Source: a virus. Taken from it: a DNA stretch of 21,264 nucleotides. The stretch is from UHGV virus genome UHGV-0381259. The stretch is one strand, 5' to 3'. A program made the position numbers and the translations under genes. The notes below the pieces were generated by a model, which was not told the origin of the DNA, did not search any database, and was given only the letters and a program-made list of their open reading frames with translations. Below are positions 1 to 21,264 of this stretch, piece after piece (within the stretch, counting starts at the first letter, position 1; the number at the start of each line of letters is the position of its first letter).

Positions 1-2
1 AT

Positions 3-179
3 TTTTTGGAGTCTTTGAAGCTCCAGCGCATTGATTTTTTTCTTAAGCTTGTAGCGGCTAGTGAGTGTAGTGATGAAGAGAAGGGGCTGGCTCTGCAGTG
101 GGTTTCTGAATTGACTGATGAACTCATGGCAAAAATCAGAAGCCACGAATACAACCGCTCAATGGATGTCATCAGCTGA
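3..179 (+). CDS. 3' end of an upstream CDS of unknown function (partial, open at the window edge)
   Basis: Frame 3 is open from the window edge to TGA at 177-179 (...ELTDELMAKIRSHEYNRSMDVIS*); no start in window; product not recognised. Confidence 0.25.
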   Translation, partial: FLESLKLQRIDFFLKLVAASECSDEEKGLALQWVSELTDELMAKIRSHEYNRSMDVIS

Positions 180-189
180 GGTGACTTTT

Positions 190-423
190 ATGCGCATTGA
201 AATAATGATCGATAAAGAGCAGAAGATTAGCCAGTCTACCCTGGACGCCCTTAAATCCGAGCTTTACCGCAATCTGCGCCCCCTGTATCCCAAAACGGTA
301 ATCCGTATCCGTAAAGGTAGCTCTAACGGTGTGGAACTGACCGGACTGCAACTGGACGAAGAAAGAAAACAAGTGATGAAAATTATGCAGAAGGTGTGGG
401 AAGACGACAGCTGGCTGCATTAA
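190..423 (+). CDS. DinI-like small protein (DNA-damage-inducible protein I family)
   Basis: 77-aa product MRIEIMIDKEQ...LYRNLRPLYPKTVIRIRKG...VMKIMQKVWEDDSWLH resembles DinI in length and in the conserved N-terminal MRIE and C-terminal W-x-D-W motifs; GAGGTG RBS 5 nt upstream of ATG 190. The track ORF from 118 is an N-terminal over-extension. Confidence 0.75.
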   Translation: MRIEIMIDKEQKISQSTLDALKSELYRNLRPLYPKTVIRIRKGSSNGVELTGLQLDEERKQVMKIMQKVWEDDSWLH

Positions 424-557
424 GAAACGTTGCTGGCGTCTGAACTTGCTTCTGGCGTCAGCAAGGTTGAACAACGAGCTGTGCGAGGCGTTAGCTCTGT
501 GGTGCATGTCTATACCGCATGAGATCGCATGATCGTTTGAGGATCGTTTTTGCTAAG

Positions 558-581
558 GCCCGCCAGAACTGGCGGGCTTTT
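558..581 (+). terminator. Rho-independent terminator-like hairpin
   Basis: GCCCGCC-agaact-GGCGGGC stem-loop followed directly by TTTT, downstream of the DinI-like gene. Confidence 0.5.
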
Positions 582-626
582 GCGTAGATCATGCAGGTGC
601 ATGAAAACCACTACATAAAGCGGGCA

Positions 627-645
627 GGCGTGGCGGGGATACGAG
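627..645. other. Candidate cos (cohesive-end) sequence of the P2-like phage
   Basis: GGCGTGGCGGGGATACGAG resembles, from memory, the 19-nt cohesive ends of P2/186 (GGCG[A/T]GGCGGGGAAAGCA-); sits in a non-coding gap. Recalled consensus, not verified. Confidence 0.25.
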
Positions 646-715
646 CGCGCGCAAATATGGAAATTAGCTGCGTTTTGTTATATATAGGAGAGATATTAAA
701 AGGGTAGGCACCACT

Positions 716-1240
716 ATGACTGTTTTACACCTTGTAGCAGACCACCTTGTTAAGCAGGCTAATACAACCCATAGAAAGGGGGAGGTGCACGCAATATTAG
801 CAGATGCATATGGTCGTTCTGCTTTTAATCGGTATTATTATGCTTGTTTTCTTAACGTCCGTGAGTTTGTTTCAACTATTGATTCCAATTGGGGCAAGGT
901 CAAGCATGCAGATGTTCCAAAATTATTACGTGATAGTGTAAGTAGAAAGATAGAAGTTGAGCTCCAAAAATCAGAAAAAATTGGCGATATAACTTTATGT
1001 GAATATAAATCTAAAAAGAGCTTAATACGTACTTCACTGAACAATATGGCTTCAACTATGGCATTGGCATATACAATTAGGGGAGTTGTTGATTATGAGC
1101 CGGAAATTGAGATGATATTCTGTAATGGCAGTTTTTCGATTAATAAAACATCAGTGGCTTCGGCTAAGGGGTGGCTACAAACCATTAATTCAGAAAGATC
1201 GAAGGTTACCAGAATTATGAAGGAGATTGGCTTTGTCTAA
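716..1240 (+). CDS. Hypothetical protein, 174 aa, first gene of AT-rich cargo cassette
   Basis: Clean ATG ORF with purine-rich RBS (AAAGGGTAGG) upstream; AT-rich codon usage unlike the phage late genes; no recognisable catalytic motif. Confidence 0.6.
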   Translation: MTVLHLVADHLVKQANTTHRKGEVHAILADAYGRSAFNRYYYACFLNVREFVSTIDSNWGKVKHADVPKLLRDSVSRKIEVELQKSEKIGDITLCEYKSKKSLIRTSLNNMASTMALAYTIRGVVDYEPEIEMIFCNGSFSINKTSVASAKGWLQTINSERSKVTRIMKEIGFV

Positions 1241-1970
1241 CCAGAAAATATTATCAGAATTGTTGGTAAAATTCCCGTTCATAAAAGTTAAAGATGTAAC
1301 AGATTTTATGGATACAATTCTGTTGATCATCCCAATTAACAAAATAGTACCATTGTCTGCTTCGAATAGTATAACAAAACGCCAGATATCTTTATTGGTG
1401 AAACGAATAACAGAAAAGCTAAATGTAAGAGTGTTGATTAGTTACTCACCATTTTCAGATAAAGACAATATTGAAGCGGCTTTAGTGGCGTTAGCGAGAA
1501 GTAATTTTAAAAAAGGGAAGATATCTGATTTGAATTTATCTTTCTTTGATTCGCAAAACGCAGTGCTTTATGTCTTTTGTAAAAACCTTACATTATCAGA
1601 ACGCGAGAAGTGGGAGTCGTTAGTTGTAGGGATATTAAACGGTTTTAATATAAAAGTGACTTCATTTGTATATGAGGCTAAAAATAATCCTGAACCTACA
1701 ATGATGGTTATTTTAAGAGCGGCAAAAAAATGTCAGCCCTTTGATCTTCCAAGATTGTTCAGTCAACTTGATAATGGCGATTATCATATTGAATCACTTG
1801 ATTGGCTGAATGGGAAGCTAGACAACTTACGTAAGAAAGGATTTTTATTAAGAAGCCATGACGGAACTTATAGAATGACATTGTCAGGGTTAGAAATAGT
1901 TCCAGTGACTAAATCTAGGCAAAGTTCTGATATAGAGAGGGTCCTTTATCTTGCACGCAAACATCTATAG
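1227..1970 (+). CDS. Hypothetical protein, about 247 aa, second gene of cargo cassette (start uncertain)
   Basis: ORF overlaps the stop of the previous gene, suggesting translational coupling; track start is TTG at 1227, first in-frame ATG near 1305. Contains VRVLISYSPFSDKD and LTLSEREKWESL motifs (see findings). Confidence 0.55.
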   Translation: MALSNQKILSELLVKFPFIKVKDVTDFMDTILLIIPINKIVPLSASNSITKRQISLLVKRITEKLNVRVLISYSPFSDKDNIEAALVALARSNFKKGKISDLNLSFFDSQNAVLYVFCKNLTLSEREKWESLVVGILNGFNIKVTSFVYEAKNNPEPTMMVILRAAKKCQPFDLPRLFSQLDNGDYHIESLDWLNGKLDNLRKKGFLLRSHDGTYRMTLSGLEIVPVTKSRQSSDIERVLYLARKHL

Positions 1971-2046
1971 TGGTATATTCGCGTTGGTAGTGGCGTTCAC
2001 GAGAGTATGCATCATGCTCATTTGTGAAGGTCGCGGACAGAATGTG

Positions 2047-2097
2047 CGCCTGCGAATCAGCAGTCGTTCCTTCGAAACGTCTGCTGATTCGCAGGCG
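2047..2097 (+). ncRNA. Candidate structured RNA element: perfect 17-bp inverted repeat hairpin upstream of the RT (possible retron msd-like stem)
   Basis: CGCCTGCGAATCAGCAG (2047-2063) pairs perfectly with CTGCTGATTCGCAGGCG (2081-2097); 17-nt loop; no U-tract after the stem; 45 bp upstream of the RT start codon. Confidence 0.3.
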
Positions 2098-2141
2098 TCA
2101 TCAACGAAAGTTTTCATCAGCTTTGCTTAAGGATTGACCTT

Positions 2142-3119
2142 ATGAAAACGCCACTACCCTTATTTTTCACATTCACTGATGCCGAACAGTTTCTTAAGGC
2201 GTTGAGCACACCGCTGAGAGATAGATATTCTGCGGAACTTATTCGACTACAAGGCCTCAGGCTTCCCCCATTAGTTTCTTGGAGTATCTTGTCTGTTGCC
2301 ATTGGCGTAAGCCCACAATTTATTACTTCGTTAATTAAGAATAAGTCAAAATACTATCGTGTTTTTTCTATTTCCAAAGGAAGAGGAAAGAAAAAAAGAA
2401 TTATTGAAGCACCCAAGGTTAGTATAAAAATCATTCAGTCTTGGGTCGCTCATCATTTAAGCATTAATCATAGTCTTGGCATAAGTGAAAATGCATATGC
2501 TTTTATCCCAGGTAAGAATGGGATATATGAAGCTGCAAGTAAACATTGTGGTGCAAAATGGATCCTGTCTATTGATTTAAGAGATTTTTTCCATACGATC
2601 ACTTCAGATATAGTGATTTCAACATTAGTTGAAATCGGATATAGAGCCGATCAGGCTGCTAAATTGAGTGAATTACTTACCTTGAATCAGAGACTTCCGC
2701 AAGGTGCGCCAAGTAGCCCTGTTATCTCAAATTTAGTATTTAGGTCAACTGACTTAAAGATTAATGAGTTGATTTCTAATACGGGTATTAAATATACTAG
2801 ATATGCTGATGATTTGACCTTCTCCGGTGATGATGAAACATTTGATATCGAGGAACTTAAAGATAATGTTGTAGAGTTGTTACTATCTGATAATTGGGTT
2901 GTGGCTGAGGAAAAACTCAGAATAGCTAGGATTCCTAATAGATTAAAAGTACATGGTTTTCTAGTTCATGAAAATAAACCTAGATTGACTAAAGGCTATC
3001 GAAATAAAATTAGAGCATATAAACATTTATTGAGGACTGGGAAAATAGTTGAGAAGGATTTTGATAAAATTAAAGGGCATGTTAACTATAGTGAATATAT
3101 TGATAGATTGAATGAGTAA
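2142..3119 (+). CDS. Reverse transcriptase, retron-type (325 aa, RT core only)
   Basis: RT motifs in the ORF: ILSIDLRDFFHTI, LPQGAPSSPVISNLVF, YTRYADDLTFSG (YADD catalytic box), KVHGFLV; size and motif spacing match compact retron RTs such as Ec86 (from memory). AAGGA RBS 8 nt upstream. Confidence 0.9.
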   Translation: MKTPLPLFFTFTDAEQFLKALSTPLRDRYSAELIRLQGLRLPPLVSWSILSVAIGVSPQFITSLIKNKSKYYRVFSISKGRGKKKRIIEAPKVSIKIIQSWVAHHLSINHSLGISENAYAFIPGKNGIYEAASKHCGAKWILSIDLRDFFHTITSDIVISTLVEIGYRADQAAKLSELLTLNQRLPQGAPSSPVISNLVFRSTDLKINELISNTGIKYTRYADDLTFSGDDETFDIEELKDNVVELLLSDNWVVAEEKLRIARIPNRLKVHGFLVHENKPRLTKGYRNKIRAYKHLLRTGKIVEKDFDKIKGHVNYSEYIDRLNE

Positions 3120-3139
3120 GGGCCTAGCCCTTACTCATT
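3111..3139. terminator. Palindromic hairpin between the convergent RT and Q genes (putative bidirectional terminator)
   Basis: AATGAGTAAGGGC-cta-GCCCTTACTCATT, a perfect 13-bp inverted repeat; the RT stop (3117-3119) and Q stop (3139-3141, minus) both lie in or at the stem. Confidence 0.45.
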
Positions 3140-4170
3140 TAATTTAATGTGTATATTCCAAAGGATATGATTTTATCTCCTATCCAGTTATTTAACTCTT
3201 CTAGTCTTCTCTGTAATGGTATTAACTCATTCCTCACAAAAACAAGGCTTGCCTTCTCCACATCCCCAAAACCCCCAACATTATTAGGCATTATCCCCAT
3301 CATTTGTGGGGGTACACGATGCGCCGCCATCATGTCGTCCCGGCTTACGTTCTTGATGTTCAGAAACTCATCCTTCGCCGCGACTTCTGATAACGGGATA
3401 ATCTGAAGTCCGTCCTTTTTGCCGTTAGGAGAGTACATAAACAGATTGCGGAAGTTACCTGGTCCTTTGGCGCTTTTCATTGCATTGCGGAGGTTGTTCA
3501 CATCCTCCTGGTTTTGTGCGGCGTCGGTCATGTACATGATGAAGCCTGCATGACTGCCGTTGATGTAATACTTCCGGCGGAACAGCGTGGCGGACTCGTT
3601 GAGCAGGGCTGACGGAATGGCAGAAAGATAACCGGGCAGGCCGTAGATCTCCTGGTTGATGTCCGGTTCCATCAGATGAAAAATGCTGCCTTTCGTGAAC
3701 TGATACGGCTGGGTTGTCATACCGTATTGCACAAACCAGTAGGTATCCAGGTCTAACCCGCGTCGGGTGTATTTTGCCAGAGCAGGCTCAAGGGCGATAA
3801 CTTCACCAAACCGGTTCGTGCGTTTCTCCAGGTAGGCGTTACCAAATACCAGATAGTCCTGCACAAAACGTGAAAAAGCCTGTTGGCTGAGCAGCGGGTG
3901 AGGGATGTAGGTGCTGGTCAGAATGTTGCATTTCACCGCAATCGGTGAGCTGTGATGCACGGCGGCGCGGAAGGTTCGCGCCAGTCCGTCAAAGCTGACG
4001 GGAGGCTCATACCAGCGATCTGTCTGTACGCATTCCACATAGTCCAGCAGTTCGCGGCGGTCAAGTACTGGAATGGGATCACCGAAGCTGAAAGCCTCAG
4101 CCGTTGGAGCGTTGCCTGGTTTTGTGTTGTGATCAACCTTTACCAGTTTGATGTTTTTATGTTTGCTCAT
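3139..4170 (-). CDS. Q: Portal vertex protein Q (P2 gpQ family)
   Basis: 343-aa product with strong similarity to P2 gpQ as recalled (PVLDRR..LDYVEC...WYEPPVSF...RAAVHHSSPI...FVRNELIPLQ); correct size and position next to the terminase gene. Confidence 0.93.
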   Translation of the reverse strand: MSKHKNIKLVKVDHNTKPGNAPTAEAFSFGDPIPVLDRRELLDYVECVQTDRWYEPPVSFDGLARTFRAAVHHSSPIAVKCNILTSTYIPHPLLSQQAFSRFVQDYLVFGNAYLEKRTNRFGEVIALEPALAKYTRRGLDLDTYWFVQYGMTTQPYQFTKGSIFHLMEPDINQEIYGLPGYLSAIPSALLNESATLFRRKYYINGSHAGFIMYMTDAAQNQEDVNNLRNAMKSAKGPGNFRNLFMYSPNGKKDGLQIIPLSEVAAKDEFLNIKNVSRDDMMAAHRVPPQMMGIMPNNVGGFGDVEKASLVFVRNELIPLQRRLEELNNWIGDKIISFGIYTLN

Positions 4171-4874
4171 TCTGCCAGCTCCTCGTTAGCAAGAGGCCAT
4201 TCGCACATAAACAGCATTCCCCAGTCCTCTGCTGATAATTCTTTTTTCATATCATTCAGCCAGTTATCAGTAAACAACATTGCTCCTGATGCTACTGCAT
4301 CATCAGCGGTGAATACCATGCGGGTTACACTGTTGTTTCTGCTTAGCTTTTTATATTCCTGCCATGCCTCCGGGTTAGGGCTGGGAGTGGTGTAGTAGGT
4401 GGCGTGGTGGTGTGCGTGCAAGGACATTCCTTTGGCGAGAGTAATCATATTTCTCGGTGATTCAGCCCAGGCATACTCTGACACGTAGACATTTCCACTG
4501 AGTGCGGCGGCGTGGCACTTGAGGTCGATAAAATAAATGACCGCACCATTGGGAAACTCCAGATATGTTTTGCCAGATTTTATTTTTCCAGTGCGCGTAT
4601 AAGCTGCGGTCTGGCTTAAAAATGCTGACACATAGGCTTTGACTGCCTGCGCTGATGCGGTGCTGCAGCAGAGGAAAATCTGGTTACGCCCGGTATGCAG
4701 TGCATCGATCAGGGCCTCATAGGCAAAAAAGAAATCCGCTCCTGCCTGGCGCATTTTTGTGAGTAAACGGTTTCTACTCTTTGGGCCAGTGTTCCACTCA
4801 TACTGGTAATCAAAGAAAGTGCTATCCACCGGAAGTCCCGCGATAGTCATGAGGTTAGTTGGGATTGGGGGCAT
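4167..4874 (-). CDS. Terminase-ATPase-domain paralog (truncated gpP-like protein, about 235 aa)
   Basis: Product aligns to the N-terminal ATPase region of the adjacent gpP (FFFAYEALIDALHTGRNQIFL vs FYFAHEALIDALLTGRNQIFL; FPNGAVIYF vs LPNGATLYF; SGNVYVSEYAWA vs HGNLYLDEYFWI; LFMCEW vs LLMCEF) but has no nuclease half. Its start overlaps the P stop (TGATG) and its stop overlaps the Q start (ATGA). Confidence 0.6.
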   Translation of the reverse strand: MPPIPTNLMTIAGLPVDSTFFDYQYEWNTGPKSRNRLLTKMRQAGADFFFAYEALIDALHTGRNQIFLCCSTASAQAVKAYVSAFLSQTAAYTRTGKIKSGKTYLEFPNGAVIYFIDLKCHAAALSGNVYVSEYAWAESPRNMITLAKGMSLHAHHHATYYTTPSPNPEAWQEYKKLSRNNSVTRMVFTADDAVASGAMLFTDNWLNDMKKELSAEDWGMLFMCEWPLANEELAE

Positions 4875-6640
4875 CAAAAAATCTCCACAATATTGCTGGT
4901 ATTGGCGGACTCGCCCTGCAGCGGTTCGTTAAACAGTGCGTGCATTGTTGCCCAGGCCAGATCGGCATGGCTGGCTTCTTCGCTGCGGCTGGCTTCATAG
5001 GTCGGGCGGTTGCCGCTGGCGGTGGTGGCGCGACGGATTGCCATAAATGACTGCGCAATGTCGGTGTGCCCGGCGTCAAACTCCAGACGGCGGTGGCTGA
5101 TAATGTCGTAGGCCTTGAGTACCAGGGCGTTTTTAACGTTGGGGTTGTAGACAAACTCCCGGACGGCAGGAAAGAACGCTTTCACGTTCTCGTAAACTCC
5201 GTGACCGACACCTGTCGAGTCGATACCGATATAGGTCACGTTGTACTGTTCGGTCAGTTTTTTGATGGCGTCAGCCTGGGCGCGGAAGTCCATCCCGCGC
5301 CACTGGTGACGCTCAAGAATGCGAAACTTACCGCCTGGCACGGCTGGCGGTGCCACCACCACGCATCCGGCGCTGTCGCCGTTCTGCGTACCTTTTGCCG
5401 GGTCATAACCGATCCACACTTCTCGCCAGCCAAACGGGCGCAGGGCCAGTGCATGAAAGTCGGTCCAGACTTCCCAACTGTCCACCATGCATGCCTGCAG
5501 CTCGCTGAGCGGAAATACGGACGCGAGATCGTCCACGAATTCACACATCAGCAGGTTCTGGTATTCGTCCGGGCTGTATTCCATGCGCAACTGGTCAAGG
5601 TCGAACAGGTTACAGCCGCCGCGCACCGCATCTTCCACGGTGACTATCTGGCGGTATTGCCCGTCTGCACACAGCAGGCCTGGAGCCAGATTGCTGTGGG
5701 ACAGGTCGATGTCCACCTTGTCGGCTTTATTGCGCCCACGGTTGAATAGCGCACCGGACCAGAACGGATAAGCACTGTGTGTCAGGCTGGATGGCGTGGA
5801 AAAATAGGTTTGTCGCCATTTTTTGTGAATAGCCATACCGGAAGCCACTTTGCGCAGCTCCTGGAATTTCGGTATCCAGAAATATTCATCCAGATACAGG
5901 TTTCCGTGGTAACTCTGGGCCGTGCGGGCATTGGTGCCGAGGAAATACAGTGTGGCCCCGTTGGGAAGCACCATCGGATCGCCTTTCAGCTCCACTTCCA
6001 CTTCTTTGGCGAAGTCGATGATGTACTGCTTAAAGACGTGGGCCTGTGCCTTGCTGGCGGAAAGGAAAATCTGGTTACGTCCGGTAAGCAGAGCGTCAAT
6101 CAGGGCTTCATGGGCAAAGTAAAAGGTCGCGCCGATCTGGCGTGACTTCAGCAGGTTGCGGATGCGGTTGGTTTTTCCGGCTTCCCACCAGTGGCGCTGG
6201 TAGTTGAACATGGAGGAATGGAAGATTTCTTCCAGCTTCTCAATCTGCTCATCGGTGAAAACATTCTTTTCCGGCTGACGGCGCGGGCCTTTGTTGCGGT
6301 TGGCGACGTTAGGGTTTAAGTCGACTTCGTTGCCGCCATTGTTAAACTTGCCGATCCGCGCGTGGCGTTCCGACTGGCGCGCCAGCAGGTCAATCTCTTT
6401 GAAATCTTTCCCTTCTTTGTGCTCCTTCATAATGAGCTGGCAGTAGCGTGCGGCGGTGGTGAGCTGCATCTGATCCAGCGGCCCATAGTCACCCCACTTG
6501 TCGCGTTTCTTCCAGCTGTGAACGGTTGCAACTTTCTCGCCCAGCATTTCAGCAATGCGGGCTACACGGTATCCCTGAAAGTACAGCAGCATGGCCTGCC
6601 GACGGGGATCGAGATCTGCGGGTGTCAGTGTGGTGTTCAT
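4874..6640 (-). CDS. P: Terminase large (ATPase) subunit P (P2 gpP family)
   Basis: 588-aa product matching P2 gpP in length and sequence character; divergent from the O gene across the late promoter region. Confidence 0.93.
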   Translation of the reverse strand: MNTTLTPADLDPRRQAMLLYFQGYRVARIAEMLGEKVATVHSWKKRDKWGDYGPLDQMQLTTAARYCQLIMKEHKEGKDFKEIDLLARQSERHARIGKFNNGGNEVDLNPNVANRNKGPRRQPEKNVFTDEQIEKLEEIFHSSMFNYQRHWWEAGKTNRIRNLLKSRQIGATFYFAHEALIDALLTGRNQIFLSASKAQAHVFKQYIIDFAKEVEVELKGDPMVLPNGATLYFLGTNARTAQSYHGNLYLDEYFWIPKFQELRKVASGMAIHKKWRQTYFSTPSSLTHSAYPFWSGALFNRGRNKADKVDIDLSHSNLAPGLLCADGQYRQIVTVEDAVRGGCNLFDLDQLRMEYSPDEYQNLLMCEFVDDLASVFPLSELQACMVDSWEVWTDFHALALRPFGWREVWIGYDPAKGTQNGDSAGCVVVAPPAVPGGKFRILERHQWRGMDFRAQADAIKKLTEQYNVTYIGIDSTGVGHGVYENVKAFFPAVREFVYNPNVKNALVLKAYDIISHRRLEFDAGHTDIAQSFMAIRRATTASGNRPTYEASRSEEASHADLAWATMHALFNEPLQGESANTSNIVEIF

Positions 6641-6686
6641 GGCACAAACCTACAGCCTTGAATGAAGGCTTTCCCCGCCTGCGGTT

Positions 6687-6704
6687 TGTGTGGTAGTCGG
6701 TACA
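6687..6704. promoter_or_regulatory. P2 late-promoter activator dyad (TGT-N12-ACA, Ogr/Delta-type site) in the divergent P/O region
   Basis: TGTGTGGTAGTCGGTACA sits in the 141-bp gap between divergent P and O, about 80-95 bp upstream of the O start. Confidence 0.5.
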
Positions 6705-6781
6705 AATACCGCGCATTGTTTCACTGCCCCATCACCGCAACCATAAGGCTCCAGTAAGTTTTTTCTAACGGAGCACGGCTC

Positions 6782-7615
6782 ATGACAGTGAAAGCAAAGC
6801 GTTTTCGCATCGGGGTGGAAGGTGCCACCACCGACGGACGCGAAATCCAGCGTGAATGGCTGGAACAGATGGCAGCCAGCTACAACCCGGCGGTGTACAC
6901 CGCGCTGATTAACCTTGAGCACATCAAGTCTTATCTGCCGGACAGCACCTTTAACCGCTACGGCAAGGTGACGGCGCTGTTTGCTGAAGAAATCACGGAA
7001 GGTCCGCTGGCGGGCAAGATGGCACTGTATGCCGACGTTGAGCCAACGGAGTCCCTGGTGGAACTGGTGAAAAAAGGCCAGAAATTATTCACCTCTATGG
7101 AAGTCAGCCCGAAGTTTGCTGATACGGGCAAAGCCTACCTGGTCGGCCTGGCTGCTACAGATGATCCCGCCAGTCTGGGCACTGAAATGCTGACATTCAG
7201 CGCCAGTGCAGCCCATAACCCGCTGGCAAACCGCAAGCAGAATCCTGCCAATCTCTTTACCGCTGCAGAGGAAACGGTGATCGAACTGGAAGAAATCCAG
7301 GATGACAAACCGTCCCTGTTTTCCCGCGTCACGGCGCTGTTCACCAAAAAAGAGCAGTCAGACGATGCCCGGTTCTCTGATGTGCATAAGGCCGTGGAGC
7401 TGGTCGCCACTGAGCAGCAAAACCTGAGTGCGCGCACCGAAAAATCCCTGTCTGAACAGGAAGAACGCCTGTCTGAGCTGGAGACAGCCCTGCAGGCACA
7501 GCAGACCGCCTTTAACGAACTGGTGGACAAGCTGAGCCATGAAGACAGCCGCCAGGACTACCGCCAGCGTGCAACAGGCGGTAACGCCCCCGCTGACACT
7601 CTGACCAATTGCTGA
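6782..7615 (+). CDS. O: Capsid scaffolding protein O (gpO family)
   Basis: 277-aa product; N-terminus MTVKAKRFRIGVEGATTDGREI and gene order (P<->O-N-M-L) match P2 gpO. Confidence 0.9.
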   Translation: MTVKAKRFRIGVEGATTDGREIQREWLEQMAASYNPAVYTALINLEHIKSYLPDSTFNRYGKVTALFAEEITEGPLAGKMALYADVEPTESLVELVKKGQKLFTSMEVSPKFADTGKAYLVGLAATDDPASLGTEMLTFSASAAHNPLANRKQNPANLFTAAEETVIELEEIQDDKPSLFSRVTALFTKKEQSDDARFSDVHKAVELVATEQQNLSARTEKSLSEQEERLSELETALQAQQTAFNELVDKLSHEDSRQDYRQRATGGNAPADTLTNC

Positions 7616-7631
7616 TGGAGCACAAAACCTG

Positions 7632-8690
7632 ATGAAGAAGAATACCCGCTTTGCTTTTAACGCTTACCTGCAGCAGCTGGCGCGTCTGAACGGTGTGGCA
7701 GTTGAAGAACTGTCCAGCAAGTTCACTGTAGAGCCGTCCGTGCAGCAGACGCTGGAAGACCAGATCCAGCAGTCCGCCGCATTCCTGACGCTGATTAACG
7801 TCACGCCAGTGACTGAGCAGTCCGGTCAGCTGCTTGGATTGGGTGTTGGCAGCACCATTGCCGGAACCACTGATACCACCGCGAAAGAGCGTGAGCCTGT
7901 CGATCCGACGCTGATGGTCGATGTGGAATATAAATGCGAGCAGACCAACTTTGACACGGTGCTGACCTACGCGAAGCTGGATCTGTGGGCGAAGTTTCAG
8001 GATTTCCAGGTGCGCATCCGTGACGCCATCGTGAAACGTCAGGCACTGGACCGCATCATGATCGGCTTTAACGGCGTGAAGCGTGCGAAAACCTCCAACC
8101 GTAGCGAAAACCCGCTGCTGCAGGATGTGAACAAAGGCTGGCTGCAGAAAATCCGTGAGGATGCACCGGATCACGTCATGGGCAGCACCACCACGGGCGG
8201 TGAAACCACTCCGGGGGCGGTGAAAGTCGGGAAAGGTGGCGAATATGCCAACCTGGACGCCGTGGTGATGGATGCCGTTAATGAGCTTATCGACGTGGTC
8301 TACCAGGACGATGACGATCTGGTGGTGATTTGTGGTCGTGAACTGCTGTCTGACAAGTATTTCCCGCTGGTCAACAAAGAGCAGGAAAACAGTGAAAAAC
8401 TGGCTGCCGATATGATCATCAGCCAGAAACGCATGGGTGGCCTGCAGGCCGTGCGTGCGCCATTCTTCCCGCCGAATGCGCTGCTGATCACCCGTCTGGA
8501 TAACCTGTCCATCTACTGGCAGGAAGACACCCGCCGCCGTTCAGTTATCGACAACCCGAAACGTGACCGGATTGAAAACTTTGAATCCGTTAACGAAGCC
8601 TATGTGGTTGAGGACTACCGCTGCGCCGCACTGGTGGAAAACATCCAGATTGGCGACTTCAGCGCCGCCGCAGCAGAAACCGGAGCGTAA
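7632..8690 (+). CDS. N: Major capsid protein N (gpN family)
   Basis: 352-aa product aligns along its length with P2 gpN as recalled (TRFAFNAYL...KFTVEPSVQQTL...LDLWAKFQDFQVRIRDAIVKRQ...VVEDY). Confidence 0.93.
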   Translation: MKKNTRFAFNAYLQQLARLNGVAVEELSSKFTVEPSVQQTLEDQIQQSAAFLTLINVTPVTEQSGQLLGLGVGSTIAGTTDTTAKEREPVDPTLMVDVEYKCEQTNFDTVLTYAKLDLWAKFQDFQVRIRDAIVKRQALDRIMIGFNGVKRAKTSNRSENPLLQDVNKGWLQKIREDAPDHVMGSTTTGGETTPGAVKVGKGGEYANLDAVVMDAVNELIDVVYQDDDDLVVICGRELLSDKYFPLVNKEQENSEKLAADMIISQKRMGGLQAVRAPFFPPNALLITRLDNLSIYWQEDTRRRSVIDNPKRDRIENFESVNEAYVVEDYRCAALVENIQIGDFSAAAAETGA

Positions 8691-8693
8691 TCC

Positions 8694-9344
8694 ATGAGCC
8701 TGAGTCCCGCACGGCAGCATCGCCTGCGCGTTCAGGCTGAACAGGCCGCCCGTGAGGGTGGCAGTGTTCGCCACGCGTCGGGCTATGACCTGATGCTGCT
8801 GCAACTGGCAGAAGACCGCCGCCGTCTCAAGGGCGTTCAGTCCACGGTGAAAAAAGCGGAAATCAAGGTGGAGCTGCTGCCGAAATATGCCGCCTGGGCG
8901 GAGGGCGTCCTGGCTGCCGGAGGCGCTCAACAGGATGACGTGCTGATGTACGTGATGCTGTGGCGCATTGATGCCGGAGATTATGCCGGGGCGCTGGAGA
9001 TCGGGCGTCATGCCCTGCGTCATGGCTGGGTGATGCCGCTGGGTAACCGCAACGTGCAGACCGTGCTGGCAGAGGAAATGGCAGACGCCGCGCAGAGCGC
9101 AATACTTGCCGCCACCGGCTTTGATGCCGATCTGTTGTTGCAGACGCTGGAGCTGACAGACGGTCTGGATATGCCGGACCAGTCACGGGCGCGTCTGCAT
9201 AAAGCGATTGGCGCTGTCCTGAGTGAAAGCAATCCGGCTTCCGCCCTTAATCATCTCAACCATGCGTTACAGCTCGATCCCCGCTGTGGCGTGAAAAAAG
9301 ACAAACAGCAGCTGGAGCGCAGACTGCGCAATGACAGCCGCTGA
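8694..9344 (+). CDS. M: Terminase small (endonuclease) subunit M (gpM family)
   Basis: 216-aa product similar to P2 gpM (LRHA..Y..ML..LA.D.R.LK...ELLP...GAQDD.LM.VMLWR.D.GD.AGALEI); immediately follows N. Confidence 0.88.
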   Translation: MSLSPARQHRLRVQAEQAAREGGSVRHASGYDLMLLQLAEDRRRLKGVQSTVKKAEIKVELLPKYAAWAEGVLAAGGAQQDDVLMYVMLWRIDAGDYAGALEIGRHALRHGWVMPLGNRNVQTVLAEEMADAAQSAILAATGFDADLLLQTLELTDGLDMPDQSRARLHKAIGAVLSESNPASALNHLNHALQLDPRCGVKKDKQQLERRLRNDSR

Positions 9345-9439
9345 CAGAACGTGCCCCCGCGCACGGGCGGCACGGGGTGGCGAAAGGCACTGCCACATCA
9401 AAACCCCGTCCACCGCCCTCTATTTCAGGAGAACGCAGC

Positions 9440-9904
9440 ATGAAGTTTGTTGCGCCAGAACAGGCACCGGAACAGGCGGAAATCATCAGGAATACGCCGT
9501 TCTGGCCTGATGTGGACTTGTCGGAGTTTCGCAGTGTCATGCGCACTGACGGCACGGTGACGCAGCCGCGTTTAAAGCAGGTTGCGCTGTCGGCAATTTC
9601 GGAGGTTAACGCAGAGCTGTATGAGTTTCGCAGACGTCAGCAGATGCTGGGGTATGCGTCGCTGGCTGAGGTTCCGGCGGAACAGCTGGACGGCAAAAGT
9701 GAGCGCATCCAGCACTATTTCAACGCGGTTTACTGCTGGGCATGCGCCATGCTCAACGAACGATACCAGGACTATGACGCCACGGCATCCGGTGTGAAGC
9801 GAGGCGAGGAACTGGCGGAATCCAGCGGTGATTTGTGGCGTGACGCCCGCTGGGCCATCAGCCGGGTGCAGGATGCGCCGCACTGCACAGTGGAGCTTAT
9901 CTGA
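9440..9904 (+). CDS. L: Head completion/stabilisation protein L (gpL family)
   Basis: Start placed at ATG 9440 (MKFVAPEQ..., AGGAGA RBS) rather than the track start 9377; size and position after M fit gpL. Confidence 0.8.
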   Translation: MKFVAPEQAPEQAEIIRNTPFWPDVDLSEFRSVMRTDGTVTQPRLKQVALSAISEVNAELYEFRRRQQMLGYASLAEVPAEQLDGKSERIQHYFNAVYCWACAMLNERYQDYDATASGVKRGEELAESSGDLWRDARWAISRVQDAPHCTVELI

Positions 9905-10107
9905 TGAAAGTGCGTGCGCATCAGTATGACACGGTGGACGCGCTTTGCTGGCGTCATTACGGGCGCACGCAGGGTGTCACGGAGCAGGTACTGAAGGCAA
10001 ATCCGGGGCTTGCCGAATATGGCCCCTTTTTACCTCACGGGCTGCAGGTGGAGCTGCCGGACATTCCGACTACCACCACCGTGCAGACCGTCCAGCTATG
10101 GGACTGA
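9904..10107 (+). CDS. X: Tail protein X (gpX, LysM-like)
   Basis: 67-aa product MKVRAHQYDTVDALCWRHYGRTQGVTEQVLKANPGLAEYG matches the P2 gpX pattern and length; start overlaps the L stop. Confidence 0.85.
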   Translation: MKVRAHQYDTVDALCWRHYGRTQGVTEQVLKANPGLAEYGPFLPHGLQVELPDIPTTTTVQTVQLWD

Positions 10108-10110
10108 ATT

Positions 10111-10326
10111 ATGACGCTTGAGCGAATCAGCGCCTTTATCACGTACTGCATCGCCGTTGTGCTGGCCTGGCTGGGTGATTTGTCCATCAAGGATGCCTCA
10201 ACGCTGGGCGGCCTGATGATCGGTGTGCTGATGCTGGCTATCAACTGGTACTACAAACACAAAGCCTACCAGCTTCTGCGCGACGGGCAGATCTCGCGGG
10301 AGGACTATGAATCCATCAATCGTTAA
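10111..10326 (+). CDS. Holin (small, two predicted TM segments; pinholin-like)
   Basis: 71-aa protein with two hydrophobic stretches and a charged C-terminal tail; immediately upstream of, and overlapping, the endolysin gene. Confidence 0.65.
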   Translation: MTLERISAFITYCIAVVLAWLGDLSIKDASTLGGLMIGVLMLAINWYYKHKAYQLLRDGQISREDYESINR

Positions 10327-10819
10327 ACGCTGCCTTGTCGGGGCCGTGCTGGCTATTGCTGCCACGCTGCCGGGTTTTCAGCAGCTTCACACCTCCGTGG
10401 AAGGGCTGAAACTGATTGCCGATTACGAAGGTTGTCGTCTGCAGCCGTATCAGTGCAGCGCGGGTGTCTGGACCGACGGCATTGGTAATACGTCGGGCGT
10501 CATTCCCGGCAAAACCATTACGGAGCGACAGGCAGCAGAAGGGCTGATCTCCAACGTGCTGCGTGTGGAGCGGGCGCTGGAAAGGTGTGTGAAGCAACAG
10601 CCGCCGCAGAAGGTGTATGACGCTGCGGTGTCGTTTGCCTTCAACGTGGGTACGGGCAATGCCTGCAGTTCCACGCTGGTGAAATTGCTCAATCAGCGGC
10701 GCTGGGCGGATGCGTGCCGACAGTTGCCGCGCTGGGTGTATGTAAAAGGTGTGTTTAATCAGGGGCTGGATAACCGCCGTGCGCGGGAGATGGCCTGGTG
10801 CTTACAGGGAGCAAACTGA
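10307..10819 (+). CDS. Endolysin, T4-lysozyme-like muramidase with N-terminal SAR/signal-anchor segment
   Basis: N-terminal Gly/Ala-rich hydrophobic segment (CLVGAVLAIAATLPG) followed by YEGCRLQPYQCSAGVWTDGIGNT, which fits the E-8aa-(D/C)-5aa-T catalytic signature of GH24 phage lysozymes. Confidence 0.8.
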   Translation: MNPSIVKRCLVGAVLAIAATLPGFQQLHTSVEGLKLIADYEGCRLQPYQCSAGVWTDGIGNTSGVIPGKTITERQAAEGLISNVLRVERALERCVKQQPPQKVYDAAVSFAFNVGTGNACSSTLVKLLNQRRWADACRQLPRWVYVKGVFNQGLDNRRAREMAWCLQGAN

Positions 10820-10820
10820 A

Positions 10821-11198
10821 ATGAAAAAGAAAGTAATCAGCGGGCTGTTTCTGATGTTATGGATAGCGCTGTTAATCGCCGCAATGGTGTATCCGCAGGG
10901 GATTTTTCCGGTACTGGCAGCATCTGGTGTCTGGGTAGCCTGTGTGCTGACATGGGCAGTAATTCCGGTATCACTGGCTGCGTTAATTAAGAACGGCCCG
11001 CTCTGGCAGGAGTTGAGGGCATCTTTGCTGAAGACAATTACCCGAAAAGAAAACGTATTTATCAGCTGGATGATGCGATTGCTGATTGTCGTCAGTCTCG
11101 CCTGGACGGGGTGGGCTATTACCCTGGTCTTTTATCTACTGACCGTTATTGCCTTCTGGATCACCCGTAATCAGATGGCGCAACAGGTAGCAGCATGA
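10821..11198 (+). CDS. lysA: LysA-like membrane protein (lysis timing/accessory)
   Basis: About 125-aa product with several hydrophobic TM-like segments, in the P2 lysA position; start taken at ATG 10821 within the longer track ORF. Confidence 0.6.
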   Translation: MKKKVISGLFLMLWIALLIAAMVYPQGIFPVLAASGVWVACVLTWAVIPVSLAALIKNGPLWQELRASLLKTITRKENVFISWMMRLLIVVSLAWTGWAITLVFYLLTVIAFWITRNQMAQQVAA

Positions 11199-11623
11199 AC
11201 CGGTTGCTGCTGGTTGTGCTGGCGTTATTACTGGCGGCGCTGGGCTGGCAGACGTGGCGGCTGGCTGATGCCAGCCAGACCATCAGCACGCAGGCAGATG
11301 AGCTTCGGAGCAAAAGCCAGGCACTGGCAAAGAGCAACAGCCAGCTTATCAGCCTGTCCATTCTGACAGAAACCAACAACCGGGAGCAGGCGCGACTCTA
11401 TGCCGACGCAGAACAGACCAGCGCACTACTGAGACAACGACAACACCGGATTGAGGAACTGAAACGTGAGAACGAGAATTTACGCCGCTGGGCTGATACT
11501 CCTTTGCCTGCTGACATTATCCGGCTGCGGGAACGCCCCACACTCACCGGAGGTGCAGCTTACCGTCAGTGGTTGTCCGCGAGTGACGCAGTGTCGGCTG
11601 GGGCAGGCAGCGCCTCGCACTAA
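11195..11623 (+). CDS. lysB: LysB, Rz-like inner-membrane spanin
   Basis: 142-aa product with N-terminal TM segment (LLLVVLALLLAALGW) then a long charged coiled-coil-like region; ATGA overlap with lysA. Confidence 0.7.
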   Translation: MNRLLLVVLALLLAALGWQTWRLADASQTISTQADELRSKSQALAKSNSQLISLSILTETNNREQARLYADAEQTSALLRQRQHRIEELKRENENLRRWADTPLPADIIRLRERPTLTGGAAYRQWLSASDAVSAGAGSASH

Positions 11624-11756
11624 CGGTGACCTGAACGCGTTGCTGGATGAAACGGAGGCCGCCTGGGCGGTCTGTGCAGACAAAGTGGACATGATTATTG
11701 CGTGTCAGGAGCGAAACAGTGAACAAACCACAATCCCTGCGCCACGCCCTCAATAA
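11466..11756 (+). CDS. lysC: LysC, Rz1-like outer-membrane lipoprotein spanin, embedded in the +1 frame of lysB
   Basis: Lipobox LTLSGC after a hydrophobic signal segment; Cys/Pro-containing mature region; ORF starts inside lysB and runs past its stop into the R start region. Confidence 0.6.
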   Translation: MRTRIYAAGLILLCLLTLSGCGNAPHSPEVQLTVSGCPRVTQCRLGQAAPRTNGDLNALLDETEAAWAVCADKVDMIIACQERNSEQTTIPAPRPQ

Positions 11757-12150
11757 AGCGGTGCCTTATGTCCGCAATAACCCGGACAAACTGCATCTGT
11801 TTGTGGATAACGGTTCGCTGGTTGCCACGGGGGCCAGCTCCATGTCGTGGGAGTACCGTTACACACTGAACGCGGTGATTGAGGATTTCAGCGGCGACCA
11901 GAATCTGCTGATGGCCCCGGTTTTGCTGTGGCTGAGGGATAACCAGCCCGATGCCATCAATAACCCGGCGTTACGGGAAAAGCTATTCACCTTTGAGGTG
12001 GATATTCTGCGCAACGATGTCTGTGATATCAGCCTGAACCTGCAACTGACGGAACGTGTGCTGGTCAGCACTGACGGCAGTGTGTCGAGCGTTGAAGCTA
12101 TAGCGGAACCTGATGCACCTGAAGAAATGTGGACGGTGAAACGTGGCTGA
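11719..12150 (+). CDS. R: Tail completion protein R (gpR family)
   Basis: Product from GTG 11719 (VNKPQSLRHAL...FVDNGS...VLLWLRDNQPD...) parallels P2 gpR as recalled; start codon choice is uncertain. Confidence 0.8.
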   Translation: MNKPQSLRHALNKAVPYVRNNPDKLHLFVDNGSLVATGASSMSWEYRYTLNAVIEDFSGDQNLLMAPVLLWLRDNQPDAINNPALREKLFTFEVDILRNDVCDISLNLQLTERVLVSTDGSVSSVEAIAEPDAPEEMWTVKRG

Positions 12151-12589
12151 ACTGCAGAAGGTGGACGACTGGCTGAGTGCCTTGCTGGCGAATCTGGAAC
12201 CAGCCTCGAGAAGCCGCATGATGCGCCAGCTGGCGCAGGAACTTCGCCGGACACAGCAGCAGAATATCAGGATGCAGCGCAACCCTGACGGCAGCAGCTA
12301 TGAACCGCGACGGGTAACAGCACGCAGTAAAAAAGGCCGTATCAAACGTCAGATGTTTGCAAAGCTGCGCACCACAAAATACCTGAAAACAGCTGCCAGC
12401 ACCGACTCTGCCAGCGTGCAGTTTGAAGGCAAGGTGCAGCGCATTGCCCGCGTTCACCATTACGGCCTGCGAGATCGCGTCAGTCGTAAGGGACCGGAGG
12501 TGCGTTACGCAGAGCGTCGCCTTCTGGGTGTAAATGATGATGTTGAGGCAATGACCCGCGACATGATTCTGCAATGGCTGGCGGGGTGA
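12143..12589 (+). CDS. S: Tail completion protein S (gpS family)
   Basis: 148-aa ORF overlapping the R stop, in the P2 S position; GTG start. Confidence 0.8.
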   Translation: MAELQKVDDWLSALLANLEPASRSRMMRQLAQELRRTQQQNIRMQRNPDGSSYEPRRVTARSKKGRIKRQMFAKLRTTKYLKTAASTDSASVQFEGKVQRIARVHHYGLRDRVSRKGPEVRYAERRLLGVNDDVEAMTRDMILQWLAG

Positions 12590-12593
12590 TCTT

Positions 12594-12611
12594 TGTATCA
12601 GCACTGATACA
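12594..12611. promoter_or_regulatory. P2 late-promoter activator dyad (TGT-N12-ACA) upstream of gene V
   Basis: TGTATCAGCACTGATACA, a near-perfect palindrome, lies about 50-65 bp upstream of the V start codon in the S-V gap. Confidence 0.55.
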
Positions 12612-12657
12612 AGTTGCAGCACTGCCGCCTTTCTTCCCCTGATGGCAACCTTTCCCT

Positions 12658-13236
12658 ATGAACGCACAATTAACCGAAATCATGCGCCTTATCACCAACC
12701 TGATCCGCACAGGGGTAGTCACCGAAGTGGACAGGGAAAACTGGCTTTGCCGGGTGAAAACGGGCGAGCTTGAAACCAACTGGATCAGCTGGCTGACGCT
12801 GCGTGCCGGGAATGCCCGTACATGGTGGCGACCATCGGAAGGTGAGCAGGTGGTGTTGCTGAGTCTGGGCGGCAATCTGGAAACCGCCTTTGCGCTGCCC
12901 GCTGTCTATTCGAATCAGTTCGCACCACCGTCGACGTCGGCGGACGCCTGCGTGACAGAACATCCTGACGGTGGCTGGTTTGAATACGAACCCGCCACCG
13001 GGCGCTGGTATGTCAGGGGCATCAAATCAATGGTCATTGAGGCTGCTGACAACATCACCATGAAAACCAGTGAGTTTGTACTGGAGGCTGACCGCACGCG
13101 CATTAACAGCGAAGTGGTGATCAATGGTGGCGTTACCCAGGGCGGCGGAGCGATGAGTTCTAACGGGATCGTGGTTGATGCGCATCAGCATACTGGCGTC
13201 CTGAAAGGCGGCGATACAACCGGAGGCCCGGTATGA
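12658..13236 (+). CDS. V: Baseplate spike/assembly protein V (gpV family)
   Basis: 192-aa product; N-terminal region (ITNLIRTGVVTEVD...) and Gly-rich C-terminus are typical of gpV; gene order fits. Confidence 0.88.
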   Translation: MNAQLTEIMRLITNLIRTGVVTEVDRENWLCRVKTGELETNWISWLTLRAGNARTWWRPSEGEQVVLLSLGGNLETAFALPAVYSNQFAPPSTSADACVTEHPDGGWFEYEPATGRWYVRGIKSMVIEAADNITMKTSEFVLEADRTRINSEVVINGGVTQGGGAMSSNGIVVDAHQHTGVLKGGDTTGGPV

Positions 13237-13592
13237 CGCTTTATAGCGGGATGAACAATACCAGCGGCAAAGTCATTACTGATATTGATCATCTGCGCCA
13301 GTCGGTGCGGGACATTCTGCTGACACCGCAGGGTAGCCGTATTGCCCGCCGGGAATATGGTTCCCTGCTGTCGGCACTGATAGATCAGCCACAAAATCCG
13401 GCATTACGCCTGCAGGTCATGTCGGCAGTGTATGTGGCGCTGAGTCGCTGGGAGCCACGGTTGACGCTGGATTCCATCACCATCAACAGCAATTTTGACG
13501 GTTCAATGGTGGTGGAGCTGACCGGGCGGCGGAATAACGGTGTGCCTGTGTCCCTTTCCGTATCAACAGGAGCAGAGAATGGCAGTGATTGA
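13233..13592 (+). CDS. W: Baseplate wedge protein W (gp25-like)
   Basis: 119-aa product (DIDHLRQSVRDILLTPQGSRIARREYGS...) typical of the gpW/gp25 family; ATGA overlap with V. Confidence 0.88.
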   Translation: MTLYSGMNNTSGKVITDIDHLRQSVRDILLTPQGSRIARREYGSLLSALIDQPQNPALRLQVMSAVYVALSRWEPRLTLDSITINSNFDGSMVVELTGRRNNGVPVSLSVSTGAENGSD

Positions 13593-14487
13593 CCTTTCGC
13601 AGTTGCCTGCACCGCAGATTGTGGATGTGCCGGACTTTGAGACGCTGCTTGCCGAACGCAAGGCAGAATTTGTGGCGCTTCATCCGAAAGATGAGCAGGA
13701 AGCCGTGATCCGCACGCTGGAACTGGAATCTGAACCCGCCACTAAATTGTTGCAGGAGAACGCTTACCGTGAGTTGCTTCTGCGCAAGCGCATTAACGAA
13801 GCCGCGCAGGCGGTGATGGTGGCTTACGCGATGGGCGGCGATCTTGACCAGCTCGCTGCCAACTACAACGTGACACGCCTGACGGTGACGCCTGCTGATA
13901 ATGATGCTGTGCCGCCCGTTGCAGCTGTGATGGAAAGCGATGAAGCGTTGCGCCTGCGTGTGCCTGCAGCCTTTGAAGGGCTTTCTGTTGCGGGGCCAAC
14001 TGCAGCTTATGAATTTCATGCCCGAAGCGCCGACGGTCGGGTGGCGGATGCCAGTGCAACCAGCCCGGCACCTGCAGAGGTGGTGCTGACTGTCCTTAGC
14101 CGCGAAGGCGATGGAACTGCAGAAAAAGACCTGCTGGACGTGGTGGAAAAAGCTCTGAACAGTGAGAACGTCCGCCCGGTGGCTGACCGTCTTACGGTTC
14201 GCAGCGCAGAAATCATCCCGTATCGCGTGGAAGCCACCATTTTTCTCTATCCGGGACCGGAAGTAGAGCCGGTAATGGCAGCGGCAAAAGCCAGTCTGCA
14301 GAAGTACATTGCCAGCCAGACGAGGCTTGGTCGGGATATTCGCCGTAGCGCCATCTTTGCTGCTCTGCATGTTGAGGGTGTTCAACGTGTGGAACTGGCT
14401 TCTCCGCTGGCGGATGTGGTCCTGAACAAAACACAGGCGGCATCATGTACGCAGTGGAGCGTAACCAACGGAGGAACGGATGAATAG
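13579..14487 (+). CDS. J: Baseplate assembly protein J (gpJ family)
   Basis: Start taken at ATG 13579 (MAVIDLSQLPAPQIVDVPDFETLLAERKAEF...) rather than the track start 13540; about 302 aa as in P2 gpJ. Confidence 0.88.
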   Translation: MAVIDLSQLPAPQIVDVPDFETLLAERKAEFVALHPKDEQEAVIRTLELESEPATKLLQENAYRELLLRKRINEAAQAVMVAYAMGGDLDQLAANYNVTRLTVTPADNDAVPPVAAVMESDEALRLRVPAAFEGLSVAGPTAAYEFHARSADGRVADASATSPAPAEVVLTVLSREGDGTAEKDLLDVVEKALNSENVRPVADRLTVRSAEIIPYRVEATIFLYPGPEVEPVMAAAKASLQKYIASQTRLGRDIRRSAIFAALHVEGVQRVELASPLADVVLNKTQAASCTQWSVTNGGTDE

Positions 14488-15085
14488 TCTGCTGCCACCG
14501 GGTTCAACTTCACTGGAGCGCCGACTGGCGCAAACCTGTAGCGGGATTTCTGATTTGCAGGTGCCGCTGCGTGACTTGTGGAATCCGGCTACCTGTCCGG
14601 TCAGCTTCCTGCCTTATCTCGCCTGGGCGTTCTCTGTGGATCGCTGGGATGAGGGCTGGACAGAAAGCGTCAAACGCCAGGTAGTGAAGGATGCTTTTTA
14701 TATTCATCAGCATAAAGGAACCACCAGTGCCGTGCGGCGGGTGGTGGAACCGTTCGGATTCCTGATCCGCATTATTGAGTGGTGGCAGACCGGAGAAACA
14801 CCGGGCACGTTTCGCCTGGATATCGGCGTGCAGGACCAGGGCATCACTGAAGATACCTATCTGGAACTTGAGCGACTGATAAGCGATGCCAAACCATGTA
14901 GCCGCCACATGATCGGTATGTCCATCAATCTGCAGACCAGCGGCCCGCATTGGGTGGGAGCCGCCAGCTATCTTGGCGAAGAAATCACGATCTATCCGTA
15001 TATCAACGAAACGATTATTTCCGGTGGCACCGCGCATGAAGGCGGGGCGGTCCATGTTATTGACACAATGAGAGTGAATCCATGA
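14480..15085 (+). CDS. I: Baseplate/tail-fibre attachment protein I (gpI family)
   Basis: 201-aa ORF overlapping the J stop and H start, in the P2 I position. Confidence 0.85.
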   Translation: MNSLLPPGSTSLERRLAQTCSGISDLQVPLRDLWNPATCPVSFLPYLAWAFSVDRWDEGWTESVKRQVVKDAFYIHQHKGTTSAVRRVVEPFGFLIRIIEWWQTGETPGTFRLDIGVQDQGITEDTYLELERLISDAKPCSRHMIGMSINLQTSGPHWVGAASYLGEEITIYPYINETIISGGTAHEGGAVHVIDTMRVNP

Positions 15086-16473
15086 GCACAAAATTTTATA
15101 CCCTGCTGACGGATATTGGCGCGGCGAAACTTGCCAGCGCCGCCGCGCTCGGTGTGCCGCTAAAAATTACCCATATGGCGGTGGGCGATGGCGGTGGAGT
15201 ATTGCCAACGCCGGACGCAAAGCAGACGGCACTGGTAAATGAGAAACGCCGGGCTGCGCTGAATATGCTTTATATCGACCCGCAGAACAGCAGCCAGATT
15301 ATTGCCGAACAGGTGATCCCTGAAAACGAGGGCGGTTGGTGGATACGTGAAGTGGGCTTGTTTGATGAGTCCGGGGCATTGATTGCCGTGGGCAACTGCC
15401 CGGAAAGCTATAAGCCGCAACTGGCTGAAGGTAGCGGGCGCACTCAGACCGTGCGCATGGTGCTGATTACCAGCAGCACGGACAATATCACCCTGAAAAT
15501 CGACCCTGCTGTAGTGCTGGCAACCCGCAAGTATGTGGATGACAAGGCACTGGAGCTGAAGGTGTACGCGGATGATCAGATGGCAAAACATCTTGCCGCA
15601 CCGGACCCGCATTCACAGTACGCGCCAAAAGCCAGCCCGACATTTACCGGAACCCCCAAAGCGCCGACGCCAGCGGCGGGGAATAATACCACGCAACTTG
15701 CGACCACCGCGTTTGTTCAGGCGGCACTGACAGCCCTGATTAATGGTGCGCCAGCCACGCTGGACACGCTGAAAGAAATAGCCGCAGCCATTAACAATGA
15801 TCCGAATTTCAGTACCACCATTAACAATGCGCTGGCACTAAAAGCACCGTTGTCGAGTCCGGCACTCACCGGAACGCCAACAGCCCCCACGGCGGCGCAG
15901 TCGGTCAACAATACACAGATTGCCACTACGGCTTTTGTGAAATCGGCGATTGCAGGAATGGTGGGTTCTGCACCTGCTGCACTGGATACACTGAACGAAC
16001 TGGCGGCGGCACTGGGGAATGATCCGAACTTTGCCACGACAATGCTTAATGCGCTGGCAGGTAAACAACCGCTGGACAATACGCTTACCAATTTGAGTGG
16101 GAAGGATGTTGCCGGTCTTCTTGCATACCTTCAATTGGGAGAAGCGGCGAAACGGGATGTTGGCTCAGGGGCGGGACAAGTTCCTGATATGAGTAGTTTT
16201 CAGTCAGGTGGCGGGTGGTTTAAGTTGCCGAGTGGATATGTTATTCAGGCTTTCGAGGCGTCTTTTGATTCTAACGGGCTATATATCAATTTCCCTATAC
16301 CATTTCCGAGTAGCGTTATTGCTATTGTGCCAGGCGTTTTAATGTCAACGACTGCCTCTCCATCACAACAATTTCCATCAATACAATGTGACGTCAATGA
16401 TCTGACCCGTTTTTTTGCTAAATACAATATGGGTGGAATGAATGCTTCATATTTTATTGCTATAGGAAAATAA
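15082..16473 (+). CDS. H: Tail fibre protein H (constant N-terminal part plus a C-terminal variable tip encoded inside the invertible segment)
   Basis: N-terminus MSTKFYTLLTDIGAAKLASAAALGVPLKITHMAVGDGGG is the conserved P2 H / Mu S type; the C-terminal ~110 aa after LGEAAKR lie past the left crossover site and have a diverged homolog on the opposite strand at 17332-17682. Confidence 0.9.
   Translation: MSTKFYTLLTDIGAAKLASAAALGVPLKITHMAVGDGGGVLPTPDAKQTALVNEKRRAALNMLYIDPQNSSQIIAEQVIPENEGGWWIREVGLFDESGALIAVGNCPESYKPQLAEGSGRTQTVRMVLITSSTDNITLKIDPAVVLATRKYVDDKALELKVYADDQMAKHLAAPDPHSQYAPKASPTFTGTPKAPTPAAGNNTTQLATTAFVQAALTALINGAPATLDTLKEIAAAINNDPNFSTTINNALALKAPLSSPALTGTPTAPTAAQSVNNTQIATTAFVKSAIAGMVGSAPAALDTLNELAAALGNDPNFATTMLNALAGKQPLDNTLTNLSGKDVAGLLAYLQLGEAAKRDVGSGAGQVPDMSSFQSGGGWFKLPSGYVIQAFEASFDSNGLYINFPIPFPSSVIAIVPGVLMSTTASPSQQFPSIQCDVNDLTRFFAKYNMGGMNASYFIAIGK
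15634..16074 (+). repeat. Intragenic tandem duplication (two ~74-codon units) within tail fibre gene H
   Basis: Consecutive protein units ...TGTPKAPTPAAGNNTTQLATTAFVQAALTALINGAPATLDTLKEIAAAINNDPNFSTTINNALALKAPL and ...TGTPTAPTAAQSVNNTQIATTAFVKSAIAGMVGSAPAALDTLNELAAALGNDPNFATTMLNALAGKQPL. Confidence 0.7.
16118..16143. other. Candidate left crossover site (hix/gix-like) of the invertible segment
   Basis: TTCTTGCATACC-TT-CAATTGGGAGAA; outer half-site resembles the recalled hix/gix consensus TTCTTGAAAACC; inner half-site TTGGGAGAA is the inverted copy of the inner half of the right site. Confidence 0.45.
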
Positions 16474-16475
16474 CC

Positions 16476-16898
16476 ATGTATTTATTTTCGCCAAGCACAT
16501 TGGGTTTTTATCCCATCGAGATGAAAGAAGAATACCTTACCAATGGTTCATTACCATCTGATGTTATAGAGGTTTCTGATAGCGTCAGAAATGAATATAA
16601 CTTTGCGCCACCTGAAGGCAAACAGCTAAGTTCCAGCCAAAATATGCCAGTCTGGATTGATATTCCACCGGCGACACGTGAAGAGTTGATTGCTGCTGCC
16701 GAAAAAGAACGCCAGAAACTACTGGCCCATGCTGACGCTGTTATGCTGGACTGGCGAACTGAACTGATGCTGGGTGAAATCAGCGACGCCAACAAAGCTA
16801 AGCTGTCGGCGTGGCTGGCCTATAAAAATGAAGTTAAGTCGGCTGATGTGACAACTGACCCGGAGCGTGTTAACTGGCCTGTTCCCCCGGAGGCGTAG
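16476..16898 (+). CDS. G: Tail fibre assembly chaperone G (Tfa family), currently expressed orientation
   Basis: 140-aa product with the conserved Tfa C-terminal pattern (IAAAEKERQKLL...W.PVPPEA); directly follows H. Confidence 0.85.
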   Translation: MYLFSPSTLGFYPIEMKEEYLTNGSLPSDVIEVSDSVRNEYNFAPPEGKQLSSSQNMPVWIDIPPATREELIAAAEKERQKLLAHADAVMLDWRTELMLGEISDANKAKLSAWLAYKNEVKSADVTTDPERVNWPVPPEA

Positions 16899-17310
16899 GC
16901 CATTCAATATCTGGCGCACCGGAAGTATCGACCAGTTCCAGTGCGTCCAGATAATCCAGCCACAAATTATATTGCGCCAGTTCCTCACCTTTCAGACGAC
17001 CAATAGCCGCTTTACCAGGCCATTGTTTACTGTTCATATAATCGTTGGCCTGATTAATCAGTTGCTGCTTTTCAAGTTCGGCTGCAGCAATCTGTTCCTC
17101 ATGTGTTGGTGGTGGAATTTCAGTCCATGCAGGAAAACTATTTTCTCCAGCGATACGGATTTTTCCTTTCGGCGGTAATCCGGAAAACTCAATATACACT
17201 TGCTCATCAACTTCAACAGCATCATCTGGCCATGAGTCAGCTTGAGTGTAATCCTCTTTCATCTCCAGCGGATAGAAAGAGTTTGTAGTCGCGGAATATA
17301 TGTAATTCAT
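16870..17310 (-). CDS. Alternative tail fibre assembly chaperone G' (Tfa family), silent orientation
   Basis: 146-aa minus-strand product homologous to G (FYPLEMKEDY...IAAAELEKQQL...WPTPPGE); its 3' end overlaps the 3' end of G by about 29 bp. Confidence 0.8.
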   Translation of the reverse strand: MNYIYSATTNSFYPLEMKEDYTQADSWPDDAVEVDEQVYIEFSGLPPKGKIRIAGENSFPAWTEIPPPTHEEQIAAAELEKQQLINQANDYMNSKQWPGKAAIGRLKGEELAQYNLWLDYLDALELVDTSGAPDIEWPTPPGEQAS

Positions 17311-17331
17311 TTTTCACTCCATATAGCTAAA

Positions 17332-17682
17332 TTAACAGCCTAACGCTAAAAATGAAGCGCCGAGGCCAGGAGTACTGGCTCTGGATATAAATTTAACCGG
17401 GTCGGGACTAAAACCTGCACAGGCAATATAACCAACAGCCCCGCTATCTGGTGTGTAGTCTTGTGAGACCAAAACACGCAGACATCTGTTTGGAAATGCA
17501 ATCGGGAAATGGGTTACTACATCCTGTGCAATGCCTGGTGCGCCGATTGAGCCCCACTGAAGAATAAAACCTGATGGAAATTTTTGATATCCAGTACCTG
17601 AAACAGAAAGCGTGAAGCTACCCATATCAGGTATCTGATTCGCCCCTGTCCCTACATTCCTTTTAGCCGCTTCTCCCAAACC
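17332..17682 (-). CDS. Alternative tail-fibre C-terminal tip Hv' (no own start; fused to H constant part after inversion)
   Basis: Minus-strand frame encodes ...[22 protein letters not shown]...FPSGFILQ...FPIAFP..., parallel to the H tip (LGEAAKRDVGSGAGQVPDMSSF...LPSGYVIQ...FPIPFP); the track ORF extension to 17781 is outside the segment and not a real N-terminus. Confidence 0.7.
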
Positions 17683-17696
17683 AACGTTTAAGAAAA
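17671..17696. other. Candidate right crossover site (hix/gix-like) of the invertible segment
   Basis: TTCTCCCAAACC-AA-CGTTTAAGAAAA closely resembles the recalled Hin/Gin site consensus TTCTTGAAAACC-AA-GGTTTTTGATAA. Confidence 0.5.
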
Positions 17697-17750
17697 TGTA
17701 GTTTTCCCCCCTAGCTGGCATCATTTGGGCTTTTGCATGAGGGAAAACAA

Positions 17751-18329
17751 ATGCAGGTTGGCTATGTGCGCGTATCAACAAATGAACAAAATACCGCGCT
17801 ACAGCGTGACGCGCTGGAACGGTCGGGATGTGAGCTAATTTTCGAGGATAAAATCAGCGGTAAATCGACAAACAGGCCAAGGTTAAATCGCGCACTCAGG
17901 CAACTTAATGCCGGTGATACTCTCGTTGTCTGGAAGCTCGACAGGCTCGGGCGTAGCATGCGCCATCTTGTCTCTATGACTGAAGAGCTTCGCCAGCGAG
18001 GGGTTAATTTCAGAAGCCTGACCGACAGTATTGATACCTCAACCCCGATGGGGCGATTTTTCTTTCACATCATGGGCGCTCTTGCAGAAATGGAACGCGA
18101 GTTAATCGTCGAACGAACCCGCGCCGGGCTGGATGCAGCCCGGGCACAAGGCAGGATCGGAGGTCGTAGGCCGAAGCTGACGCCTGATGAATGGGCTCAG
18201 GCTGGCCGGTTGATTGCGGCCGGAGAATCCCGACAGCGTGTTGCACTGATTTTTGATGTGGGCATATCGACGCTGTATAAAAAATTTCCGGCGACAAATC
18301 CCGTTGTGTCAGCCACCGGCGAACCCTGA
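17751..18329 (+). CDS. Serine recombinase, DNA invertase of the Gin/Hin/Pin/Cin family
   Basis: N-terminus [22 protein letters not shown] with the catalytic Ser context (YVRVST); resolvase catalytic domain plus C-terminal HTH ([22 protein letters not shown]); about 192 aa; adjacent to the right crossover site. Confidence 0.9.
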
Positions 18330-18393
18330 CAAATAGCCGCATACAGGCGTAAACCAGACAATATCACTCACCTCAACTAACGGAGTTAAACGG

Positions 18394-19581
18394 ATGAGTG
18401 ATTATCATCACGGTGTCGAGGTCGTCGAAATTAACGACGGCACCCGCACAATCTCGACGGTATCAACGGCGGTCGTTGGCATGGTCTGCACAGCCAGTGA
18501 TGCTGACGCCGGGGCTTTCCCTCTCAATGAGCCGGTGCTGATTACCAACCCACAAAGCGCCATCGCAAAAGCCGGTACTAAAGGTACCCTGGCAAAATCC
18601 TTACAGCTCATCGCTAACCAGTCAAAACCGGTTGTCGTTGTTGTGCGTGTCGCGGAGGGTACCGGCGACGGCGAAGAGGCACAGGCGCAAACCATTTCTA
18701 ACATCATCGGCACCACGAATGAGAATGGCAAATATACCGGGATGAAAGCGCTGTTAACGGCGAAAGCGGTCACCGGCGTGAAGCCACGTATTCTCGGTGT
18801 GCCGGGGCTCGATACTCAGGAGGTGGCGACCGCGCTTGTCTCCGTGGCTCAGAAGCTGCGCGCTTTCGCCTATGTCAGCGCGTGGGGCTGTAAAACCATT
18901 GCTGACGTTATCGCCTACCGCGAAAACTTCAGCGCCCGTGAGCTCATGATTATCTGGCCTGACTTCCTCGGGTGGGATACCACGGCCAACGCGACCACAA
19001 CCAGTTATGCAACAGCGATCGCGTTGGGACTGCGCGCAAAAATCGACAATGATACAGGCTGGCATAAAACCCTGTCAAACGTCGGCATCAATGGCGTCAC
19101 CGGTATCAGTGCGTCGGTCTTCTGGGATTTGCAGGAATCTGGCACTGATGCCGACCTGCTGAATGAGGCCGGTGTTACGACGCTGATTCGTGCCGATGGT
19201 TTCCGCTTCTGGGGTAACCGTAATTGCTCCGATGACCCGCTGTTTCAGTTTGAGAACTACACCCGCACCGCACAGGTCATAGCCGACACAATAGCCGAGG
19301 GGCATATGTGGGCGAACGATAAGCCCATCACCGCGACGTTGATTCGCGACATTATCGACGGCATCAACGCGAAATTCCGCGAGCTGAAAACCGGCGGTTA
19401 CATCATCGATGCGACGTGCTGGTTTGACGAAGAGGCCAACAGTAAAGAAACCCTGAAAGCCGGGAAACTGTTTATCGATTATGACTATACGCCGGTGCCG
19501 CCACTCGAACACCTGACCTTACGCCAGCGCATTACTGATAAATATCTGGCGAATCTTATCTCGTCCGTCAACAGCAAATAA
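18394..19581 (+). CDS. FI: Contractile tail sheath protein FI (gpFI family)
   Basis: 395-aa product, N-terminus MSDYHHGVEVVEINDGTRTI, typical of P2 FI; followed by the tube gene. Confidence 0.93.
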   Translation: MSDYHHGVEVVEINDGTRTISTVSTAVVGMVCTASDADAGAFPLNEPVLITNPQSAIAKAGTKGTLAKSLQLIANQSKPVVVVVRVAEGTGDGEEAQAQTISNIIGTTNENGKYTGMKALLTAKAVTGVKPRILGVPGLDTQEVATALVSVAQKLRAFAYVSAWGCKTIADVIAYRENFSARELMIIWPDFLGWDTTANATTTSYATAIALGLRAKIDNDTGWHKTLSNVGINGVTGISASVFWDLQESGTDADLLNEAGVTTLIRADGFRFWGNRNCSDDPLFQFENYTRTAQVIADTIAEGHMWANDKPITATLIRDIIDGINAKFRELKTGGYIIDATCWFDEEANSKETLKAGKLFIDYDYTPVPPLEHLTLRQRITDKYLANLISSVNSK

Positions 19582-19593
19582 GGAGCCTGACAA

Positions 19594-20112
19594 ATGGCAT
19601 TACCGCGCAAGCTCAAACTCATGAACCTGTTTATCGATGGGGTGAGTTATCTCGGCGTCGTGCAGTCCGTCACGCTGCCGAAATTAACCCGCAAGCTCGA
19701 GAACTATCGCGGCGGCGGGATGAATGGTTCGGCACCGGTCGACCTCGGCCTCGATGACGATGCGCTGTCGGCTGAAATCTCTCTCGGCGGCTTCCCCGAT
19801 GACGCTATCTGGTCGTTATACGCTGCCACCGGCGCGGCCTCCGTACCGCTACGTTTTGCCGGGTCTTACCAGCGTGATGACACCGGCGAGACCGTGCCGG
19901 TTGAGGTTGTTCTCCGTGGCCGTCAGAAAGAAATCGACCTCGGTGAAGCCAAACAGGGCGAAGACACCGAGTCGAAAATCGCTCTCGCGTGTACCTATTT
20001 CAAGCTGACGATGAATGGCTCGGAACTGGTGGAAATCGACACCGTGAACCTCATCGAAAAAGTGAACGGCACCGACATGCTCGAGGCGCACCGACAAAAT
20101 ATCGGCCTGTAA
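19594..20112 (+). CDS. FII: Tail tube protein FII (gpFII family)
   Basis: 172-aa product (MALPRKLKLMNLFIDGVSYLG...), same length as P2 FII; position after FI. Confidence 0.9.
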   Translation: MALPRKLKLMNLFIDGVSYLGVVQSVTLPKLTRKLENYRGGGMNGSAPVDLGLDDDALSAEISLGGFPDDAIWSLYAATGAASVPLRFAGSYQRDDTGETVPVEVVLRGRQKEIDLGEAKQGEDTESKIALACTYFKLTMNGSELVEIDTVNLIEKVNGTDMLEAHRQNIGL

Positions 20113-20174
20113 TTTATGCCCCGGTCAGCATGGCTGGCCGGGCATCCTGAAACCAGAATTTAACGAGAAATATC

Positions 20175-20447
20175 ATGGATAAAACTAACGAAAATATCGT
20201 CACTCTGATTAAACCCATTAAGCGCGGTGAGCAGGTTATTACCGACGTCACCCTGTTAAAACCGTGTGCCGGAACCCTTCGCGGTGTCAGCCTGGCATCA
20301 GTCGCAAACTCTGACGTCGATGCGCTGATTAAAGTGCTGCCGCGCATGACCATGCCGTCGCTGACCGAGCAGGAAGCCGCCGCACTGGAGCTGCCCGACC
20401 TGCTGTCGTTTGCCGGTAAGGTGGTCGGTTTTTTGTCACCGAGTTAG
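20175..20447 (+). CDS. E: Tail assembly chaperone E (gpE)
   Basis: 90-aa ORF ending just after a TTTTTTG slippery site; position between FII and T. Confidence 0.85.
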   Translation: MDKTNENIVTLIKPIKRGEQVITDVTLLKPCAGTLRGVSLASVANSDVDALIKVLPRMTMPSLTEQEAAALELPDLLSFAGKVVGFLSPS

Positions 20448-20608
20448 GCGGCGTAATCTTCCCGCAAAAACTCACGGTCGATGACCTGATGGCTGACATA
20501 GCGGTAATTTTCCACTGGTCGCCATCAGACCTGTATCCCATGAGCCTGACCGAACTCGTCAACTGGCGCGAAAAAGCGCTACAGCGAAGCGGAAACACGA
20601 ATGAGTAA
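20175..20608 (+). CDS. Tail assembly chaperone E+E' (programmed -1 frameshift product)
   Basis: Slippery heptamer T-TTT-TTG at 20429-20435; the -1 frame is open from there (VTELGGVIFPQKLTVDDLMADIAVIFHWSPSDLYPMSLTELVNWREKALQRSGNTNE*) to TAA at 20606-20608, overlapping the T start, as in P2 E/E'. Confidence 0.7.
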
Positions 20609-21264
20609 TAACCTCAAACTCGAAGTGCTGCTGAAAGCTGTCGACCAGGCGACCCGACCCTTTAAAGCGATCCAGACAGCGAGCAAATCGCTGTCTGGCG
20701 ATATCCGCACGACTCAGCAATCCCTGCGTGATTTGAATGGTCAGGCATCGAAAATCGACGGTTTTCGCAAAACCAGCGCACAACTGGCGGTAACCGGACA
20801 GGCACTGGAAAAGGCAAAACAGGAAGCCGCCGAGCTGGCGGTGCAGTTTAAAAACACGGAACGGCCAACGGCGGCACAGGCCAGAGTGCTGGAATCAGCA
20901 AAGCGTTCGGCTGAAGGGTTACAGGCAAAATATAACAGCCTCACCCAATCGGTGAAGCGGCAACAGACCGAGCTCGGCAAAGCGGGGATTAATACGCGCA
21001 ATCTGTCGAATGATGAAAGCCGCCTGAAAAACTCTATCAATGAAACTACCGCACAACTTAACCGCCAGCGTGAAGCACTGGCGCGGGTCAGCGCGCAACA
21101 GGCAAAACTCAGCGCAGTACAAAAACGCTATCAGGCAGGAAAGGCACTGGCTGGAAATGCGGCATCGATGGGCGCTGCCGGGATAGGCATGGCAACGACC
21201 GGAGCGCTTGCCGGTGTTGCACTAATGAAGCCCGGTTATGATTTTGCTCAGAAAAACTCTGAGT
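20601..21264 (+). CDS. T: Tail tape measure protein T (gpT), 5' portion; continues past the window end
   Basis: N-terminus MSNNLKLEVLLKAVDQATRPFKAIQTASKSLSGDIRTTQQSLRDLNG closely parallels P2 gpT as recalled; open to the window end. Confidence 0.9.
   Translation, partial: MSNNLKLEVLLKAVDQATRPFKAIQTASKSLSGDIRTTQQSLRDLNGQASKIDGFRKTSAQLAVTGQALEKAKQEAAELAVQFKNTERPTAAQARVLESAKRSAEGLQAKYNSLTQSVKRQQTELGKAGINTRNLSNDESRLKNSINETTAQLNRQREALARVSAQQAKLSAVQKRYQAGKALAGNAASMGAAGIGMATTGALAGVALMKPGYDFAQKNSE

Follow-up and report, generated by a model that had tools for sequence, protein, structure and literature searches.

The AT-rich block analyzed here lies near the left end of a 21,264-nucleotide stretch of the virus genome UHGV-0381259 (referred to as the window; all coordinates are window positions). 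The layout runs from a replication endonuclease gene through a DinI-family gene, cos and the cargo to the portal gene, with the following features.

190–423, + strand: DinI-family gene (Tum-like)
422–503: short spacer, a second variable slot that is empty here
504–654: conserved phage cos block
558–581, + strand: GC-rich hairpin followed by TTTT, upstream of cos
627–645, + strand: cos cohesive end, GGCGTGGCGGGGATACGAG
655–715, + strand: cassette leader
716–1240, + strand: HEPN-like RNase effector (toxin), 174 residues
1233–1970, + strand: KH-KH-winged-helix (WH/HTH) protein, 245 residues
1986–2158, + strand: retron ncRNA (msr-msd)
2003–2019, + strand: msr stem-loop (equivalent to Kva2 G18–C34)
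2030–2105, + strand: msd template (equivalent to Kva2 G45–C120)
2069–2074, + strand: CCTTCG at the tip of the msd hairpin
2106–2125, + strand: short stem AAAGT/GCTTT (2107–2111 with 2120–2124) and its flanking G residues
2142–3119, + strand: retron reverse transcriptase (RT), 325 residues
3111–3139, no strand assigned: perfect 13-bp hairpin, AATGAGTAAGGGC cta GCCCTTACTCATT
3139–4170, − strand: portal gene (P2 Q/186 W)

The first cargo protein matches the PADLOC profile HEPN_IX (E = 1.4e-52) and aligns over residues 1–174 with residues 1–174 of the HEPN protein of Retron-Kva2 (PDB entry 36ht, chain I; E = 5e-67, 60% identity). Both catalytic residues, His64 and Arg122, are present; the two are essential in Kva2, and His64 is also essential in Sen3 (Hayashi et al., 2026; Hibshman et al., 2026; Carabias et al., 2026, all preprints). 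In Kva2 these residues come from two helices and form the active site in place of the canonical Rx4–6H motif (2026 Kva2 preprint). The protein encoded by 716–1240 has no match in Pfam at E ≤ 0.1 and no conserved Rx4–6H motif; an R20-x4-H25 string occurs here and is absent from Kva2 (RKGAQT). With no Pfam match and an active site on two helices, it is expected to act like a HEPN RNase, yet it falls outside the curated HEPN families.

The WH gene overlaps the HEPN gene by 8 nt. It starts at TTG 1233, the codon that is used by RefSeq; an in-frame TTG at 1227 would give 247 residues. Pfam has no match for its product, which matches PADLOC HTH_IX (E = 1.5e-61) and chain B of 36ht, the Retron-Kva2 WH protein (E = 3.6e-78, 51% identity). 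Asp197, Arg200, Lys201 and Arg207 are present in Sen3 numbering and correspond to residues that were shown to be essential in type IX retrons (Carabias et al., 2026). By analogy, the WH protein probably acts as an antitoxin and an msDNA-binding adaptor.

The third protein has YADD at residues 221–224 and a type IX-specific N-terminal domain. It matches PADLOC RT_IX (E = 4.2e-129; 428 bits versus 224 bits for the next type, RT_II-A, at 6e-67) and Pfam RVT_1 (E = 5.4e-23). Its best solved relatives are all retron RTs, led by chain A of 36ht (E = 1.5e-145 over residues 1–325; 487 bits versus 117 to the Ec86 RT), and it is 61% identical to a K. variicola RT and 48% identical to the RT of Yin1. The protein (WP_088551309.1, E. 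coli MFDS1016424) appears in the type IX list of Table S1 of Carabias et al. (2026).

The WH and RT genes are separated by an ncRNA, the extent of which (1986–2158) was obtained by mapping to the 173-nt Kva2 ncRNA and the 3′ end of which overlaps the RT start codon. The region 1940–2150 folds with a z score of −6.4, and the ncRNA retains 88–95% nucleotide identity across P2-like carriers in which the flanking genes are 51–82% identical. An alignment of 13 sequences supports 38 base pairs, 27 of them with compensatory changes (0/500 shuffles); 94.5% of the cells at consensus pairs are paired, compared with 31–40% in slid controls. A single offset to the Kva2 ncRNA recovers 12 of the 14 RNA positions and 16 of the 18 DNA positions that have been named (28/32). 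An Rfam scan of 400–3400 at E ≤ 1 returned no retron family and only chance matches.

The msr stem-loop (helix 3) is 100% paired in the 13 sequences, and its Kva2 counterpart is bound by the RT thumb domain (2026 Kva2 preprint). Helix 4, in the msd template, contains 20 pairs, 19 with compensatory changes. Copied from right to left, this template would give a 76-nt msDNA with a long hairpin from 2048–2096 and a predicted folding energy of −42.3 kcal/mol (RNA energy parameters). At the hairpin tip, CTTCG (2070–2074) is invariant in the 13 sequences and C2069 is nearly so; the DNA complement reproduces dT26, dG28, dA29, dA30, dG31 and dG32 of Yin1 and may supply the bases T-C-G-A-A-G-G that are contacted by the HTH domain. 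The short stem that follows (helix 5, 95% paired) is flanked by conserved G residues: the 'opposing' G2106, equivalent to Kva2 G121, and G2125, which lies 1 nt from the position of Kva2 G139 and is the candidate branching G.

Both flanks of the cassette belong to the phage. The product of the DinI-family gene matches Pfam DinI (E = 8.9e-23) and is named a DinI-like family protein in RefSeq; the gene is part of the phage backbone and forms the left flank, outside the island. Beyond it, homology to Fels-2 and two Klebsiella phages is lost at 421 and returns at 504, and these phages carry an insert of ∼840–845 bp at the 422–503 slot, which includes a gene where 186 has orf97. The hairpin at 558–581, read from the sequence, matches the position of the 186 t95b terminator, which is annotated ∼160 nt ahead of the right genome end, and it probably insulates the cargo from read-through of the DinI/Tum operon. 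The cos block itself is 88–98% identical in seven related phages, ends at 652–654, and aligns with the right and left genome ends of P4 and with the left end of 186. It also matches ∼1,280 E. coli records, with the match ending at 651–655 in a spread sample, and it is the left-hand recombination flank of the hotspot. The cohesive end was located by comparison with the annotated ends of 186 (19-nt cos, GGCGTGGCGGGGAAAGCAT) and P4 (left end, GGCGAGGCGGGGAAAGCAC), and its core is invariant in five P2-like phages carrying a type IX retron. The leader travels with the cargo, with homology to cassettes in non-phage contexts starting at 650–657. It contains a putative promoter (TATATA, 681–686, with a weak −35 element near 657–662) and Shine–Dalgarno-like AAGGG/GGTAGG, to which we assign these functions from the sequence. 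The ATATATA core is invariant in six loci; a promoter scan gave nothing above threshold within 655–715, the candidate being a weak consensus match.

On the right, the 13-bp hairpin lies between the convergent RT and portal genes, takes in the stop codon of the former and adjoins that of the latter. The surrounding 69-nt junction segment folds at −27.9 kcal/mol. A different hairpin occupies the same place with every alternative cargo, tW of phage 186 is at the equivalent position, and the hairpin is presumed to be a bidirectional terminator. The promoter/terminator consensus scan missed both this hairpin and that at 558–581. A MIR405 match to the junction hairpin on both strands in the Rfam scan was dismissed as spurious. 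The portal gene (Pfam Phage_portal) is phage backbone and the right-hand recombination flank. Homology to the seven related phages returns at 3128, 3145, 3166, 3176, 3179, 3212 and 3212, and the last ∼24 codons of the portal gene (3139–3212) lie within the variable zone in some comparisons.

The original prediction had described 716–3119, by eye, as an AT-rich block, with GC-richer late genes and a GC-richer DinI-like gene around it, and had proposed a sliding-window GC and codon-usage analysis. The computed values bear out this description. The GC content is 36.0% for 716–3119 and 36.6% for 600–3138 compared with 54.5% for 3139–21264, 47.0% for the DinI-family gene and 49.5% for the portal gene overall, the 3′ end of which is AT-rich. 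In sliding windows the GC fraction is 0.31–0.43 over ∼700–3300 and ∼0.55 across the late genes, and the cargo has a z score of −6.5 relative to all windows of the same length from 3139 to the end (mean 0.548, s.d. 0.029, minimum 0.473). The shift is largest at the third codon position (GC3 of 0.31, 0.30 and 0.27 in the cargo genes versus 0.52–0.69 in 15 late genes; Mann–Whitney p = 0.0012), with 0.35–0.40 versus 0.45–0.58 at positions 1 and 2. Synonymous codon usage also differs strongly between cargo and late genes (summed chi-square 536, df 41, p = 2e-87). One exception inside the island is the 171-nt gap at 1971–2141, which has a GC content of 48.5% and is occupied by the retron ncRNA; composition thus yields to function locally, and this segment is uninformative about selection for AT elsewhere. 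A second AT-rich dip, at 16.2–17.8 kb, was considered as a second P2 defense hotspot (Z/fun) and rejected; it is an invertible tail-fiber segment.

The cassette, a module of ∼2.47 kb (655 to ∼3127), stands where phage 186 has a 145-bp GC-rich spacer (57.6% GC). Comparison with the same hotspot in related prophages, as had been suggested, revealed unrelated cargoes between the same breakpoints. The seven related P2-like phages, of E. coli, Klebsiella and Salmonella, carry genes for a P-loop NTPase, Hypoth_Ymh, TIR, a retron of another type, Abi-alpha/AIPR and hypothetical proteins, and the left homology break falls at 652–654 in all seven. Among 5,426 complete E. coli genomes, 1,277 match the flanks; only three of these carry the cargo described here and the others carry different cargo. 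Both comparisons therefore uphold the original view of the cassette as swappable hotspot cargo, independent of the phage backbone. The breakpoints drawn from the related phages (652–654 on the left and 3128–3212 on the right) are sharper than the limits of 600–3138 given originally. That account concerned composition only, and the identity of the cargo as a type IX retron is added by the present analysis.

Where Rousset et al. (2022; PMC9122126) deal with P2, the hotspot is placed between gpA and gpQ, adjoining cos, with highly variable content that includes retrons. The cargo locus lies in the gpA–gpQ interval beside cos and its content is likewise variable. It differs from the P2 hotspot in having two sub-slots, one from DinI to cos (422–503, empty) and one from cos to the portal gene (655–3127, filled). 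P2's own old and tin genes are on the other side of cos. Cargo would be exchanged by recombination at the conserved cos block and at the 3′ end of the portal gene.

The operon order HEPN–WH–ncRNA–RT, with all elements on the + strand, is the published type IX order, and order and spacing are kept in 16 related full-cassette loci; two further loci end at a contig edge. The defining elements of a retron are in place, namely a retron-clade RT with an intact YADD and an adjacent msr/msd ncRNA with a long msd hairpin, as are those of type IX: the RT clade, a HEPN-like effector with its His and Arg, a WH/HTH protein and the operon order. The type IX class is said to go back to Mestre and co-workers in 2020. 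The experimentally essential residues are all conserved, as are the structurally named nucleotides, with 28 of the 32 named ncRNA positions reproduced. The block could instead be a decaying, non-functional remnant that owes its composition to relaxed constraint, as might be read from a PGAP pseudogene with an internal stop at 519–707 and from the hypothetical label on two of the three proteins. The pseudogene, however, spans the cos site and is most likely to be an annotation artefact; the three open reading frames are full length relative to the solved homologs, with catalytic and contact residues intact; the ncRNA is conserved, with covariation; and an identical RT occurs on ∼40 contigs. Decay is thus highly improbable. 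We conclude that the AT-rich island is very likely to be an intact type IX retron carried as cargo in the cos-proximal hotspot of a P2/186-like E. coli prophage.

Among the closest known systems is Retron-Kva2 of Klebsiella variicola, which was solved by cryo-EM (Hayashi et al., 2026; Hibshman et al., 2026). Its four components and their order are those found here, its proteins have equal lengths (174, 245 and ∼325 residues), and His64/Arg122 and YADD 221–224 are at identical numbering, but the identities are only 60% for HEPN, 51% for WH and ∼61% for RT, and the candidate branching G lies 1 nt away from its Kva2 counterpart. Retron-Sen3 of Salmonella enterica subsp. arizonae has the WH contact residues at identical numbering, and Retron-Yin1 of Yersinia intermedia matches in the msDNA tip T-C-G-A-A-G-G, although its RT is only 48% identical (Carabias et al., 2026). 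The title of Dodd & Egan (1996; title in PMC6868368) places retrons Ec67 and Ec86 in a 186-related prophage, with the cos site on one side and a terminator on the other. Ec67 (Eco2) and Ec86 (Eco1) thus share the insertion interval, from cos to the terminator downstream of the portal gene, but are of other retron types, with an RT–Toprim fusion and a nucleoside deoxyribosyltransferase-like protein as effectors and RTs that match the present RT at only 1e-20 to 1e-32. The type IX effector would, like those of HEPN-MNT and other HEPN toxin–antitoxin systems and Cas13, be a dimeric HEPN RNase that causes growth arrest by cleaving tRNA anticodon loops and rRNA (for type IX, as known from Kva2). 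It differs from HEPN-MNT and Cas13 in being restrained by an msDNA–protein scaffold and not by nucleotidyl transfer or crRNA, and from canonical HEPN proteins in having the catalytic His and Arg on different helices.

Anti-phage abortive-infection activity has been shown for Kva2 and Sen3 (2026 preprints), and msDNA production, defense and trigger specificity are attributed to the present cassette by homology at 48–61% identity. By homology to Kva2, Sen3 and Yin1, the cassette would be expressed in the lysogen from its own leader. The RT would prime from the branching G (candidate G2125) and copy 2105 to 2030, giving a hairpin msDNA of 71–76 nt. RT–msDNA, WH and HEPN would then form a higher-order assembly, a ring or a sheet, that occludes the active site of the HEPN dimer (His64/Arg122). 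The assembly would fall apart when a λ Exo-like/PD-(D/E)XK nuclease of an invading phage cuts the msDNA or, alternatively, when the msDNA is bound by a DNA-binding protein, for example T5 D5. The freed HEPN would cleave tRNA anticodon loops and rRNA, so that translation stops and the infection aborts, which would protect the lysogen population and the resident prophage. The three 2026 preprints give differing accounts of the trigger (msDNA cut by a nuclease or bound by T5 D5) and of the geometry of the assembly (ring, sheet or asymmetric complex).

One reading of the low GC content is that the cargo came recently from a low-GC donor organism and has yet to ameliorate. Its GC content lies 18 points under that of the phage and ∼15 points under the average usual for E. 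coli; Shewanella and a Paracoccaceae MAG, which are hosts of lower GC content, harbor distant type IX cassettes; and the cargo is rare in E. coli (3/5,426 genomes). Against this, the relatives (71–87% nucleotide identity; 60–80% RT identity in P2-like phages) all have GC contents of 34–38% and thus show no sign of amelioration over a long divergence, and no relative from a low-GC host exceeds 45% RT identity among the matches listed. In two other P2-like phages, the divergence of the same-slot cassette is about as great as that of the portal gene beside it (77–82% versus 80–82% nucleotide identity), and same-slot type IX cassettes of P2-like phages still have GC contents of 35–38%. Eight unrelated cargoes at the cos–portal slot all fall within 33–37%. 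Recent transfer is therefore unlikely, and the portal-like divergence at persistently low GC, together with the eight cargoes, indicates that AT-richness is a lasting property of the cargo pool. In 17/17 loci (13/13 and 4/4), which are not phylogenetically independent, the type IX cassette has a lower GC content than its flanks. Taking this jointly with the identification of the type IX retron, we hold with high confidence that low GC does not point to a recent arrival but is common to the hotspot gene pool and persists in it.

AT-richness might instead be actively maintained, and so be selected rather than historical: H-NS, for example, could bind and damp the expression of a system that is toxic, or mobile elements could favor cargo that is cheap and weakly expressed. 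H-NS prefers AT-rich DNA. The uniformity of the eight cargoes at one slot would fit such selection, as would a GC offset that falls below zero in all hosts across the range of 41–64% GC, with cassette GC still tracking host GC (Spearman 0.72), and the toxicity of the unrestrained HEPN effector (2026 Kva2 preprint). An AT-biased mobile gene pool and mutation bias explain the pattern equally well, however, and we regard maintenance by selection as possible but somewhat doubtful.

The cassette also occurs outside this phage group. In other genera, namely Citrobacter, Morganella, Yersinia and Serratia, copies with identical gene geometry and 71–87% nucleotide identity are lodged in a satellite-like island, in a conjugative element and at ordinary chromosomal sites. 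Close relatives were reached through viral contigs and exact-protein look-ups; a search of genome contigs with the single RT gave no relatives, and an alignment-based search of genome contigs gave only distant type IX loci among the matches listed. From 5/5 viral contigs it had seemed that type IX retrons of enterobacteria might be bound to the P2 slot, but this idea was abandoned, as 4/4 genome-derived homologs lie elsewhere. The Citrobacter island was also compared with P4 as a possible satellite of that kind. The integrase of the island is of the P4 type (E = 4e-75), but the DUF927 primase has no similarity to P4 α and sid, delta and psu are absent from the 4.5-kb flanks, and the island is therefore termed only satellite-like.

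A degraded P2/P4-type cos block is located immediately upstream of the Citrobacter and Serratia cassettes (0/500 shuffles each); this remnant is marginal in the Yersinia conjugative element and absent in Morganella. We tentatively suggest that the cos-adjacent hotspots of P2-like phages and their satellites could be the reservoir that seeds enterobacterial type IX retrons into chromosomes and conjugative elements, although we consider this rather less probable than its converse. If true, the hotspot pool, with its uniform GC content of 33–37%, would have a composition of its own that is under selection, and the direction of export from it could be traced; seeding would include phage-to-satellite or satellite-to-phage exchange, a kind of exchange that is very rare according to a 2026 survey.

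The hotspot slot and the type IX retron family have both been described already, and the RT is part of an existing type IX census (Carabias et al., 2026). Public records describe a 'reverse transcriptase family protein' at the locus, together with hypothetical proteins and a pseudogene that is spurious; exact functional assignments, the ncRNA included, can now take the place of these labels. As a type IX retron native to E. coli with a leader delimited to 655–715, the cassette is a ready test case for the disagreement among the preprints over the trigger. The results mainly confirm that P2-like prophages arm their hosts with interchangeable defense modules beside cos, type IX retrons among them, and they indicate that low GC content should not serve as an acquisition clock at defense hotspots.

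The interval 600–3138 was originally predicted, by eye, to be an AT-rich island of horizontally acquired, swappable hotspot cargo. In a 400-nt sliding window the GC fraction is 0.31–0.43 across approximately 700–3300 compared with ∼0.55 in the late genes, and the cargo coding span (716–3119) contains 36.0% GC (36.6% for 600–3138) versus 54.5% for 3139–21264. The flanking DinI-like gene (47.0%) is also richer in GC than the cargo, as had been claimed, and the portal gene has 49.5%; the lowest window of the same size elsewhere reaches 47.3% (z = −6.5 for the cargo). The expected difference in codon usage is likewise borne out: GC3 is 0.27–0.31 in the three cargo genes versus 0.52–0.69 in fifteen late genes (Mann–Whitney p = 0.0012), and synonymous codon usage differs between cargo and late genes with a chi-square of 536 (df 41, p = 2e-87). 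The sole GC-richer patch within the island (1971–2141, 48.5%) is non-coding.

A second AT-rich dip (16135–18329) is an invertible tail-fibre host-range segment resembling Mu G or P1 C. The C-terminus of the tail-fibre gene lies within the segment, together with the following features:
16135–16199 and 17615–17679, inverted repeats of 65 nt, 78% complementary
16476–16898, + strand, tail-fibre assembly gene
16870–17310, − strand, tail-fibre assembly gene in the opposite orientation
17332–17781, − strand, alternative fibre C-terminal segment
17733–18329, serine invertase (Resolvase and HTH_7)

The island consists of three ORFs, all in the same orientation, plus a gap of 171 nt. The ORFs match the PADLOC models HEPN_IX (1.4e-52), HTH_IX (1.5e-61) and RT_IX (4.2e-129, with the runner-up retron type for the RT at 6e-67); Pfam detects RVT_1 in the third ORF and gives no match for the HEPN and winged-helix (WH) ORFs. 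All three align over their full lengths with the chains of Retron-Kva2 from Klebsiella variicola (PDB entry 36ht; HEPN 5e-67, WH 3.6e-78, RT 1.5e-145), with identities of 60% (HEPN), 51% (WH) and ∼61% (RT). Every residue proven essential by mutagenesis in Kva2 or Sen3 is retained with unchanged numbering: His64 and Arg122 of HEPN, Asp223/Asp224 within the YADD motif of the RT and Asp197/Arg200/Lys201/Arg207 of WH. The HEPN protein also contains an R-x4-H string (R20-KGEV-H25, window 773–790) resembling the canonical HEPN motif, which is probably fortuitous since the Kva2 sequence reads RKGAQT there. The RT itself is listed among type IX RTs by Carabias et al. 2026 (Table S1; E. coli MFDS1016424, WP_088551309.1).

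The gap folds far more stably than its shuffles (z = −6.4) and is 88–95% identical in four other P2-like carriers, compared with 51–82% for the flanking genes. When the ncRNA alignment was extended to eight distant type IX loci (RT identity 38–45%), a consensus of 38 pairs was obtained, 27 of which retain pairing through two-sided changes; 94.5% of cells are paired, compared with 31–40% after sliding the partners by 1–3 columns, and none of 500 shuffles matched the observed values. No family matching the ncRNA was found in Rfam. Anchoring on the 17-nt msr stem-loop (G18–C34 of Kva2) gives a single offset, in which Kva2 position n corresponds to window position 1985 + n. Of the positions that the Kva2 structure paper names, this offset recovers 12 of 14 in the RNA and 16 of 18 in the msDNA, as well as all six msDNA-tip bases touched by the HTH domain of Yin1. 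The mapping onto Kva2 places the elements as follows:
∼1986–2158, ncRNA
2030–2105, msd template
2069–2074, msd hairpin tip
2106, 'opposing' G
2125, candidate branching G, 1 nt from the Kva2 position

In Kva2, Sen3 and Yin1, the RT–msDNA complex and WH combine with a HEPN dimer into a higher-order assembly that occludes the active site of HEPN (2026 preprints). The msDNA is cut by the phage nucleases Bas24-Exo (λ-Exo-like) and Bas14 B14T [PD-(D/E)XK] or, as an alternative trigger, bound by T5 D5 (2026 preprints). Because every tested residue and the named nucleotides are conserved, the window retron most likely works by the same mechanism. By analogy, its HEPN would be held inactive at rest in an RT–msDNA/WH assembly; cleavage of the msDNA by a phage nuclease, or binding by a D5-like protein, would set HEPN free, which would then cleave tRNA anticodon loops and rRNA, resulting in abortive infection.

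The E. coli MFDS1016424 chromosome matches the window at 100% identity; the matching stretch belongs to a P2/186-like prophage whose gene order is integrase, CI, replication endonuclease, DinI, cargo, portal, terminase, capsid, lysis and tail genes. The left end of phage 186 carries the annotated cos GGCGTGGCGGGGAAAGCAT, followed 145 bp on by the terminator tW and the portal stop codon. The counterpart in the window, GGCGTGGCGGGGATACGAG, is located at 627–645 within a block (504–654) that aligns with the genome ends of 186 and P4. In pairwise BLAST comparisons with seven related phages and prophages, the left breakpoint falls at 652–654 in all seven, and in genomes sampled across the 1,277 from E. 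coli that match the flanks, similarity to the cos block stops at 651–655. Since left-hand homology stops at 652–654, the cargo starts 7–9 nt past the cohesive end, and it stands in place of a cargo-free 57.6% GC spacer of phage 186 (positions 20–163). A RefSeq pseudogene at 519–707 ('hypothetical protein, internal stop'), which covers both cos and the leader of the cargo, is most likely to be an annotation artefact.

On the right, homology with the seven relatives restarts at 3128–3212, at or slightly within the 3′ end of the portal gene; the restart varies and recombination junctions therefore lie within the portal C-terminus. The last ∼24 codons of this gene (3139–3212) are AT-rich and fall in the non-homologous zone of several comparisons; judged from these alignments, the portal C-terminus seems to be replaceable. 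A perfect 13-bp hairpin (3111–3139) includes the RT stop codon and adjoins the portal stop codon, and the hairpin at this junction differs in each alternative cargo. Between the portal and terminase ATPase genes lies an extra 236-residue Terminase_6N gene (4167–4877, − strand), also present in phage 186 (annotated 'similar to Orf12'), which marks the backbone there as 186-like and not P2-like. A second variable slot of 82 bp (422–503), between DinI and the terminator/cos block, is empty in the window; in Fels-2 and two Klebsiella phages it is filled with ∼845 bp, including a gene positioned like orf97 of phage 186, the expression of which is annotated as blocking 186 infection.

That the cargo is swappable was confirmed by its distribution: among 5,426 complete genomes of E. 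coli, 1,277 match the flanks but only three contain this cargo. Related elements fill the interval between the same breakpoints with a P-loop NTPase, a Hypoth_Ymh protein, a TIR protein, an St85-family retron, a 565-residue hypothetical protein (Fels-2), an Abi-α/AIPR protein, or DprA, STAS-like and DUF4145 proteins. The slot is the P2 hotspot between gpA and gpQ, beside cos, whose contents include retrons (Rousset et al., 2022; PMC9122126); retrons Ec67 and Ec86 were reported in the same interval by Dodd & Egan (1996).

Type IX cassettes lie below their flanks in GC content at all 13 loci compared, in hosts of 41–64% GC (mean difference −13 points), and cassette GC correlates with flank GC (ρ = 0.72, for loci that are not phylogenetically independent). 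Four further loci show 34–37% in the cassette versus 43–55% in the flanks, and eight unrelated cos–portal cargoes all have 33–37%. Cassette and portal gene have diverged to a similar degree in two viral contigs, L091 and L092 (77–82% and 80–82% nucleotide identity, respectively). Because of these three observations, the low GC content is a stable trait of the cargo pool and not a sign of a recent event. It may be kept by selection, for example if H-NS silences a system that is toxic, or may simply be inherited inside an AT-biased mobile gene pool.

Five viral contigs carry a type IX RT (60–80% RT identity) tail-to-tail with a P2-type portal gene, as in the window; the cassette is complete in four, the fifth (L093) ending at the contig end. 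Four homologues from ordinary genome assemblies are all outside the P2 portal slot: in an integrase/AlpA/DUF927 island adjoining smpB (Citrobacter), in a conjugative element with ArdC and TrwB (Yersinia) and at chromosomal sites (Morganella and Serratia). Gene geometry is the same in these four, and homology to the window extends from ∼650–657 to ∼3113–3121; these limits therefore give the bounds of the mobile module, with the 60-nt leader included.

The hotspot, retron type, structure and mechanism are all published, and the finding of an AT-rich island is correct, explained and already known. Only one loose thread holds some interest: a statistically supported cos-block remnant ahead of the Citrobacter and Serratia cassettes. 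A degraded P2/P4-type cos block directly precedes the cassette in C. sedlakii (L171, 2937–3010) and S. marcescens (L174, 2949–3010), with local alignment scores of 44 and 48, respectively (shuffle mean ∼14.5; 0/500 each). By the same shuffle test the remnant is marginal in the Yersinia conjugative element (1/500) and not significant upstream of the Morganella cassette. The sequence hints that the Citrobacter and Serratia copies derived from cos-adjacent hotspots, with the remnant as a possible scar of origin. The C. sedlakii cassette is the closest of those compared outside E. coli (87% nucleotide identity; RT 88% at the amino-acid level). Its DUF927 primase is unrelated to P4 α, and no sid, delta or psu was found in the fetched 4.5-kb flanks. 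The island beside smpB has a P4-like layout (cos-like block, cargo, integrase, att) and its integrase belongs to the P4 family (E = 4e-75); this locus could exemplify a defence module that a P2-like phage shares with an element of satellite-like type.

Follow-up and report, generated by a model that had tools for sequence, protein, structure and literature searches.

A probable P2/186-family cos site next to a type IX retron cassette in an apparently complete Escherichia coli prophage

Packaging ends and cargo slots of P2-like phages

Coliphages P2 and 186 and the satellite P4 have 19-nt 5' cohesive ends and a conserved cos core of ~55 bp, a description that goes back to Ziermann and Calendar (1990) as cited in PMC3931495 and PMC5694545. 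The cohesive ends are annotated as positions 1-19 of the sequence records, reading GGCGAGGCGGGGAAAGCAC in P2 and GGCGTGGCGGGGAAAGCAT in 186 and PSP3. In other relatives the site was placed by different means; the cos sites of Smp131 and SEN1/4/5 were assigned by analogy, and that of Salmonella phage SEN8, a phage propagated from one plaque and CsCl-purified, was assigned during annotation and not by end mapping (PMC5427200).

The DNA beside cos is also known as a location for accessory genes. Retrons Ec67 and Ec86 are described as taking the place of ~180 bp that separate cos from the terminator of a packaging gene in a 186-like prophage (Dodd and Egan 1996, Virology 219:115, as summarised in PMC6868368), and the interval between cosL and gpQ has been proposed as a hotspot (PMC5694545). 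Rousset et al. (2022; PMC9122126) described a P2-like defence hotspot adjoining cos, between gpA and gpQ, with 1,650 gene arrangements in E. coli that include retrons, and a 2026 follow-up (PMC13586616) confirms this cos-adjacent gpA-gpQ hotspot. One class of retron, type IX, was described by Mestre et al. (2020; PMC7736814) as comprising, in order, genes for a HEPN-like protein and a winged-helix/HTH (wHTH) protein that overlap by 8 bp, an ncRNA and a clade-7 reverse transcriptase (RT). In P4, the variable genes gop, beta and cII begin just after the left cohesive end. The cos-to-portal cargo slot of P2-like phages is credited to Dodd and Egan (1996), Nakayama (1999) and Rousset et al. (2022).

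Here, we analysed the virus genome UHGV-0381259 (a stretch of 21,264 nucleotides, hereafter the window), in which a cos-like 19-mer had been predicted from the sequence alone. Comparison with the systems above indicates that an E. coli prophage of the P2/186 family, apparently complete, very probably has its cos site at positions 502-652, that this site would be cut by the phage terminase and that the cos-to-portal slot is occupied by a predicted type IX retron.

The prophage and its packaging genes

The window carries gpA, a DinI-like gene, the cos region, the cargo and then Q and P on the minus strand, in that order, which puts cos between the replication/accessory region and a portal-terminase operon read divergently, and Pfam searches identified P2-type terminase and portal genes together with genes for a GPO scaffold and a P2-family capsid. 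The genes that bear on packaging are as follows.

3139..4170, minus strand: portal protein, homologue of P2 gpQ and 186 W (Pfam Phage_portal; RefSeq annotation)
4874..6640, minus strand: terminase ATPase/large subunit, homologue of P2 gpP (Terminase_5, Terminase_6N and Terminase_6C; PF06056, PF03237 and PF17289)
8694..9344, plus strand: terminase small/endonuclease subunit, homologue of P2 gpM (Pfam Phage_term_smal, PF05944, E = 2e-40)

Both subunits of a cognate P2-type terminase (gpM and gpP) are present, and the large subunit is 99% identical to gpP of SEN8 and 63% identical to gpP of P2. By sequence, the prophage is a Fels-2/SEN8-like member of the P2/186 family. The genome of E. coli MFDS1016424 is 100% identical to the window across 560-3200, and the element in that genome extends from the integrase gene to ogr beside ssrA, spans ~34.5 kb and holds a full P2-type gene set. 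The genes from int to ogr are complete and of ordinary lengths, and the size of the element falls within the family range of 30.6-35.2 kb.

Two further features of the prophage were observed. An extra ORF of 236 aa (4167-4877, minus strand), annotated as a 'terminase large subunit domain-containing protein', lies between the portal and terminase ATPase genes; it has a counterpart in 186 and PSP3 and is absent in P2, SEN8 and vB_EcoM-813R9, where the portal and ATPase genes abut. At ~16470-18340, tail-fibre assembly genes in opposite orientations lie beside a serine-recombinase gene (ORF 17733-18329), a layout that looks like an invertible host-range segment. The coordinates around this segment are ~11 bp off those of MFDS1016424, so the window derives from a slightly different copy of the prophage.

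The 19-mer and the conserved cos region

The features of the putative cos region, all given for the plus strand, are listed below.

502..626, plus strand: conserved left flank of cos, corresponding to the right end of the mature chromosome (conservation profile, alignments and TGCAT offsets)
556..583, plus strand: G+C-rich, terminator-like hairpin GGCCCGCCAGAACTGGCGGGCTTTTG followed by TTTT (fold; aligns with the 186/PSP3 hairpins)
627..645, plus strand: cosN homologue, the 19-nt cohesive-end sequence GGCGTGGCGGGGATACGAG (identical to SEN8 1-19; cos features of P2/186/PSP3; ends of records)
646..652, plus strand: CGCGCGC, the sole conserved right flank of cos (six-way alignment)

The 19-mer lies at 627-645 of the plus strand in a non-coding gap, as the original prediction had claimed; the gap runs from the end of the DinI-like gene (423) to the start of the first cargo ORF (716). 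When up to three mismatches are allowed, the window holds no other match (0.01 expected from shuffles). The first 13 bases of the 19-mer, GGCGWGGCGGGGA, have a single exact copy in the window and none in 100 shuffles. They have a single exact copy also in the entire 45-kb prophage region of MFDS1016424, where the other hits carry two mismatches and appear at the chance rate. A true cos elsewhere in the prophage would have told against the prediction; we searched for one and found no second candidate in that 45-kb region.

The 19-mer is G+C-rich and homologous to the family form GGCG(A/T)GGCGGGGAAAGCA(C/T), with 15 of 19 positions identical to 186/PSP3 and 14 of 19 to P2, such that the overhang differs from the known ones at 4 (186) or 5 (P2) positions. 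The P2 and 186 cohesive ends had been given correctly in the prediction, being those annotated in the P2, 186 and PSP3 records. The first 13 positions are identical in 186, as it states, and so are positions 15 and 18; the differences lie at 14, 16, 17 and 19. The closest described sequence is that of SEN8; the 26-mer at 627-652 is the same as the first 26 bases of this phage, whose positions 1-19 are annotated as a 'putative cos site'. A full-text literature search for the exact 19-mer string returned the SEN8 genome announcement only, and no published end determination for the variant ending in ATACGAG was found in the literature for any phage.

For a six-way alignment of the window with P2, P4, 186, PSP3 and SEN8, the right and left ends of each element were joined and anchored on the 19-mer. 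The joined ends of the five reference elements align base for base with 502-652 without gaps; this is the comparison with P2, 186 and their relatives by which the prediction was to be judged, and it came out in its favour. Two blocks directly left of the cut, TGCAT.AAAACC and AAG.GGGC, are invariant and of fixed spacing in the six elements, as are the overhang pattern GGCG.GGCGGGGA.A..A. and the GCGCGC directly right of the 19-mer, beyond which nothing is common to the six sequences. TGCAT/GCATG motifs are kept at offsets of ~-124/-111/-101/-29 in all six; in the window, GCATG copies lie at 504, 517, 527 and 599 (4 in 131 bp, where 0.15 would be expected), and the block GTGCATGAAAACC...AAAGCGGGCA of the left flank lies directly before the predicted nick. 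The cos sites of P2, 186 and P4 thus resemble that of the window in the position and spacing of the 19-mer, the invariant blocks and the TGCAT offsets, and also in the opposite-strand portal and terminase genes to the right. In all, the 19-mer is flanked by ~125 bp homologous to five cos regions that were defined experimentally or historically, and the left flank is ~91% identical to that of SEN8. The ends of database records agree with this layout, as the last base of the linear PSP3, SEN1, SEN8 and EtG records aligns with 626 and the first base of the Smp131 record with 627.

IMG/VR was then scanned with the 26-mer at 627-652, which yielded at least 120 viral-contig loci. In the 112 unique segments among the matches listed, the window base is carried by 80-100% at most positions of 502-626, and conservation is at background left of 502 and from 653 onwards. 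Positions 627-652 are fixed by the 26-mer anchor and the sharp right boundary in this profile is therefore partly forced by the search; hence, the boundary was checked independently in the six-way alignment and in the end points of BLAST matches in phage records, which fall at 652-654. On these comparisons, the cos region is ~502-652, nearly all of it on the side of the mature right end, with CGCGCGC alone on the portal side.

A hairpin at 556-583, GGCCCGCCAGAACTGGCGGGC followed by TTTT, sits inside the conserved cos flank. It folds at -23.4 kcal/mol (z = -5.0), and its core, CGCCAG..CTGGCG, is kept in 186 and PSP3 and not in P2. This hairpin is likely the terminator of the DinI-like transcription unit, and it may serve a dual role as terminator and part of cos. 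The same region is overlain by a RefSeq/PGAP pseudogene, 'hypothetical protein, internal stop', at 519-707 of the window (NZ_CP106924.1, 1145588-1145776), and hypothetical proteins are called across the cos region in several phage records as well. The pseudogene most probably reflects a spurious ORF called on cos DNA that is non-coding.

Poor inducibility is common in P2-like prophages. Taken with the pseudogene annotated across the cos region, this could mean that the cos homologue is a relic of a prophage that is defective or never packaged, and that, in this strain, nothing physical corresponds to the cassette's place at the left end of the virion DNA. We regard this as unlikely, however, since the genes from int to ogr form a complete set and are of ordinary length, the ~34.5 kb of the element are within the size range of the family, the cos core is identical to that of the plaque-forming phage SEN8, the two gpP proteins share 99% identity, and the pseudogene is most simply explained as a miscalled ORF. 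Less probable still is a real cos with cut positions or an overhang length other than those of P2/186, which would shift the cassette by a few bases towards or away from the physical end. The 3' third of the 19-mer has diverged, and with four of the last six overhang positions (14, 16, 17 and 19) unlike those of 186, the exact nick positions could in principle differ; nevertheless, the invariant flanks ...GGGC[A/G] and GCGCGC stand at exactly equal spacing in the six elements, which argues for the same cutting geometry. A chance G+C-rich string, with the true packaging site elsewhere in the prophage, is barely conceivable even though identity to 186 is limited to the first 13 bases plus two more, as it is effectively refuted by the 100 shuffles without an exact match and the ~125 bp of flanking homology, and is further opposed by the missing second candidate and by the linkage to a portal gene in 87 of 87 loci among the matches listed.

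With 502-652 read as the cos site, the terminase (gpM, 8694-9344, and gpP, 4874-6640) would recognise the flank left of the 19-mer, by homology with P2, 186 and P4. This presumed recognition region, 502-626, holds the repeated GCATG motif as well as the TGCATGAAAACC...AAGCGGGCA block. The nicks would be staggered by 19 bp, the top strand being cut 5' of G627 and the bottom strand between 645 and 646, and the packaged linear DNA would begin with the 19-nt 5' overhang GGCGTGGCGGGGATACGAG and end at 626. We infer both cleavage and the exact nick positions by homology. The literature searched on P2 yielded no usable information on the direction of packaging or on which end enters the host first, and no claim on direction is made here.

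The retron cassette and the cos-to-portal slot

The cargo that follows the putative cos site comprises the features listed below.

653..715, plus strand: leader of the cargo cassette (similarity to other cargo types stops at 653)
716..1240, plus strand: HEPN-like protein of a type IX retron, 174 aa (PADLOC HEPN_IX, E = 1.4e-52)
1227..1970, plus strand: winged-helix/HTH protein of a type IX retron, overlapping the HEPN gene (PADLOC HTH_IX, E = 1.5e-61)
1986..2158, plus strand: predicted retron ncRNA, msr-msd (inverted repeats, fold, conservation with a second copy of the cassette)
2142..3119, plus strand: retron reverse transcriptase, 325 aa (Pfam RVT_1, E = 5e-23; PADLOC RT_IX, E = 4e-129)
about 3104..3146, strand not assigned: perfect 20-bp hairpin between the converging RT and portal genes (z = -9.3 on the plus strand, -5.9 on the minus strand)

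Its predicted components, HEPN, wHTH, msr-msd and RT, identify the cargo as a type IX retron. The gene order fits the published description of this type, as does the overlap between the HEPN and wHTH genes, which is 8 bp with the RefSeq start of the latter at 1233. The HEPN-like protein (716-1240) had no Pfam hit. Perfect 12-nt a1/a2 inverted repeats (1986-1997 and 2147-2158) enclose a 22-bp msd hairpin (2047-2097), and the ncRNA region folds at -82.1 kcal/mol with z = -8.3, as expected for an msr-msd. A permissive-threshold Rfam search of 1-4300 returned no retron family, only sub-threshold hairpin hits (MIR405, RsaD and a CRISPR repeat). The hairpin at about 3104-3146 is likely a bidirectional terminator that stands in place of tQ/tW of P2/186.

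Of 5,426 complete E. coli genomes, 1,277 match the query 560-3200, nearly all of them at its cos-proximal start only, and the retron cargo of the window is present in only 3. Carriers of the prophage include E. coli MFDS1016424, NH-21 and PSJ-12. A copy of the cassette that is 80% identical and free of indels was found in another phage contig (L075), in the same slot and with the same boundaries, which indicates that the arrangement persists through divergence. The ncRNA region is the best conserved part of the cassette between the two (96%). They also have the leader stretch TTTGTTATATATAGGAG in common, and its conservation in L075 makes it a possible extended -10 promoter. A consensus promoter/terminator scan of 400-3300 gave no sigma-70-like site in 653-715 and counts not above those of shuffles.

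The retrons Ec67 (Eco2) and Ec86 (Eco1), as they are summarised in later literature, resemble the window in having a retron in place of the short DNA between cos and the portal terminator. Relative to these summaries, the window differs in the type of its retron, type IX with HEPN and wHTH partners, and in its backbone, which is Fels-2/SEN8-like and not that of 186 itself. SEN8 (Felsduovirus) likewise carries cargo between cos and portal, in addition to the shared 26-mer, left flank and large terminase; however, its cargo is different (a hypothetical protein and an HNH endonuclease, 2.2 kb), and its host is Salmonella salamae.

The portal stop is at 187 in P2 and 196 in 186, leaving 167-176 bp between the 19-mer and the portal gene, compared to 2,493 bp (646-3138) in the window, a slot of 2.5 kb where P2/186 have ~150-180 bp. 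The remark in the original prediction that P2 has almost no spacing at this position is therefore correct. Given that 627-645 is a cosN homologue, the retron cassette (653-3138) would lie between cosN and the portal gene and come first after the left cohesive end; the prediction had likewise placed the RT cassette between cos and Q at the extreme left end of the packaged genome, and the sequence supports it, with cosN assigned by homology.

Among the matches listed, 87 loci extend far enough to judge, and every one of them has a portal gene downstream on the opposite strand. The distance from cos to portal is 172-204 bp in 12 of these, which are 'empty' as in P2/186, and 573-3550 bp in the 75 that are filled, and the contents of the slot fall into 51 sequence clusters. 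Foreign DNA thus replaces the short cos-portal spacer, with contents that differ between related phages. Except in L075, similarity to the window is lost within a few bases past 652 in every cargo type among the matches listed. On the other side of cos, gpA lies upstream in 85 loci among the matches listed, at a distance of 247-4116 bp. Both the gpA-cos and the cos-gpQ distances are variable, and the conserved cos core is accordingly an island between two variable slots. The left slot of the window is occupied by no more than a small ORF and the DinI-like gene (118/190-423).

The constraint to the right of the cut extends over only 7 bp, so that variation is unconstrained from 653 up to the end of the portal gene; the stretch from 653 to the portal terminator could be replaced without harm to packaging or to the late operon. 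This pattern would explain why the slot serves for cargo. The 3' end of the portal gene (3139-3250) is 31% G+C, like the cargo, compared to 50-55% in the backbone, and DNA similarity to other P2-like portal genes begins anywhere between 3141 and 3251 in BLAST comparisons, with the C-terminus of the protein conserved in protein alignment. An ungapped profile drawn from the portal stop had suggested no conservation in the gene's 3' end, which BLAST and the protein alignment showed to be partly an alignment artefact. The low G+C content and the variable start of similarity suggest crossovers inside the portal gene, with its 3' end travelling with the cassette. Turnover of cassettes by recombination between the cos core and the portal gene would be consistent with the sharp left boundary, the G+C content of the portal 3' end and the variable start of similarity.

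Rousset et al. (2022) and the 2026 follow-up treat gpA-gpQ as one hotspot, whereas the present loci show two slots, of 247-4116 bp from gpA to cos and 172-3550 bp from cos to gpQ among the matches listed, around a cos island of ~150 bp. It is conceivable, although we hold it only tentatively and think it rather doubtful, that the hotspot consists of two cassette slots around this island, of which the right one is exchanged as a unit. A left crossover restricted to the cos core would account for the divergence of every cargo type at exactly 653; the right crossover would fall in the final ~10-110 bp of the portal gene.

The cos variant, the cos-to-portal slot and the retron type have all been described already and, in view of the earlier descriptions (Dodd and Egan 1996; Rousset et al. 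2022), the finding is a correct reading of a known arrangement that leaves the understanding of the P2/186 family unchanged. Its value lies in the anatomy of this prophage, with a packaging site at 502-652, a virion chromosome that would start at 627 and a type IX retron as accessory cargo. This helps annotation, as RefSeq has placed a probably spurious pseudogene over cos, and it helps to predict what is packaged and spread along with the phage. For P2-like prophages, it also helps to locate defence cargo; the DNA to take would be that between the GCGCGC after cosN and the portal stop. With the cassette at the extreme end of the virion DNA, the timing of its entry or expression in a new host might also be affected.

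Follow-up and report, generated by a model that had tools for sequence, protein, structure and literature searches.

Positions 655-3139 of the window (the whole 21,264-nt stretch of virus genome UHGV-0381259 that was analysed) almost certainly make up a complete type IX retron that is orthologous to Retron-Sen3, Retron-Yin1 and Retron-Kva2 and that an E. coli P2-like (Peduoviridae) prophage carries as cargo in its gpA-gpQ hotspot. To judge from its sequence the retron is apparently intact, with all components present and the catalytic and interface residues kept. The system is already known, having been classified in 2020, when type IX retrons were defined by Mestre et al. (PMC7736814), and solved mechanistically in 2026, when three preprints described the defence phenotype, structure, triggers and RNA targets (10.64898/2026.07.14.737667, 10.64898/2026.07.14.738597, PMC13405049). 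The features of the locus are as follows.

627-645, no strand: G-rich cos-like block GGCGTGGCGGGGATACGAG near the end of the phage backbone (context, outside the retron)
655-715, plus strand: leader and probable native promoter region (conserved blocks; start of homology)
716-1240, plus strand: predicted HEPN-like RNase effector (toxin), 174 aa (PADLOC HEPN_IX, PDB 36ht_I)
1233-1970, plus strand: KH1-KH2-winged-helix (WH/HTH) protein, 245 aa, TTG start (PADLOC HTH_IX, PDB 36ht_B)
1986-2158, plus strand: retron ncRNA (msr-msd), 173 nt (conservation, covariation, covariance model)
1986-1997, plus strand: a1 repeat GGTAGTGGCGTT
2003-2019, plus strand: msr stem-loop
2030-2105, plus strand: msd template
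2030-2105, minus strand: predicted msDNA (msd), 76 nt, reverse complement of the template, GTTGATGACGCC...TCCGCGAC (match to Kva2 positions)
2147-2158, plus strand: a2 repeat AACGCCACTACC, within the first codons of the RT gene
2142-3119, plus strand: retron reverse transcriptase (RT), 325 aa (PADLOC RT_IX, Pfam RVT_1, PDB 36ht_A)
3111-3139, no strand: perfect 13-bp hairpin AATGAGTAAGGGC / CTA / GCCCTTACTCATT (read directly in the sequence)

Protein-coding genes of the cassette

Three ORFs (716-1240, 174 aa; 1227-1970; 2142-3119, 325 aa) lie on the plus strand between 716 and 3119, and the GC content of the cassette (0.33-0.36) is below that of its flanks (0.50-0.60 in the late genes and 0.45-0.51 upstream), in agreement with the first-pass annotation, which had described three co-directional AT-rich genes. 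The order along this strand is HEPN gene, WH gene, ncRNA and RT gene, and the same layout of 174 aa, 245 aa, a gap of ~171 nt and 325-332 aa was identical in eight related loci, which were retrieved separately as contigs encoding the cassette proteins. In RefSeq the cassette is labelled as two hypothetical proteins and a reverse transcriptase family protein.

The product of gene 1 matched PADLOC HEPN_IX at 1.4e-52 and the HEPN chain of Retron-Kva2 (PDB 36ht_I) at 5e-67, the latter alignment covering residues 1-174 of both proteins with zero indels. A residue check against the published type IX systems found the catalytic H64 and R122, along with conserved H10, Q14, Y40-42, D56, S57, I89 and D91. 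By these residues gene 1 encodes a HEPN-like protein with a non-canonical split active site (H64 + R122).

The start of gene 2 is most likely TTG 1233, which gives 245 aa, so that of the gene sizes proposed earlier the 174 aa and 325 aa stand and the ~247 aa of gene 2 does not. This codon is preceded by AAGGAG at 1219-1224 and is also the RefSeq start, the Kva2 WH protein likewise has 245 aa, and from 1233 the gene overlaps the HEPN stop by 8 nt. The protein matched PADLOC HTH_IX (1.5e-61) and Retron-Kva2 WH (PDB 36ht_B; 3.6e-78, with an alignment reaching the C-terminal residue 245). The residues that contact the msDNA tip (D190, N193, D197, R200, K201 and R207) are kept, as are R50, Q51, K57, V237, L240 and A241; the sole change among the catalytic and contact residues checked is N54 of Kva2, a backbone contact, which is L here. 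By analogy with Kva2, the WH protein would be the antitoxin, bridging HEPN, RT and msDNA.

The RT is identical to WP_088551309.1 from E. coli MFDS1016424, an accession that Carabias et al. 2026 (10.64898/2026.07.14.737667) include among the type IX retron RTs of their Table S1. It matched Pfam RVT_1, PADLOC RT_IX (4.2e-129, 428 bits, the next model, RT_II-A, reaching only 224 bits) and Retron-Kva2 RT (PDB 36ht_A; 1.5e-145, residues 1-325), with lower similarity to the RTs of Ec86 (7e-33) and Ec78 (~1e-17). These matches place the RT in the type IX clade, with a YADD box that reads as intact. All three motifs noted before for a retron-size RT were located in gene 3, namely DLRDFF (145-150), QGAPSSP (187-193) and YADD (221-224), most of their residues being invariant in 34 homologues; T10, V56, R73, F75 and I97 are also conserved. 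In Kva2 the WH protein is bound by an N-terminal domain specific to type IX, made up of the first ~45 RT residues (10.64898/2026.07.14.738597). Since the present RT aligns with Kva2 RT from residue 1, it includes this WH-binding extension, and its earlier description as having no extra domains is not quite right.

Taken over the cassette, all three proteins align full length and essentially gapless to the Retron-Kva2 complex (PDB 36ht), and the accessory genes fit the PADLOC type IX models and not the NDT, protease or wHTH partners of other types. The proposal that the locus is a retron, with the two upstream proteins as its effector and accessory partners, is thus borne out by the type IX models and the 36ht chains.

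Retron ncRNA and predicted msDNA

The 171 nt that separate genes 2 and 3, where the GC content rises locally to ~0.46-0.49 because the ncRNA sits there, are occupied by the fourth component of the system, which the first-pass annotation did not locate. The ncRNA is bounded by 12-bp terminal inverted repeats, a1 (1986-1997) pairing with a2 (2147-2158), which overlaps the RT start. Across nine loci it was 90-98% identical, whereas the genes there shared just 60-88% at the nucleotide level, and it was 96-98% identical to its closest relatives. Compensatory changes were found in seven pairs among the nine close loci and, when the comparison was widened to 61 sequences, in 51 of 56 pairs, with 91.5% of cells paired vs 35-44% in slid controls; this larger alignment is itself fitted to the model. 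Covariance model R1 gave a full-length plus-strand match adjoining the RT start in almost all of the distant type IX loci searched. The predicted fold has an MFE of -81.3 kcal/mol (z = -8.1). Both the length and the named positions agree with the Kva2 ncRNA, and the positions also fit the descriptions of Yin1 and Sen3. By this conservation and pairing, the ncRNA is a homologue of the ncRNAs of other type IX retrons.

Candidates for the branching G lie at ncRNA positions 13-17 (e.g. G16, window 2001), at the end of a1. The published text on the Kva2 ncRNA gives C120 as the template start and G139-C173 as the 3' remnant, and assigns no role to positions 121-138 in between. A search of Rfam found no retron msr family matching the ncRNA, and Rfam 15 appears to be without a family fitting it. 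The sole matches in Rfam were spurious ones at the RT-distal hairpin and, within the RT gene, a weak one to CRISPR-DR.

In the predicted 76-nt msDNA, all the nucleotides named for Kva2 agree, both at the 5' side (dG1, dA5, dT6, dA8, dC9 and dG10) and further on (dC58, dG59, dC60, dA61, dA63, dT64, dG68, dT69 and dC76). The tip of its long stem-loop (template 2047-2097) is TCGAAGG, which corresponds to dT26..dG32 of Yin1 and Sen3, and the DNA fold was calculated at -28.8 kcal/mol (z = -8.0). Compared with the Sen3 msd, it shows only three differences over 65 nt, and two of these compensate each other. If ExoVII trims as in Kva2, the msDNA would be 71 nt long and start at dT6.

Intactness, novelty and mechanism by homology

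Homology of the cassette to copies in unrelated genomic contexts starts at ~650-657 and stops at 3120-3121, inside the 13-bp hairpin. The leader contains the blocks ATGGAAATTAG (657-667), TTTG (674-677), ATATATA (680-686), GATAT (692-696) and TAGG (705-708), which are conserved in most of the nine loci, and 655-715 is the probable native promoter region. A promoter scan upstream of the HEPN gene called no consensus sigma-70 promoter; as a weak guess, the promoter could be the TGGAAA-17 nt-TATATA pair at 658-686. At the other end, the hairpin spans the RT stop codon and abuts the stop codon of the portal gene, and it is likely a terminator common to these two convergent genes. The terminator scan did not call this RT-distal hairpin.

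It is very improbable that the locus is a type IX retron by descent persisting in the prophage as an inactive or decaying passenger, for example one that is not expressed or makes no msDNA. The lack of a consensus promoter upstream and the rarity of the cassette, found in three of 5426 complete E. coli genomes, would fit such a state, and decay does occur in the family, as seen in the frameshifted WH gene of the Morganella relative L084. Here, however, the three ORFs are full length with all catalytic and nearly all contact residues kept, and the ncRNA is intact and nearly identical to that of the closest relatives. Sen3 and Kva2 function from their native upstream regions, where conserved blocks are present in most copies, and that the HEPN toxin and the antitoxin set have both stayed intact speaks for a system kept functional.

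An undescribed retron-like or RT-based antiphage system, with accessory proteins in no known effector class, was the reading first given to the cassette and is now highly improbable. It would be favoured by Pfam, which holds no family for either upstream protein, by the "hypothetical" names in RefSeq and by the lack of a matching Rfam ncRNA model; a search confined to these three resources comes up empty because all of them are blank on the accessory proteins or the ncRNA. However, the PADLOC type IX matches range from 1e-52 to 1e-129, the 36ht structure matches all three proteins, and the 2020 classification, the 2026 mechanistic papers and the listing of the exact accession as type IX leave the claim refuted by homology. 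The retron of another type (II-A or III-A), or the AbiE-like toxin-antitoxin pair merely neighbouring an RT, that might be read from the RT_II-A and RT_III-A scores (6e-67 to 1e-63) and a marginal AbiEi match of gene 2 in PADLOC (E = 0.0029) can be dismissed, given the RT_IX score of 428 bits vs 224, the fit of the accessory genes to the IX models, an AbiEi match rejected as not significant (no significant stretch) and an ncRNA model, derived from type IX loci, whose matches extend to distant loci of that type.

As a type IX retron whose type was classified in 2020, which PADLOC detects, whose structure is solved and whose exact RT accession is published, the locus has little discovery value. 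The practical gain lies in a correct annotation in place of the RefSeq hypothetical labels and in precise positions for the ncRNA, for the msDNA as predicted and for the start of gene 2, now corrected. The case also shows how known defence systems are taken for novel ones when names are drawn from Pfam, Rfam and RefSeq only.

Among the described relatives, Retron-Sen3 of Salmonella enterica subsp. arizonae (10.64898/2026.07.14.737667) has the same operon order, protein lengths and numbering as the present copy (HEPN H64/R122; WH D197/R200/K201/R207; RT D223/D224) and the same 71-nt processed msDNA, here as predicted, with the tip TCGAAGG. Nucleotide identity to Sen3 was ~89.5% over the 627 window positions that lie under published primers, a sample that gives an estimate for the locus as a whole. 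Sen3 has a different host and mobile element, the present copy residing in an E. coli P2-like prophage. Retron-Kva2 of Klebsiella variicola (PDB 36ht; Hayashi et al. 2026, 10.64898/2026.07.14.738597; Hibshman et al. 2026, PMC13405049) has identical catalytic residues, a 173-nt ncRNA and a 76-nt primary msd with the same named nucleotides as predicted here, and differs in an RT of 327 aa (325 aa here) and in WH N54. A near-identical Kva2-like locus, L085, shared ~60% (HEPN), 51% (WH), 64% (RT) and 89.6% (ncRNA) identity with the present copy. More distantly, Retron-Eco7/Ec78 (type I-A) and Ec86 (type II-A) also combine a homologous retron RT with an msr-msd ncRNA. In these systems nuclease-triggered release of a caged effector leads to abortive infection, the msDNA acting as sensor and antitoxin scaffold. 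Their effectors are PtuAB or NDT, whereas type IX has a HEPN RNase with a KH-WH partner, an RT with an extra N-terminal domain and an ncRNA between the accessory genes and the RT.

By homology with these systems, the RT would prime on the branching G of the ncRNA and copy from 2105 down to 2030, yielding the 76-nt msDNA, trimmed to ~71 nt. RT-msDNA, WH and HEPN dimers would then assemble into a higher-order complex with the msDNA as scaffold, in which the msDNA and the KH/WH protein would cover the composite H64/R122 active site and keep the toxin inactive. On infection, a phage nuclease or DNA binder may cut or remodel the msDNA; the triggers reported for type IX are the PD-(D/E)XK nuclease B14T (Bas14), a lambda-Exo-like nuclease (Bas24) and the DNA-binding D5 (T5) (10.64898/2026.07.14.737667, 10.64898/2026.07.14.738597, PMC13405049). 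The freed HEPN would cut tRNA anticodon loops, so that translation stops and the infection aborts, and the lysogen, and with it the prophage, would be protected from competing phages. Abortive-infection defence needing both RT and HEPN activity was shown for Sen3 and Kva2 in the same preprints. These differ in the quaternary form reported (a ring of 8-10 units, a sheet or an asymmetric 4:3:2 assembly), in the RNA targets (tRNA only vs tRNA and rRNA, HEPN cleavage of rRNA being reported in one of the three studies) and in the triggers, so that accounts of the fine mechanism diverge even among the reference systems. The family assignment meets no contrary evidence, while msDNA production, defence range and trigger of the present copy would follow by extrapolation from homologues that are ~51-64% (L085) to ~90% (Sen3 nucleotide sample) identical.

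Prophage hotspot, distribution and mobility

P2-like prophages have a defence hotspot in the cos-proximal gpA-gpQ region (Rousset et al. 2022, PMC9122126), and the earlier placement of the cassette there is upheld by the gene map, the break in the backbone and the cargo of a related phage. The prophage map runs from integrase and CI to replication endonuclease, DinI, cassette, portal and terminase, and backbone homology to other P2-like (Peduoviridae) phages ends at ~654 and resumes in the portal gene, whose 3' end is the right neighbour of the cassette as proposed (3139-4170, minus strand, in the RefSeq annotation). In the related phage 500465-1 a TIR protein occupies the same slot. The cassette is therefore cargo of the gpA-gpQ hotspot, a variable insert with conserved backbone on either side and other cargo in related phages. 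It shares the slot next to cos with P2 old/tin and other gpA-gpQ cargo (PMC9122126), and by analogy the same prophage-borne anti-competitor role, whereas the proteins and mechanism of that cargo are unrelated to the present retron. The locus thus shows a type IX retron naturally occupying the cos-proximal P2 hotspot in E. coli, a species in which the cassette is rare.

The cos-like sequence on the left side, also pointed out at first pass, is loosely supported: a G-rich block does lie at the backbone edge, which P2-like and P4-like copies conserve and which is degenerate in the other copies, but the P2 cos 19-mer had no match within three mismatches.

No match to the cassette was found in the plasmid collection. 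A pattern scan of genome contigs with single proteins found no relatives, the patterns being too specific, and a contig scan with a 34-sequence alignment gave 313 loci, all of them distant (35-47% identity) because the species-representative genomes lack enterobacterial copies.

Two ideas beyond the assignment are put forward tentatively and would, if true, leave the identity of the system unchanged. The trigger range of this E. coli allele may differ from that of Sen3 and Kva2, or the mode of moving may be new, with exchange by recombination at cos-adjacent sequence followed by export beyond P2/P4 elements. Such movement is suggested by the copies found in P4-like satellites, at bare chromosomal sites and in islands of ICE-like type with ArdC/TrwB neighbours, all of which keep 60-140 nt of P2-like cos-proximal upstream DNA, including a progressively degenerate cos-like block.

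Assignment of the cassette to the type IX retrons

The cassette comprises three co-directional genes ending in a reverse transcriptase (RT), as the first-pass annotation had described, with a GC content of 0.33-0.36 (0.45-0.51 directly upstream, 0.50-0.60 in the phage late genes on its right), and it abuts the 3' end of the portal gene.

Features of the cassette and its right neighbour
716-1240, + strand: ORF 1, HEPN gene, 174 aa
1227-1970, + strand: ORF 2, WH gene; start corrected to TTG 1233, 245 aa
1986-2158, + strand: ncRNA, 173 nt, bracketed by the a1/a2 inverted repeat
2142-3119, + strand: ORF 3, RT gene, 325 aa
3139-4170, minus strand: portal gene, 3' end facing the cassette

Protein 3 matched Pfam RVT_1 (5e-23) and carries YADD (residues 221-224), QGAPSSP and DLRDFF motifs. 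The PADLOC defence-system HMMs placed all three proteins in one system, as HEPN_IX (protein 1, 1.4e-52), HTH_IX (protein 2, 1.5e-61) and RT_IX (protein 3, 4.2e-129, 428 bits, the runner-up RT_II-A scoring 224 bits). The same proteins aligned over their full length with the PDB 36ht chains named Retron-Kva2 HEPN (5e-67), Retron-Kva2 WH (3.6e-78) and Retron-Kva2 Reverse Transcriptase (1.5e-145), respectively, bearing out the earlier reading of a retron with two partner proteins. Mestre et al. 2020 (PMC7736814) defined type IX retrons by the combination of RT and ncRNA with a HEPN-like and a winged-helix protein, and the exact RT sequence is tabulated as type IX under “Escherichia coli MFDS1016424 WP_088551309.1” (Table S1, Carabias et al. 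2026, 10.64898/2026.07.14.737667). The cassette thus almost certainly belongs to the type IX retrons and is an unremarkable intact copy of an already known system. The first-pass annotation had proposed a possibly undescribed system, to be abandoned if homology pointed to a characterised one; since homology gives a known type IX retron, it was wrong on novelty. The useful additions are the coordinates of the ncRNA and msDNA, together with the new start assigned to gene 2.

That start rests on three observations: the Kva2 WH chain is 245 aa long and the protein 2 alignment reaches its residue 245, the RefSeq start corresponds to 1233, and AAGGAG lies at 1219-1224 ahead of the TTG. From 1233, gene 2 overlaps the HEPN stop by 8 nt. 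At the other end of the cassette, a perfect 13-bp hairpin (3111-3139) has the last RT codons and the stop codon as its left arm, its right arm lying beyond 3120-3121, where cassette copies located elsewhere cease to be homologous; the hairpin may have arisen at the junction and serve both the RT gene and the convergent portal gene as a bidirectional terminator.

The ncRNA and the predicted msDNA

Genes 2 and 3 are separated by 171 nt that are GC-richer than the genes themselves, and a perfect 12-bp inverted repeat, a1 GGTAGTGGCGTT (1986-1997) with a2 AACGCCACTACC (2147-2158), delimits an ncRNA, missed by the first-pass annotation, whose 3' arm lies in the opening codons of the RT gene. The Kva2 ncRNA is likewise 173 nt long. 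Eight related enterobacterial loci were fetched (nine sequences with the window copy), all eight with the same layout of 174 aa, 245 aa, gap and 325-332 aa. In these close loci, the conserved block is bounded precisely by the first G of a1 and the last C of a2, with nucleotide identity of 89.6-97.7% in the ncRNA and only 60-88% in the flanking genes. The few substitutions in the ncRNA were compensatory; in the msr stem-loop (2003-2019) they fall in 3 of the 7 pairs, and in the long msd stem in 4 of 25.

When the nine close sequences were used to train a covariance model, almost all of 79 distant type IX loci (RT identity 35-47%), which span many phyla, had a full-length + strand match that adjoined the RT start or overlapped it. 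In a 61-sequence alignment, which was fitted to the model and includes two stray minus-strand rows, 91.5% of cells were paired compared with 35-44% in slid controls, and compensatory changes occurred in 51 of 56 pairs, including 12 of 12 in a1/a2. The RNA fold was -81.3 kcal/mol (z = -8.1). On the minus strand of 1986-2158 the model also scored 55 bits (vs 209 bits on the + strand), a consequence of the near-palindromic long msd stem and a1/a2 repeats; the strand of a match is to be assigned by comparing scores.

The predicted msd is templated from 2105 down to 2030 (76 nt, GTTGATGACGCCTGCGAATCAGCAGACGTTTCGAAGGAACGACTGCTGATTCGCAGGCGCACATTCTGTCCGCGAC), with a predicted msDNA fold of -28.8 kcal/mol (z = -8.0). 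All nucleotides named in Kva2 agree (dG1, dA5, dT6, dA8, dC9, dG10, dC58-dA61, dA63, dT64, dG68, dT69 and dC76). Kva2-style trimming by five nt would leave 71 nt, the msDNA length given for Sen3. The predicted loop tip TCGAAGG equals Yin1/Sen3 dT26-dG32, which is contacted by WH D197, R200, K201 and R207 (2026 type IX retron preprint). The Sen3 msd, taken from a cloning primer, differed from that of the window at 3 of 65 nt, two forming a compensatory pair.

Conserved residues and probable mechanism by homology

Retron-Sen3 is the closest characterised relative, 89.5% identical where published Sen3 primers allow comparison (627 window positions); identity to the Kva2-like locus L085 was about 60% (HEPN), 51% (WH) and 64% (RT). 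All residues mutated or highlighted in three 2026 papers are kept, namely HEPN H10, Q14, Y40-42, D56, S57, H64, I89, D91 and R122, WH R50, Q51, K57, D190, N193, D197, R200, K201, R207, V237, L240 and A241, and RT T10, V56, R73, F75, I97 and Y221-D224, except WH N54, a backbone contact in the characterised system, which is L here.

According to the 2026 preprints (Carabias et al.; Hayashi et al., 10.64898/2026.07.14.738597; Hibshman et al., PMC13405049), Sen3 and Kva2 protect up to 10^5-fold against T5-like phages, Queuovirinae and others, and protection is lost with RT YADD or HEPN H64/R122 mutations or WH deletion. HEPN is toxic by itself and neutralised by WH or RT-ncRNA-WH. By cryo-EM, RT-msDNA, WH and HEPN dimers form a higher-order assembly, described for Yin1 as a ring of 8-10 modules and for Kva2 both as a sheet and as an asymmetric 4 RT : 3 WH : 2 HEPN particle; in each, KH1 and msDNA occlude the composite HEPN site. 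Freed HEPN cleaves tRNA anticodon loops, and in one study also 16S rRNA, leading to growth arrest. By homology, and with somewhat less confidence than for its classification, the window copy very probably works by a Sen3/Kva2-type mechanism, the details of which differ between preprints: HEPN would be held in an RT-msDNA/WH complex, its active site covered by KH1 and msDNA, and upon release would cut tRNA anticodon loops and arrest growth.

In the Morganella morganii relative, the WH gene is frameshifted into 62-aa and 200-aa ORFs (L084 3093-3829), while HEPN, ncRNA and RT appear intact. Since WH is the antitoxin-like counterpart of the toxic HEPN, the break is unexpected; gene decay, programmed frameshifting or an error in the assembly could account for it.

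Genomic context and other features of the prophage

The window matches the E. coli MFDS1016424 chromosome (NZ_CP106924.1) at 100% identity; there the cassette lies within a P2-like prophage, flanked on one side by the replication endonuclease and DinI-like genes and on the other by those for portal and terminase. This gene order upholds the earlier placement in a P2-like defence hotspot, the cos-proximal gpA-gpQ slot (Rousset et al. 2022, PMC9122126). Backbone homology to other Peduoviridae spans 1 to ~654 and starts again within the portal gene. In Escherichia phage 500465-1 (Wadgaonvirus), the same slot is taken up by a TIR-domain protein and a hypothetical gene (L090 5215-5643); the replication region of this closely related P2-like phage is broken by IS21/IS100-like fragments.

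Of 5426 complete E. coli genomes, only 3 contained the full cassette, and it was not found in the phage or plasmid collections searched. Relatives occupied the same P2 slot (K. variicola L083, Pantoea L088), a P4-like island (Citrobacter L082), ICE-like regions with ArdC and TrwB (L086, L087), a site adjoining SIR2 genes (L085) or bare chromosome (Morganella L084), varied locations in keeping with the reported link between type IX retrons and mobile elements (2026 preprint). In the copies outside P2-like phages (L082, L084-L087; P4-like island, ICE-like regions, chromosome), 60-140 nt upstream of the cassette (window 578-715) are kept, progressively degenerate, and include a cos-like block, GGCGTGGCGGGG; on the right side, homology stops sharply at 3120-3121. 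It looks as if the cassette moves together with cos-proximal DNA.

Other features of the window
118-423: DinI-like gene (Pfam DinI, 1.7e-22), conserved backbone directly upstream of the hotspot
4167-4877, minus strand: extra Terminase_6N ORF, 236 aa (domain match 3.2e-17)
15082-16473: tail fibre gene, Gp53-like C-terminus
16476-16898: tail fibre assembly gene
16870-17310, opposite strand to the first fibre/assembly pair: second assembly gene
17332-17781, opposite strand to that pair: second fibre C-terminus
17733-18329: serine invertase (Resolvase + HTH_7)

The DinI-like ORF has a ~37-aa N-terminal extension relative to both the Pfam domain and the RefSeq call. The 236-aa ORF, flanked by the portal gene and the full-length gene for the 588-aa terminase ATPase, appears to be a partial duplication of the large terminase subunit; it is annotated in RefSeq, and phage 500465-1 has a comparable small “terminase large subunit” ORF. 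The region 15082-18329 looks like an invertible tail-fibre cassette, a host-range switch of the Mu Gin/P1 Cin type.

Follow-up and report, generated by a model that had tools for sequence, protein, structure and literature searches.

The locus raises a simple question: what does the first gene of a small, GC-poor cassette that also encodes a reverse transcriptase (RT) specify? The gene (ORF1, positions 716 to 1240, + strand) lies in a 21,264-nucleotide stretch of viral DNA, referred to here as the window, and encodes a protein of 174 residues. A preliminary description could recognise no motif in this protein, called it unassignable and recommended it for structural analysis on that ground. 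We conclude that ORF1 is almost certainly the toxin gene of a complete type IX retron that a P2-like prophage carries as low-GC cargo between gpA and gpQ. Its product would be a HEPN-type endoribonuclease effector, with a function read across from orthologues.

The gene and its genomic setting

The start codon of ORF1, ATG 716, is the earliest in its frame, which is open from position 668. Of 500 shuffles of the 2.4-kb island, only one produced 174 or more consecutive codons without a stop, all frames being considered. The likely ribosome-binding site, AGGGTAGG (positions 701 to 708, + strand), sits 7 nt before the start codon. Its duplex with the anti-Shine-Dalgarno (anti-SD) sequence is worth −7.5 kcal/mol, whereas values of −6 or better are attained at about 11% of the positions in the window; the site, put forward as plausible in the preliminary description, remains so but is modest. 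A sigma-70 consensus scan of positions 583 to 715 gave no promoter, with fewer sites than shuffled sequences would lead one to expect.

Comparison with the Citrobacter orthologue (87% identical) indicates that the gene is under purifying selection, with dN 0.068, dS 0.528 and dN/dS 0.13. The earlier view that the ORF is real is borne out by this ratio, by the ORF-length shuffles and by the 404 clusters that match the family profile (see below). The gene is intact, neither a fragment nor decayed, because it is full length, keeps the invariant residues of its family, shows a low dN/dS and yields a confident AF2 model. A pseudogene or fragment reading of positions 716 to 1240 was considered and is ruled out by dN/dS, the invariant residues and the ORF-length shuffles.

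The three protein-coding genes of the cassette have GC fractions of 0.37 (ORF1), 0.34 (ORF2) and 0.35 (RT), as against 0.50–0.56 for the neighbouring phage genes. Upstream of the cassette are a gpA-type gene for the replication endonuclease and one for a DinI-like protein; on its other side the cassette adjoins the 3′ end of the portal gene gpQ. The gpA–gpQ interval of P2-like phages is a hotspot for anti-phage systems including retrons (Rousset et al. 2022, PMC9122126). The edge of the variable region is marked by window positions 600 to 667, just upstream, which are conserved across over 1,200 E. coli genomes and numerous P2-like phages. Positions 600 to 3140 match the E. coli MFDS1016424 chromosome at 100% identity, and the cassette was found in only three of 5,426 complete E. 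coli genomes.

Cassettes encoding the same 174-, 245- and 325-residue proteins, with identical spacing, occur elsewhere. In Citrobacter the cassette sits in a P4-like island (DUF927 primase, AlpA, integrase) adjoining smpB. At a locus resembling that of Retron-Kva2 (L061) it lies in a Trb/T4SS conjugative element with a SIR2 gene beside it, and in Morganella it is chromosomal, accompanied by an HNH gene and an integrase. Since copies with identical spacing occupy such different mobile contexts, the three genes evidently move between mobile elements as a unit.

Identity of the 174-residue protein

The protein matches the PADLOC profile HEPN_IX (E = 1.4e-52), with residues 4–172 aligned on profile positions 1–160 of 161. 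It also matches chain I of PDB entry 36ht, ‘Retron-Kva2 HEPN’ (E = 5e-67). This alignment is gapless, runs from residues 1–174 on 1–174 and contains 105 identical residues out of 174 (60%). Full-length matches of this kind are at odds with the description of the protein as unassignable. The impression that it contains no domain arose because the general libraries hold no model for it: scans of ORF1 and ORF2 against Pfam, NCBIfam and PHROGs returned no family, and to that extent the preliminary description was right, whereas PADLOC HEPN_IX and 36ht_I identify the protein readily. The family so found is a defence family, not one unrelated to defence. We note that RefSeq labels both the HEPN protein (WP_088551307.1) and its neighbour WH (WP_088551308.1) as hypothetical protein. 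No papers came to light when the literature was searched for these accessions and for the strain name.

For Kva2 HEPN, activity as an RNase and toxin and the role of the catalytic residues have been put to the test in three preprints of July 2026 (10.64898/2026.07.14.738597, 10.64898/2026.07.14.737667, PMC13405049). The functionally tested residues, H10, Q14, Y40–Y42, H64 and R122, are all present in ORF1 with the Kva2 numbering. In the orthologues H64 and R122 are catalytic and Y40–42 position the substrate, while mutants of H10 and Q14 have an intermediate effect (10.64898/2026.07.14.738597, 10.64898/2026.07.14.737667, PMC13405049). H64 and R122 are invariant across 23 homologues with identities down to 27%. 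To extend the family, 1.84 billion cluster representatives were searched with its profile, and 404 clusters matched at E ≤ 0.001; of the 150 matches listed, nearly all are single-domain proteins of about 160–175 residues. All 170 of the 170 aligned family members share R39, Y41, Y42, H64, R122, D126 and Y127, and the seven residues are all found in ORF1. The RYYY segment that positions the substrate, in which R39, Y41 and Y42 are the invariant members, is thus retained.

Structure prediction, which had been suggested at the outset, gave a confident fold for the monomer when AF2 was run with the family alignment (pLDDT 95.6, pTM 0.89). The model consists of five helices (residues 3–20, 23–55, 64–88, 94–127 and 147–170) and a small sheet (strands 133–136 and 139–142). 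The third core helix begins at H64 and R122 is located near the end of the fourth. This placement, compared by description, agrees with the published account of the Kva2 cryo-EM structure (10.64898/2026.07.14.738597). Judged on sequence, ORF1 belongs to the type IX retron HEPN effector family, every feature open to such a test being present.

Relation to canonical HEPN RNases

Proteins of the canonical HEPN superfamily are said to carry an Rx4-6H catalytic motif, reportedly set out by Anantharaman et al. in 2013. This motif is absent from ORF1, in which the sequence from R122 reads RGVVDY. A histidine four to six residues after R122 is found in only eight of 170 family members, and the sole R-x4-H of ORF1, R20–H25, is at a position that is not conserved. 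The absence has been noted before, by Mestre et al. in 2020 (PMC7736814) and in the 2026 preprints (10.64898/2026.07.14.738597, PMC13405049).

Our own searches did not connect the protein to canonical HEPN structures. Pfam gave ORF1 no match at E ≤ 1, to HEPN models or otherwise. Foldseek, run with the AF2 model against a PDB library that extended to April 2026 and so predated 36ht, returned nothing at E ≤ 0.001, the canonical HEPN proteins being too distant. The best HEPN match was the HEPN-MNT toxin 5yep_B, at rank 20 with E = 1.3 and TM 0.32–0.39. Searched against PDB sequences, the family profile found 36ht alone, and no bridge from the ORF1 family to canonical HEPN appeared among the 150 matches listed of the 404 clusters. 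HHpred and Phyre matches to HEPN have been published (PMC7736814), and Kva2 HEPN superimposes on 7AE8 with an RMSD of 4.4 Å over 127 Cα atoms at about 9% identity (10.64898/2026.07.14.738597). Because Rx4-6H is absent and Foldseek gave no significant HEPN match, the HEPN label rests on these published HHpred, Phyre and structural comparisons.

The same negative results, together with the empty Pfam, NCBIfam and PHROGs scans and the RefSeq label of hypothetical protein, could be taken to mean that ORF1 is no nuclease at all. It would then be either a subunit with a structural or scaffolding role and a mere likeness to HEPN, or an inactive relic within a prophage in decay. We find this scarcely credible. 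ORF1 is full length, its seven 100%-invariant residues are intact and its dN/dS is 0.13. In the orthologues, RNA cleavage, toxicity and defence are all lost with the substitution H64A or R122A (Kva2 and Sen3; R116A in Yin1), and tRNA is cut in vitro by Yin1 once activated (10.64898/2026.07.14.738597, 10.64898/2026.07.14.737667, PMC13405049). By analogy with these orthologues, the ORF1 protein would work as a HEPN RNase does, as a member of a divergent branch whose active site is split and assembled in trans.

The overlapping WH gene

The second gene of the cassette (positions 1233 to 1970, + strand) starts with TTG and encodes a 245-residue WH protein of KH-KH-HTH type, an antitoxin-like adaptor. 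The stop codon of the HEPN gene (1238–1240) falls inside its start region, as the preliminary description had observed; with the true WH start at TTG 1233 the overlap amounts to 8 nt (TTGTCTAA). The Shine-Dalgarno sequence of the WH gene, AAGGAG (positions 1220 to 1225, + strand), lies within the 3′ end of the HEPN gene. It is perfect, is placed 7 nt before TTG 1233 and forms an anti-SD duplex of −8.8 kcal/mol; a duplex of −8 or better can form at only about 2% of the positions in the window. In close orthologous loci the element is AAGGAG or CAGGAG. An alternative start, TTG 1227, was given for ORF2 by the mechanical ORF list. It was dropped in favour of TTG 1233, which is favoured by the Shine-Dalgarno sequence, by PGAP (whose start corresponds to window position 1233) and by protein length, since translation from TTG 1233 gives the 245 residues of Kva2 WH.

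The 8-nt overlap is kept across the family: every close orthologous locus has it, as do 26 of 48 distant ones, and an overlap of about 8 bp was reported as typical of type IX by Mestre et al. 2020 (PMC7736814). A re-count of WH start codons with the close loci added gave 20 TTG, 15 ATG and 1 GTG. Because of the overlap and of the WH Shine-Dalgarno sequence within the toxin gene, this arrangement most likely ties synthesis of the neutralising WH protein to that of the toxin.

ORF2 matches PADLOC HTH_IX (E = 1.5e-61) and PDB 36ht_B, ‘Retron-Kva2 WH’ (E = 3e-78, residues 3–245 on 3–245). The residues that contact msDNA in the orthologues are present, namely R50, Q51, K57, D190, N193, D197, R200 and K201. 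The sole difference at the reported contacts is N54, a reported msDNA-backbone contact, which is replaced by leucine here.

The ncRNA, the RT and completeness of the retron

The msr-msd ncRNA (positions 1986 to 2158, + strand; 173 nt) was located by its inverted repeats and covariation. A perfect 12-bp inverted repeat is formed by a1 (1986–1997) and a2 (2147–2158), and the a2 arm extends over the opening codons of the RT gene. In about 40 loci, inverted repeats that differ in sequence occupy the same position. The predicted fold is more stable than those of shuffled sequences (z = −6.7), and in an alignment of 26 loci compensatory double changes occur in 26 of the 33 consensus pairs. Detection of the retron ncRNA relied on the repeats and covariation rather than on Rfam: at E ≤ 1, window positions 1 to 4000 gave only spurious Rfam matches (MIR405, RsaD and CRISPR-DR33), all below the gathering score.

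The msd stem-loop (positions 2047 to 2097, + strand) has 22-bp arms (2047–2068 and 2076–2097) with 95% complementarity. Its tip, CTTC (2070–2073), which serves as template for GAAG in the msDNA, does not vary among 26 loci. In Yin1, Sen3 and Kva2 the WH residues D197, R200 and K201 read the msDNA tip G-A-A-G (10.64898/2026.07.14.737667, PMC13405049). The Yin1 tip described by Carabias et al. is dG28, dA29, dA30 and dG31 (10.64898/2026.07.14.737667), with which the GAAG found here agrees position by position.

The RT gene (positions 2142 to 3119, + strand) encodes 325 residues, with R73, F75 and the YADD motif at 221–224. The active site (Y221, A222, D223 and D224) is intact. The protein matches PADLOC RT_IX with E = 4.2e-129, the next best retron type being at 6e-67; it also matches Pfam RVT_1 and PDB 36ht_A (E = 1.5e-145). 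The earlier proposal that ORF1 is the first gene of a defence cassette with an RT thus stands, all three genes being assigned to type IX by PADLOC. In that type the first upstream gene encodes a HEPN-like protein (cluster 1740_1) and the second a protein with a C-terminal winged-helix/HTH domain (PMC7736814). Production of msDNA and protection against phage have been demonstrated for Kva2, Sen3 and Yin1 (10.64898/2026.07.14.738597, 10.64898/2026.07.14.737667, PMC13405049). The HEPN and WH/HTH genes, the msr-msd ncRNA and the RT together are evidently a type IX retron in the classes of Mestre et al. 2020, predicted by homology to produce msDNA and to protect against phage.

The gene overlap resembles that of typical type II toxin–antitoxin operons, and we considered whether ORF1 and ORF2 might serve above all to stabilise the prophage as a self-sufficient addiction pair, with the RT and ncRNA dispensable. 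Kva2 WH alone largely neutralises HEPN toxicity (10.64898/2026.07.14.738597), ORF2 has a weak AbiEi-like match in PADLOC (E = 0.003), and solo HEPN_IX homologues that lack an RT exist at two loci (L007 and L053). Against this, among 57 loci of other species gathered through the HEPN alignment, 48 distant loci keep HEPN, WH and RT in this order, with about 170 nt (occupied by the ncRNA) between WH and RT. Mutation of the RT YADD motif or deletion of the msd loop ends defence in the orthologues (10.64898/2026.07.14.738597, 10.64898/2026.07.14.737667, PMC13405049), the ncRNA is under strong structural selection, and the cassette travels between mobile elements as three genes. A mere addiction pair is in our judgement very unlikely, and the complete type IX retron is the reading that we retain.

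Proposed mechanism

In the orthologues, HEPN expressed alone is toxic, cuts cellular RNA and is neutralised by WH or by the RT, ncRNA and WH together (10.64898/2026.07.14.738597). Cryo-EM of Kva2 and Yin1 revealed a HEPN dimer with a single composite H64/R122 site (10.64898/2026.07.14.738597, 10.64898/2026.07.14.737667, PMC13405049). WH, which comprises two KH-like or HEPN-binding domains and an HTH, wraps HEPN and bridges it to the RT, and msDNA fixes this arrangement within a larger assembly in which the active site is covered (10.64898/2026.07.14.738597, 10.64898/2026.07.14.737667). On activation tRNA anticodon loops are cut, and activated Yin1 cuts tRNA in vitro (10.64898/2026.07.14.737667); Hayashi et al. 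observed fragments of 16S and 23S rRNA besides tRNA (10.64898/2026.07.14.738597).

Transferred to the present locus, these findings suggest the following scheme. The ORF1 protein would dimerise, and H64 and R122 of the two protomers would together make up a single RNase site that needs no metal, in place of Rx4-6H. In the uninfected cell WH would wrap HEPN, and RT-bound msDNA would lock WH in a higher-order assembly that keeps RNA from the site. Cutting of the msDNA by a phage nuclease, or its remodelling by a phage DNA-binding protein, would free HEPN. The freed enzyme would then cleave tRNA anticodon loops and rRNA, such that translation halts and the infected cell arrests, i.e. abortive infection.

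The three preprints share the core of this scheme but differ on several points. The assembly is described as a sheet, as a ring of 8–10 units or as an asymmetric complex of 4 RT:3 WH:2 HEPN, and the substrates as tRNA only or tRNA and rRNA (10.64898/2026.07.14.738597, 10.64898/2026.07.14.737667, PMC13405049). The position of the branching G also differs (10.64898/2026.07.14.738597). As to the trigger, cleavage of msDNA by a phage exonuclease or PD-(D/E)XK nuclease (10.64898/2026.07.14.738597, 10.64898/2026.07.14.737667) is set against binding by T5 D5 (PMC13405049).

According to the latter account, a phage HTH protein such as T5 D5 mimics WH, binds the msDNA stem-loop and remodels the complex, thereby releasing HEPN with the msDNA uncut. 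Hibshman et al. mapped T5 escapers to D5, found that co-expression of D5 with Kva2 is more toxic and showed that designed msDNA binders activate the retron (PMC13405049). The window keeps both the msDNA tip (CTTC/GAAG) and the WH residues that read it. Two independent groups nevertheless report nuclease triggers, Bas24-Exo and the PD-(D/E)XK protein B14T. Neither acts once its catalytic residues are mutated, and experiments in vitro showed directly that the msDNA is cleaved and HEPN set free (10.64898/2026.07.14.738597, 10.64898/2026.07.14.737667). Release by binding is consequently a possible but somewhat unlikely route for the present retron. The two triggers may coexist, and the sequence here does not distinguish one from the other; for type IX retrons the question is whether activation proceeds by msDNA cleavage or by msDNA binding.

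The protein had been recommended for structural analysis as a novelty. This premise falls, because structure and mechanism have already been worked out on orthologues and the cryo-EM structure of Kva2 (36ht) has been deposited. ORF1 is an ordinary member of a known system that was predicted in 2020, is represented in PADLOC and is covered by a structure and three mechanistic studies of 2026. The E. coli allele is an unremarkable orthologue and raises no new mechanistic question. Since identity to the Kva2-like locus is only 60% for HEPN, 51% for WH and 64% for RT, its trigger range or RNA preference could differ from that of Kva2. This divergence, together with leucine in place of N54 at an msDNA-backbone contact of WH, leaves room for the P2-borne allele to have a trigger range or RNA-target preference of its own, directed for example at competitors of the P2 carrier such as other phages or P4-type satellites; we regard this as improbable. 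Were that so, the prophage would be wielding a host-killing RNase in phage–phage competition and not in simple host defence. The main value of the finding is one of annotation, as what general databases miss here is the RNase toxin (HEPN) and the adaptor (WH) of a type IX retron. The locus also adds an example borne by an E. coli P2 prophage, diverged enough from Kva2 for comparative tests of trigger specificity.

Comparison with known systems

Retron-Kva2 of Klebsiella variicola is closely similar. Its HEPN is likewise 174 residues long and its WH 245, the operon order and the 8-nt overlap are the same, its ncRNA (G1–C173) has the same length of 173 nt, and the RT YADD motif is likewise at 221–224. 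The differences lie in sequence, with 40% of ORF1 residues differing from Kva2 HEPN, and in the host element, an E. coli P2-like prophage here as against a conjugative-element context beside a SIR2 gene at the Kva2-like locus.

Retron-Sen3 (Salmonella enterica subsp. arizonae) and Retron-Yin1 (Yersinia intermedia) are also type IX retrons of the same architecture (10.64898/2026.07.14.737667). Compared by numbering, Sen3 agrees with the present proteins at HEPN H64, RT D223/D224 and WH D197/R200/K201, whereas the numbering of Yin1 is shifted (R116, D199). The msDNA tip is common to them, and by analogy inhibition scaffolded by msDNA and cleavage of tRNA anticodon loops after msDNA cutting would be expected here.

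Going by the literature on orthologues, the canonical HEPN RNases (HEPN-MNT toxins such as 7AE8 and 5YEP, Cas13 and Csm6/Csx1) would share with ORF1 an all-alpha core, dimer-dependent, metal-independent chemistry with arginine and histidine, tRNA anticodon loops as targets and the logic of abortive infection. Unlike in canonical HEPN, the type IX histidine (helix 3) and arginine (helix 4) are 58 residues apart and are contributed across protomers. Unlike in HEPN-MNT pairs, the neutralising partner is WH together with the msDNA-bearing RT and not an MNT nucleotidyltransferase.

Retron-Eco1 (Ec86) and Retron-Eco7 likewise employ RT and msDNA as antitoxin and sensor alongside a separate toxin, and a phage nuclease that cuts the msDNA frees the effector; the RT encoded here is homologous to that of Ec86 (E = 7e-33). 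The type IX effector is an RNase, whereas theirs act as an N-glycosidase or by other chemistry. Type IX also adds the WH adaptor with its two KH-like domains, and its RT has an N-terminal domain.

Results and discussion

The window's cassette of 174, 245 and 325 aa recurs, its internal spacing identical, in three pairs of loci from other species. In the first pair (L059/L060) it lies in a P4-like satellite-type island adjoining smpB; in the second (L061/L062) it sits in a Trb/T4SS conjugative element with a SIR2 gene alongside; and in the third (L063/L064) it occupies a chromosomal islet that also carries an HNH gene and an integrase. The type IX cassette is exchanged as a unit among mobile elements of very different kinds.

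In the window, the 68 bp directly 5′ of the cassette (600–667) are shared, with 92–100% conservation, by over 1,200 E. coli genomes and by many P2-like phages; this stretch marks the boundary of the hotspot. Across 519–707, PGAP calls a pseudo-CDS that contains an internal stop. The motif GGCGTGGCGGGGA (627–639), which probably resembles the P2/P4 cos core, is found again in the P4-like locus L059, there too on the 5′ side of the cassette. At the other end, a palindromic stretch (3101–3149) covers both the RT stop (3117–3119) and the convergent portal stop (3139); Rfam matches to MIR405 on both of its strands were judged spurious. Homology between the cassettes of different hosts is lost within about 20 nt past the RT stop. 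The palindrome is a candidate bidirectional terminator or 3′ boundary of the cassette.

Beyond the cassette, an ORF of 236 aa (4167–4877, minus strand) is inserted between the portal gene gpQ (3139–4170) and the terminase gene gpP (4874–6640), each of which overlaps it by 4 nt. The ORF is a diverged copy of just the ATPase domain of the terminase: it is matched by Pfam Terminase_6N (3e-17) and PHROG 3746 (1e-85), shares 34% identity with residues 142–368 of gpP and has no nuclease domain. Yersinia phage vB_YpM_MLG42 and Escherichia phage 500465-1 carry the same insert at around 79% nucleotide identity; the majority of P2-like phages are without it.

Within the cassette, the WH gene starts with TTG (1233–1235 in the window) in every Enterobacterales locus examined, and in 20 of the 36 family loci with the 8-nt overlap. 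The WH:HEPN ratio could be set by such a weak start codon, which would be reached chiefly by ribosomes ending the toxin gene.

Two homologues of the HEPN_IX toxin stand alone, one in locus L007 (5001–5507) and one in locus L053 (406–870). Both retain RSAFNRYYYA and the catalytic His and Arg, and no WH or RT gene was detectable up to 5 kb downstream of either. The L007 homologue is preceded by a gene pair that, judged by eye, resembles a small toxin–antitoxin module.

Three preprints on type IX retrons from July 2026 (10.64898/2026.07.14.738597, 10.64898/2026.07.14.737667 and PMC13405049) are at odds on the geometry of the assembly (a sheet, a ring of 8–10 subunits or an asymmetric 4:3:2 complex), on the trigger (msDNA cut by a phage nuclease or bound by T5 D5), on the RNA targets (tRNA alone or tRNA and rRNA) and on where the branching guanosine lies. 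In the Morganella morganii islet the WH gene (5518–6255 in L063, also L064) is frameshifted around 60 codons in, the rest of the type IX cassette being intact, and gene callers report only a C-terminal ORF of 200 aa. Both an NCBI genome and a Logan run assembly, records that were processed separately, show the frameshift. It is unexpected, because in the characterised retron Kva2 of Klebsiella variicola WH neutralises HEPN.

Follow-up and report, generated by a model that had tools for sequence, protein, structure and literature searches.

Genes of the locus and genomic setting

The window (the whole stretch of viral DNA analysed here, 21,264 nucleotides of UHGV-0381259) carries a complete type IX retron, composed of genes for a HEPN RNase and a winged-helix (WH) protein, a noncoding RNA (ncRNA) and a gene for a reverse transcriptase (RT), placed in this order. 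The protein-coding genes are:

716-1240, + strand: HEPN RNase effector, 174 aa (PADLOC HEPN_IX, 1.4e-52; PDB 36ht_I 'Retron-Kva2 HEPN', 5e-67)
1233-1970, + strand: winged-helix / KH-HTH partner (WH), 245 aa (PADLOC HTH_IX, 1.5e-61; PDB 36ht_B 'Retron-Kva2 WH', 3e-78)
2142-3119, + strand: retron reverse transcriptase, 325 aa (PADLOC RT_IX, 4.2e-129; Pfam RVT_1, 5.4e-23; PDB 36ht_A 'Retron-Kva2 Reverse Transcriptase', 1.5e-145)

Type IX retrons are a known anti-phage system and the type was defined by Mestre et al. (2020, PMC7736814). The elements by which it is recognised were all found, namely the RT, the HEPN protein, the WH protein with the operon order and the family-specific ncRNA. The RT_IX model matches the RT over its full length, the runner-up PADLOC model being RT_II-A (6e-67). 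Catalytic and msDNA-contact residues are kept across the proteins of the locus: the RT, which starts with an ATG at 2142, presents R73, F75 and an intact YxDD active site (YADD, 221-224); the HEPN protein, for which no Pfam match was obtained, retains H10, Q14, Y40-42, H64 and R122, including the non-canonical conserved His/Arg (H64/R122); and the WH protein, whose gene start overlaps the HEPN stop by 8 nt, retains R50, Q51, K57, D197, R200, K201 and R207.

The same gene order and spacing recur in 10 relatives, where about 171 nt (170-172) separate WH from RT. The retron belongs to a P2-like prophage of E. coli, in which it occupies the gpA-gpQ defence hotspot, and was found in 3 of 5,426 complete genomes (E. 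coli). The RefSeq annotation of the locus consists only of a 'reverse transcriptase family protein' and two hypothetical proteins, and the bounds of the HEPN gene are the same as those of the RefSeq CDS. A terminator-like hairpin is present after the RT gene.

Structure of the noncoding RNA

A sequence-only reading of this DNA had proposed that a retron msr-msd RNA lies directly upstream of the retron RT and that a long hairpin within it is the msd stem copied into DNA, and both proposals are borne out by homology and by a covariance model. We are highly confident that positions 1986-2158 (+) of the window are the msr-msd ncRNA of a type IX retron with the gene order HEPN, WH, ncRNA, RT. Its elements are:

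1986-2158, + strand: retron ncRNA (msr-msd), 173 nt, placed by position match with the Kva2 ncRNA, by the covariance model and by its fold
1986-1997, + strand: a2, 5' arm of the closing helix, GGTAGTGGCGTT, 12/12 complementary to 2147-2158
1998-2026, + strand: msr stem-loop 1, with a lower 3-bp stem (1998-2000/2024-2026) and an upper 7-bp stem (2003-2009/2013-2019)
2030-2105, + strand: msd template, the reverse complement of which is the predicted 76-nt msdDNA, 5'-GTTGATGACGCC...TCCGCGAC-3'
2047-2097, + strand: msd hairpin, the one noticed by the sequence-only reading, a 22-bp stem with one mismatch and a 7-nt loop in a conserved TCCTTCGAA motif
2106-2125, + strand: stem-loop 3, G-AAAG / CTTT-G with a variable loop; by comparison with Kva2, G2125 is the proposed branching G and G2106 the opposing G
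2147-2158, + strand: a1, 3' arm of the closing helix, AACGCCACTACC, inside RT codons 2-6

The interval 1986-2158 alone folds with a z of -8.09, and its 3' end overlaps the RT ORF by 17 nt. It is closed by terminal inverted repeats (1986-1997 / 2147-2158), as expected of a retron in general.

The hairpin is real and is the DNA-templating msd stem-loop of the type IX msr-msd RNA, so the core of the earlier interpretation stands. The perfect 17-bp inverted repeat described at 2047-2063 / 2081-2097 is present; its supposed 17-nt loop is not, since the arms extend to 22 nt (2047-2068 / 2076-2097, 95% complementary, with a T.T at 2064/2080 as the sole mismatch) and leave a loop of 7 nt (2069-2075). 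Changes on both sides were seen in 21/24 pairs of this hairpin, and the loop motif is kept in nearly all aligned loci. Read as DNA (TTCGAAGGA), this loop corresponds to the tip that is read by the HTH domain in Yin1/Sen3 (Carabias et al. bioRxiv 10.64898/2026.07.14.737667). The predicted msdDNA folded as DNA gives -28.8 kcal/mol (z -8.0), and the template reproduces the Kva2 residues dG1-dA5, dT6, dA8, C9/G59/A61, G10/C58/C60, dA63, dT64-dT69, dG68 and dC76. The mature msdDNA probably starts at dT6, the complement of 2100.

The hairpin is also GC-rich within AT-rich DNA, as had been remarked (0.59, with 0.49 in the ncRNA as a whole, versus 0.35 in the flanking HEPN/WH and RT genes). Its perfect GC-rich stem, the intergenic gap and the AT-rich surroundings might suggest that, instead of being a templating RNA, it separates WH from RT as an intrinsic terminator or attenuator, or that it is a palindrome bound by a protein. 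We give this explanation practically no credence. An intrinsic terminator is a GC-rich hairpin directly followed by a U-tract; right after the msd stem the sequence is TCATCAACG, without a T-tract, and no terminator-like site was called at 2047-2105, where the hairpin tail is TCATCAACGAAAG, in agreement with the sequence-only reading on this point. Moreover, the loop sequence is kept while the stem covaries over phyla-level distances, alongside three other helices, and the Kva2 homologue of this segment was observed as DNA in a cryo-EM structure.

In stem-loop 1, pairing of the upper stem is complete (100%) and includes G-U wobbles as well as 2 pairs that covary; the lower stem was predicted by RNAalifold (CG:17/GC:13 and GC:19/AU:11). 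The Kva2 counterpart of this stem-loop, G18-C34, is bound by the RT thumb in the Retron-Kva2 structure. In stem-loop 3, the AAAG/CTTT stem and its flanking Gs are invariant or nearly so in those sequences that have letters there (29 of 31 distinct ones), while the length of the loop ranges from 4 to 21 nt among relatives; because this stem hardly varies, covariation speaks neither for nor against it.

Homology searches and covariation

Ten enterobacterial loci were used to build a covariance model, which matched at full length immediately before the RT in 9/9 distant type IX genomes, in which the RT is 38-45% identical. On 71 other (non-IX) retron-RT loci it gave no full-length match and only one weak match confined to the hairpin (L013, 25.5 bits). 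The model also picks up 32 metagenome or viral loci. In the window it scores 221 bits on the + strand versus 61.6 bits on the - strand, and this score, together with the G-U wobbles of stem-loop 1, backs the + strand for the ncRNA. The RNA is near-palindromic, and reverse-strand matches of the model were left out of the final alignment.

Over the whole structure 94.9% of cells are paired, versus 72.4% in shuffles and 36-46% when the partners are slid, and 36/47 pairs present changes on both sides. Plain MAFFT alignment of the distant sequences misregistered a1 and stem-loop 3, and the pairs were therefore counted on the alignment fitted to the model. Such an alignment is biased towards the structure, a bias that was lessened by the slide controls, a MAFFT alignment and an alignment-free test; RNAalifold finds the same helices again. 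For the closing helix, changes on both sides occur in 12/12 pairs and 97.8% of cells are paired (31 distinct sequences). The alignment-free test gave a median run of 12 bp, with 31/36 loci better than 99% of shuffles, and in the RNAduplex shuffle test 1986-1997 / 2147-2158 reached a z of -2.5, with 1.1% of shuffles as good. The present analysis demonstrates the gene set and its catalytic residues, the homology, the strand of the RNA, and the helices together with their covariation.

The ncRNA of the window is 96.5% identical to that of a K. variicola locus and 89% identical to that of L351, a locus with an RT that shares about 98% identity with the RT of the solved Kva2 complex. Rfam holds no family for the type IX ncRNA and returned only spurious MIR405 matches, to the terminator-like hairpin after the RT gene. 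Searching genome contigs with the RT alone gave no relative; an alignment-based RT search, with matches swelled by generic RT motifs, gave 9 type IX loci among the 80 listed. An exact 14-mer (CATTTGTGAAGGTC) scanned against viral contigs returned mostly chance matches and was outdone by a gapped motif combining the msd loop and stem-loop 3, for which filtering with the model was still required. No match was obtained in the phage collection, and the plasmid collection gave two distant RTs only.

Boundaries and putative transcript start

The sequence-only reading had bounded the RNA at 1919-2126, by an a1/a2 pairing of 1919-1931 with 2116-2126, the whole ending before the RT start; in such a model the branching G would lie just 3' of 1931. 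The complementarity exists, as 11 bp with a 2-nt bulge. Folding of 1900-2145, which had been proposed as a check, uses and even extends this stem (MFE -90.8, z -5.54), which is retained at 7-11/11 positions within the enterobacterial clade; an ungapped run of 11 bp, which the window shares with K. variicola L081, is better than 98% of shuffles in both. Nevertheless, the stem is no better than chance: when 1900-1985 was paired with 2098-2141 in RNAduplex, 36% of dinucleotide shuffles paired at least as well (z -0.27). The pairing had been put forward with the warning that it could be chance. RNAduplex is in itself a weak test, because long segments give low energies even for shuffles; the alignment-free test places the stem at a median complementary run of 7 bp, equal to chance.

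Comparison of loci points the same way. Covariation had been suggested as a check for both stems, and the msd hairpin passed it, while variation on either arm of the supposed a1/a2 is never compensated (e.g. ATCAG -> ATCGA, GCAAAG -> AACTAG). The 5' arm consists of conserved WH codons (R-Q-S-S-D) and the CTTTGC of the 3' arm is already taken by the invariant stem-loop 3. Distant type IX loci pair at 4-8/11 positions, about chance, and the ATCAG part is missing there because the loop of stem-loop 3 is shorter. Finally, the first nucleotide of the published msdDNA pairs with 2105 and not with 2115 (Hayashi et al. bioRxiv 10.64898/2026.07.14.738597), and a conserved promoter-like motif would set the start of transcription downstream of the 5' arm. 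We therefore hold the bounds 1919-2126 to be very improbable: the RNA spans 1986-2158 and runs into the RT ORF, and it is because its 3' arm lies in this ORF that the real closing helix was missed. The identification of a retron was correct but ordinary, and the ends of its RNA were misplaced.

The promoter-like motif is located as follows:

1951-1979, + strand: putative internal sigma-70 promoter at the 3' end of the WH gene (-35 TTGCAC at 1951-1956, 17-nt spacer, -10 TATATT at 1974-1979)

A TTGnnn-N17-TAnnnT motif ending 5-7 nt before the first base of a2 is present in 27/36 distinct type IX loci versus 0.27% of other positions, and the spacer is 17 nt in every locus that bears it. The -35 falls in conserved Leu-Ala codons, and with 8/12 consensus matches the motif is sub-threshold in a generic promoter scan. 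Its position suggests that transcription may start at about 1986, from a promoter in the WH gene.

Proposed mechanism and branch point

The ncRNA folds into four helices, namely the a2/a1 closing helix, the msr stem-loop, the long msd hairpin and the small invariant stem-loop. By homology with Retron-Kva2, Sen3 and Yin1, the msr stem-loop (1998-2026) would dock the RT thumb, and the RT would prime from the 2'-OH of a guanosine; the one proposed in the literature ends the 3' side of stem-loop 3 and corresponds to G2125 of the window. Copying would proceed from 2105 back to 2030 and halt at G2029/G2030; RNase H would then strip the template and ExoVII would trim about 5 nt, giving a DNA hairpin of about 71 nt with the tip TTCGAAGGA. 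This msDNA, with the RT and the WH protein, would cage the HEPN RNase until a phage nuclease or DNA-binding protein attacking the msDNA frees it, and the freed HEPN would cut tRNA/rRNA so that the infection is aborted. Production of msDNA was shown for Kva2, Sen3 and Yin1 (bioRxiv 10.64898/2026.07.14.738597; bioRxiv 10.64898/2026.07.14.737667) and an anti-phage abortive-infection phenotype for Kva2 and Sen3. By analogy, the E. coli strain carrying the locus would be expected to produce msDNA, and the locus to confer defence.

Two conserved Gs are candidates for the branching residue, G2125 at stem-loop 3 and G2001 after a2. The first follows Hayashi et al., who propose G139/G121 as the branching/opposing Gs of Kva2 (bioRxiv 10.64898/2026.07.14.738597); the stem-loop 3 of the window is 1 nt longer than the published one, so G139 is equivalent to G2125 and not to 2124. 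That proposal was drawn by one group from sequencing coverage, the reads covering mainly G45-A115 of the Kva2 msDNA, and the branch itself was not seen (bioRxiv 10.64898/2026.07.14.738597). With canonical priming of the same ncRNA (1986-2158), the branching G would be G2001 and the RT would start beside a1, near position 2146; host nucleases would then remove roughly the first 40 nt of the cDNA, with the stem-loop 3 copy among them, leaving the observed product. We consider this course of events possible, if somewhat doubtful. To our knowledge, the branching G comes after a2 in all classical retrons, and G2001, just 3' of a2, is invariant in 19 sequences. The type IX architecture is called canonical by Carabias et al. 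(bioRxiv 10.64898/2026.07.14.737667), and for Kva2 it is accepted that the 5' end of the msDNA undergoes trimming of the ExoVII type (Hayashi et al. bioRxiv 10.64898/2026.07.14.738597). On the other hand, G2001 is placed 3 nt off the end of the a2 helix, within an internal loop that belongs to the extended stem-loop 1, which covaries, and the extreme sequence conservation of stem-loop 3, with its freely varying loop, would be unexplained if it were a discarded template. These observations, added to the read coverage of Kva2, lead us to suggest G2125 as the branch point.

The type IX ncRNA could also be read as a circular permutation of the classical retron RNA, with the branching G in a local stem-loop 3' of the msd and the a1/a2 helix acting as a clamp that ties the 5' and 3' ends and not as a priming stem, although we rate this as rather unlikely. 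The clamp would comprise the first RT codons, so that any one transcript could serve for RT synthesis or, once folded, as a substrate of reverse transcription, a built-in switch between the two. The WH gene might then harbour a promoter specific to the RNA, and the upstream complementarity noted in the sequence-only reading could, within the enterobacterial clade, mask stem-loop 3 on read-through operon mRNA.

Significance and comparison with known retrons

The locus provides an annotation for an RNA gene without entry in RefSeq and Rfam, and a complete HEPN-type retron is recognised among the cargo that P2-like prophages of E. coli carry at this hotspot. The gain for the field is small, since the RNA, structure and mechanism of the family were already described in 2020 and 2026. 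What may be useful is the independent covariation support for the 173-nt boundaries, the location of a1 inside the RT ORF and the conserved promoter-like motif that would fix the 5' end of the RNA; these boundaries matter because three 2026 preprints number the type IX RNA differently.

The closest described system is Retron-Kva2 of Klebsiella variicola, also of type IX (PDB 36ht; Hayashi et al. bioRxiv 10.64898/2026.07.14.738597; Hibshman et al. PMC13405049), which shares the operon order and whose solved complex (PDB 36ht) is matched by all three proteins of the window. Also shared are the sizes of HEPN (174 aa) and WH (245 aa), YADD 221-224, HEPN H64/R122, the 173-nt ncRNA with four helices, the msd loop and the G of RT termination. 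The published Kva2 numbering maps nucleotide for nucleotide onto 1986-2158, with the exceptions given here; the msr numbering of Hibshman et al. starts 28 nt further upstream (offset +28; PMC13405049). The differences are an RT of 325 aa versus 327, about 64% identical (P0018); 1 nt more in stem-loop 3 and 1 nt less before the ATG; G2036/dC70 in place of Kva2 U51/dA70; several compensated changes in stem-loop 1 and the msd stem; L54 for N54 in WH and L103 for M103 in HEPN; and the host, which is E. coli with the element in a P2-like prophage.

Retron-Sen3 (Salmonella enterica subsp. arizonae) and Retron-Yin1 (Yersinia intermedia), type IX as well, were compared by their published descriptions and share RT D223/D224, HEPN H64 and the msDNA tip; D197, R200, K201 and R207 of the WH/HTH protein of the window occur at the exact Sen3 numbering (bioRxiv 10.64898/2026.07.14.737667). 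A partial Salmonella enterica RT (P0012) is 100% identical to that of the window over 78% of its length.

With classical retrons, such as Retron-Eco1 (Ec86), the locus shares an RT of the retron clade (PDB 7v9u, 7e-33), terminal inverted repeats closing the ncRNA, an RT-bound msr stem-loop and a long msd hairpin copied to msDNA. It differs from them in that the effector genes precede the ncRNA, that a1 is inside the RT ORF, that there are two partner proteins (HEPN and WH), and that the proposed branching G would be 3' of the msd in a local stem-loop and not directly after a2, which would make for a circularly permuted layout.

Gene content and genomic setting

The hairpin upstream of the reverse transcriptase (RT) gene was correctly recognized, by a sequence-only reading, as part of a retron noncoding RNA (ncRNA), although the boundaries proposed for it were wrong. 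The ORF at 2142-3119 encodes an RT (Pfam RVT_1) which, when searched against an anti-phage defence library, matched RT_IX over its full length (4.2e-129), and in the same library ORF 716-1240 matched HEPN_IX (1.4e-52) and ORF 1227/1233-1970, here called WH, matched HTH_IX (1.5e-61). A gene set of RT, HEPN and HTH is the definition of type IX retrons (Mestre et al. 2020, PMC7736814). Moreover, all three proteins match PDB 36ht, 'Retron-Kva2' (RT 1.5e-145, WH 3e-78, HEPN 5e-67), and the essential residues of the published type IX retrons Kva2, Sen3 and Yin1 are kept with the same numbering: H10, Q14, Y40-42, H64 and R122 in HEPN; R50, Q51, K57, D197, R200, K201 and R207 in WH; and R73, F75 and YADD 221-224 in the RT.

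716-1240, +, HEPN gene
1233-1970, +, WH gene
1986-2158, +, ncRNA
2142-3119, +, RT gene

The HEPN stop and the WH start, a TTG codon, overlap by 8 nt (1233-1240), as they do in most related loci (7-10 nt), an arrangement compatible with translational coupling of the toxin to the antitoxin. Directly 5' of the HEPN gene lies a RefSeq pseudogene with an internal stop (~519-707, +), a stretch within which the promoter of the HEPN-WH operon should be found, and a DinI-like gene is placed at 118-423.

Over the retron segment (700-3140) the window and E. coli MFDS1016424 are 100% identical, and among 5,426 complete E. coli genomes only 3 contain this segment. In RefSeq the RT is a 'reverse transcriptase family protein', HEPN and WH are hypothetical and the RNA is unannotated. 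In P2 the terminase genes adjoin the portal gene. In the window an extra ORF of 236 aa (4167-4877, -), annotated 'terminase large subunit domain-containing protein', is placed between the portal gene and that of the 588-aa terminase ATPase, with a 4-nt overlap with each. Within a P2-like prophage, the retron itself occupies the slot bounded by the replication endonuclease (gpA) side and the portal gene (gpQ); this slot has been described as a hotspot for anti-phage cargo (Rousset et al., PMC9122126). A perfect 14-bp hairpin with a 3-nt loop (GAATGAGTAAGGGC cta GCCCTTACTCATT; window 3101-3149) is located between the RT and portal genes, which converge on it, and overlaps the stop codon of the RT. 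It is probably a bidirectional terminator; the MIR405 Rfam matches on both of its strands are spurious.

Boundaries and fold of the ncRNA

Type IX RNA is numbered differently in three 2026 preprints: the numbering of Hibshman et al. begins 28 nt further upstream than that of Hayashi et al. (msr G72 is Hayashi G44, and the msdDNA is offset by 7), and the msDNA positions of Carabias et al. are offset by 5. According to Hayashi et al. (bioRxiv 10.64898/2026.07.14.738597) the Kva2 ncRNA has 173 nt, of which G1-A17 are not visible in the structure, followed by a stem-loop (G18-C34), a linker (A35-G44), the template of the 76-nt msdDNA (G45-C120) and stem-loop 3 (G121-G139), with the 3' end at C173. 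When nucleotide 1 is set at window 1986, essentially all base identities quoted for Kva2 are recovered, in the RNA (G1, A17, G18, C34, A35, U37-U40, A42, G44, G45, A52, A115, C120, G121) as well as in the DNA (dG1-dA5, GTTGA; dT6, dA8, C9/G59/A61, G10/C58/C60, dA63, dT64-dT69, dG68, dC76). The window differs from Kva2 in that its stem-loop 3 is one base longer, Kva2 G139 corresponding to G2125, and in having G2036/dC70 for U51/dA70; the Hayashi text has 'G45-A51', and a Kva2-type sequence has U51. One Kva2-type locus, L351, was recovered; its RT shares ~98% identity with that of 36ht, and its RNA fits the Hayashi numbering exactly (19-nt stem-loop 3, 173 nt in total). The window ncRNA is 89% identical to L351 and 96.5% to L081, another K. 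variicola locus.

The ends of the 173-nt RNA are 1986-1997 (a2, GGTAGTGGCGTT) and 2147-2158 (a1, AACGCCACTACC) and not the bounds 1919-2126 proposed earlier. The repeat finder reports these two segments as a 12/12 inverted repeat, and a1 lies inside the RT ORF, in codons 2-6. Folded alone, the RNA forms all four helices (z -8.09).

For the msd hairpin the repeat finder gave arms of 22 nt (2047-2068 / 2076-2097), 95% complementary, with a 7-nt gap. The perfect 17-bp repeat noted previously (2047-2063 / 2081-2097) makes up the outer portion of the stem, but its 17-nt loop has to be reduced to 7 nt, since past a single T.T mismatch (2064/2080) four further pairs are formed. It is indeed a GC-rich hairpin in AT-rich DNA (GC 0.59, as compared with 0.49 for the ncRNA interval and 0.35 for the flanking genes) and, as also noted, it does not resemble a terminator, no site being called there by the terminator scan. 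The predicted msdDNA, folded as DNA, forms a hairpin of -28.8 kcal/mol (z -8.0).

Comparative analysis of the RNA structure

The comparison comprised ten close enterobacterial loci (RT 61-88% identical), nine distant ones, also type IX, taken from genome assemblies (RT 38-45% identical), and a third set from viral and metagenome contigs, retrieved with a motif from the msd loop and stem-loop 3. A covariance model of the Kva2-type structure, trained on the close set only, gave a full-length match directly 5' of the RT in every one of the distant loci (nine of nine) and matched 32 further loci. With 71 loci of other retron types as comparison, no full-length match was obtained, the sole match being a weak, hairpin-only one on the reverse strand of L013. 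In the alignment of 31 distinct sequences, standard pairs occupied 94.9% of cells, against 72.4% in shuffles and 36-46% with partners slid by 1-3 columns, and 36 of the 47 pairs showed changes on both sides. The msd hairpin, for which a covariation test had been suggested, covaries in 21 of 24 pairs.

Pairing and covariation in the other helices of the ncRNA (+ strand)
a2/a1 helix: 12 of 12 pairs covarying; 97.8% paired
msr stem-loop, upper stem: paired in 100%, with covariation in two pairs and numerous G-U/A-U/G-C exchanges
stem-loop 3 (AAAG/CTTT): invariant or nearly so, and thus uninformative for covariation

RNAalifold predicted the same helices and added a 3-bp lower msr stem (1998-2000 / 2024-2026) that covaries strongly (CG:17/GC:13, GC:19/AU:11). 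The invariant G2001-A2002 is placed in the internal loop between the lower and upper msr stems. Since a model-fitted alignment is biased towards its own structure, an alignment-free test was added, in which, for 36 loci, the 22 nt 5' of the msr stem-loop and the 50 nt 3' of stem-loop 3 were searched for their longest complementary stretch without gaps. The median run was 12 bp, and in 31 of the 36 loci the run exceeded that of 99% of shuffles. The strand is settled as +, because the model scores 221 bits on + and 61.6 on -, and because of the G-U wobbles in the msr stem-loop.

The upstream stem

The pairing of 1919-1931 with 2116-2126 (11 bp and a 2-nt bulge), formerly taken as a1/a2, is present in the sequence but is not a retron terminal repeat. 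Folding 1900-2145 with RNAfold, as had been proposed, does use and extend this stem (-90.8 kcal/mol, z -5.54). Its 5' arm, G-CAA-AGT-TCT-GAT, codes for R-Q-S-S-D, which belongs to a motif conserved in the C-terminal part of WH, S-[SP]-D-[IV], and within its 3' arm CTTTGC forms the 3' strand of stem-loop 3, which is invariant. With the WH motif and stem-loop 3 as anchors, 7-11 of the 11 scored positions pair in the enterobacterial clade, where pairing is kept because both arms are nearly unchanged, and 4-8 pair in distant loci, which lack the ATCAG segment because the loop of stem-loop 3 is shorter. The compensatory covariation sought in this stem was not seen: one arm changes and the other does not, as in ATCAG to ATCGA (three loci) and GCAAAG to AAACAG or AACTAG (two loci). 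Between the WH 3' region and the 3' region of stem-loop 3, the alignment-free median run was 7 bp, equal to shuffles, and values below 5% were obtained in only 3 of 36 loci. In the window 36% of dinucleotide shuffles pair at least equally well (z -0.27); the corresponding value for a2/a1 is 1.1% (z -2.5). We conclude that this stem is a chance or lineage-specific complementarity.

Another 11-nt complementarity (91%) joins 2110-2120 and 2139-2149 (GTTTTCATCAG / CTTATGAAAAC). This candidate pairing would sequester the start codon of the RT, in competition with both stem-loop 3 and a1; it occurs in the enterobacterial clade only, since other loci have a shorter stem-loop 3 loop and a shorter spacer.

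A putative internal promoter

In 27 of 36 distinct type IX loci a promoter-like motif, TTGnnn-N17-TAnnnT, ends 5-7 nt before a2 begins, always with a 17-nt spacer; elsewhere in these loci 0.27% of positions pass the same test.

1951-1956 TTGCAC and 1974-1979 TATATT, promoter-like motif at the 3' end of the WH gene

Transcription from this putative promoter would start at ~1986 and give the ncRNA-RT unit a start of its own, in which case the 5' arm of the upstream stem would be outside the primary ncRNA transcript. The -35 falls in conserved Leu-Ala codons, which makes it weaker as evidence; the -10 spans the WH stop codon and a poorly conserved spacer, with only the T-A...T positions kept. The generic promoter scan missed the site because it scores 8/12.

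Proposed mechanism and branch point

Homology, fold, gene set and residues were seen in this analysis, and the mechanism is drawn from the three 2026 studies. The RT thumb would bind the msr stem-loop, and the RT would prime from a guanosine 2'-OH and copy from 2105 to 2030, stalling with a template G (G44, here 2029) flipped out. RNase H would then remove the template and ExoVII ~5 nt, leaving a hairpin DNA of ~71 nt with its 3' end base-paired to the msr. The HTH domain would read the hairpin tip TTCGAAGGA, and the complex of msDNA, RT and WH would enclose a HEPN dimer, until interference with the msDNA by phage nucleases or by a DNA-binding protein frees the RNase to cut tRNA/rRNA.

Carabias et al. 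regard the type IX architecture as canonical. Hayashi et al. place the branching G at the foot of stem-loop 3 (G2125 in the window), as inferred from sequencing coverage, and call such a branch point unlike typical retrons (bioRxiv 10.64898/2026.07.14.738597). The stem of stem-loop 3 and its flanking Gs are almost invariant and its loop varies freely from 4 to 21 nt, a conservation pattern which fits a sequence-specific priming stem better than a discarded template. We lean towards G2125 as the branching G, with some reserve; G2001, after a2, is also invariant and is a possible but rather doubtful candidate for the same role.

Related loci and comparison with known retrons

Near-identical type IX retrons occur on different mobile elements (L081, L083, L085, L086, L089). 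Some relatives occupy the same gpA-portal slot in P2-like prophages of K. variicola and Pantoea, one in Citrobacter lies in an integrase island adjoining smpB, and those in Yersinia and Pectobacterium adjoin ArdC/TrwB conjugation genes.

The window carries a new, unannotated member of a family already characterized at the level of RNA, structure and mechanism, which makes it ordinary as a discovery. Of modest interest are the position of a1 within the RT coding sequence, a possible internal promoter and the proposed permuted layout of priming. The window RT shares 100% identity with a partial RT of Salmonella enterica (P0012), and the element may therefore be Retron-Sen3, as published, or a close copy of it.

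Follow-up and report, generated by a model that had tools for sequence, protein, structure and literature searches.

The window analysed here, a stretch of 21,264 nucleotides from a virus (UHGV virus genome UHGV-0381259), carries a reverse transcriptase (RT) gene at positions 2142-3119. The gene is part of a four-part cassette, in the order HEPN - WH/HTH - ncRNA - RT, which is flanked by genes of a P2-like prophage. The following features were assigned:

600..667, no strand assigned: conserved P2-family segment, cos-like region; it marks the cassette's left edge, with the portal gene on the other side
716..1240, plus strand: HEPN ribonuclease effector (toxin), 174 aa; PADLOC HEPN_IX 1.4e-52; catalytic H64 and R122
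1233..1970, plus strand: WH / KH-KH-HTH adaptor (antitoxin, msDNA binder), 245 aa; PADLOC HTH_IX 1.5e-61
1986..2141, plus strand: type IX retron ncRNA (msr-msd); G1 = 1986; the 3' end may extend into the RT ORF
2003..2019, plus strand: msr stem-loop 1 (Kva2 G18-C34), by numbering transfer from locus L081; compensatory pairs
2030..2105, plus strand: msd template (Kva2 G45-C120), with a long hairpin at 2042-2101; the predicted 76-nt msdDNA is its reverse complement
2106..2125, plus strand: stem-loop 3 (SL3; GAAAG..CUUUG); G2125 is the counterpart of the proposed branching G (Kva2 G139)
2142..3119, plus strand: retron type IX RT, 325 aa; identical to WP_088551309.1; PADLOC RT_IX 4.2e-129, full length
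2532..2546, plus strand: region X, A131-A132-S-K-H135; AAxxH, the type IX version of the retron NAxxH
2802..2813, plus strand: YADD catalytic motif, Y221-D224, by sequence; invariant in a 25-sequence alignment
2949..2957, plus strand: V270-H271-G272 (gta cat ggt) within NRLKVHGFLV, where region Y (RT motif 7) begins
3110..3140, no strand assigned: perfect 14-bp hairpin seen in the sequence, overlapping the RT stop codon; spurious MIR405 match on both strands

A preliminary description of this DNA had pointed out that the RT reads VHG at the position where retron RTs typically carry VTG. Translation of the ORF gives the other RT motifs YEAASKH, DLRDFF, QGAPSSP, and YTRYADD together with the VHG triplet, and in phmmer alignments to solved retron RTs the triplet lies directly under the VTG of Ec86 (QRKVTGLVI) and Ec67 (RQEVTGLTV). 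Both the observation and the register on which it depends were confirmed in this way, and no misalignment of the VTG position was found. An AF2 model of the RT (pLDDT 90.8) was analyzed with DSSP, which assigns residues 269-270 and 273-274 to strands and 271-272 to a turn, a small beta-hairpin with VHG across the turn. The motif-7 hairpin has H271-G272 at its tip and is adjacent to the YADD active site. We take this tip to be equivalent to the "primer grip" hLG of other RTs. In other retrons VTG is found in a loop adjoining YADD; it has been described as stabilising the active site in Eco7, and as touching the DNA backbone and positioning the priming G in type I-A. Judged by position, the most probable role of H271 is a contact with the backbone of primer or template close to the active site, in line with what has been described for VTG elsewhere.

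The RT was compared with profile models, solved structures, and published lists of retrons. The PADLOC model RT_IX scored 428 bits and the runner-up, another retron RT model, 224 bits; each of the 25 listed PADLOC matches of the protein is to a retron RT model. The identical protein WP_088551309.1 is encoded by E. coli MFDS1016424, whose genome is 100% identical to the window over positions 600-3200, and Table S1 of Carabias et al. (2026; doi 10.64898/2026.07.14.737667) includes it among the type IX retron RTs. The structure of Retron-Kva2, a type IX retron of Klebsiella variicola, has been determined by cryo-EM (PDB 36ht; Hayashi et al., 2026, doi 10.64898/2026.07.14.738597; also PMC13405049), and its RT (36ht_A) matches the RT of the window at 1.5e-145 with 64.3% identity, ungapped over 325 aa. 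A Foldseek search used a PDB library that ran to April 2026 and excluded 36ht. The closest solved folds are retron RTs (Ec86, Eco2, Eco7/Ec78, Ec83, Eco8), with TM scores of 0.72-0.77 for the best of them (Ec86, Eco2, Eco7). Retron RTs occupy ranks 1-18 (TM 0.55-0.77), followed by group II, DGR, DRT2, and DRT9 RTs at TM of about 0.5-0.59.

Two observations speak against an assignment to the retrons. The NCBIfam retron models score below their cut-offs, for example retron_St85_RT with 214.6 bits (curated cut-off 235), and the literal NAxxH and VTG strings by which reviews define retron RTs are absent. In region X the protein has the conserved H in the form AAxxH, which agrees with the motif in the sense of Mestre (2020), where H is the conserved residue, rather than with the literal NAxxH. 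In region Y the literal T is missing; VHG is aligned to VTG and retains G272, the G having been described as the most conserved residue of the triplet (Mestre, 2020). Models of other RT families perform far worse than the retron models: the scores of NCBIfam Drt2 and Drt3a are 36 bits (cut-off 390) and 26 bits (cut-off 200), respectively, and that of the group II intron RT/maturase model group_II_RT_mat (TIGR04416) is 67.7 bits, where the cut-off is 300. An Rfam scan of positions 1-4000 revealed no intron RNA family. The clade of this RT is type IX (Mestre, 2020), which has already been classified, catalogued, and structurally solved, and VHG is its standard form of VTG. The impression that the protein is very retron-like is borne out by PADLOC, by the 36ht match, and by Foldseek; the suggestion of a new divergent clade or of a DRT/Abi-like group gives way to type IX, considering the RT_IX, Drt2, and Drt3a scores.

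The two protein-coding genes upstream of the RT gene are also those of a type IX retron. The HEPN protein is a HEPN-like effector with split catalytic H and R; it matches the HEPN of Retron-Kva2 (36ht_I) over its full length at 5e-67 with 60.3% identity, and residues H10, H64, and R122 are conserved. The winged-helix/KH-HTH (WH) gene lies between the HEPN gene and the ncRNA, begins with TTG, and overlaps the stop of the HEPN gene by 8 nt. Its start at 1233 agrees with the PGAP annotation and with the 245-aa genes of seven of the eight homologous loci that were fetched. The WH protein matches that of Kva2 (36ht_B) at 3.6e-78 with 51.2% identity over its full length, and all msDNA-contacting residues (R50, K57, N193, D197, R200, K201, R207) are conserved. 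Within the RT, R73, F75, and Y221-D224 are conserved relative to Kva2. All eight fetched loci share the layout of the window, with genes of 174, 245, and about 325 aa and a 171-nt gap, the WH gene being called as 200 aa in one of them (L086).

The 171-nt gap between the WH and RT genes is highly structured (fold energy -77.9 kcal/mol, z = -6.25). Across nine enterobacterial loci (the window and the eight others) the ncRNA has a column identity of 94%, with RTs that are only 61-88% identical. The ncRNA is far better conserved than the proteins. Conservation starts at GGTAGTGG (G1 = 1986), and numbering from this point reproduces the published Kva2 numbering in L081, a Kva2-like locus whose RT is identical to that of Kva2 at 319 of 325 positions. 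The features mapped from Kva2 are stem-loop 1 (nt 18-34), A42 and G44, the template (nt 45-120), and G121 and G139; the RT thumb has been reported to bind stem-loop 1 in Kva2 (Hayashi et al., 2026). The msdDNA nucleotides named in the Kva2 paper (dG1, dA5, dT6, dA8, C9, G10, dG16, dT31, dG33, dA34, dG36, dT50, C58-A61, dG68, dC76) are identical in the window; the exception is d70, which is changed together with its RNA partner. The RT gene is accompanied by a structured ncRNA that combines an msr stem-loop with a long msd hairpin, as expected of a retron.

A covariance model (R1) was built from the close loci. It finds the ncRNA directly upstream of the RT gene in nine distant type IX loci among those listed (33-89 bits), and finds none next to the four VTG-type RTs tested. 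These nine come from 80 listed loci, obtained by a contig search with the RT alignment and a generic RYADDL pattern, and include no close enterobacterial locus. Compensatory change was observed in 38 of 53 base pairs. The SL3 arms GAAAG/CUUUG are conserved in seven of the nine distant loci and altered or absent in the other two (L003 and L005). A scan of positions 1-4000 against Rfam at E <= 1 returned no retron msr or other meaningful family; matches to MIR405, RsaD, and CRISPR-DR33 are artefacts of the terminator hairpin and of AT-rich sequence. A canonical a1/a2 pairing that would use nucleotides upstream of 1986, as seen in a single-sequence fold, was rejected because the upstream sequence is not conserved in homologous loci.

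For Kva2 a branching G, G139, has been proposed as the last position of SL3, downstream of the msd, an assignment for which Hayashi et al. (2026) is the sole source. In the second Kva2 preprint priming is given in generic terms (inverted repeat, priming guanosine), and the length of the Kva2 msdDNA differs between the two Kva2 studies (71 nt vs 55 nt). The preliminary description had raised the possibility of a different RNA template; the proposed 3' branching G and the lack of an Rfam match weakly echo this idea.

H271 is strongly conserved. Among the nearest representatives of 90%-identity clusters that cover the site (43-99% identity), 118 of 119 have VHG, the exception being VYG. These 119 near homologues come from many genera, and the block RLKVHG[LF]LVH hardly varies among them. 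In the 25-sequence alignment, where mean column identity is only 54%, the column of H271 is invariant, as are those of A131, A132, and H135. The retention of H in 118 of 119 near homologues over this range of identity, together with the invariant column, indicates that H271 is under selection and did not arise by chance. The triplet is therefore not a private change of this element, a point on which the preliminary description had called for comparison with close homologues.

A wider sample consisted of 150 score-ranked representatives of clusters at 50% identity. About 55 top-ranked representatives carry xAAxxH together with V[H/L/Y/F/N]G and never VTG; below the first VTG protein the sequences carry NAxxH with VTG or ITG, so that the switch is clean. 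All 19 of the non-T representatives that were sampled have RT_IX as their best PADLOC model, by a margin of about 100-200 bits, and the best model of the first VTG protein is RT_III-A. Over the sample, position 271 is T in 78, H in 27, L in 23, and Y, N, or A in 4 each. V270 is present in 119 of 142 representatives, G272 is near-invariant (141 of 143), and H135 is found in 148 of 150, with the change of N to A at position 131 family-wide in RT_IX. Within RT_IX, position 271 may be H, L, Y, F, or N, and T occurs in none of the representatives examined that have the RT_IX signature. Judged from these alignments, H occupies position 271 throughout the near clade, and deeper branches have L, Y, or F. 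VHG was also found in all nine of the distant loci with a type IX ncRNA (among the matches listed). Elsewhere among retrons, a change of T to H has been noted in the validated retron Ec48 and one of V to I in Vc81 (Simon, 2019; PMC6868368).

The proposal that T to H marks a clade is thus borne out by the joint switch to AAxxH and V[H/L/Y/F]G and by the 19 RT_IX assignments. The clade is a described one: the protein falls inside a known retron type in which the middle position of the triplet varies, which was the outcome that the preliminary description had named in advance as refuting its reading. The main text of the type IX preprints (Kva2, Sen3/Yin1) and the supplement of Hayashi et al. contain no discussion of VTG, VHG, or H271, and no remark on the pairing of AAxxH with VHG was found in the literature searched.

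The cassette (about 700-3130) has a GC content of about 34%, versus 50-58% in its flanks. It is located between genes for a gpA replication endonuclease and a DinI-like protein on one side and portal, terminase, scaffold, and capsid genes of a P2-like prophage on the other. When positions 600-3200 were used as a query, only the first 55-100 nt or so matched 1,250 other E. coli genomes, and the same nucleotides match Fels-2, RE2010, and Klebsiella P2-like phages. The segment at 600..667 is presumably the cos region. It has been shown that the cos-proximal hotspot of P2-like phages holds diverse defence systems, retrons included (Rousset et al., 2022). The cassette is AT-rich cargo in this gpA-to-portal defence hotspot of an E. 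coli P2-like prophage. It was detected in three of 5,426 complete E. coli genomes, in copies that are 99.6-100% identical. P2-like prophages of K. variicola (L085) and Pantoea ananatis (L088) carry it at the corresponding site; the copies in other genera reside in integrase or ICE-type islands. A near-identical copy of the RT exists in Salmonella, as a partial S. enterica RT (P0012) is 100% identical over 78% of the RT of the window. The hairpin at 3110..3140 lies where the RT and portal genes converge and probably serves as a terminator in both directions. A scan of positions 400-3300 for consensus promoters and terminators gave no sites above shuffled controls, and no promoter was assigned.

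Based on these analyses, we conclude with high confidence that positions 2142-3119 encode the RT of a complete and intact type IX retron (HEPN - WH/HTH - ncRNA - RT), carried as cargo by a P2-like prophage, for which VHG is the standard form of the triplet. We infer that the E. coli element is functional, since every residue shown to matter in homologues is present. Its msDNA production, toxicity, and defence would be expected by analogy with homologues that are 51-64% identical.

The mechanism of type IX retrons has been studied in three systems, in three preprints of July 2026. msDNA has been shown for Kva2, Sen3, and Yin1, and defence by Kva2 and Sen3 depends on RT residues D223/D224. In Kva2 the HEPN protein (H64, R122) is a toxin that is neutralised by RT-msDNA and WH, which enclose the active site of the HEPN dimer within a higher-order assembly; the msdDNA is cleaved by a phage exonuclease, after which HEPN cuts rRNA and tRNA and translation is arrested (Hayashi et al., 2026). 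The second Kva2 study describes a 4:3:2 RT:WH:HEPN particle and identifies the T5 protein D5 as the trigger. In Sen3 and Yin1 an msDNA-scaffolded 8-10-mer ring has been described, which is triggered by a phage PD-(D/E)XK nuclease, and HEPN cleaves tRNA anticodon loops (Carabias et al., 2026). By analogy with Kva2, Sen3, and Yin1, the RT of the E. coli element would copy the msd hairpin of the ncRNA into msDNA. RT-msDNA, WH, and HEPN dimers would then assemble into a higher-order complex in which the HEPN active site is blocked. Cleavage of the msDNA by a phage nuclease would free HEPN, which would cleave tRNA and rRNA and lead to translation arrest (abortive infection).

Other explanations of the VHG triplet were weighed. 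It could have a different ancestry if the RT belonged to another defence group (DRT/UG, Abi) or resembled group II intron RTs, a reading favoured by the missing literal motifs, by the sub-threshold NCBIfam retron scores, and by the PGAP name, which is only "reverse transcriptase family protein". This is highly improbable in view of the RT_IX score, the exclusively retron models among the 25 listed PADLOC matches, the low Drt2, Drt3a, and group_II_RT_mat scores, and the precedence of retron folds over all others. Moreover, the RT gene directly follows an msr-msd ncRNA and is accompanied by HEPN and WH partners, and msDNA has been shown experimentally for a homologue. Likewise, almost no credence can be given to the idea that VHG arose privately or by degeneration in a prophage gene that is decaying. 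The rarity of the cassette in E. coli would fit such decay, but H is kept by nearly all near homologues in many genera, the ORFs are intact with their catalytic residues in place, and the three E. coli copies are almost or fully identical.

A third explanation accepts the type IX assignment and regards the changes of T to H and of N to A as functional adaptations to an unusual priming and template architecture, with the branching G in the 3' SL3, downstream of the msd, instead of following a 5' a1 repeat, and H271 as a determinant of template or primer recognition. In solved retron RTs both motifs flank YADD, and VTG has been described as touching the DNA backbone and positioning the priming G. 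N131 occurs with T271 in 73 of the 150 representatives and A or G131 with a residue other than T in 56, leaving few exceptions, so that the two substitutions co-occur almost perfectly. The placement of G139 by Hayashi et al. (2026), the retention of the SL3 arms in most distant loci, and the absence of Rfam matches, retron msr included, point in the same direction. However, the coupling of positions 131 and 271 is essentially a matter of one clade versus the rest; it is confounded by phylogeny and hence is not independent evidence of a functional interaction. The range of residues that RT_IX tolerates at position 271 (H, L, Y, F, N) speaks against a family-wide role that is specific to the imidazole, and the type IV retron Ec48, which makes msDNA, has the same change of T to H. 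Furthermore, the other two type IX preprints give a canonical msr-msd architecture or inverted-repeat priming, and the 3' branching G was deduced from read ends rather than mapped as a 2'-5' branch. We consider adaptation of this kind unlikely. The specific form in which the changes of N131 to A and of T271 to H, L, Y, or F would be compensatory remodelling around YADD for permuted priming (G2125 in SL3), with H271 selecting the primer or template, seems quite doubtful. If true, type IX RTs would have a mechanistically distinct initiation of msDNA synthesis. A standard type IX retron RT remains the preferred reading, and the E. coli element adds nothing new to the mechanism of this retron type.

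The locus has consequences for annotation. NAxxH and VTG are unsuitable as literal strings, as all RT_IX-type sequences examined combine AAxxH with V[H/L/Y/F]G. Motif filters and current NCBIfam cut-offs miss type IX RTs, which is why PGAP labels the three cassette genes "hypothetical" or "reverse transcriptase family protein". The element is also a further case of a P2-like prophage that carries an abortive-infection system in the cos-proximal hotspot.

Among known systems the closest is Retron-Kva2. It shares with the window the order of the four-part operon, the RT motifs NRLKVHGFLVH and AAxxH, and the catalytic and contact residues, and the ncRNA of the Kva2-like locus L081 is close to identical to that of the window. 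The element of the window differs in its E. coli host and in its carrier, a P2-like prophage hotspot, in one extra nucleotide in the SL3 loop, and in two residues of the WH dimer interface (Y134 to I, L138 to F). Sen3 and Yin1 belong to the same type IX family, with the same proposed mechanism, and the Yin1 RT also reads NRLKVHGLLVHG.

The canonical VTG RTs (Ec86/Eco1, II-A; Ec67/Eco2, I-C; Ec78/Eco7, I-A; Ec83) have the same fold as the RT of the window (TM 0.69-0.77) and share with it YADD, the H of region X, and the G of region Y; upstream of the RT, their retrons likewise have an ncRNA in which an msr stem-loop is joined to a long msd hairpin. They carry NAxxH and VTG, in contrast to AAxxH and VHG in type IX, and their effectors are different. 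The type IX RT is set apart from them by an additional domain at its N-terminus, residues 1-45, to which WH binds (Hayashi et al., 2026). Ec48/Retron-Eco6 (type IV) resembles the window in the change of T to H within VTG and, according to the review cited above (Simon, 2019; PMC6868368), produces msDNA; it belongs to another RT clade and has another effector, a 2TM protein.

The ncRNA (1986-2141) of the type IX retron is much better conserved than its partner proteins. Between the window and eight homologous enterobacterial retron loci (L081-L088) its column identity was 94%, whereas identity of the reverse transcriptase (RT) across loci was only 61-88%; it also far exceeds the identity of the winged-helix (WH) and HEPN proteins to those of Retron-Kva2 from Klebsiella variicola (51 and 60%, respectively). 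The msd loop UCCUUCGAA is invariant in the window and all eight loci, and is retained in seven of nine distant loci from other proteobacterial classes. This loop corresponds to the msDNA tip, to which the HTH domain of the WH protein binds.

A conserved long-range pairing between the 5′ and 3′ ends (1986-1988 with 2137-2139) closes the ncRNA and overlaps the region immediately upstream of the RT start codon. Covariation was detected at all three modelled pairs. The pairing is GGU/ACC in enterobacteria; in the distant loci of type IX (L004, L006-L009) it extends to GGGA(G)/(C)UCCC. The closing helix is similar to a short a1/a2 helix.

The two preprints on Kva2 (10.64898/2026.07.14.738597 and PMC13405049) differ on points that bear on the priming site of type IX retrons: the msdDNA length is in conflict (71 vs 55 nt), the ncRNA numberings are offset by 28 nt, and a branching G located 3′ of the msd has been proposed in only one of them. 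In the window this proposed branching G would be G2125, in SL3.

Within the query 600-3200, only the short segment 600-667 recurs elsewhere in E. coli, in about 1,250 further genomes, and it is also common to Fels-2, RE2010, and P2-like phages of Yersinia and Klebsiella. This segment contains GGCGTGGCGGGGA, which resembles the P2/186 cos sequence. If 600-667 is cos, the packaged genome would have the retron cassette at its left end, with cos on one side of the cassette and the portal gene on the other. The end of the RT gene carries the following feature:

3110-3140, perfect hairpin (14 bp, 3-nt loop), overlapping the RT stop codon (TAA, 3117-3119) and located where the RT and portal genes converge

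Spurious matches to the Rfam family MIR405 were obtained on both strands of this hairpin, which is probably a bidirectional terminator.

Beyond the portal gene (3139-4170), an additional ORF was identified before the terminase ATPase gene (4874-6640):

4167-4877, minus strand, ORF of 236 aa

It overlaps each of its neighbors by 4 nt, is named "terminase large subunit domain-containing protein" by PGAP, and shares 34% identity (E 3e-34) with the ATPase core (residues 142-368) of the terminase next to it. The ORF thus looks like a truncated paralogue of the terminase, at the Q-P junction. We know of no such paralogue at this junction in the standard P2 gene order. Further along the prophage, at approximately 16490-18340 (L089 34391-36241), a "recombinase family protein" has as neighbors tail-fibre fragments and tail-fibre assembly genes in opposed orientation, an arrangement typical of invertible host-range segments of the Cin/Gin type.

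Of the three retron genes (716-3119; NZ_CP106924.1 1145785-1148188), RefSeq/PGAP lists the first two as hypothetical and the third as "reverse transcriptase family protein". The best NCBIfam retron model for the RT was retron_St85_RT, with a score (214.6 bits) slightly below the cut-off of 235; the HEPN_IX and WH proteins were covered by no NCBIfam or Pfam model. One relative recovered in the RT homologue search (P0142, 586 aa) joins an HTH_IX accessory protein (residues 7-240) to RT_IX (256-580); it may be a natural fusion, or else the product of a gene call that reads through the ncRNA. Its RT_IX part keeps the motif RLKVHGLLVH. The putative fusion fits with the Kva2 structure, in which WH and RT are in direct contact.

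Follow-up and report, generated by a model that had tools for sequence, protein, structure and literature searches.

Bacterial immune receptors (Avs1-3, Upx) recognise the ATPase domain of the large terminase subunit (TerL) as one of their main molecular patterns. On its own this domain activates EcAvs2 and Upx, and EcAvs2 reads the terminase-bound ATP together with the Mg2+ hydration shell (PMC13601566). Phage T4 encodes vs.8, a nuclease-less protein of ~220 aa which derives from the phage's own terminase ATPase domain and is restricted to one lineage; AlphaFold 3 predicted it in the EcAvs2 pocket, and its authors suggested an anti-defence role (PMC13601566). In the P2-like E. coli prophage studied here (window of 21,264 nucleotides from virus genome UHGV-0381259), a gene designated X likewise encodes a terminase ATPase domain and lies between the genes for the large terminase P and the portal Q (Table 1).

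The P and Q genes of P2 are immediate neighbours that overlap by 1 nt and belong to a single 'P operon'; the initial annotation likewise had them adjacent. Inspection of the sequence also confirmed its description of a 235-aa ORF that overlaps both P and Q. Equivalents of the gpP/X overlap (TGATG, TAATG or ATGA) were present in 6 of 6 lineages examined, and the X/Q overlap was ATGA in all six. The GGAG motif upstream of X is a putative Shine-Dalgarno sequence; in phages lacking X the same sequence would serve Q. No promoter-like site was found within or just upstream of X. GC3 was 0.52 for X, 0.69 for gpP and 0.27-0.31 for the cargo genes, and the marks of a 'moron' (its own position in the A-Q cargo hotspot, with own expression signals and foreign composition) were not found for X. 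Cargo was different at every X-containing locus (retron IX, TIR, AIPR, DarTG, SEFIR, helicase) while X stayed in place.

Table 1. Features of gene X and its neighbours (positions in the window).
Feature	Position	Strand	Description
Gene X	4167..4874 (including stop)	-	stand-alone paralog of gpP ATPase domain, 235 aa; coding part 4170-4874, ATG 4874-4872, stop TGA 4169-4167
Q (adenine-binding) motif of X	4794..4814	-	FDYQYEW (gpP FNYQRHW); conserved with gpP
Deviant Walker A of X	4734..4757	-	KMRQAGAD (gpP KSRQIGAT); Lys and Arg kept, terminal Thr to Asp
Loop ahead of Walker B strand of X	4497..4526	-	DLKCHAAALS; lacks T-N-x-x-T-A-Q-[GS]
Walker B of X	4476..4496	-	GNVYVSE (gpP GNLYLDE); Asp to Ser, catalytic Glu kept
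alpha3-beta4 loop and C-motif of X	4380..4421	-	LHAHHHA and TYYTTPS; C-motif conserved, His in place of the candidate trans-arginine R276 of gpP
gpP stop/X start overlap	4872..4876	-	TGATG (translational coupling); sequence read
X stop/portal Q start overlap	4167..4170	-	ATGA; sequence read
Shine-Dalgarno-like motif	4883..4886	-	GGAG in gpP 3' end, 8 nt upstream of X ATG; sequence read
gpP	4874..6640	-	full-length large terminase, parent paralog, 588 aa
gpP canonical Walker A	6125-6151	-	
gpP TAQ loop	5912-5935	-	
gpP canonical Walker B	5885-5905	-	
gpQ	3139..4170	-	portal, translationally coupled to X, 343 aa

By BLASTP, residues 18-226 of X aligned with residues 142-368 of gpP (81/237 identities, 34%; E 3e-34). 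The similarity to the ATPase portion of gpP, previously put at 35-40% by eye, is thus real, and it is highest in the P-loop/alpha1/beta2 segment. Pfam detected in X only Terminase_6N (63 bits vs a cutoff of 22) and no Terminase_6C, in agreement with the reported lack of a nuclease domain, whereas gpP comprises Terminase_5, Terminase_6N and Terminase_6C. X starts ~20 residues ahead of the Q-motif, the gpP-like HTH (Terminase_5) being confined to gpP, and ends 9 residues past the ATPase lid. A lid insertion of ~26 aa present in gpP is missing from X. The AF2 model of X (pLDDT 81, pTM 0.82) had as its top PDB matches the TerL ATPase domains of T4 gp17 (TMq 0.71), P74-26, D6E and PhiV-1; with those of T4 gp17, P74-26 and D6E the TMq was 0.65-0.72, which classifies X as a terminase-type ASCE ATPase domain. 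A PDB sequence profile search with the X and gpP alignment returned no terminase match, so residues were mapped onto solved TerLs by means of AF2 secondary structure and published motif positions. In addition to the fold, X shares with gpP the Q-motif, the Lys and Arg of the deviant Walker A, the catalytic Glu, the C-motif and the operon. Recent duplication of the resident gpP as origin of X was ruled out by the 34% identity, the difference in GC3 and the depth of the family. These data support the view of X as an old and divergent paralog of the ATPase domain of gpP that lacks a nuclease, has altered catalytic residues and sits inside the P-Q late operon. Judged by sequence comparison, X is a genuine, selected gene descended from an old duplication of that domain.

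The Walker B motifs had been quoted correctly (gpP GNLYLDEYFW, X GNVYVSEYAW), with loss of one acidic residue in X; the paired change at the end of Walker A had been missed. Under the general P-loop mechanism, the Walker A Thr and the Walker B Asp are expected to position the catalytic Mg2+. Thr or Ser in Walker A and Asp in Walker B were present in all 56 full-length homologues of gpP, and this canonical Mg2+ site is absent from X. Asp in Walker A never occurred together with Asp in Walker B (67/67 proteins with the former lacked the latter). Among 25 X sequences, F21, Q24 and W27 of the Q-motif were invariant, as were K40, R42, G45, A46, D47, S132, E133, T159, T162 and S165; in one E. coli lineage, R42 is replaced by His. 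About 30 residues, concentrated in motifs, are invariant despite an overall identity of 35-40%. The initial annotation had called the protein possibly catalytically impaired. Catalytic residues are indeed altered, but 'impaired' is too simple because the loss of the Walker B Asp is paired with the gain of an Asp in Walker A, and because the pocket has otherwise stayed highly conserved.

Candidates for the inter-subunit elements that ring ATPase activity requires (the finger loop acting in trans) were taken from P74-26 and D6E (PMC5727402); at these positions X has lost the alpha2-beta3 TAQ loop and has His in place of R276. The motif T-N-x-x-T-A-Q-[GS] is nearly invariant in full-length gpP. 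Its Gln was found in 54 of 56 long gpP sequences vs 1 of 93 short forms, and the loop was lost in 92 of the 93. R239 of gpP, which lies in TNARTAQ, was rejected as trans-arginine as this column is variable in full-length gpP (R17, N10, S7, A7, others); the conserved element is T-A-Q-[GS].

X is not a peculiarity of one prophage but a member of a recurrent syntenic family of 220-260-aa proteins carried by P2-like phages and prophages, chiefly those of Enterobacterales. Of 78 IMG/VR loci that encode a short form, 75 had the translationally coupled P-X-Q layout, which recurs in dozens of independent contigs, i.e. far beyond chance, and the length of short forms is conserved over >90 clusters. A sister clade is located after replication gene A (gpA) in the early operon; its genes abut or overlap gpA and lie among small ORFs at the operon's end, bordering the cargo hotspot. 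The previously proposed co-expression with packaging genes is thus not a feature of the whole lineage. Other short forms are canonical (Pectobacterium, Enterobacter) or catalytically dead; some lack both the P-loop Lys and the catalytic Glu, and dead forms occupy the same P-X-Q slot. Only the early clade was robust (100% NJ bootstrap); a clade of late GAD, early and Pectobacterium P0065 sequences reached 43%, and monophyly of all short forms 11%. On the basis of four shared derived residues, we argue that the late and early GAD clades probably have a common ancestry. X was also found in the isolated plaque-forming phages MLG42, YenM_201.16 and YenM_56.17, and disrupted copies occur occasionally (phage 500465-1, L080). 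No X homologs outside P2-like phage contexts or on satellites were found among the recovered loci (12 from species-representative genomes, 80 from IMG/VR), and tblastn queries with early-clade and dead forms detected no such genes in deposited phage genomes. Nothing in these contexts spoke for the satellite hijacking that the initial annotation had named as a possible target. Annotation of the family is generic ('terminase large subunit domain-containing protein'; PHROGs phrog_3746 'terminase large subunit'). Neither NCBIfam nor PADLOC holds a model for X, and X did not match PADLOC-DB defence models while the neighbouring retron IX genes matched strongly. A literature search found no paper discussing the gene, and the paper on the X-bearing Yersinia phages does not mention it. 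The X family is undescribed.

Of the 1220 E. coli genomes that share this P-Q junction, 21 contained X (about 1.7%), and an identical gpP protein (WP_001098431.1) occurred in prophages with and without it. X is therefore an accessory, dispensable gene found in only a subset of P2-like phages. It is under purifying selection: dN/dS ranged from 0.18 to 0.43 with bootstrap confidence intervals below 1, and was significantly below 1 in four pairs. With a dN/dS of about 0.01 for gpP, the constraint on X is ~20-fold weaker. Identity of X was 37-74% between phages whose gpP ATPase domains were 63-90% identical, and no sign of co-variation of X with gpP was detected. Because isolated plaque-forming phages carry it, X is not a self-poison.

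Our best reading, tentative and no more than possible, is that X acts away from the motor, as a mimic or decoy that imitates the ATPase domain of the terminase in its nucleotide-bound state. X has lost the tethers to the motor, namely the N-terminal Terminase_5/HTH region, the nuclease domain and the TAQ loop and, in the subclade to which X belongs, also the candidate trans-arginine; it has kept a conserved but rewired pocket that may bind nucleotide. Off the motor, X may thus resemble the nucleotide-bound terminase domain and occupy factors that bind this domain, most plausibly the host receptors triggered by it (Avs1-3, Upx). The receptors would be bound but not switched on, since X differs at both positions that are expected to arrange the catalytic Mg2+. 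Through its coupling to gpP, X would be made when the imitated protein is made and in matching amounts. Circumstantial points in favour of the mimic are the accessory status, selection, fast evolution, viable carriers, missing motor attachments, conserved pocket and early-operon relatives beside the cargo hotspot, together with the published sensing of the TerL ATPase domain by EcAvs2 and Upx and the predicted fit of vs.8 into the EcAvs2 pocket. Against it, vs.8 as the sole precedent triggers EcAvs2 and does not block it, and a decoy synthesised no sooner than gpP could not reach the sensor ahead of it. The catalytic Glu, P-loop Lys and C-motif that X has kept are also compatible with a functional ATPase, perhaps a slow one, or with a nucleotide switch. 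Mimicry of the ATP-bound state cannot be universal to the short forms since some lack the P-loop Lys and catalytic Glu, and the low prevalence in E. coli suggests that any benefit of X is conditional. In a more specific version, which we consider unlikely, the phage would have turned its own immune-recognised protein into a shield: a nucleotide-locked pseudo-terminase, translated together with the genuine one, that plugs the pockets with which receptors of the Avs1-3/Upx type sense terminase, without triggering them, the swap of Thr/Asp to Asp/Ser being an adaptation that separates binding from activation.

Location in the P-Q slot with overlaps on both sides, conserved in all late-clade lineages, would also suit a subunit that regulates the packaging machinery or helps to assemble it, i.e. 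an ATP-binding pseudo-subunit on gpP, gpM or portal. Such a protein might cap or nucleate the gpP ring or gate portal docking and thereby adjust how packaging starts, how fast it runs or how accurate it is. Ring ATPases often contain non-catalytic paralog subunits, and both the conserved nucleotide pocket and the peak of similarity to gpP in the P-loop/alpha1/beta2 segment are compatible with this role. We nevertheless regard it as possible but rather doubtful: identical gpP works without X; X shows no sign of co-variation with its presumed partners and is under far weaker constraint than they are; the N- and C-terminal segments that contact TerS and portal in other phages are missing from it; and its sister clade is found in the early operon, at a distance from P and Q. 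If X were built into a ring, the missing TAQ loop and candidate trans-Arg would also let it poison that ring. X would then be a dominant-negative terminase fragment that interferes with packaging by competing P2-like phages or P4-type satellites upon trans-activation of late genes. Its patchy distribution and rapid evolution are in keeping with a conflict gene of this sort. It is improbable, however, that X is such a weapon, because gpP is almost invariant among co-circulating P2-like phages (identical proteins in different prophages) and X could not tell self from competitor. Moreover, P4 relies on the helper's own gpP, X-bearing phages are viable, the late-operon position without a promoter-like site argues against expression in the lysogen, and satellite homologs were not found.

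The invariance of the catalytic Glu, the P-loop Lys and Arg, the Q-motif and the C-motif in the GAD clade raises the question of whether X serves another task, e.g. gpA-linked DNA metabolism, as a monomeric enzyme that hydrolyses ATP or as a nucleotide switch; the Thr/Asp to Asp/Ser swap would then be a compensated, still functional metal site. Early-clade genes next to gpA and the canonical short forms of Pectobacterium and Enterobacter are in line with this. We rate it as slightly more improbable still than a weapon, given the dead short forms in the same P-X-Q slot, the His at R42 in one E. coli lineage and the absence of an extra domain hinting at a substrate. Finally, the tight coupling at both ends of X, the constraint relaxed relative to its neighbours and the occasional disrupted copies might indicate a decaying duplication remnant whose frame stays open only for ribosome read-through to Q. 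This is very unlikely in view of the significant dN/dS values, the invariant residues lying mostly in motifs, the conserved length and the maintenance of the same lineage in another genomic context without coupling to Q. A frame kept solely for Q coupling was rejected by dN/dS and motif conservation.

Whichever role applies, be it immune decoy, motor regulator or another, a textbook packaging module would gain an accessory part that had gone unrecognised, and filing under 'terminase large subunit' by PGAP and PHROGs hides genes of this type. If the shield version were true, X would be the first example of a phage using its own immune-recognised protein as a shield. The system offers natural presence and absence against an identical terminase, a clean swap of the metal-site motif, and both canonical and dead relatives. 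These features make the role of terminase-domain paralogs directly testable in a genetically tractable P2-like system.

Among known systems, the paralog subunits of ring ATPases (clamp-loader delta/delta', Rad51 paralogs) resemble X in being duplicated folds with altered catalytic residues beside an active paralog, but they are essential and co-evolving whereas X is optional and does not co-vary detectably with gpP. Ksap1 and Ksap2, small phage triggers of KpAvs2/EcAvs2, are likewise lineage-restricted accessory proteins with a fold like the terminase ATPase core, and their authors suggest that they are possible anti-defence proteins; they are, however, much smaller partial folds and are not recognisable by sequence as terminase homologues. 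The only described analogue of X is T4 vs.8. Its Walker A and B motifs are canonical and it activates EcAvs2 (PMC13601566), whereas those of X are swapped, and it is encoded outside the packaging operon while X is inside. As the X profile and vs.8 showed no detectable relationship (hhalign probability 0.1, E 0.62), the two originated independently, and X shows that a second, unrelated phage lineage has evolved and kept a stand-alone copy of the terminase ATPase domain.

The window belongs to a P2-like E. coli prophage, and the queried region is 100% identical to strain MFDS1016424. As recognized in the initial annotation, a 235-aa ORF, here termed X, lies between the genes for the large terminase gpP and the portal gpQ and overlaps both, the stop codon of gpP with the ATG of X (TGATG) and the stop codon of X with the ATG of Q (ATGA). 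GGAG is located 8 nt upstream of the X start within the 3' end of the gpP gene; promoter-like or terminator-like sites were not found in X or just upstream of it. The genes for scaffold O, capsid N and small terminase M diverge from P-X-Q, starting at 6782. In P2, Q and P are directly adjacent, as stated in the initial annotation; they overlap by 1 nt and share one 'P operon', which has a single late promoter and ends in a terminator behind Q, and X is therefore an insertion into this operon. When the window was compared with the X-less prophage L019, the first ~20 codons of the portal gene were wholly different (MSKHKNIKLV... and MGKSKKNRAA..., respectively, converging at TAEAFSFGD), so that in this one comparison the indel unit appears to comprise X together with the 5' end of Q. 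In the RefSeq annotation (PGAP) of three loci (L015, L016, L020), X starts 24-45 nt after the conserved ATG that overlaps the gpP stop, resulting in coding regions of 663-684 nt vs 708 nt; annotated proteins of the family are thus inconsistently truncated at the N-terminus.

Coordinates of features in the window and of X relatives at other loci
Sequence	Feature	Position	Strand	Remark
Window	DinI-like protein gene	118-423	+	Pfam DinI, E 2e-22
Window	Type IX retron module	716-3119	+	
Window	HEPN_IX	716-1240	+	retron IX module
Window	HTH_IX	1227-1970	+	retron IX module
Window	RT_IX	2142-3119	+	PADLOC E 4e-129
Window	gpQ, portal	3139-4170	-	ORF + Pfam
Window	Portal 5' end compared with L019	4100-4170		
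Window	X, 235-aa ORF	4167-4874	-	ORF + Pfam
Window	gpP, large terminase, 588 aa	4874-6640	-	Pfam Terminase_5 + Terminase_6N + Terminase_6C
Window	Apparent invertible segment	15082-18329		
Window	Tail fibre H	15082-16473	+	
Window	Tail-fibre assembly chaperone	16476-16898	+	
Window	Second chaperone	16870-17310	-	with alternative fibre end
Window	Alternative fibre C-terminus	17332-17781	-	
Window	Serine invertase	17733-18329		Resolvase + HTH_7
L010	Early-clade member	5001-5750		
L021	Early-clade member	6001-6681		
L023	Early-clade member	6001-6738		
L116	Early-clade member	6453-7145	-	
L013	P0142	5001-5699		
L011	P0065	5001-5750		
L080	464-aa ORF	3314-4708		

Just downstream of Q, the A-Q cargo hotspot of the window carries a complete type IX retron defence module with a GC content of 0.34-0.37, compared to ~0.56 for the phage late genes. 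In related P2-like prophages of E. coli, the DinI-like gene is the conserved gene ahead of the hotspot. An apparent invertible tail-fibre segment resembles Gin/Cin/Pin-type host-range switches in the layout of its fibre, chaperone and invertase genes, from which it is known here.

The proposed likeness of X to the ATPase portion of gpP, put at roughly 35-40% identity by eye, proved to be real: BLASTP aligned X with gpP residues 142-368, which make up the ATPase domain, at 34% identity over 237 columns (E 3e-34). Terminase_6N was the only Pfam domain in X, in agreement with the reported lack of a nuclease domain. The AlphaFold2 model, made from 25 homologues, was confident (pLDDT 81, pTM 0.82) except for the disordered N-terminal 15 residues, and matched the solved TerL ATPase domains of T4 gp17 (TMq 0.71), P74-26, D6E and HK97, the PhiV-1 terminase in the Avs3 complex, and many predicted viral terminases. 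X is a whole ATPase domain including the lid, without nuclease domain and without the gpP-type N-terminal region.

Active-site motifs were compared between 56 full-length gpP homologues (long forms) and 93 ATPase-only relatives (short forms). P-loop Lys and catalytic Glu are present in all long forms and jointly in 85 short forms; the other eight lack the Lys, and seven of these also the Glu. Walker A Thr/Ser is combined with Walker B Asp in every long form vs 19 short forms (one more has Asn plus Asp). A Walker A Asp, absent from the long forms, occurs in 67 short forms and never together with the Walker B Asp, which is replaced by Ser (59), Pro (4), Ala (2), Leu (1) or Gly (1). Window X is of this 'swapped' type (KMRQAGAD, GNVYVSE), which bears out the noted loss of a Walker B acidic residue; its description as ancient, divergent, nuclease-less and catalytically altered holds as well. 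Invariant residues of the swapped clade cluster in the Q-motif (F21, Q24, W27), the P-loop region (K40, R42, G45, A46, D47) and the helix after it, G127, Y130, S132, E133 and W136, and the C-motif (T159, T162, S165); hence, the nucleotide pocket is the most conserved part of the fast-evolving X.

The Gln of the T-N-x-x-T-A-Q-[GS] loop is found in 54/56 long forms vs 1/93 short forms. This loop precedes the Walker B strand, i.e., it occupies the alpha2-beta3 position, which in P74-26 TerL holds the trans-arginine R139; the other published trans-arginine position, alpha3-beta4, is represented by D6E R158 (PMC5727402). The equivalent of the latter, gpP R276, is Arg in 40 of the 56 long forms; within the late swapped clade, 37 members, among them window X, have His at this position and 21 have Arg. 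X may have lost ring competence.

Variants were also observed. In the E. coli LS4/Escherichia phage 500465-1 lineage (L018, L002) the P-loop Arg is changed to His (KMHQAGAD). The short forms lacking both Lys and Glu (P0142, P0062, P0092, P0149, P0192, P0193, P0195) are, judged by these motifs, catalytically dead; P0142, the one of them with an examined locus, sits in the P-X-Q slot. So does P0065 (Pectobacterium; 48 cluster members), which has a fully canonical Walker A Thr and Walker B Asp, lacks the TAQ loop, and may represent an intermediate state of the family.

A word-indexed search yielded 55 clusters of 220-241-aa relatives (93% down to 34% identity) from Escherichia, Salmonella, Citrobacter, Klebsiella, Leclercia, Phytobacter, Pantoea, Yersinia and Buttiauxella, all with generic names. 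An exhaustive profile search (E <= 1e-3) returned 484 proteins, including dozens of short-form clusters (50% identity; ~220-290 aa) that start ~20-30 residues ahead of the Q-motif and finish just past the lid. In each late-type locus examined, the gene order was P-X-Q and stop codons overlapped the next start; these loci came from Yersinia phage MLG42, Y. enterocolitica phages 201.16 and 56.17, Escherichia phage 500465-1, Pantoea, Buttiauxella, Yersinia, Pectobacterium, and a metagenomic P2-like phage that encodes a Toprim primase. The record of phage 500465-1 has frameshifts in X and a split portal as well, which suggests sequence errors. A pattern-limited scan of species-representative genomes gave 12 loci, mostly in Enterobacterales. 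X is not unique to the window, as the survey for an ORF between P and Q proposed with the initial annotation revealed: 78 of 80 loci recovered from IMG/VR had a short form, 75 being consistent with P-X-Q, two of early type (L116, L117) and one irregular. In the IMG/VR prophage L080, gpP is disrupted and one 464-aa ORF runs from its nuclease domain into X; the locus either is decaying or erroneous or holds a natural fusion. PHROGs assigns X to 'terminase large subunit', NCBIfam and PADLOC have no dedicated model, and no paper discussing the gene was found; as far as found, X is a recurrent, generically annotated and uncharacterized family.

Members of a robust sister clade (Providencia and metagenomes; 100% NJ bootstrap) with the motifs LHK-x-RQ-x-GAD and GDVY-x-SEW are encoded among small ORFs that follow replication gene A on the early-operon strand, and in these phages P and Q are directly adjacent. 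Four derived residues are common to the early and late swapped clades (Walker A Asp, Walker B Ser, Pro E+7, Tyr E+28), which argues that one lineage has moved between the two sites. Deep nodes of distance trees were unresolved (late, early and Pectobacterium forms together, 43%; all short vs all long forms, 11%).

Among 5426 complete E. coli genomes, 1220 contained the P-Q junction region and only 21 of those X; the remaining junctions have flanks matching at 95-97% with no X between them. An identical gpP (WP_001098431.1) occurs in two prophages with and one without X, so X compensates for no gpP change. Nor is X part of the A-Q cargo, since this differs at each X-containing locus (retron IX in the window; TIR, AIPR/DUF2971, DarTG, SEFIR or DEAD helicase elsewhere). 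Nei-Gojobori dN/dS values were ~0.01 for gpP, 0.04-0.32 for Q and 0.14-0.43 for X, with all bootstrap confidence intervals for X below 1 in four pairs. Between phages with gpP ATPase domains of 63-90% identity, the identity of X drops to 37-74%. In the same pairs, X and Q show higher synonymous divergence than P, and the region is therefore mosaic. GC3 is 0.52 in X, 0.69 in gpP and 0.27-0.31 in the retron cargo. Viable phages bearing X have been isolated, and X is thus no poison to their own terminase.

These results establish X as a real, conserved accessory gene for a protein that derives from gpP, is limited to the ATPase domain and has a remodelled metal site. We infer that it is no working motor subunit, because it lacks the DNA/TerS-binding N-terminus, the nuclease/portal-binding C-terminus and the TAQ loop; instead, it would act via nucleotide-dependent protein recognition. 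Optional presence, fast evolution next to very constrained partners, relocation between operons beside a cargo hotspot, and recurrent loss of catalysis in relatives fit a conflict-type accessory gene. Given these traits and the TerL ATPase domain being a known immune trigger, we tentatively favour X as a mimic or decoy of that domain. A regulator of the packaging motor is a close second, itself rather doubtful. Interference with other phages or satellites is improbable, and none of the loci recovered (12 species-representative, 80 IMG/VR) placed X on a satellite or in surroundings other than those of a P2-like phage. That X is an active enzyme serving some other role is slightly less probable still. 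X is rare and dispensable, yet under selection, and a remnant maintained by coupling is very unlikely.

For the favoured mimic or decoy, a concrete candidate target is supplied by the bacterial terminase-sensing immune receptors EcAvs2 and Upx, which are triggered by the TerL ATPase domain alone; EcAvs2, through a bridging ATP, contacts the terminase-bound ATP and the Mg2+ hydration shell (PMC13601566). The stand-alone TerL-ATPase-like protein vs.8 of T4, itself a trigger of EcAvs2, is placed by AlphaFold 3 in the pocket where the terminase ATPase domain is held, and the authors suggested that such proteins may have an anti-defence role (PMC13601566). The sequences of vs.8 and X are unrelated, so X would represent convergence; it differs from vs.8 in being changed at exactly the two residues organising the catalytic Mg2+.

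Follow-up and report, generated by a model that had tools for sequence, protein, structure and literature searches.

We are highly confident that the stretch of phage DNA analysed here (21,264 nt; the window) carries at 16118-17696 a tail-fibre tip switch that an invertase toggles between two states, as in the Mu G, P1 C and e14 P segments. The interpretation of this block as an invertible tip switch is supported, and the switch sits among the tail genes of a P2-like prophage of E. coli. We regard it as real and very probably functional. The features of Gin/Hin-type tail-fibre inversion that can be judged from sequence appear to be present: the Gin-like catalytic residues are intact, the 2-bp cores are matched, the exchange is in frame, and candidate Fis sites are placed as in Mu gin. 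The kind is already known. The same architecture is frequent in P2-like E. coli prophages and annotated Peduoviridae genomes, with many examples, and it represents an ordinary, documented class of phage host-range switch. Novelty is limited to the cassette combination, a three-way mosaic seen nowhere else.

Anatomy of the probable inversion block

A first-pass annotation had described the tip of fibre gene H and chaperone gene G facing, on the opposite strand, a second chaperone (G') and a second fibre tip (Hv'), the whole bounded by inverted 26-bp sites with a common inner half, TTGGGAGAA, and followed about 55 bp past the right site by a Gin/Hin-family invertase gene. This observation was confirmed: Pfam searches found all the coding elements at the claimed places, both sites are present, and the invertase ATG lies 54 nt after the right one (Table 1). 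The constant N-terminus of the fibre is outside the segment, and inversion joins to it, in frame, alternative C-termini that each have their own chaperone; in silico, inverting the segment gives an in-frame H' of 466 aa. The two tips are 39% identical to each other and the two chaperones 37%. A PDB sequence search with H and G' returned nothing informative on receptor specificity. Inside the segment the GC content is 37-47%, versus about 55% in the flanks.

Hv' had also been described as having no start of its own. Within the segment this holds; however, an in-frame ATG on the minus strand lies just outside the right site, at 17724. No Shine-Dalgarno sequence was found before it. RefSeq annotation in EPEC begins the silent tip at this external ATG, giving a 130-aa gp53-like protein. 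The mechanical ORF around tip 2 runs 17332-17781 on the minus strand and has a Gp53-like_C match in Pfam.

Table 1. Features of the probable tail-fibre switch, in window coordinates
Feature	Position	Strand	Evidence or sequence
Tail-fibre gene H	15082-16473	+	Pfam: Phage_tail_fib N-terminus and Gp53-like_C tip
Constant part of H, 350 codons, to crossover core	15082-16131	+	Phage_tail_fib, 5.3e-65
Left gix/hix-like site, core 16130-16131	16118-16143		TTCTTGCATACC-TT-CAATTGGGAGAA
Invertible segment, 1,551 bp between cores	16132-17682		In silico inversion and natural inversion pairs
Fibre tip 1 (Hv), fused to H and expressed in sequenced orientation	16132-16473	+	Gp53-like_C domain
Tail-fibre assembly chaperone G, cognate to tip 1	16476-16898	+	Caudo_TAP, 4e-29
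Second chaperone G', cognate to tip 2	16870-17310	-	Caudo_TAP, 3.5e-37
Silent fibre tip 2 (Hv'), startless within segment	17332-17682	-	Gp53-like_C, 1e-14
Right gix/hix-like site, core 17683-17684	17671-17696		Reverse-complemented TTTTCTTAAACG-TT-GGTTTGGGAGAA
Gin-family serine DNA invertase, 192 aa	17751-18329	+	Resolvase PF00239, 2.7e-50; HTH_7 PF02796, 9.1e-13
Putative Fis-dependent recombinational enhancer	17773-17835		Two 15-bp Fis-consensus matches, 17773-17787 and 17821-17835

Both sites are inverted, and each has TT as its core dinucleotide when read into the segment; their inner halves differ at the three bases adjacent to the core (CAA on the left versus GGT on the right). Candidate sites were scored against a hix/gix consensus (maximum 18), with shuffles as the control. 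The right site reached 17/18, the top score in the window, and the left site 13/18; scores of at least 12 occur about 8 times in the shuffles. Because consensus scoring alone leaves the left site within chance, we relied on comparative junctions: the left site is convincing by its position, its shared core and the comparative evidence, not by its score. The same scoring found no third site above chance level within the window, which led us to reject a shufflon-like arrangement of several sites, such as the other P2-like prophage of EPEC has. Among 56 related IMG/VR loci, most have a gix-like site that precedes the start of the invertase gene by 54-55 bp.

The invertase aligns with the Gin structure 3UJ3 over residues 1-183 (E 1.5e-85) and is identical to Mu Gin at 133 of 193 positions (69%). 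The catalytic residues S9, R7, D64, R65 and R68 are present, as are the Fis-contact residues Q150, R153 and L154, and also R47 and R50. In Hin, the residues specific to Fis/enhancer-dependent invertases are Q151, R154 and L155, with the basic residues K47, R48 and K51. The helix-B position that corresponds to Hin K47, described as 'always a lysine' across 15 aligned invertases (McLean et al., PMC3798978), is occupied here by Asn46, which may weaken enhancer contact; Asn46 is common to a clade of at least 93% identity that includes the active EPEC enzyme.

The two Fis-consensus matches lie 48 bp apart, centre to centre, at gene positions 30 and 78, and 96.5 bp separate the proximal match and the right core; in the hin system the enhancer site is about 100 bp from the recombination site (PMC3798978). 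Positions 30 and 78 match also in Mu gin and eight other invertase genes, at codon-constrained positions, and the degenerate consensus is loose enough that about 1 in 128 positions matches by chance. Because conserved codons also constrain these positions, we only infer an enhancer here, and inversion would presumably depend on it and on Fis. A scan from the right site to the invertase ATG found no sigma-70 consensus promoter, and no convincing terminator was found after G.

In the mechanism that we propose, dimers of the Gin-family invertase would bind both 26-bp sites and, with host Fis on the enhancer in the 5' end of the invertase gene, cut each of them in a staggered manner at its central TT. 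One pair of subunits would then rotate by 180 degrees and the DNA be religated, with the 1,551-bp segment inverted. In the sequenced orientation the late operon should give H(1-350)::tip1 with chaperone G, and in the inverted orientation H(1-350)::tip2 with chaperone G'. A lysogen population would accordingly produce virions that bear one or the other of two receptor-binding tips, which may recognise different receptors.

The setting is that of a P2-type phage. The block is flanked by genes for P2 gpJ, gpI and tail sheath (Pfam Baseplate_J, Tail_P2_I and sheath) in a tail module with the order V-W-J-I-H-G ... FI-FII-E-T, and the capsid, portal and terminase genes are of the P2 family. The names that RefSeq gives on L009, a 99.86%-identical prophage, back these assignments. 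TGT-N12-ACA dyads, as in P2-type late promoters, lie upstream of O/P and V. A strict search for this dyad upstream of the sheath gene gave no match; the pF region is nonetheless homologous to that of P2 by alignment. The earlier statement that the G-FI interval of P2 holds Z/fun agrees with the P2 record.

Both orientations in related genomes

Public genomes hold both orientations, with junctions at the core. E. coli strains E7476 (L005) and L3_E36_ETEC (L004) have the same tip1+G cassette and differ by a clean 1.5-kb inversion (segment 99.07% identical, flanks 93-95%), in which the half-sites change places precisely at TT; among them is the unusual inner half CAATTGGGAGAA that the window's left site has. 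The window's tip 1 cassette is 95% identical in the two, at the silent position in L004 and the expressed position in L005. Recombination of this left-site type is seen only with invertases about 85% identical to that of the window (their DNA-binding domains agree with its own at 39 of 46 residues). In 24 complete genomes of E. coli the H::tip2 junction occurs as predicted, contiguously and with about 96% identity. The window's own combination of cassettes is absent from 5,426 complete E. coli genomes, and an exact-pattern scan of a species-representative genome collection for the left and right junctions, in either state, gave no match.

The P2-like locus of EPEC E2348/69 inverts in clonal cultures (Goldberg et al. 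2014, PMC4272514): in cultures grown from single colonies, the interval 2977580-2979467 of NC_011601.1 was measured as 93 +/- 4% forward (PMC4272514 Table S1). The right end that the paper gives for this inversion maps to window position 17684, in the predicted core, and the IMG/VR contig L014 is the same EPEC element in the reverse orientation, with its breakpoint also at 17684. From 16887 to 20242, which covers G', tip 2, the right site and the invertase, the window has zero nucleotide differences from NC_011601.1; with the sheath operon, the likeness is 99.84% over 4,391 bp, and the invertase proteins are identical. The left halves are not alike: in EPEC the tip is another one, the chaperone gene is 603 nt long, the left site reads TTCTTCTTTCCC-TT-GGTTTGGGAGAA, and H is truncated, in a defective prophage, whereas the window has a full-length H in an apparently complete one.

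On the comparative pairs and the EPEC experiment, we count inversion as occurring in relatives of this mosaic and as very probable in the mosaic itself. The reading of the block as a G-segment-like switch is supported by both orientations at the predicted core in nature and by a right half identical to that of a locus that flips in EPEC E2348/69.

Mosaic origin and alternative readings

Another reading has the switch serve the host instead of, or besides, the phage, with a fibre-tip product of the inversion at work in the lysogen, where it might for instance keep other phages from adsorbing; in a further variant, the invertase might work in trans on the segments of further prophages in the same cell. 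In e14, PinQ-driven inversion of the P segment yields StfE2, and T2 adsorption is inhibited via this recombinase-activated inversion (PMC12529663). Moreover, the identical right half survives, and still flips, in the truncated, defective and virionless EPEC P2-like remnant, and the ATG outside the right site is in frame. That ATG nevertheless has no Shine-Dalgarno sequence, and the element, whose head, lysis and tail genes are intact, seems to be a complete P2-type prophage, for which the classical host-range role suffices. We consider a host-serving function unlikely.

The window is a three-way mosaic, in which 1-16152 resembles MFDS1016424, 16145-16900 is of the L004/L005 type and 16874-21264 resembles EPEC. 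One breakpoint coincides with the left crossover site (16144-16152), where the match of the constant part of H to E. coli prophages (98-99.9% identical) ends, and the other with the overlap between the 3' ends of the chaperone genes (16868-16887). The tip1+G cassette with the same bounding half-site is found also in Mu-like and DUF2612-type prophages. We suggest, tentatively, that crossover sites might double as cassette junctions between genomes. Invertases of co-resident prophages would then let unrelated phages swap tip and chaperone cassettes, through intermolecular site-specific recombination and not through homologous recombination in the conserved linker. Sandmeier reportedly raised the idea of such inter-genome exchange for Mu, P1 and p15B.

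Assembly from separate sources would also suit a frozen relic, in which the left site, gained with a foreign tip1+G cassette, is no substrate for the EPEC-type invertase and the segment is locked in the tip 1 orientation. The three divergent core-adjacent bases and the low score of the left site point the same way, as does the fact that this exact invertase has been observed only with GGTTTG-type sites on both sides. However, the cores match (TT/TT), the CAATTGGGAGAA half-site recombines with a GGTTT-type partner in the L004/L005 pair, and this CAATTG-type inner half adjoins the invertase in 3 of the 56 IMG/VR loci (L033, L036 and L051). Gin, Cin, Pin and Hin, furthermore, replace one another on each other's sites. 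A locked segment is therefore very unlikely in our judgement, and the left site of this mosaic is probably used by its invertase.

The sites form the outer ends of a 65-nt inverted repeat (16135-16199 and 17615-17679; 78% identical, longest identical run about 14 nt) that flanks the segment. That RecA-dependent homologous recombination across this repeat produced the orientation polymorphism among genomes is scarcely credible: such a repeat is a poor RecA substrate, the L004 and L005 arms lack extended similarity past the site (GGTTTAAGGGCAAGCGG... versus CAATTGGGAGAAGCGG...) yet exchange exactly at the TT core, the spacing from site to intact invertase gene is fixed at 54-55 bp over many loci, and the EPEC locus flips far more often than homologous recombination would lead one to expect.

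As an invertase-driven tip switch, the locus has little importance beyond annotation. There, it means that the silent tip is not a separate gene, that H has two alternative products, and that assemblies may differ in orientation without misassembly. A lysogen should release mixed virions with two receptor specificities, a prediction relevant to host-range experiments with such prophages or with P2-type tailocins. For evolution, it is one more clean case of tip and chaperone cassettes traded at a crossover site.

Relation to known invertase systems

The architecture had been likened to that of the Mu G and P1 C segments, and invertase, inverted sites and paired tips and chaperones are indeed all present. 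With Mu, the locus shares a constant fibre N-terminus outside the segment, two convergent cassettes of tip and chaperone, 26-bp inverted sites with the invertase gene (69% identical) directly to the right, and Fis-consensus matches at the same two gene positions. The site lies in the same reading frame, encoding L-G-L-(Q/G)-E. In contrast, the segment measures 1.55 kb rather than about 3 kb, only about 115 fibre residues are exchanged, the core is TT rather than TC, residue 46 of the invertase is Asn instead of the Lys of Gin, and the phage is P2-type, not Mu-type. The e14 P/Pin system of E. coli K-12 and P1 C/Cin belong to the same family of invertase-driven fibre-tip switches, although in lambdoid and P1 phage backgrounds; the reported e14 repeat, AAACCTTGGTTTGGGAGAAGG, agrees with the right site of the window in its core and inner half, TT-GGTTTGGGAGAA. 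The layout is also annotated in Peduoviridae such as Escherichia phage 500465-1 and Klebsiella phage KP12, together with many E. coli prophages. These carry other tip and chaperone cassettes and an invertase allele of 188 aa that is 79% identical, but the order I-H-G-G'-tip'-'DNA invertase'-sheath is the same, and the constant part of H is 90-98% identical.

Setting and layout of the fibre-tip segment

The window covers the structural half of a prophage of the P2-like (Peduoviridae) type. Over the first 16 kb its closest relative is the E. coli MFDS1016424 prophage, in which the RefSeq genes follow the P2 order from the portal to the tail tape-measure gene. Both carry the same three-gene type IX retron-like defence cassette, which in the window lies in the P2 cargo hotspot adjoining the portal gene. 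An extra 236-aa reading frame with a Terminase_6N domain, named "terminase large subunit domain-containing protein" in RefSeq for the near-identical prophage, is found between Q and P, genes that are adjacent in P2 itself.

Downstream, the expressed tip of fibre H (tip1) and its chaperone G are followed by a second chaperone and a silent tip (G' and tip2) on the minus strand; the tips are 39% identical and the chaperones 37%. An in-frame minus-strand ATG (17722-17724), with no evident Shine-Dalgarno sequence, lies just beyond the right crossover site, so that pipelines can annotate the silent tip as a separate 130-aa "gp53-like domain-containing protein". P2 carries fun(Z) in the G-FI interval, a statement of the first-pass annotation with which the P2 record agrees.

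Features of the window and closest relatives of its parts
Feature	Positions	Strand	Basis or identity
Retron-like cassette	716-3119	+	PADLOC HEPN_IX 1.4e-52, HTH_IX 1.5e-61, RT_IX 4.2e-129; Pfam RVT_1
Portal gene Q	3139-4170
Terminase_6N reading frame	4167-4877	-	3.2e-17
Terminase gene P	4874-6640
gpJ	13540-14487	+	Pfam
gpI	14480-15085	+	Pfam
H: tail-collar fibre N-terminus and Gp53-like_C tip	15082-16473	+	Pfam
Left crossover site	16118-16143
G, Caudo_TAP chaperone	16476-16898	+	Pfam
G', second Caudo_TAP chaperone	16870-17310	-	Pfam
Mechanically called ORF with second Gp53-like_C tip	17332-17781	-	Pfam
Right crossover site	17671-17696
Invertase (Resolvase and HTH_7)	17751-18329	+	Pfam
Tail sheath	18394-19581	+	Pfam
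Part closest to E. coli MFDS1016424 prophage	1-16152		99.86%
Part closest to L004/L005-type tip1+G cassette	~16145-16880		~95%
Part closest to EPEC E2348/69 P2-like remnant	16874-21264		99.84%

Crossover sites, invertase and putative enhancer

The two 26-bp sites that the first-pass annotation placed at the ends of this block are real. The left site reads TTCTTGCATACC-TT-CAATTGGGAGAA and the right site, reverse-complemented, TTTTCTTAAACG-TT-GGTTTGGGAGAA. A 65-nt inverted repeat of 78% identity has one site at the outer end of each arm and runs into the first ~20 codons of each tip. Read into the segment, both sites have the core dinucleotide TT; the cores thus match, which religation demands after a rotation of 180 degrees. 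When 16132-17682 is reverse-complemented in silico, the reading frame is preserved and the 463-aa H (…LAYLQLGEAAKRD…) becomes a 466-aa H'. Against the hix/gix consensus, the right site scores 17/18, higher than any other in the window, and the left site 13/18. Because shuffled sequence reaches at least 12 about eight times, the left site is supported by context and comparison rather than by score. This scoring found no third crossover site in the window; the switch is thus a simple two-state one, unlike the three-site arrangement of another EPEC prophage.

The invertase is identical to Mu Gin at 133 of 193 positions; it aligns over residues 1-183 with the Gin crystal structures (E 1.5e-85) and retains Ser9, Arg7, Asp64, Arg65 and Arg68. 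Its Q150/R153/L154 are the equivalents of Hin Q151/R154/L155 in the DNA-binding domain, described as specific to Fis-dependent invertases (McLean et al., PMC3798978). The same paper reports the helix-B position of Hin K47 (Gin K46) as "always a lysine" across 15 invertases; the equivalent codon 46 of the window gene (17886-17888) encodes Asn. Asn46 is restricted to a clade at least 93% identical to the window enzyme (14 of 81 IMG/VR hits), all other invertases examined having Lys. The last ~9 codons of this 192-aa protein overlap a stretch (18303-18338) homologous to the activator-binding region of P2 pF, and 64 bp separate its stop from the sheath ATG, versus 143 bp in the 188-aa invertase lineage; the gene thus runs up to, or into, the FI operon's late promoter.

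Fis sites in the Hin and Gin enhancers are spaced 48 bp apart. The 5' part of the invertase gene, where the first-pass annotation had proposed to look for such an enhancer, matches the degenerate Fis consensus twice, at gene positions 30 (17773-17787) and 78 (17821-17835). The matches are likewise spaced by 48 bp and lie 96.5 and 144.5 bp away from the right core. Mu gin and eight other invertase genes have matches at identical gene positions. In the hin system the proximal Fis site lies ~100 bp from hixL (PMC3798978). The matches are consistent with an enhancer but do not prove one, given the looseness of the motif and the codon constraint on both positions.

Inversion of the cassettes in related prophages

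Parts of the switch flip, on three independent lines of evidence: tip1+G is found both ways round, tip2+G' is found both ways round, and the right half inverts in EPEC. Together with the in-frame fusion, these support the G-segment-like, invertase-driven fibre-tip switch originally proposed for this block.

Two P2-like prophages have the tip1+G cassette at 95% identity: in E. coli E7476 (L005) it is joined to H, in L3_E36_ETEC (L004) it adjoins the invertase. The two align as a 95% flank, an inverted 1,499-bp block at 99.07% and a 93% flank. The half-sites are Lo-TT-CAATTGGGAGAA and Ro-TT-GGTTTAAGGGCA in L005, and Lo-TT-GGTTTAAGGGCA and Ro-TT-CAATTGGGAGAA in L004, so that all four are exchanged precisely at TT. 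Homologous recombination is not a credible source of this inversion, because the arms share almost nothing past the site.

The tip2+G' cassette was found in ~600 of 5,426 complete E. coli genomes, both positions being represented. A synthetic query fusing the window H end, at the core, with reverse-complemented tip2 was recovered contiguously in 24 genomes (100% coverage, ~96% identity), where the fusion is annotated as a single intact tail protein.

The right part of the window is without a single difference from the EPEC E2348/69 remnant across 16887-20242, and the invertase proteins are identical. At that locus (NC_011601.1, 2977580-2979467) both orientations were present in single-colony cultures, 93 ± 4% forward, a ratio skewed to 93:7 with the identical enzyme, e14 being ~50:50 (Goldberg et al. 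2014, PMC4272514). On the window, the published inversion end, 2979467, falls on position 17684, the second of the two predicted core bases; L014, an IMG/VR contig with the EPEC element in reverse orientation, has its breakpoint there too. The whole switch of the window almost certainly flips. The one remaining step is inferred, namely recombination at the imported left site by the EPEC-type invertase. Left-type half-sites are used by invertases ~85% identical to the window's (DNA-binding domain 39/46 identical). Invertases of the Gin/Hin family are known to cross-complement.

Mosaic origin and known relatives

What is particular to the window is the cassette combination only, a three-way mosaic as read from the closest relatives of its parts. 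One breakpoint coincides with the left crossover site, the other with the 3' ends of G and G', which overlap; GC content is ~55% outside the invertible segment and 37-47% within it. The exact combination was absent from all 5,426 complete E. coli genomes in the collection. The tip1+G cassette also sits, 91-95% identical, on fibres of Mu-like (GP46/gp47) and DUF2612-type prophages (L006, E. coli ECONIH5; L007, E. coli S1), evidence of cassette sharing across unrelated tail modules.

In another phage type, a non-P2 prophage with a DUF2612/gp47 baseplate, two assemblies of E. coli strain 44 (L095, NZ_CM132959.1; L096, NZ_CM132951.1; ~2.933-2.935 Mb) carry a tip-plus-chaperone segment in opposite orientations beside the same recombinase, a case of within-strain flipping.

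The same gene order with a "DNA invertase" is found in Escherichia phage 500465-1, Klebsiella phage KP12 and many E. coli prophages, and 2,602 of the 5,426 E. coli genomes match some portion of a 15000-18400 query. In most of 56 IMG/VR relatives of the invertase, a gix-like site precedes the start codon by 54-55 bp, the invertase-side sites having outer half TTTTCNNAAACG and core TT; a CAATTG-type inner half lies beside the invertase in three. Gene families enriched beside programmed inversions include "phage tail protein I" and "tail fiber assembly protein" (Milman et al. 2023). The switch in the window belongs to a kind known for a long time, and an example characterised by experiment is identical to it in the right half.
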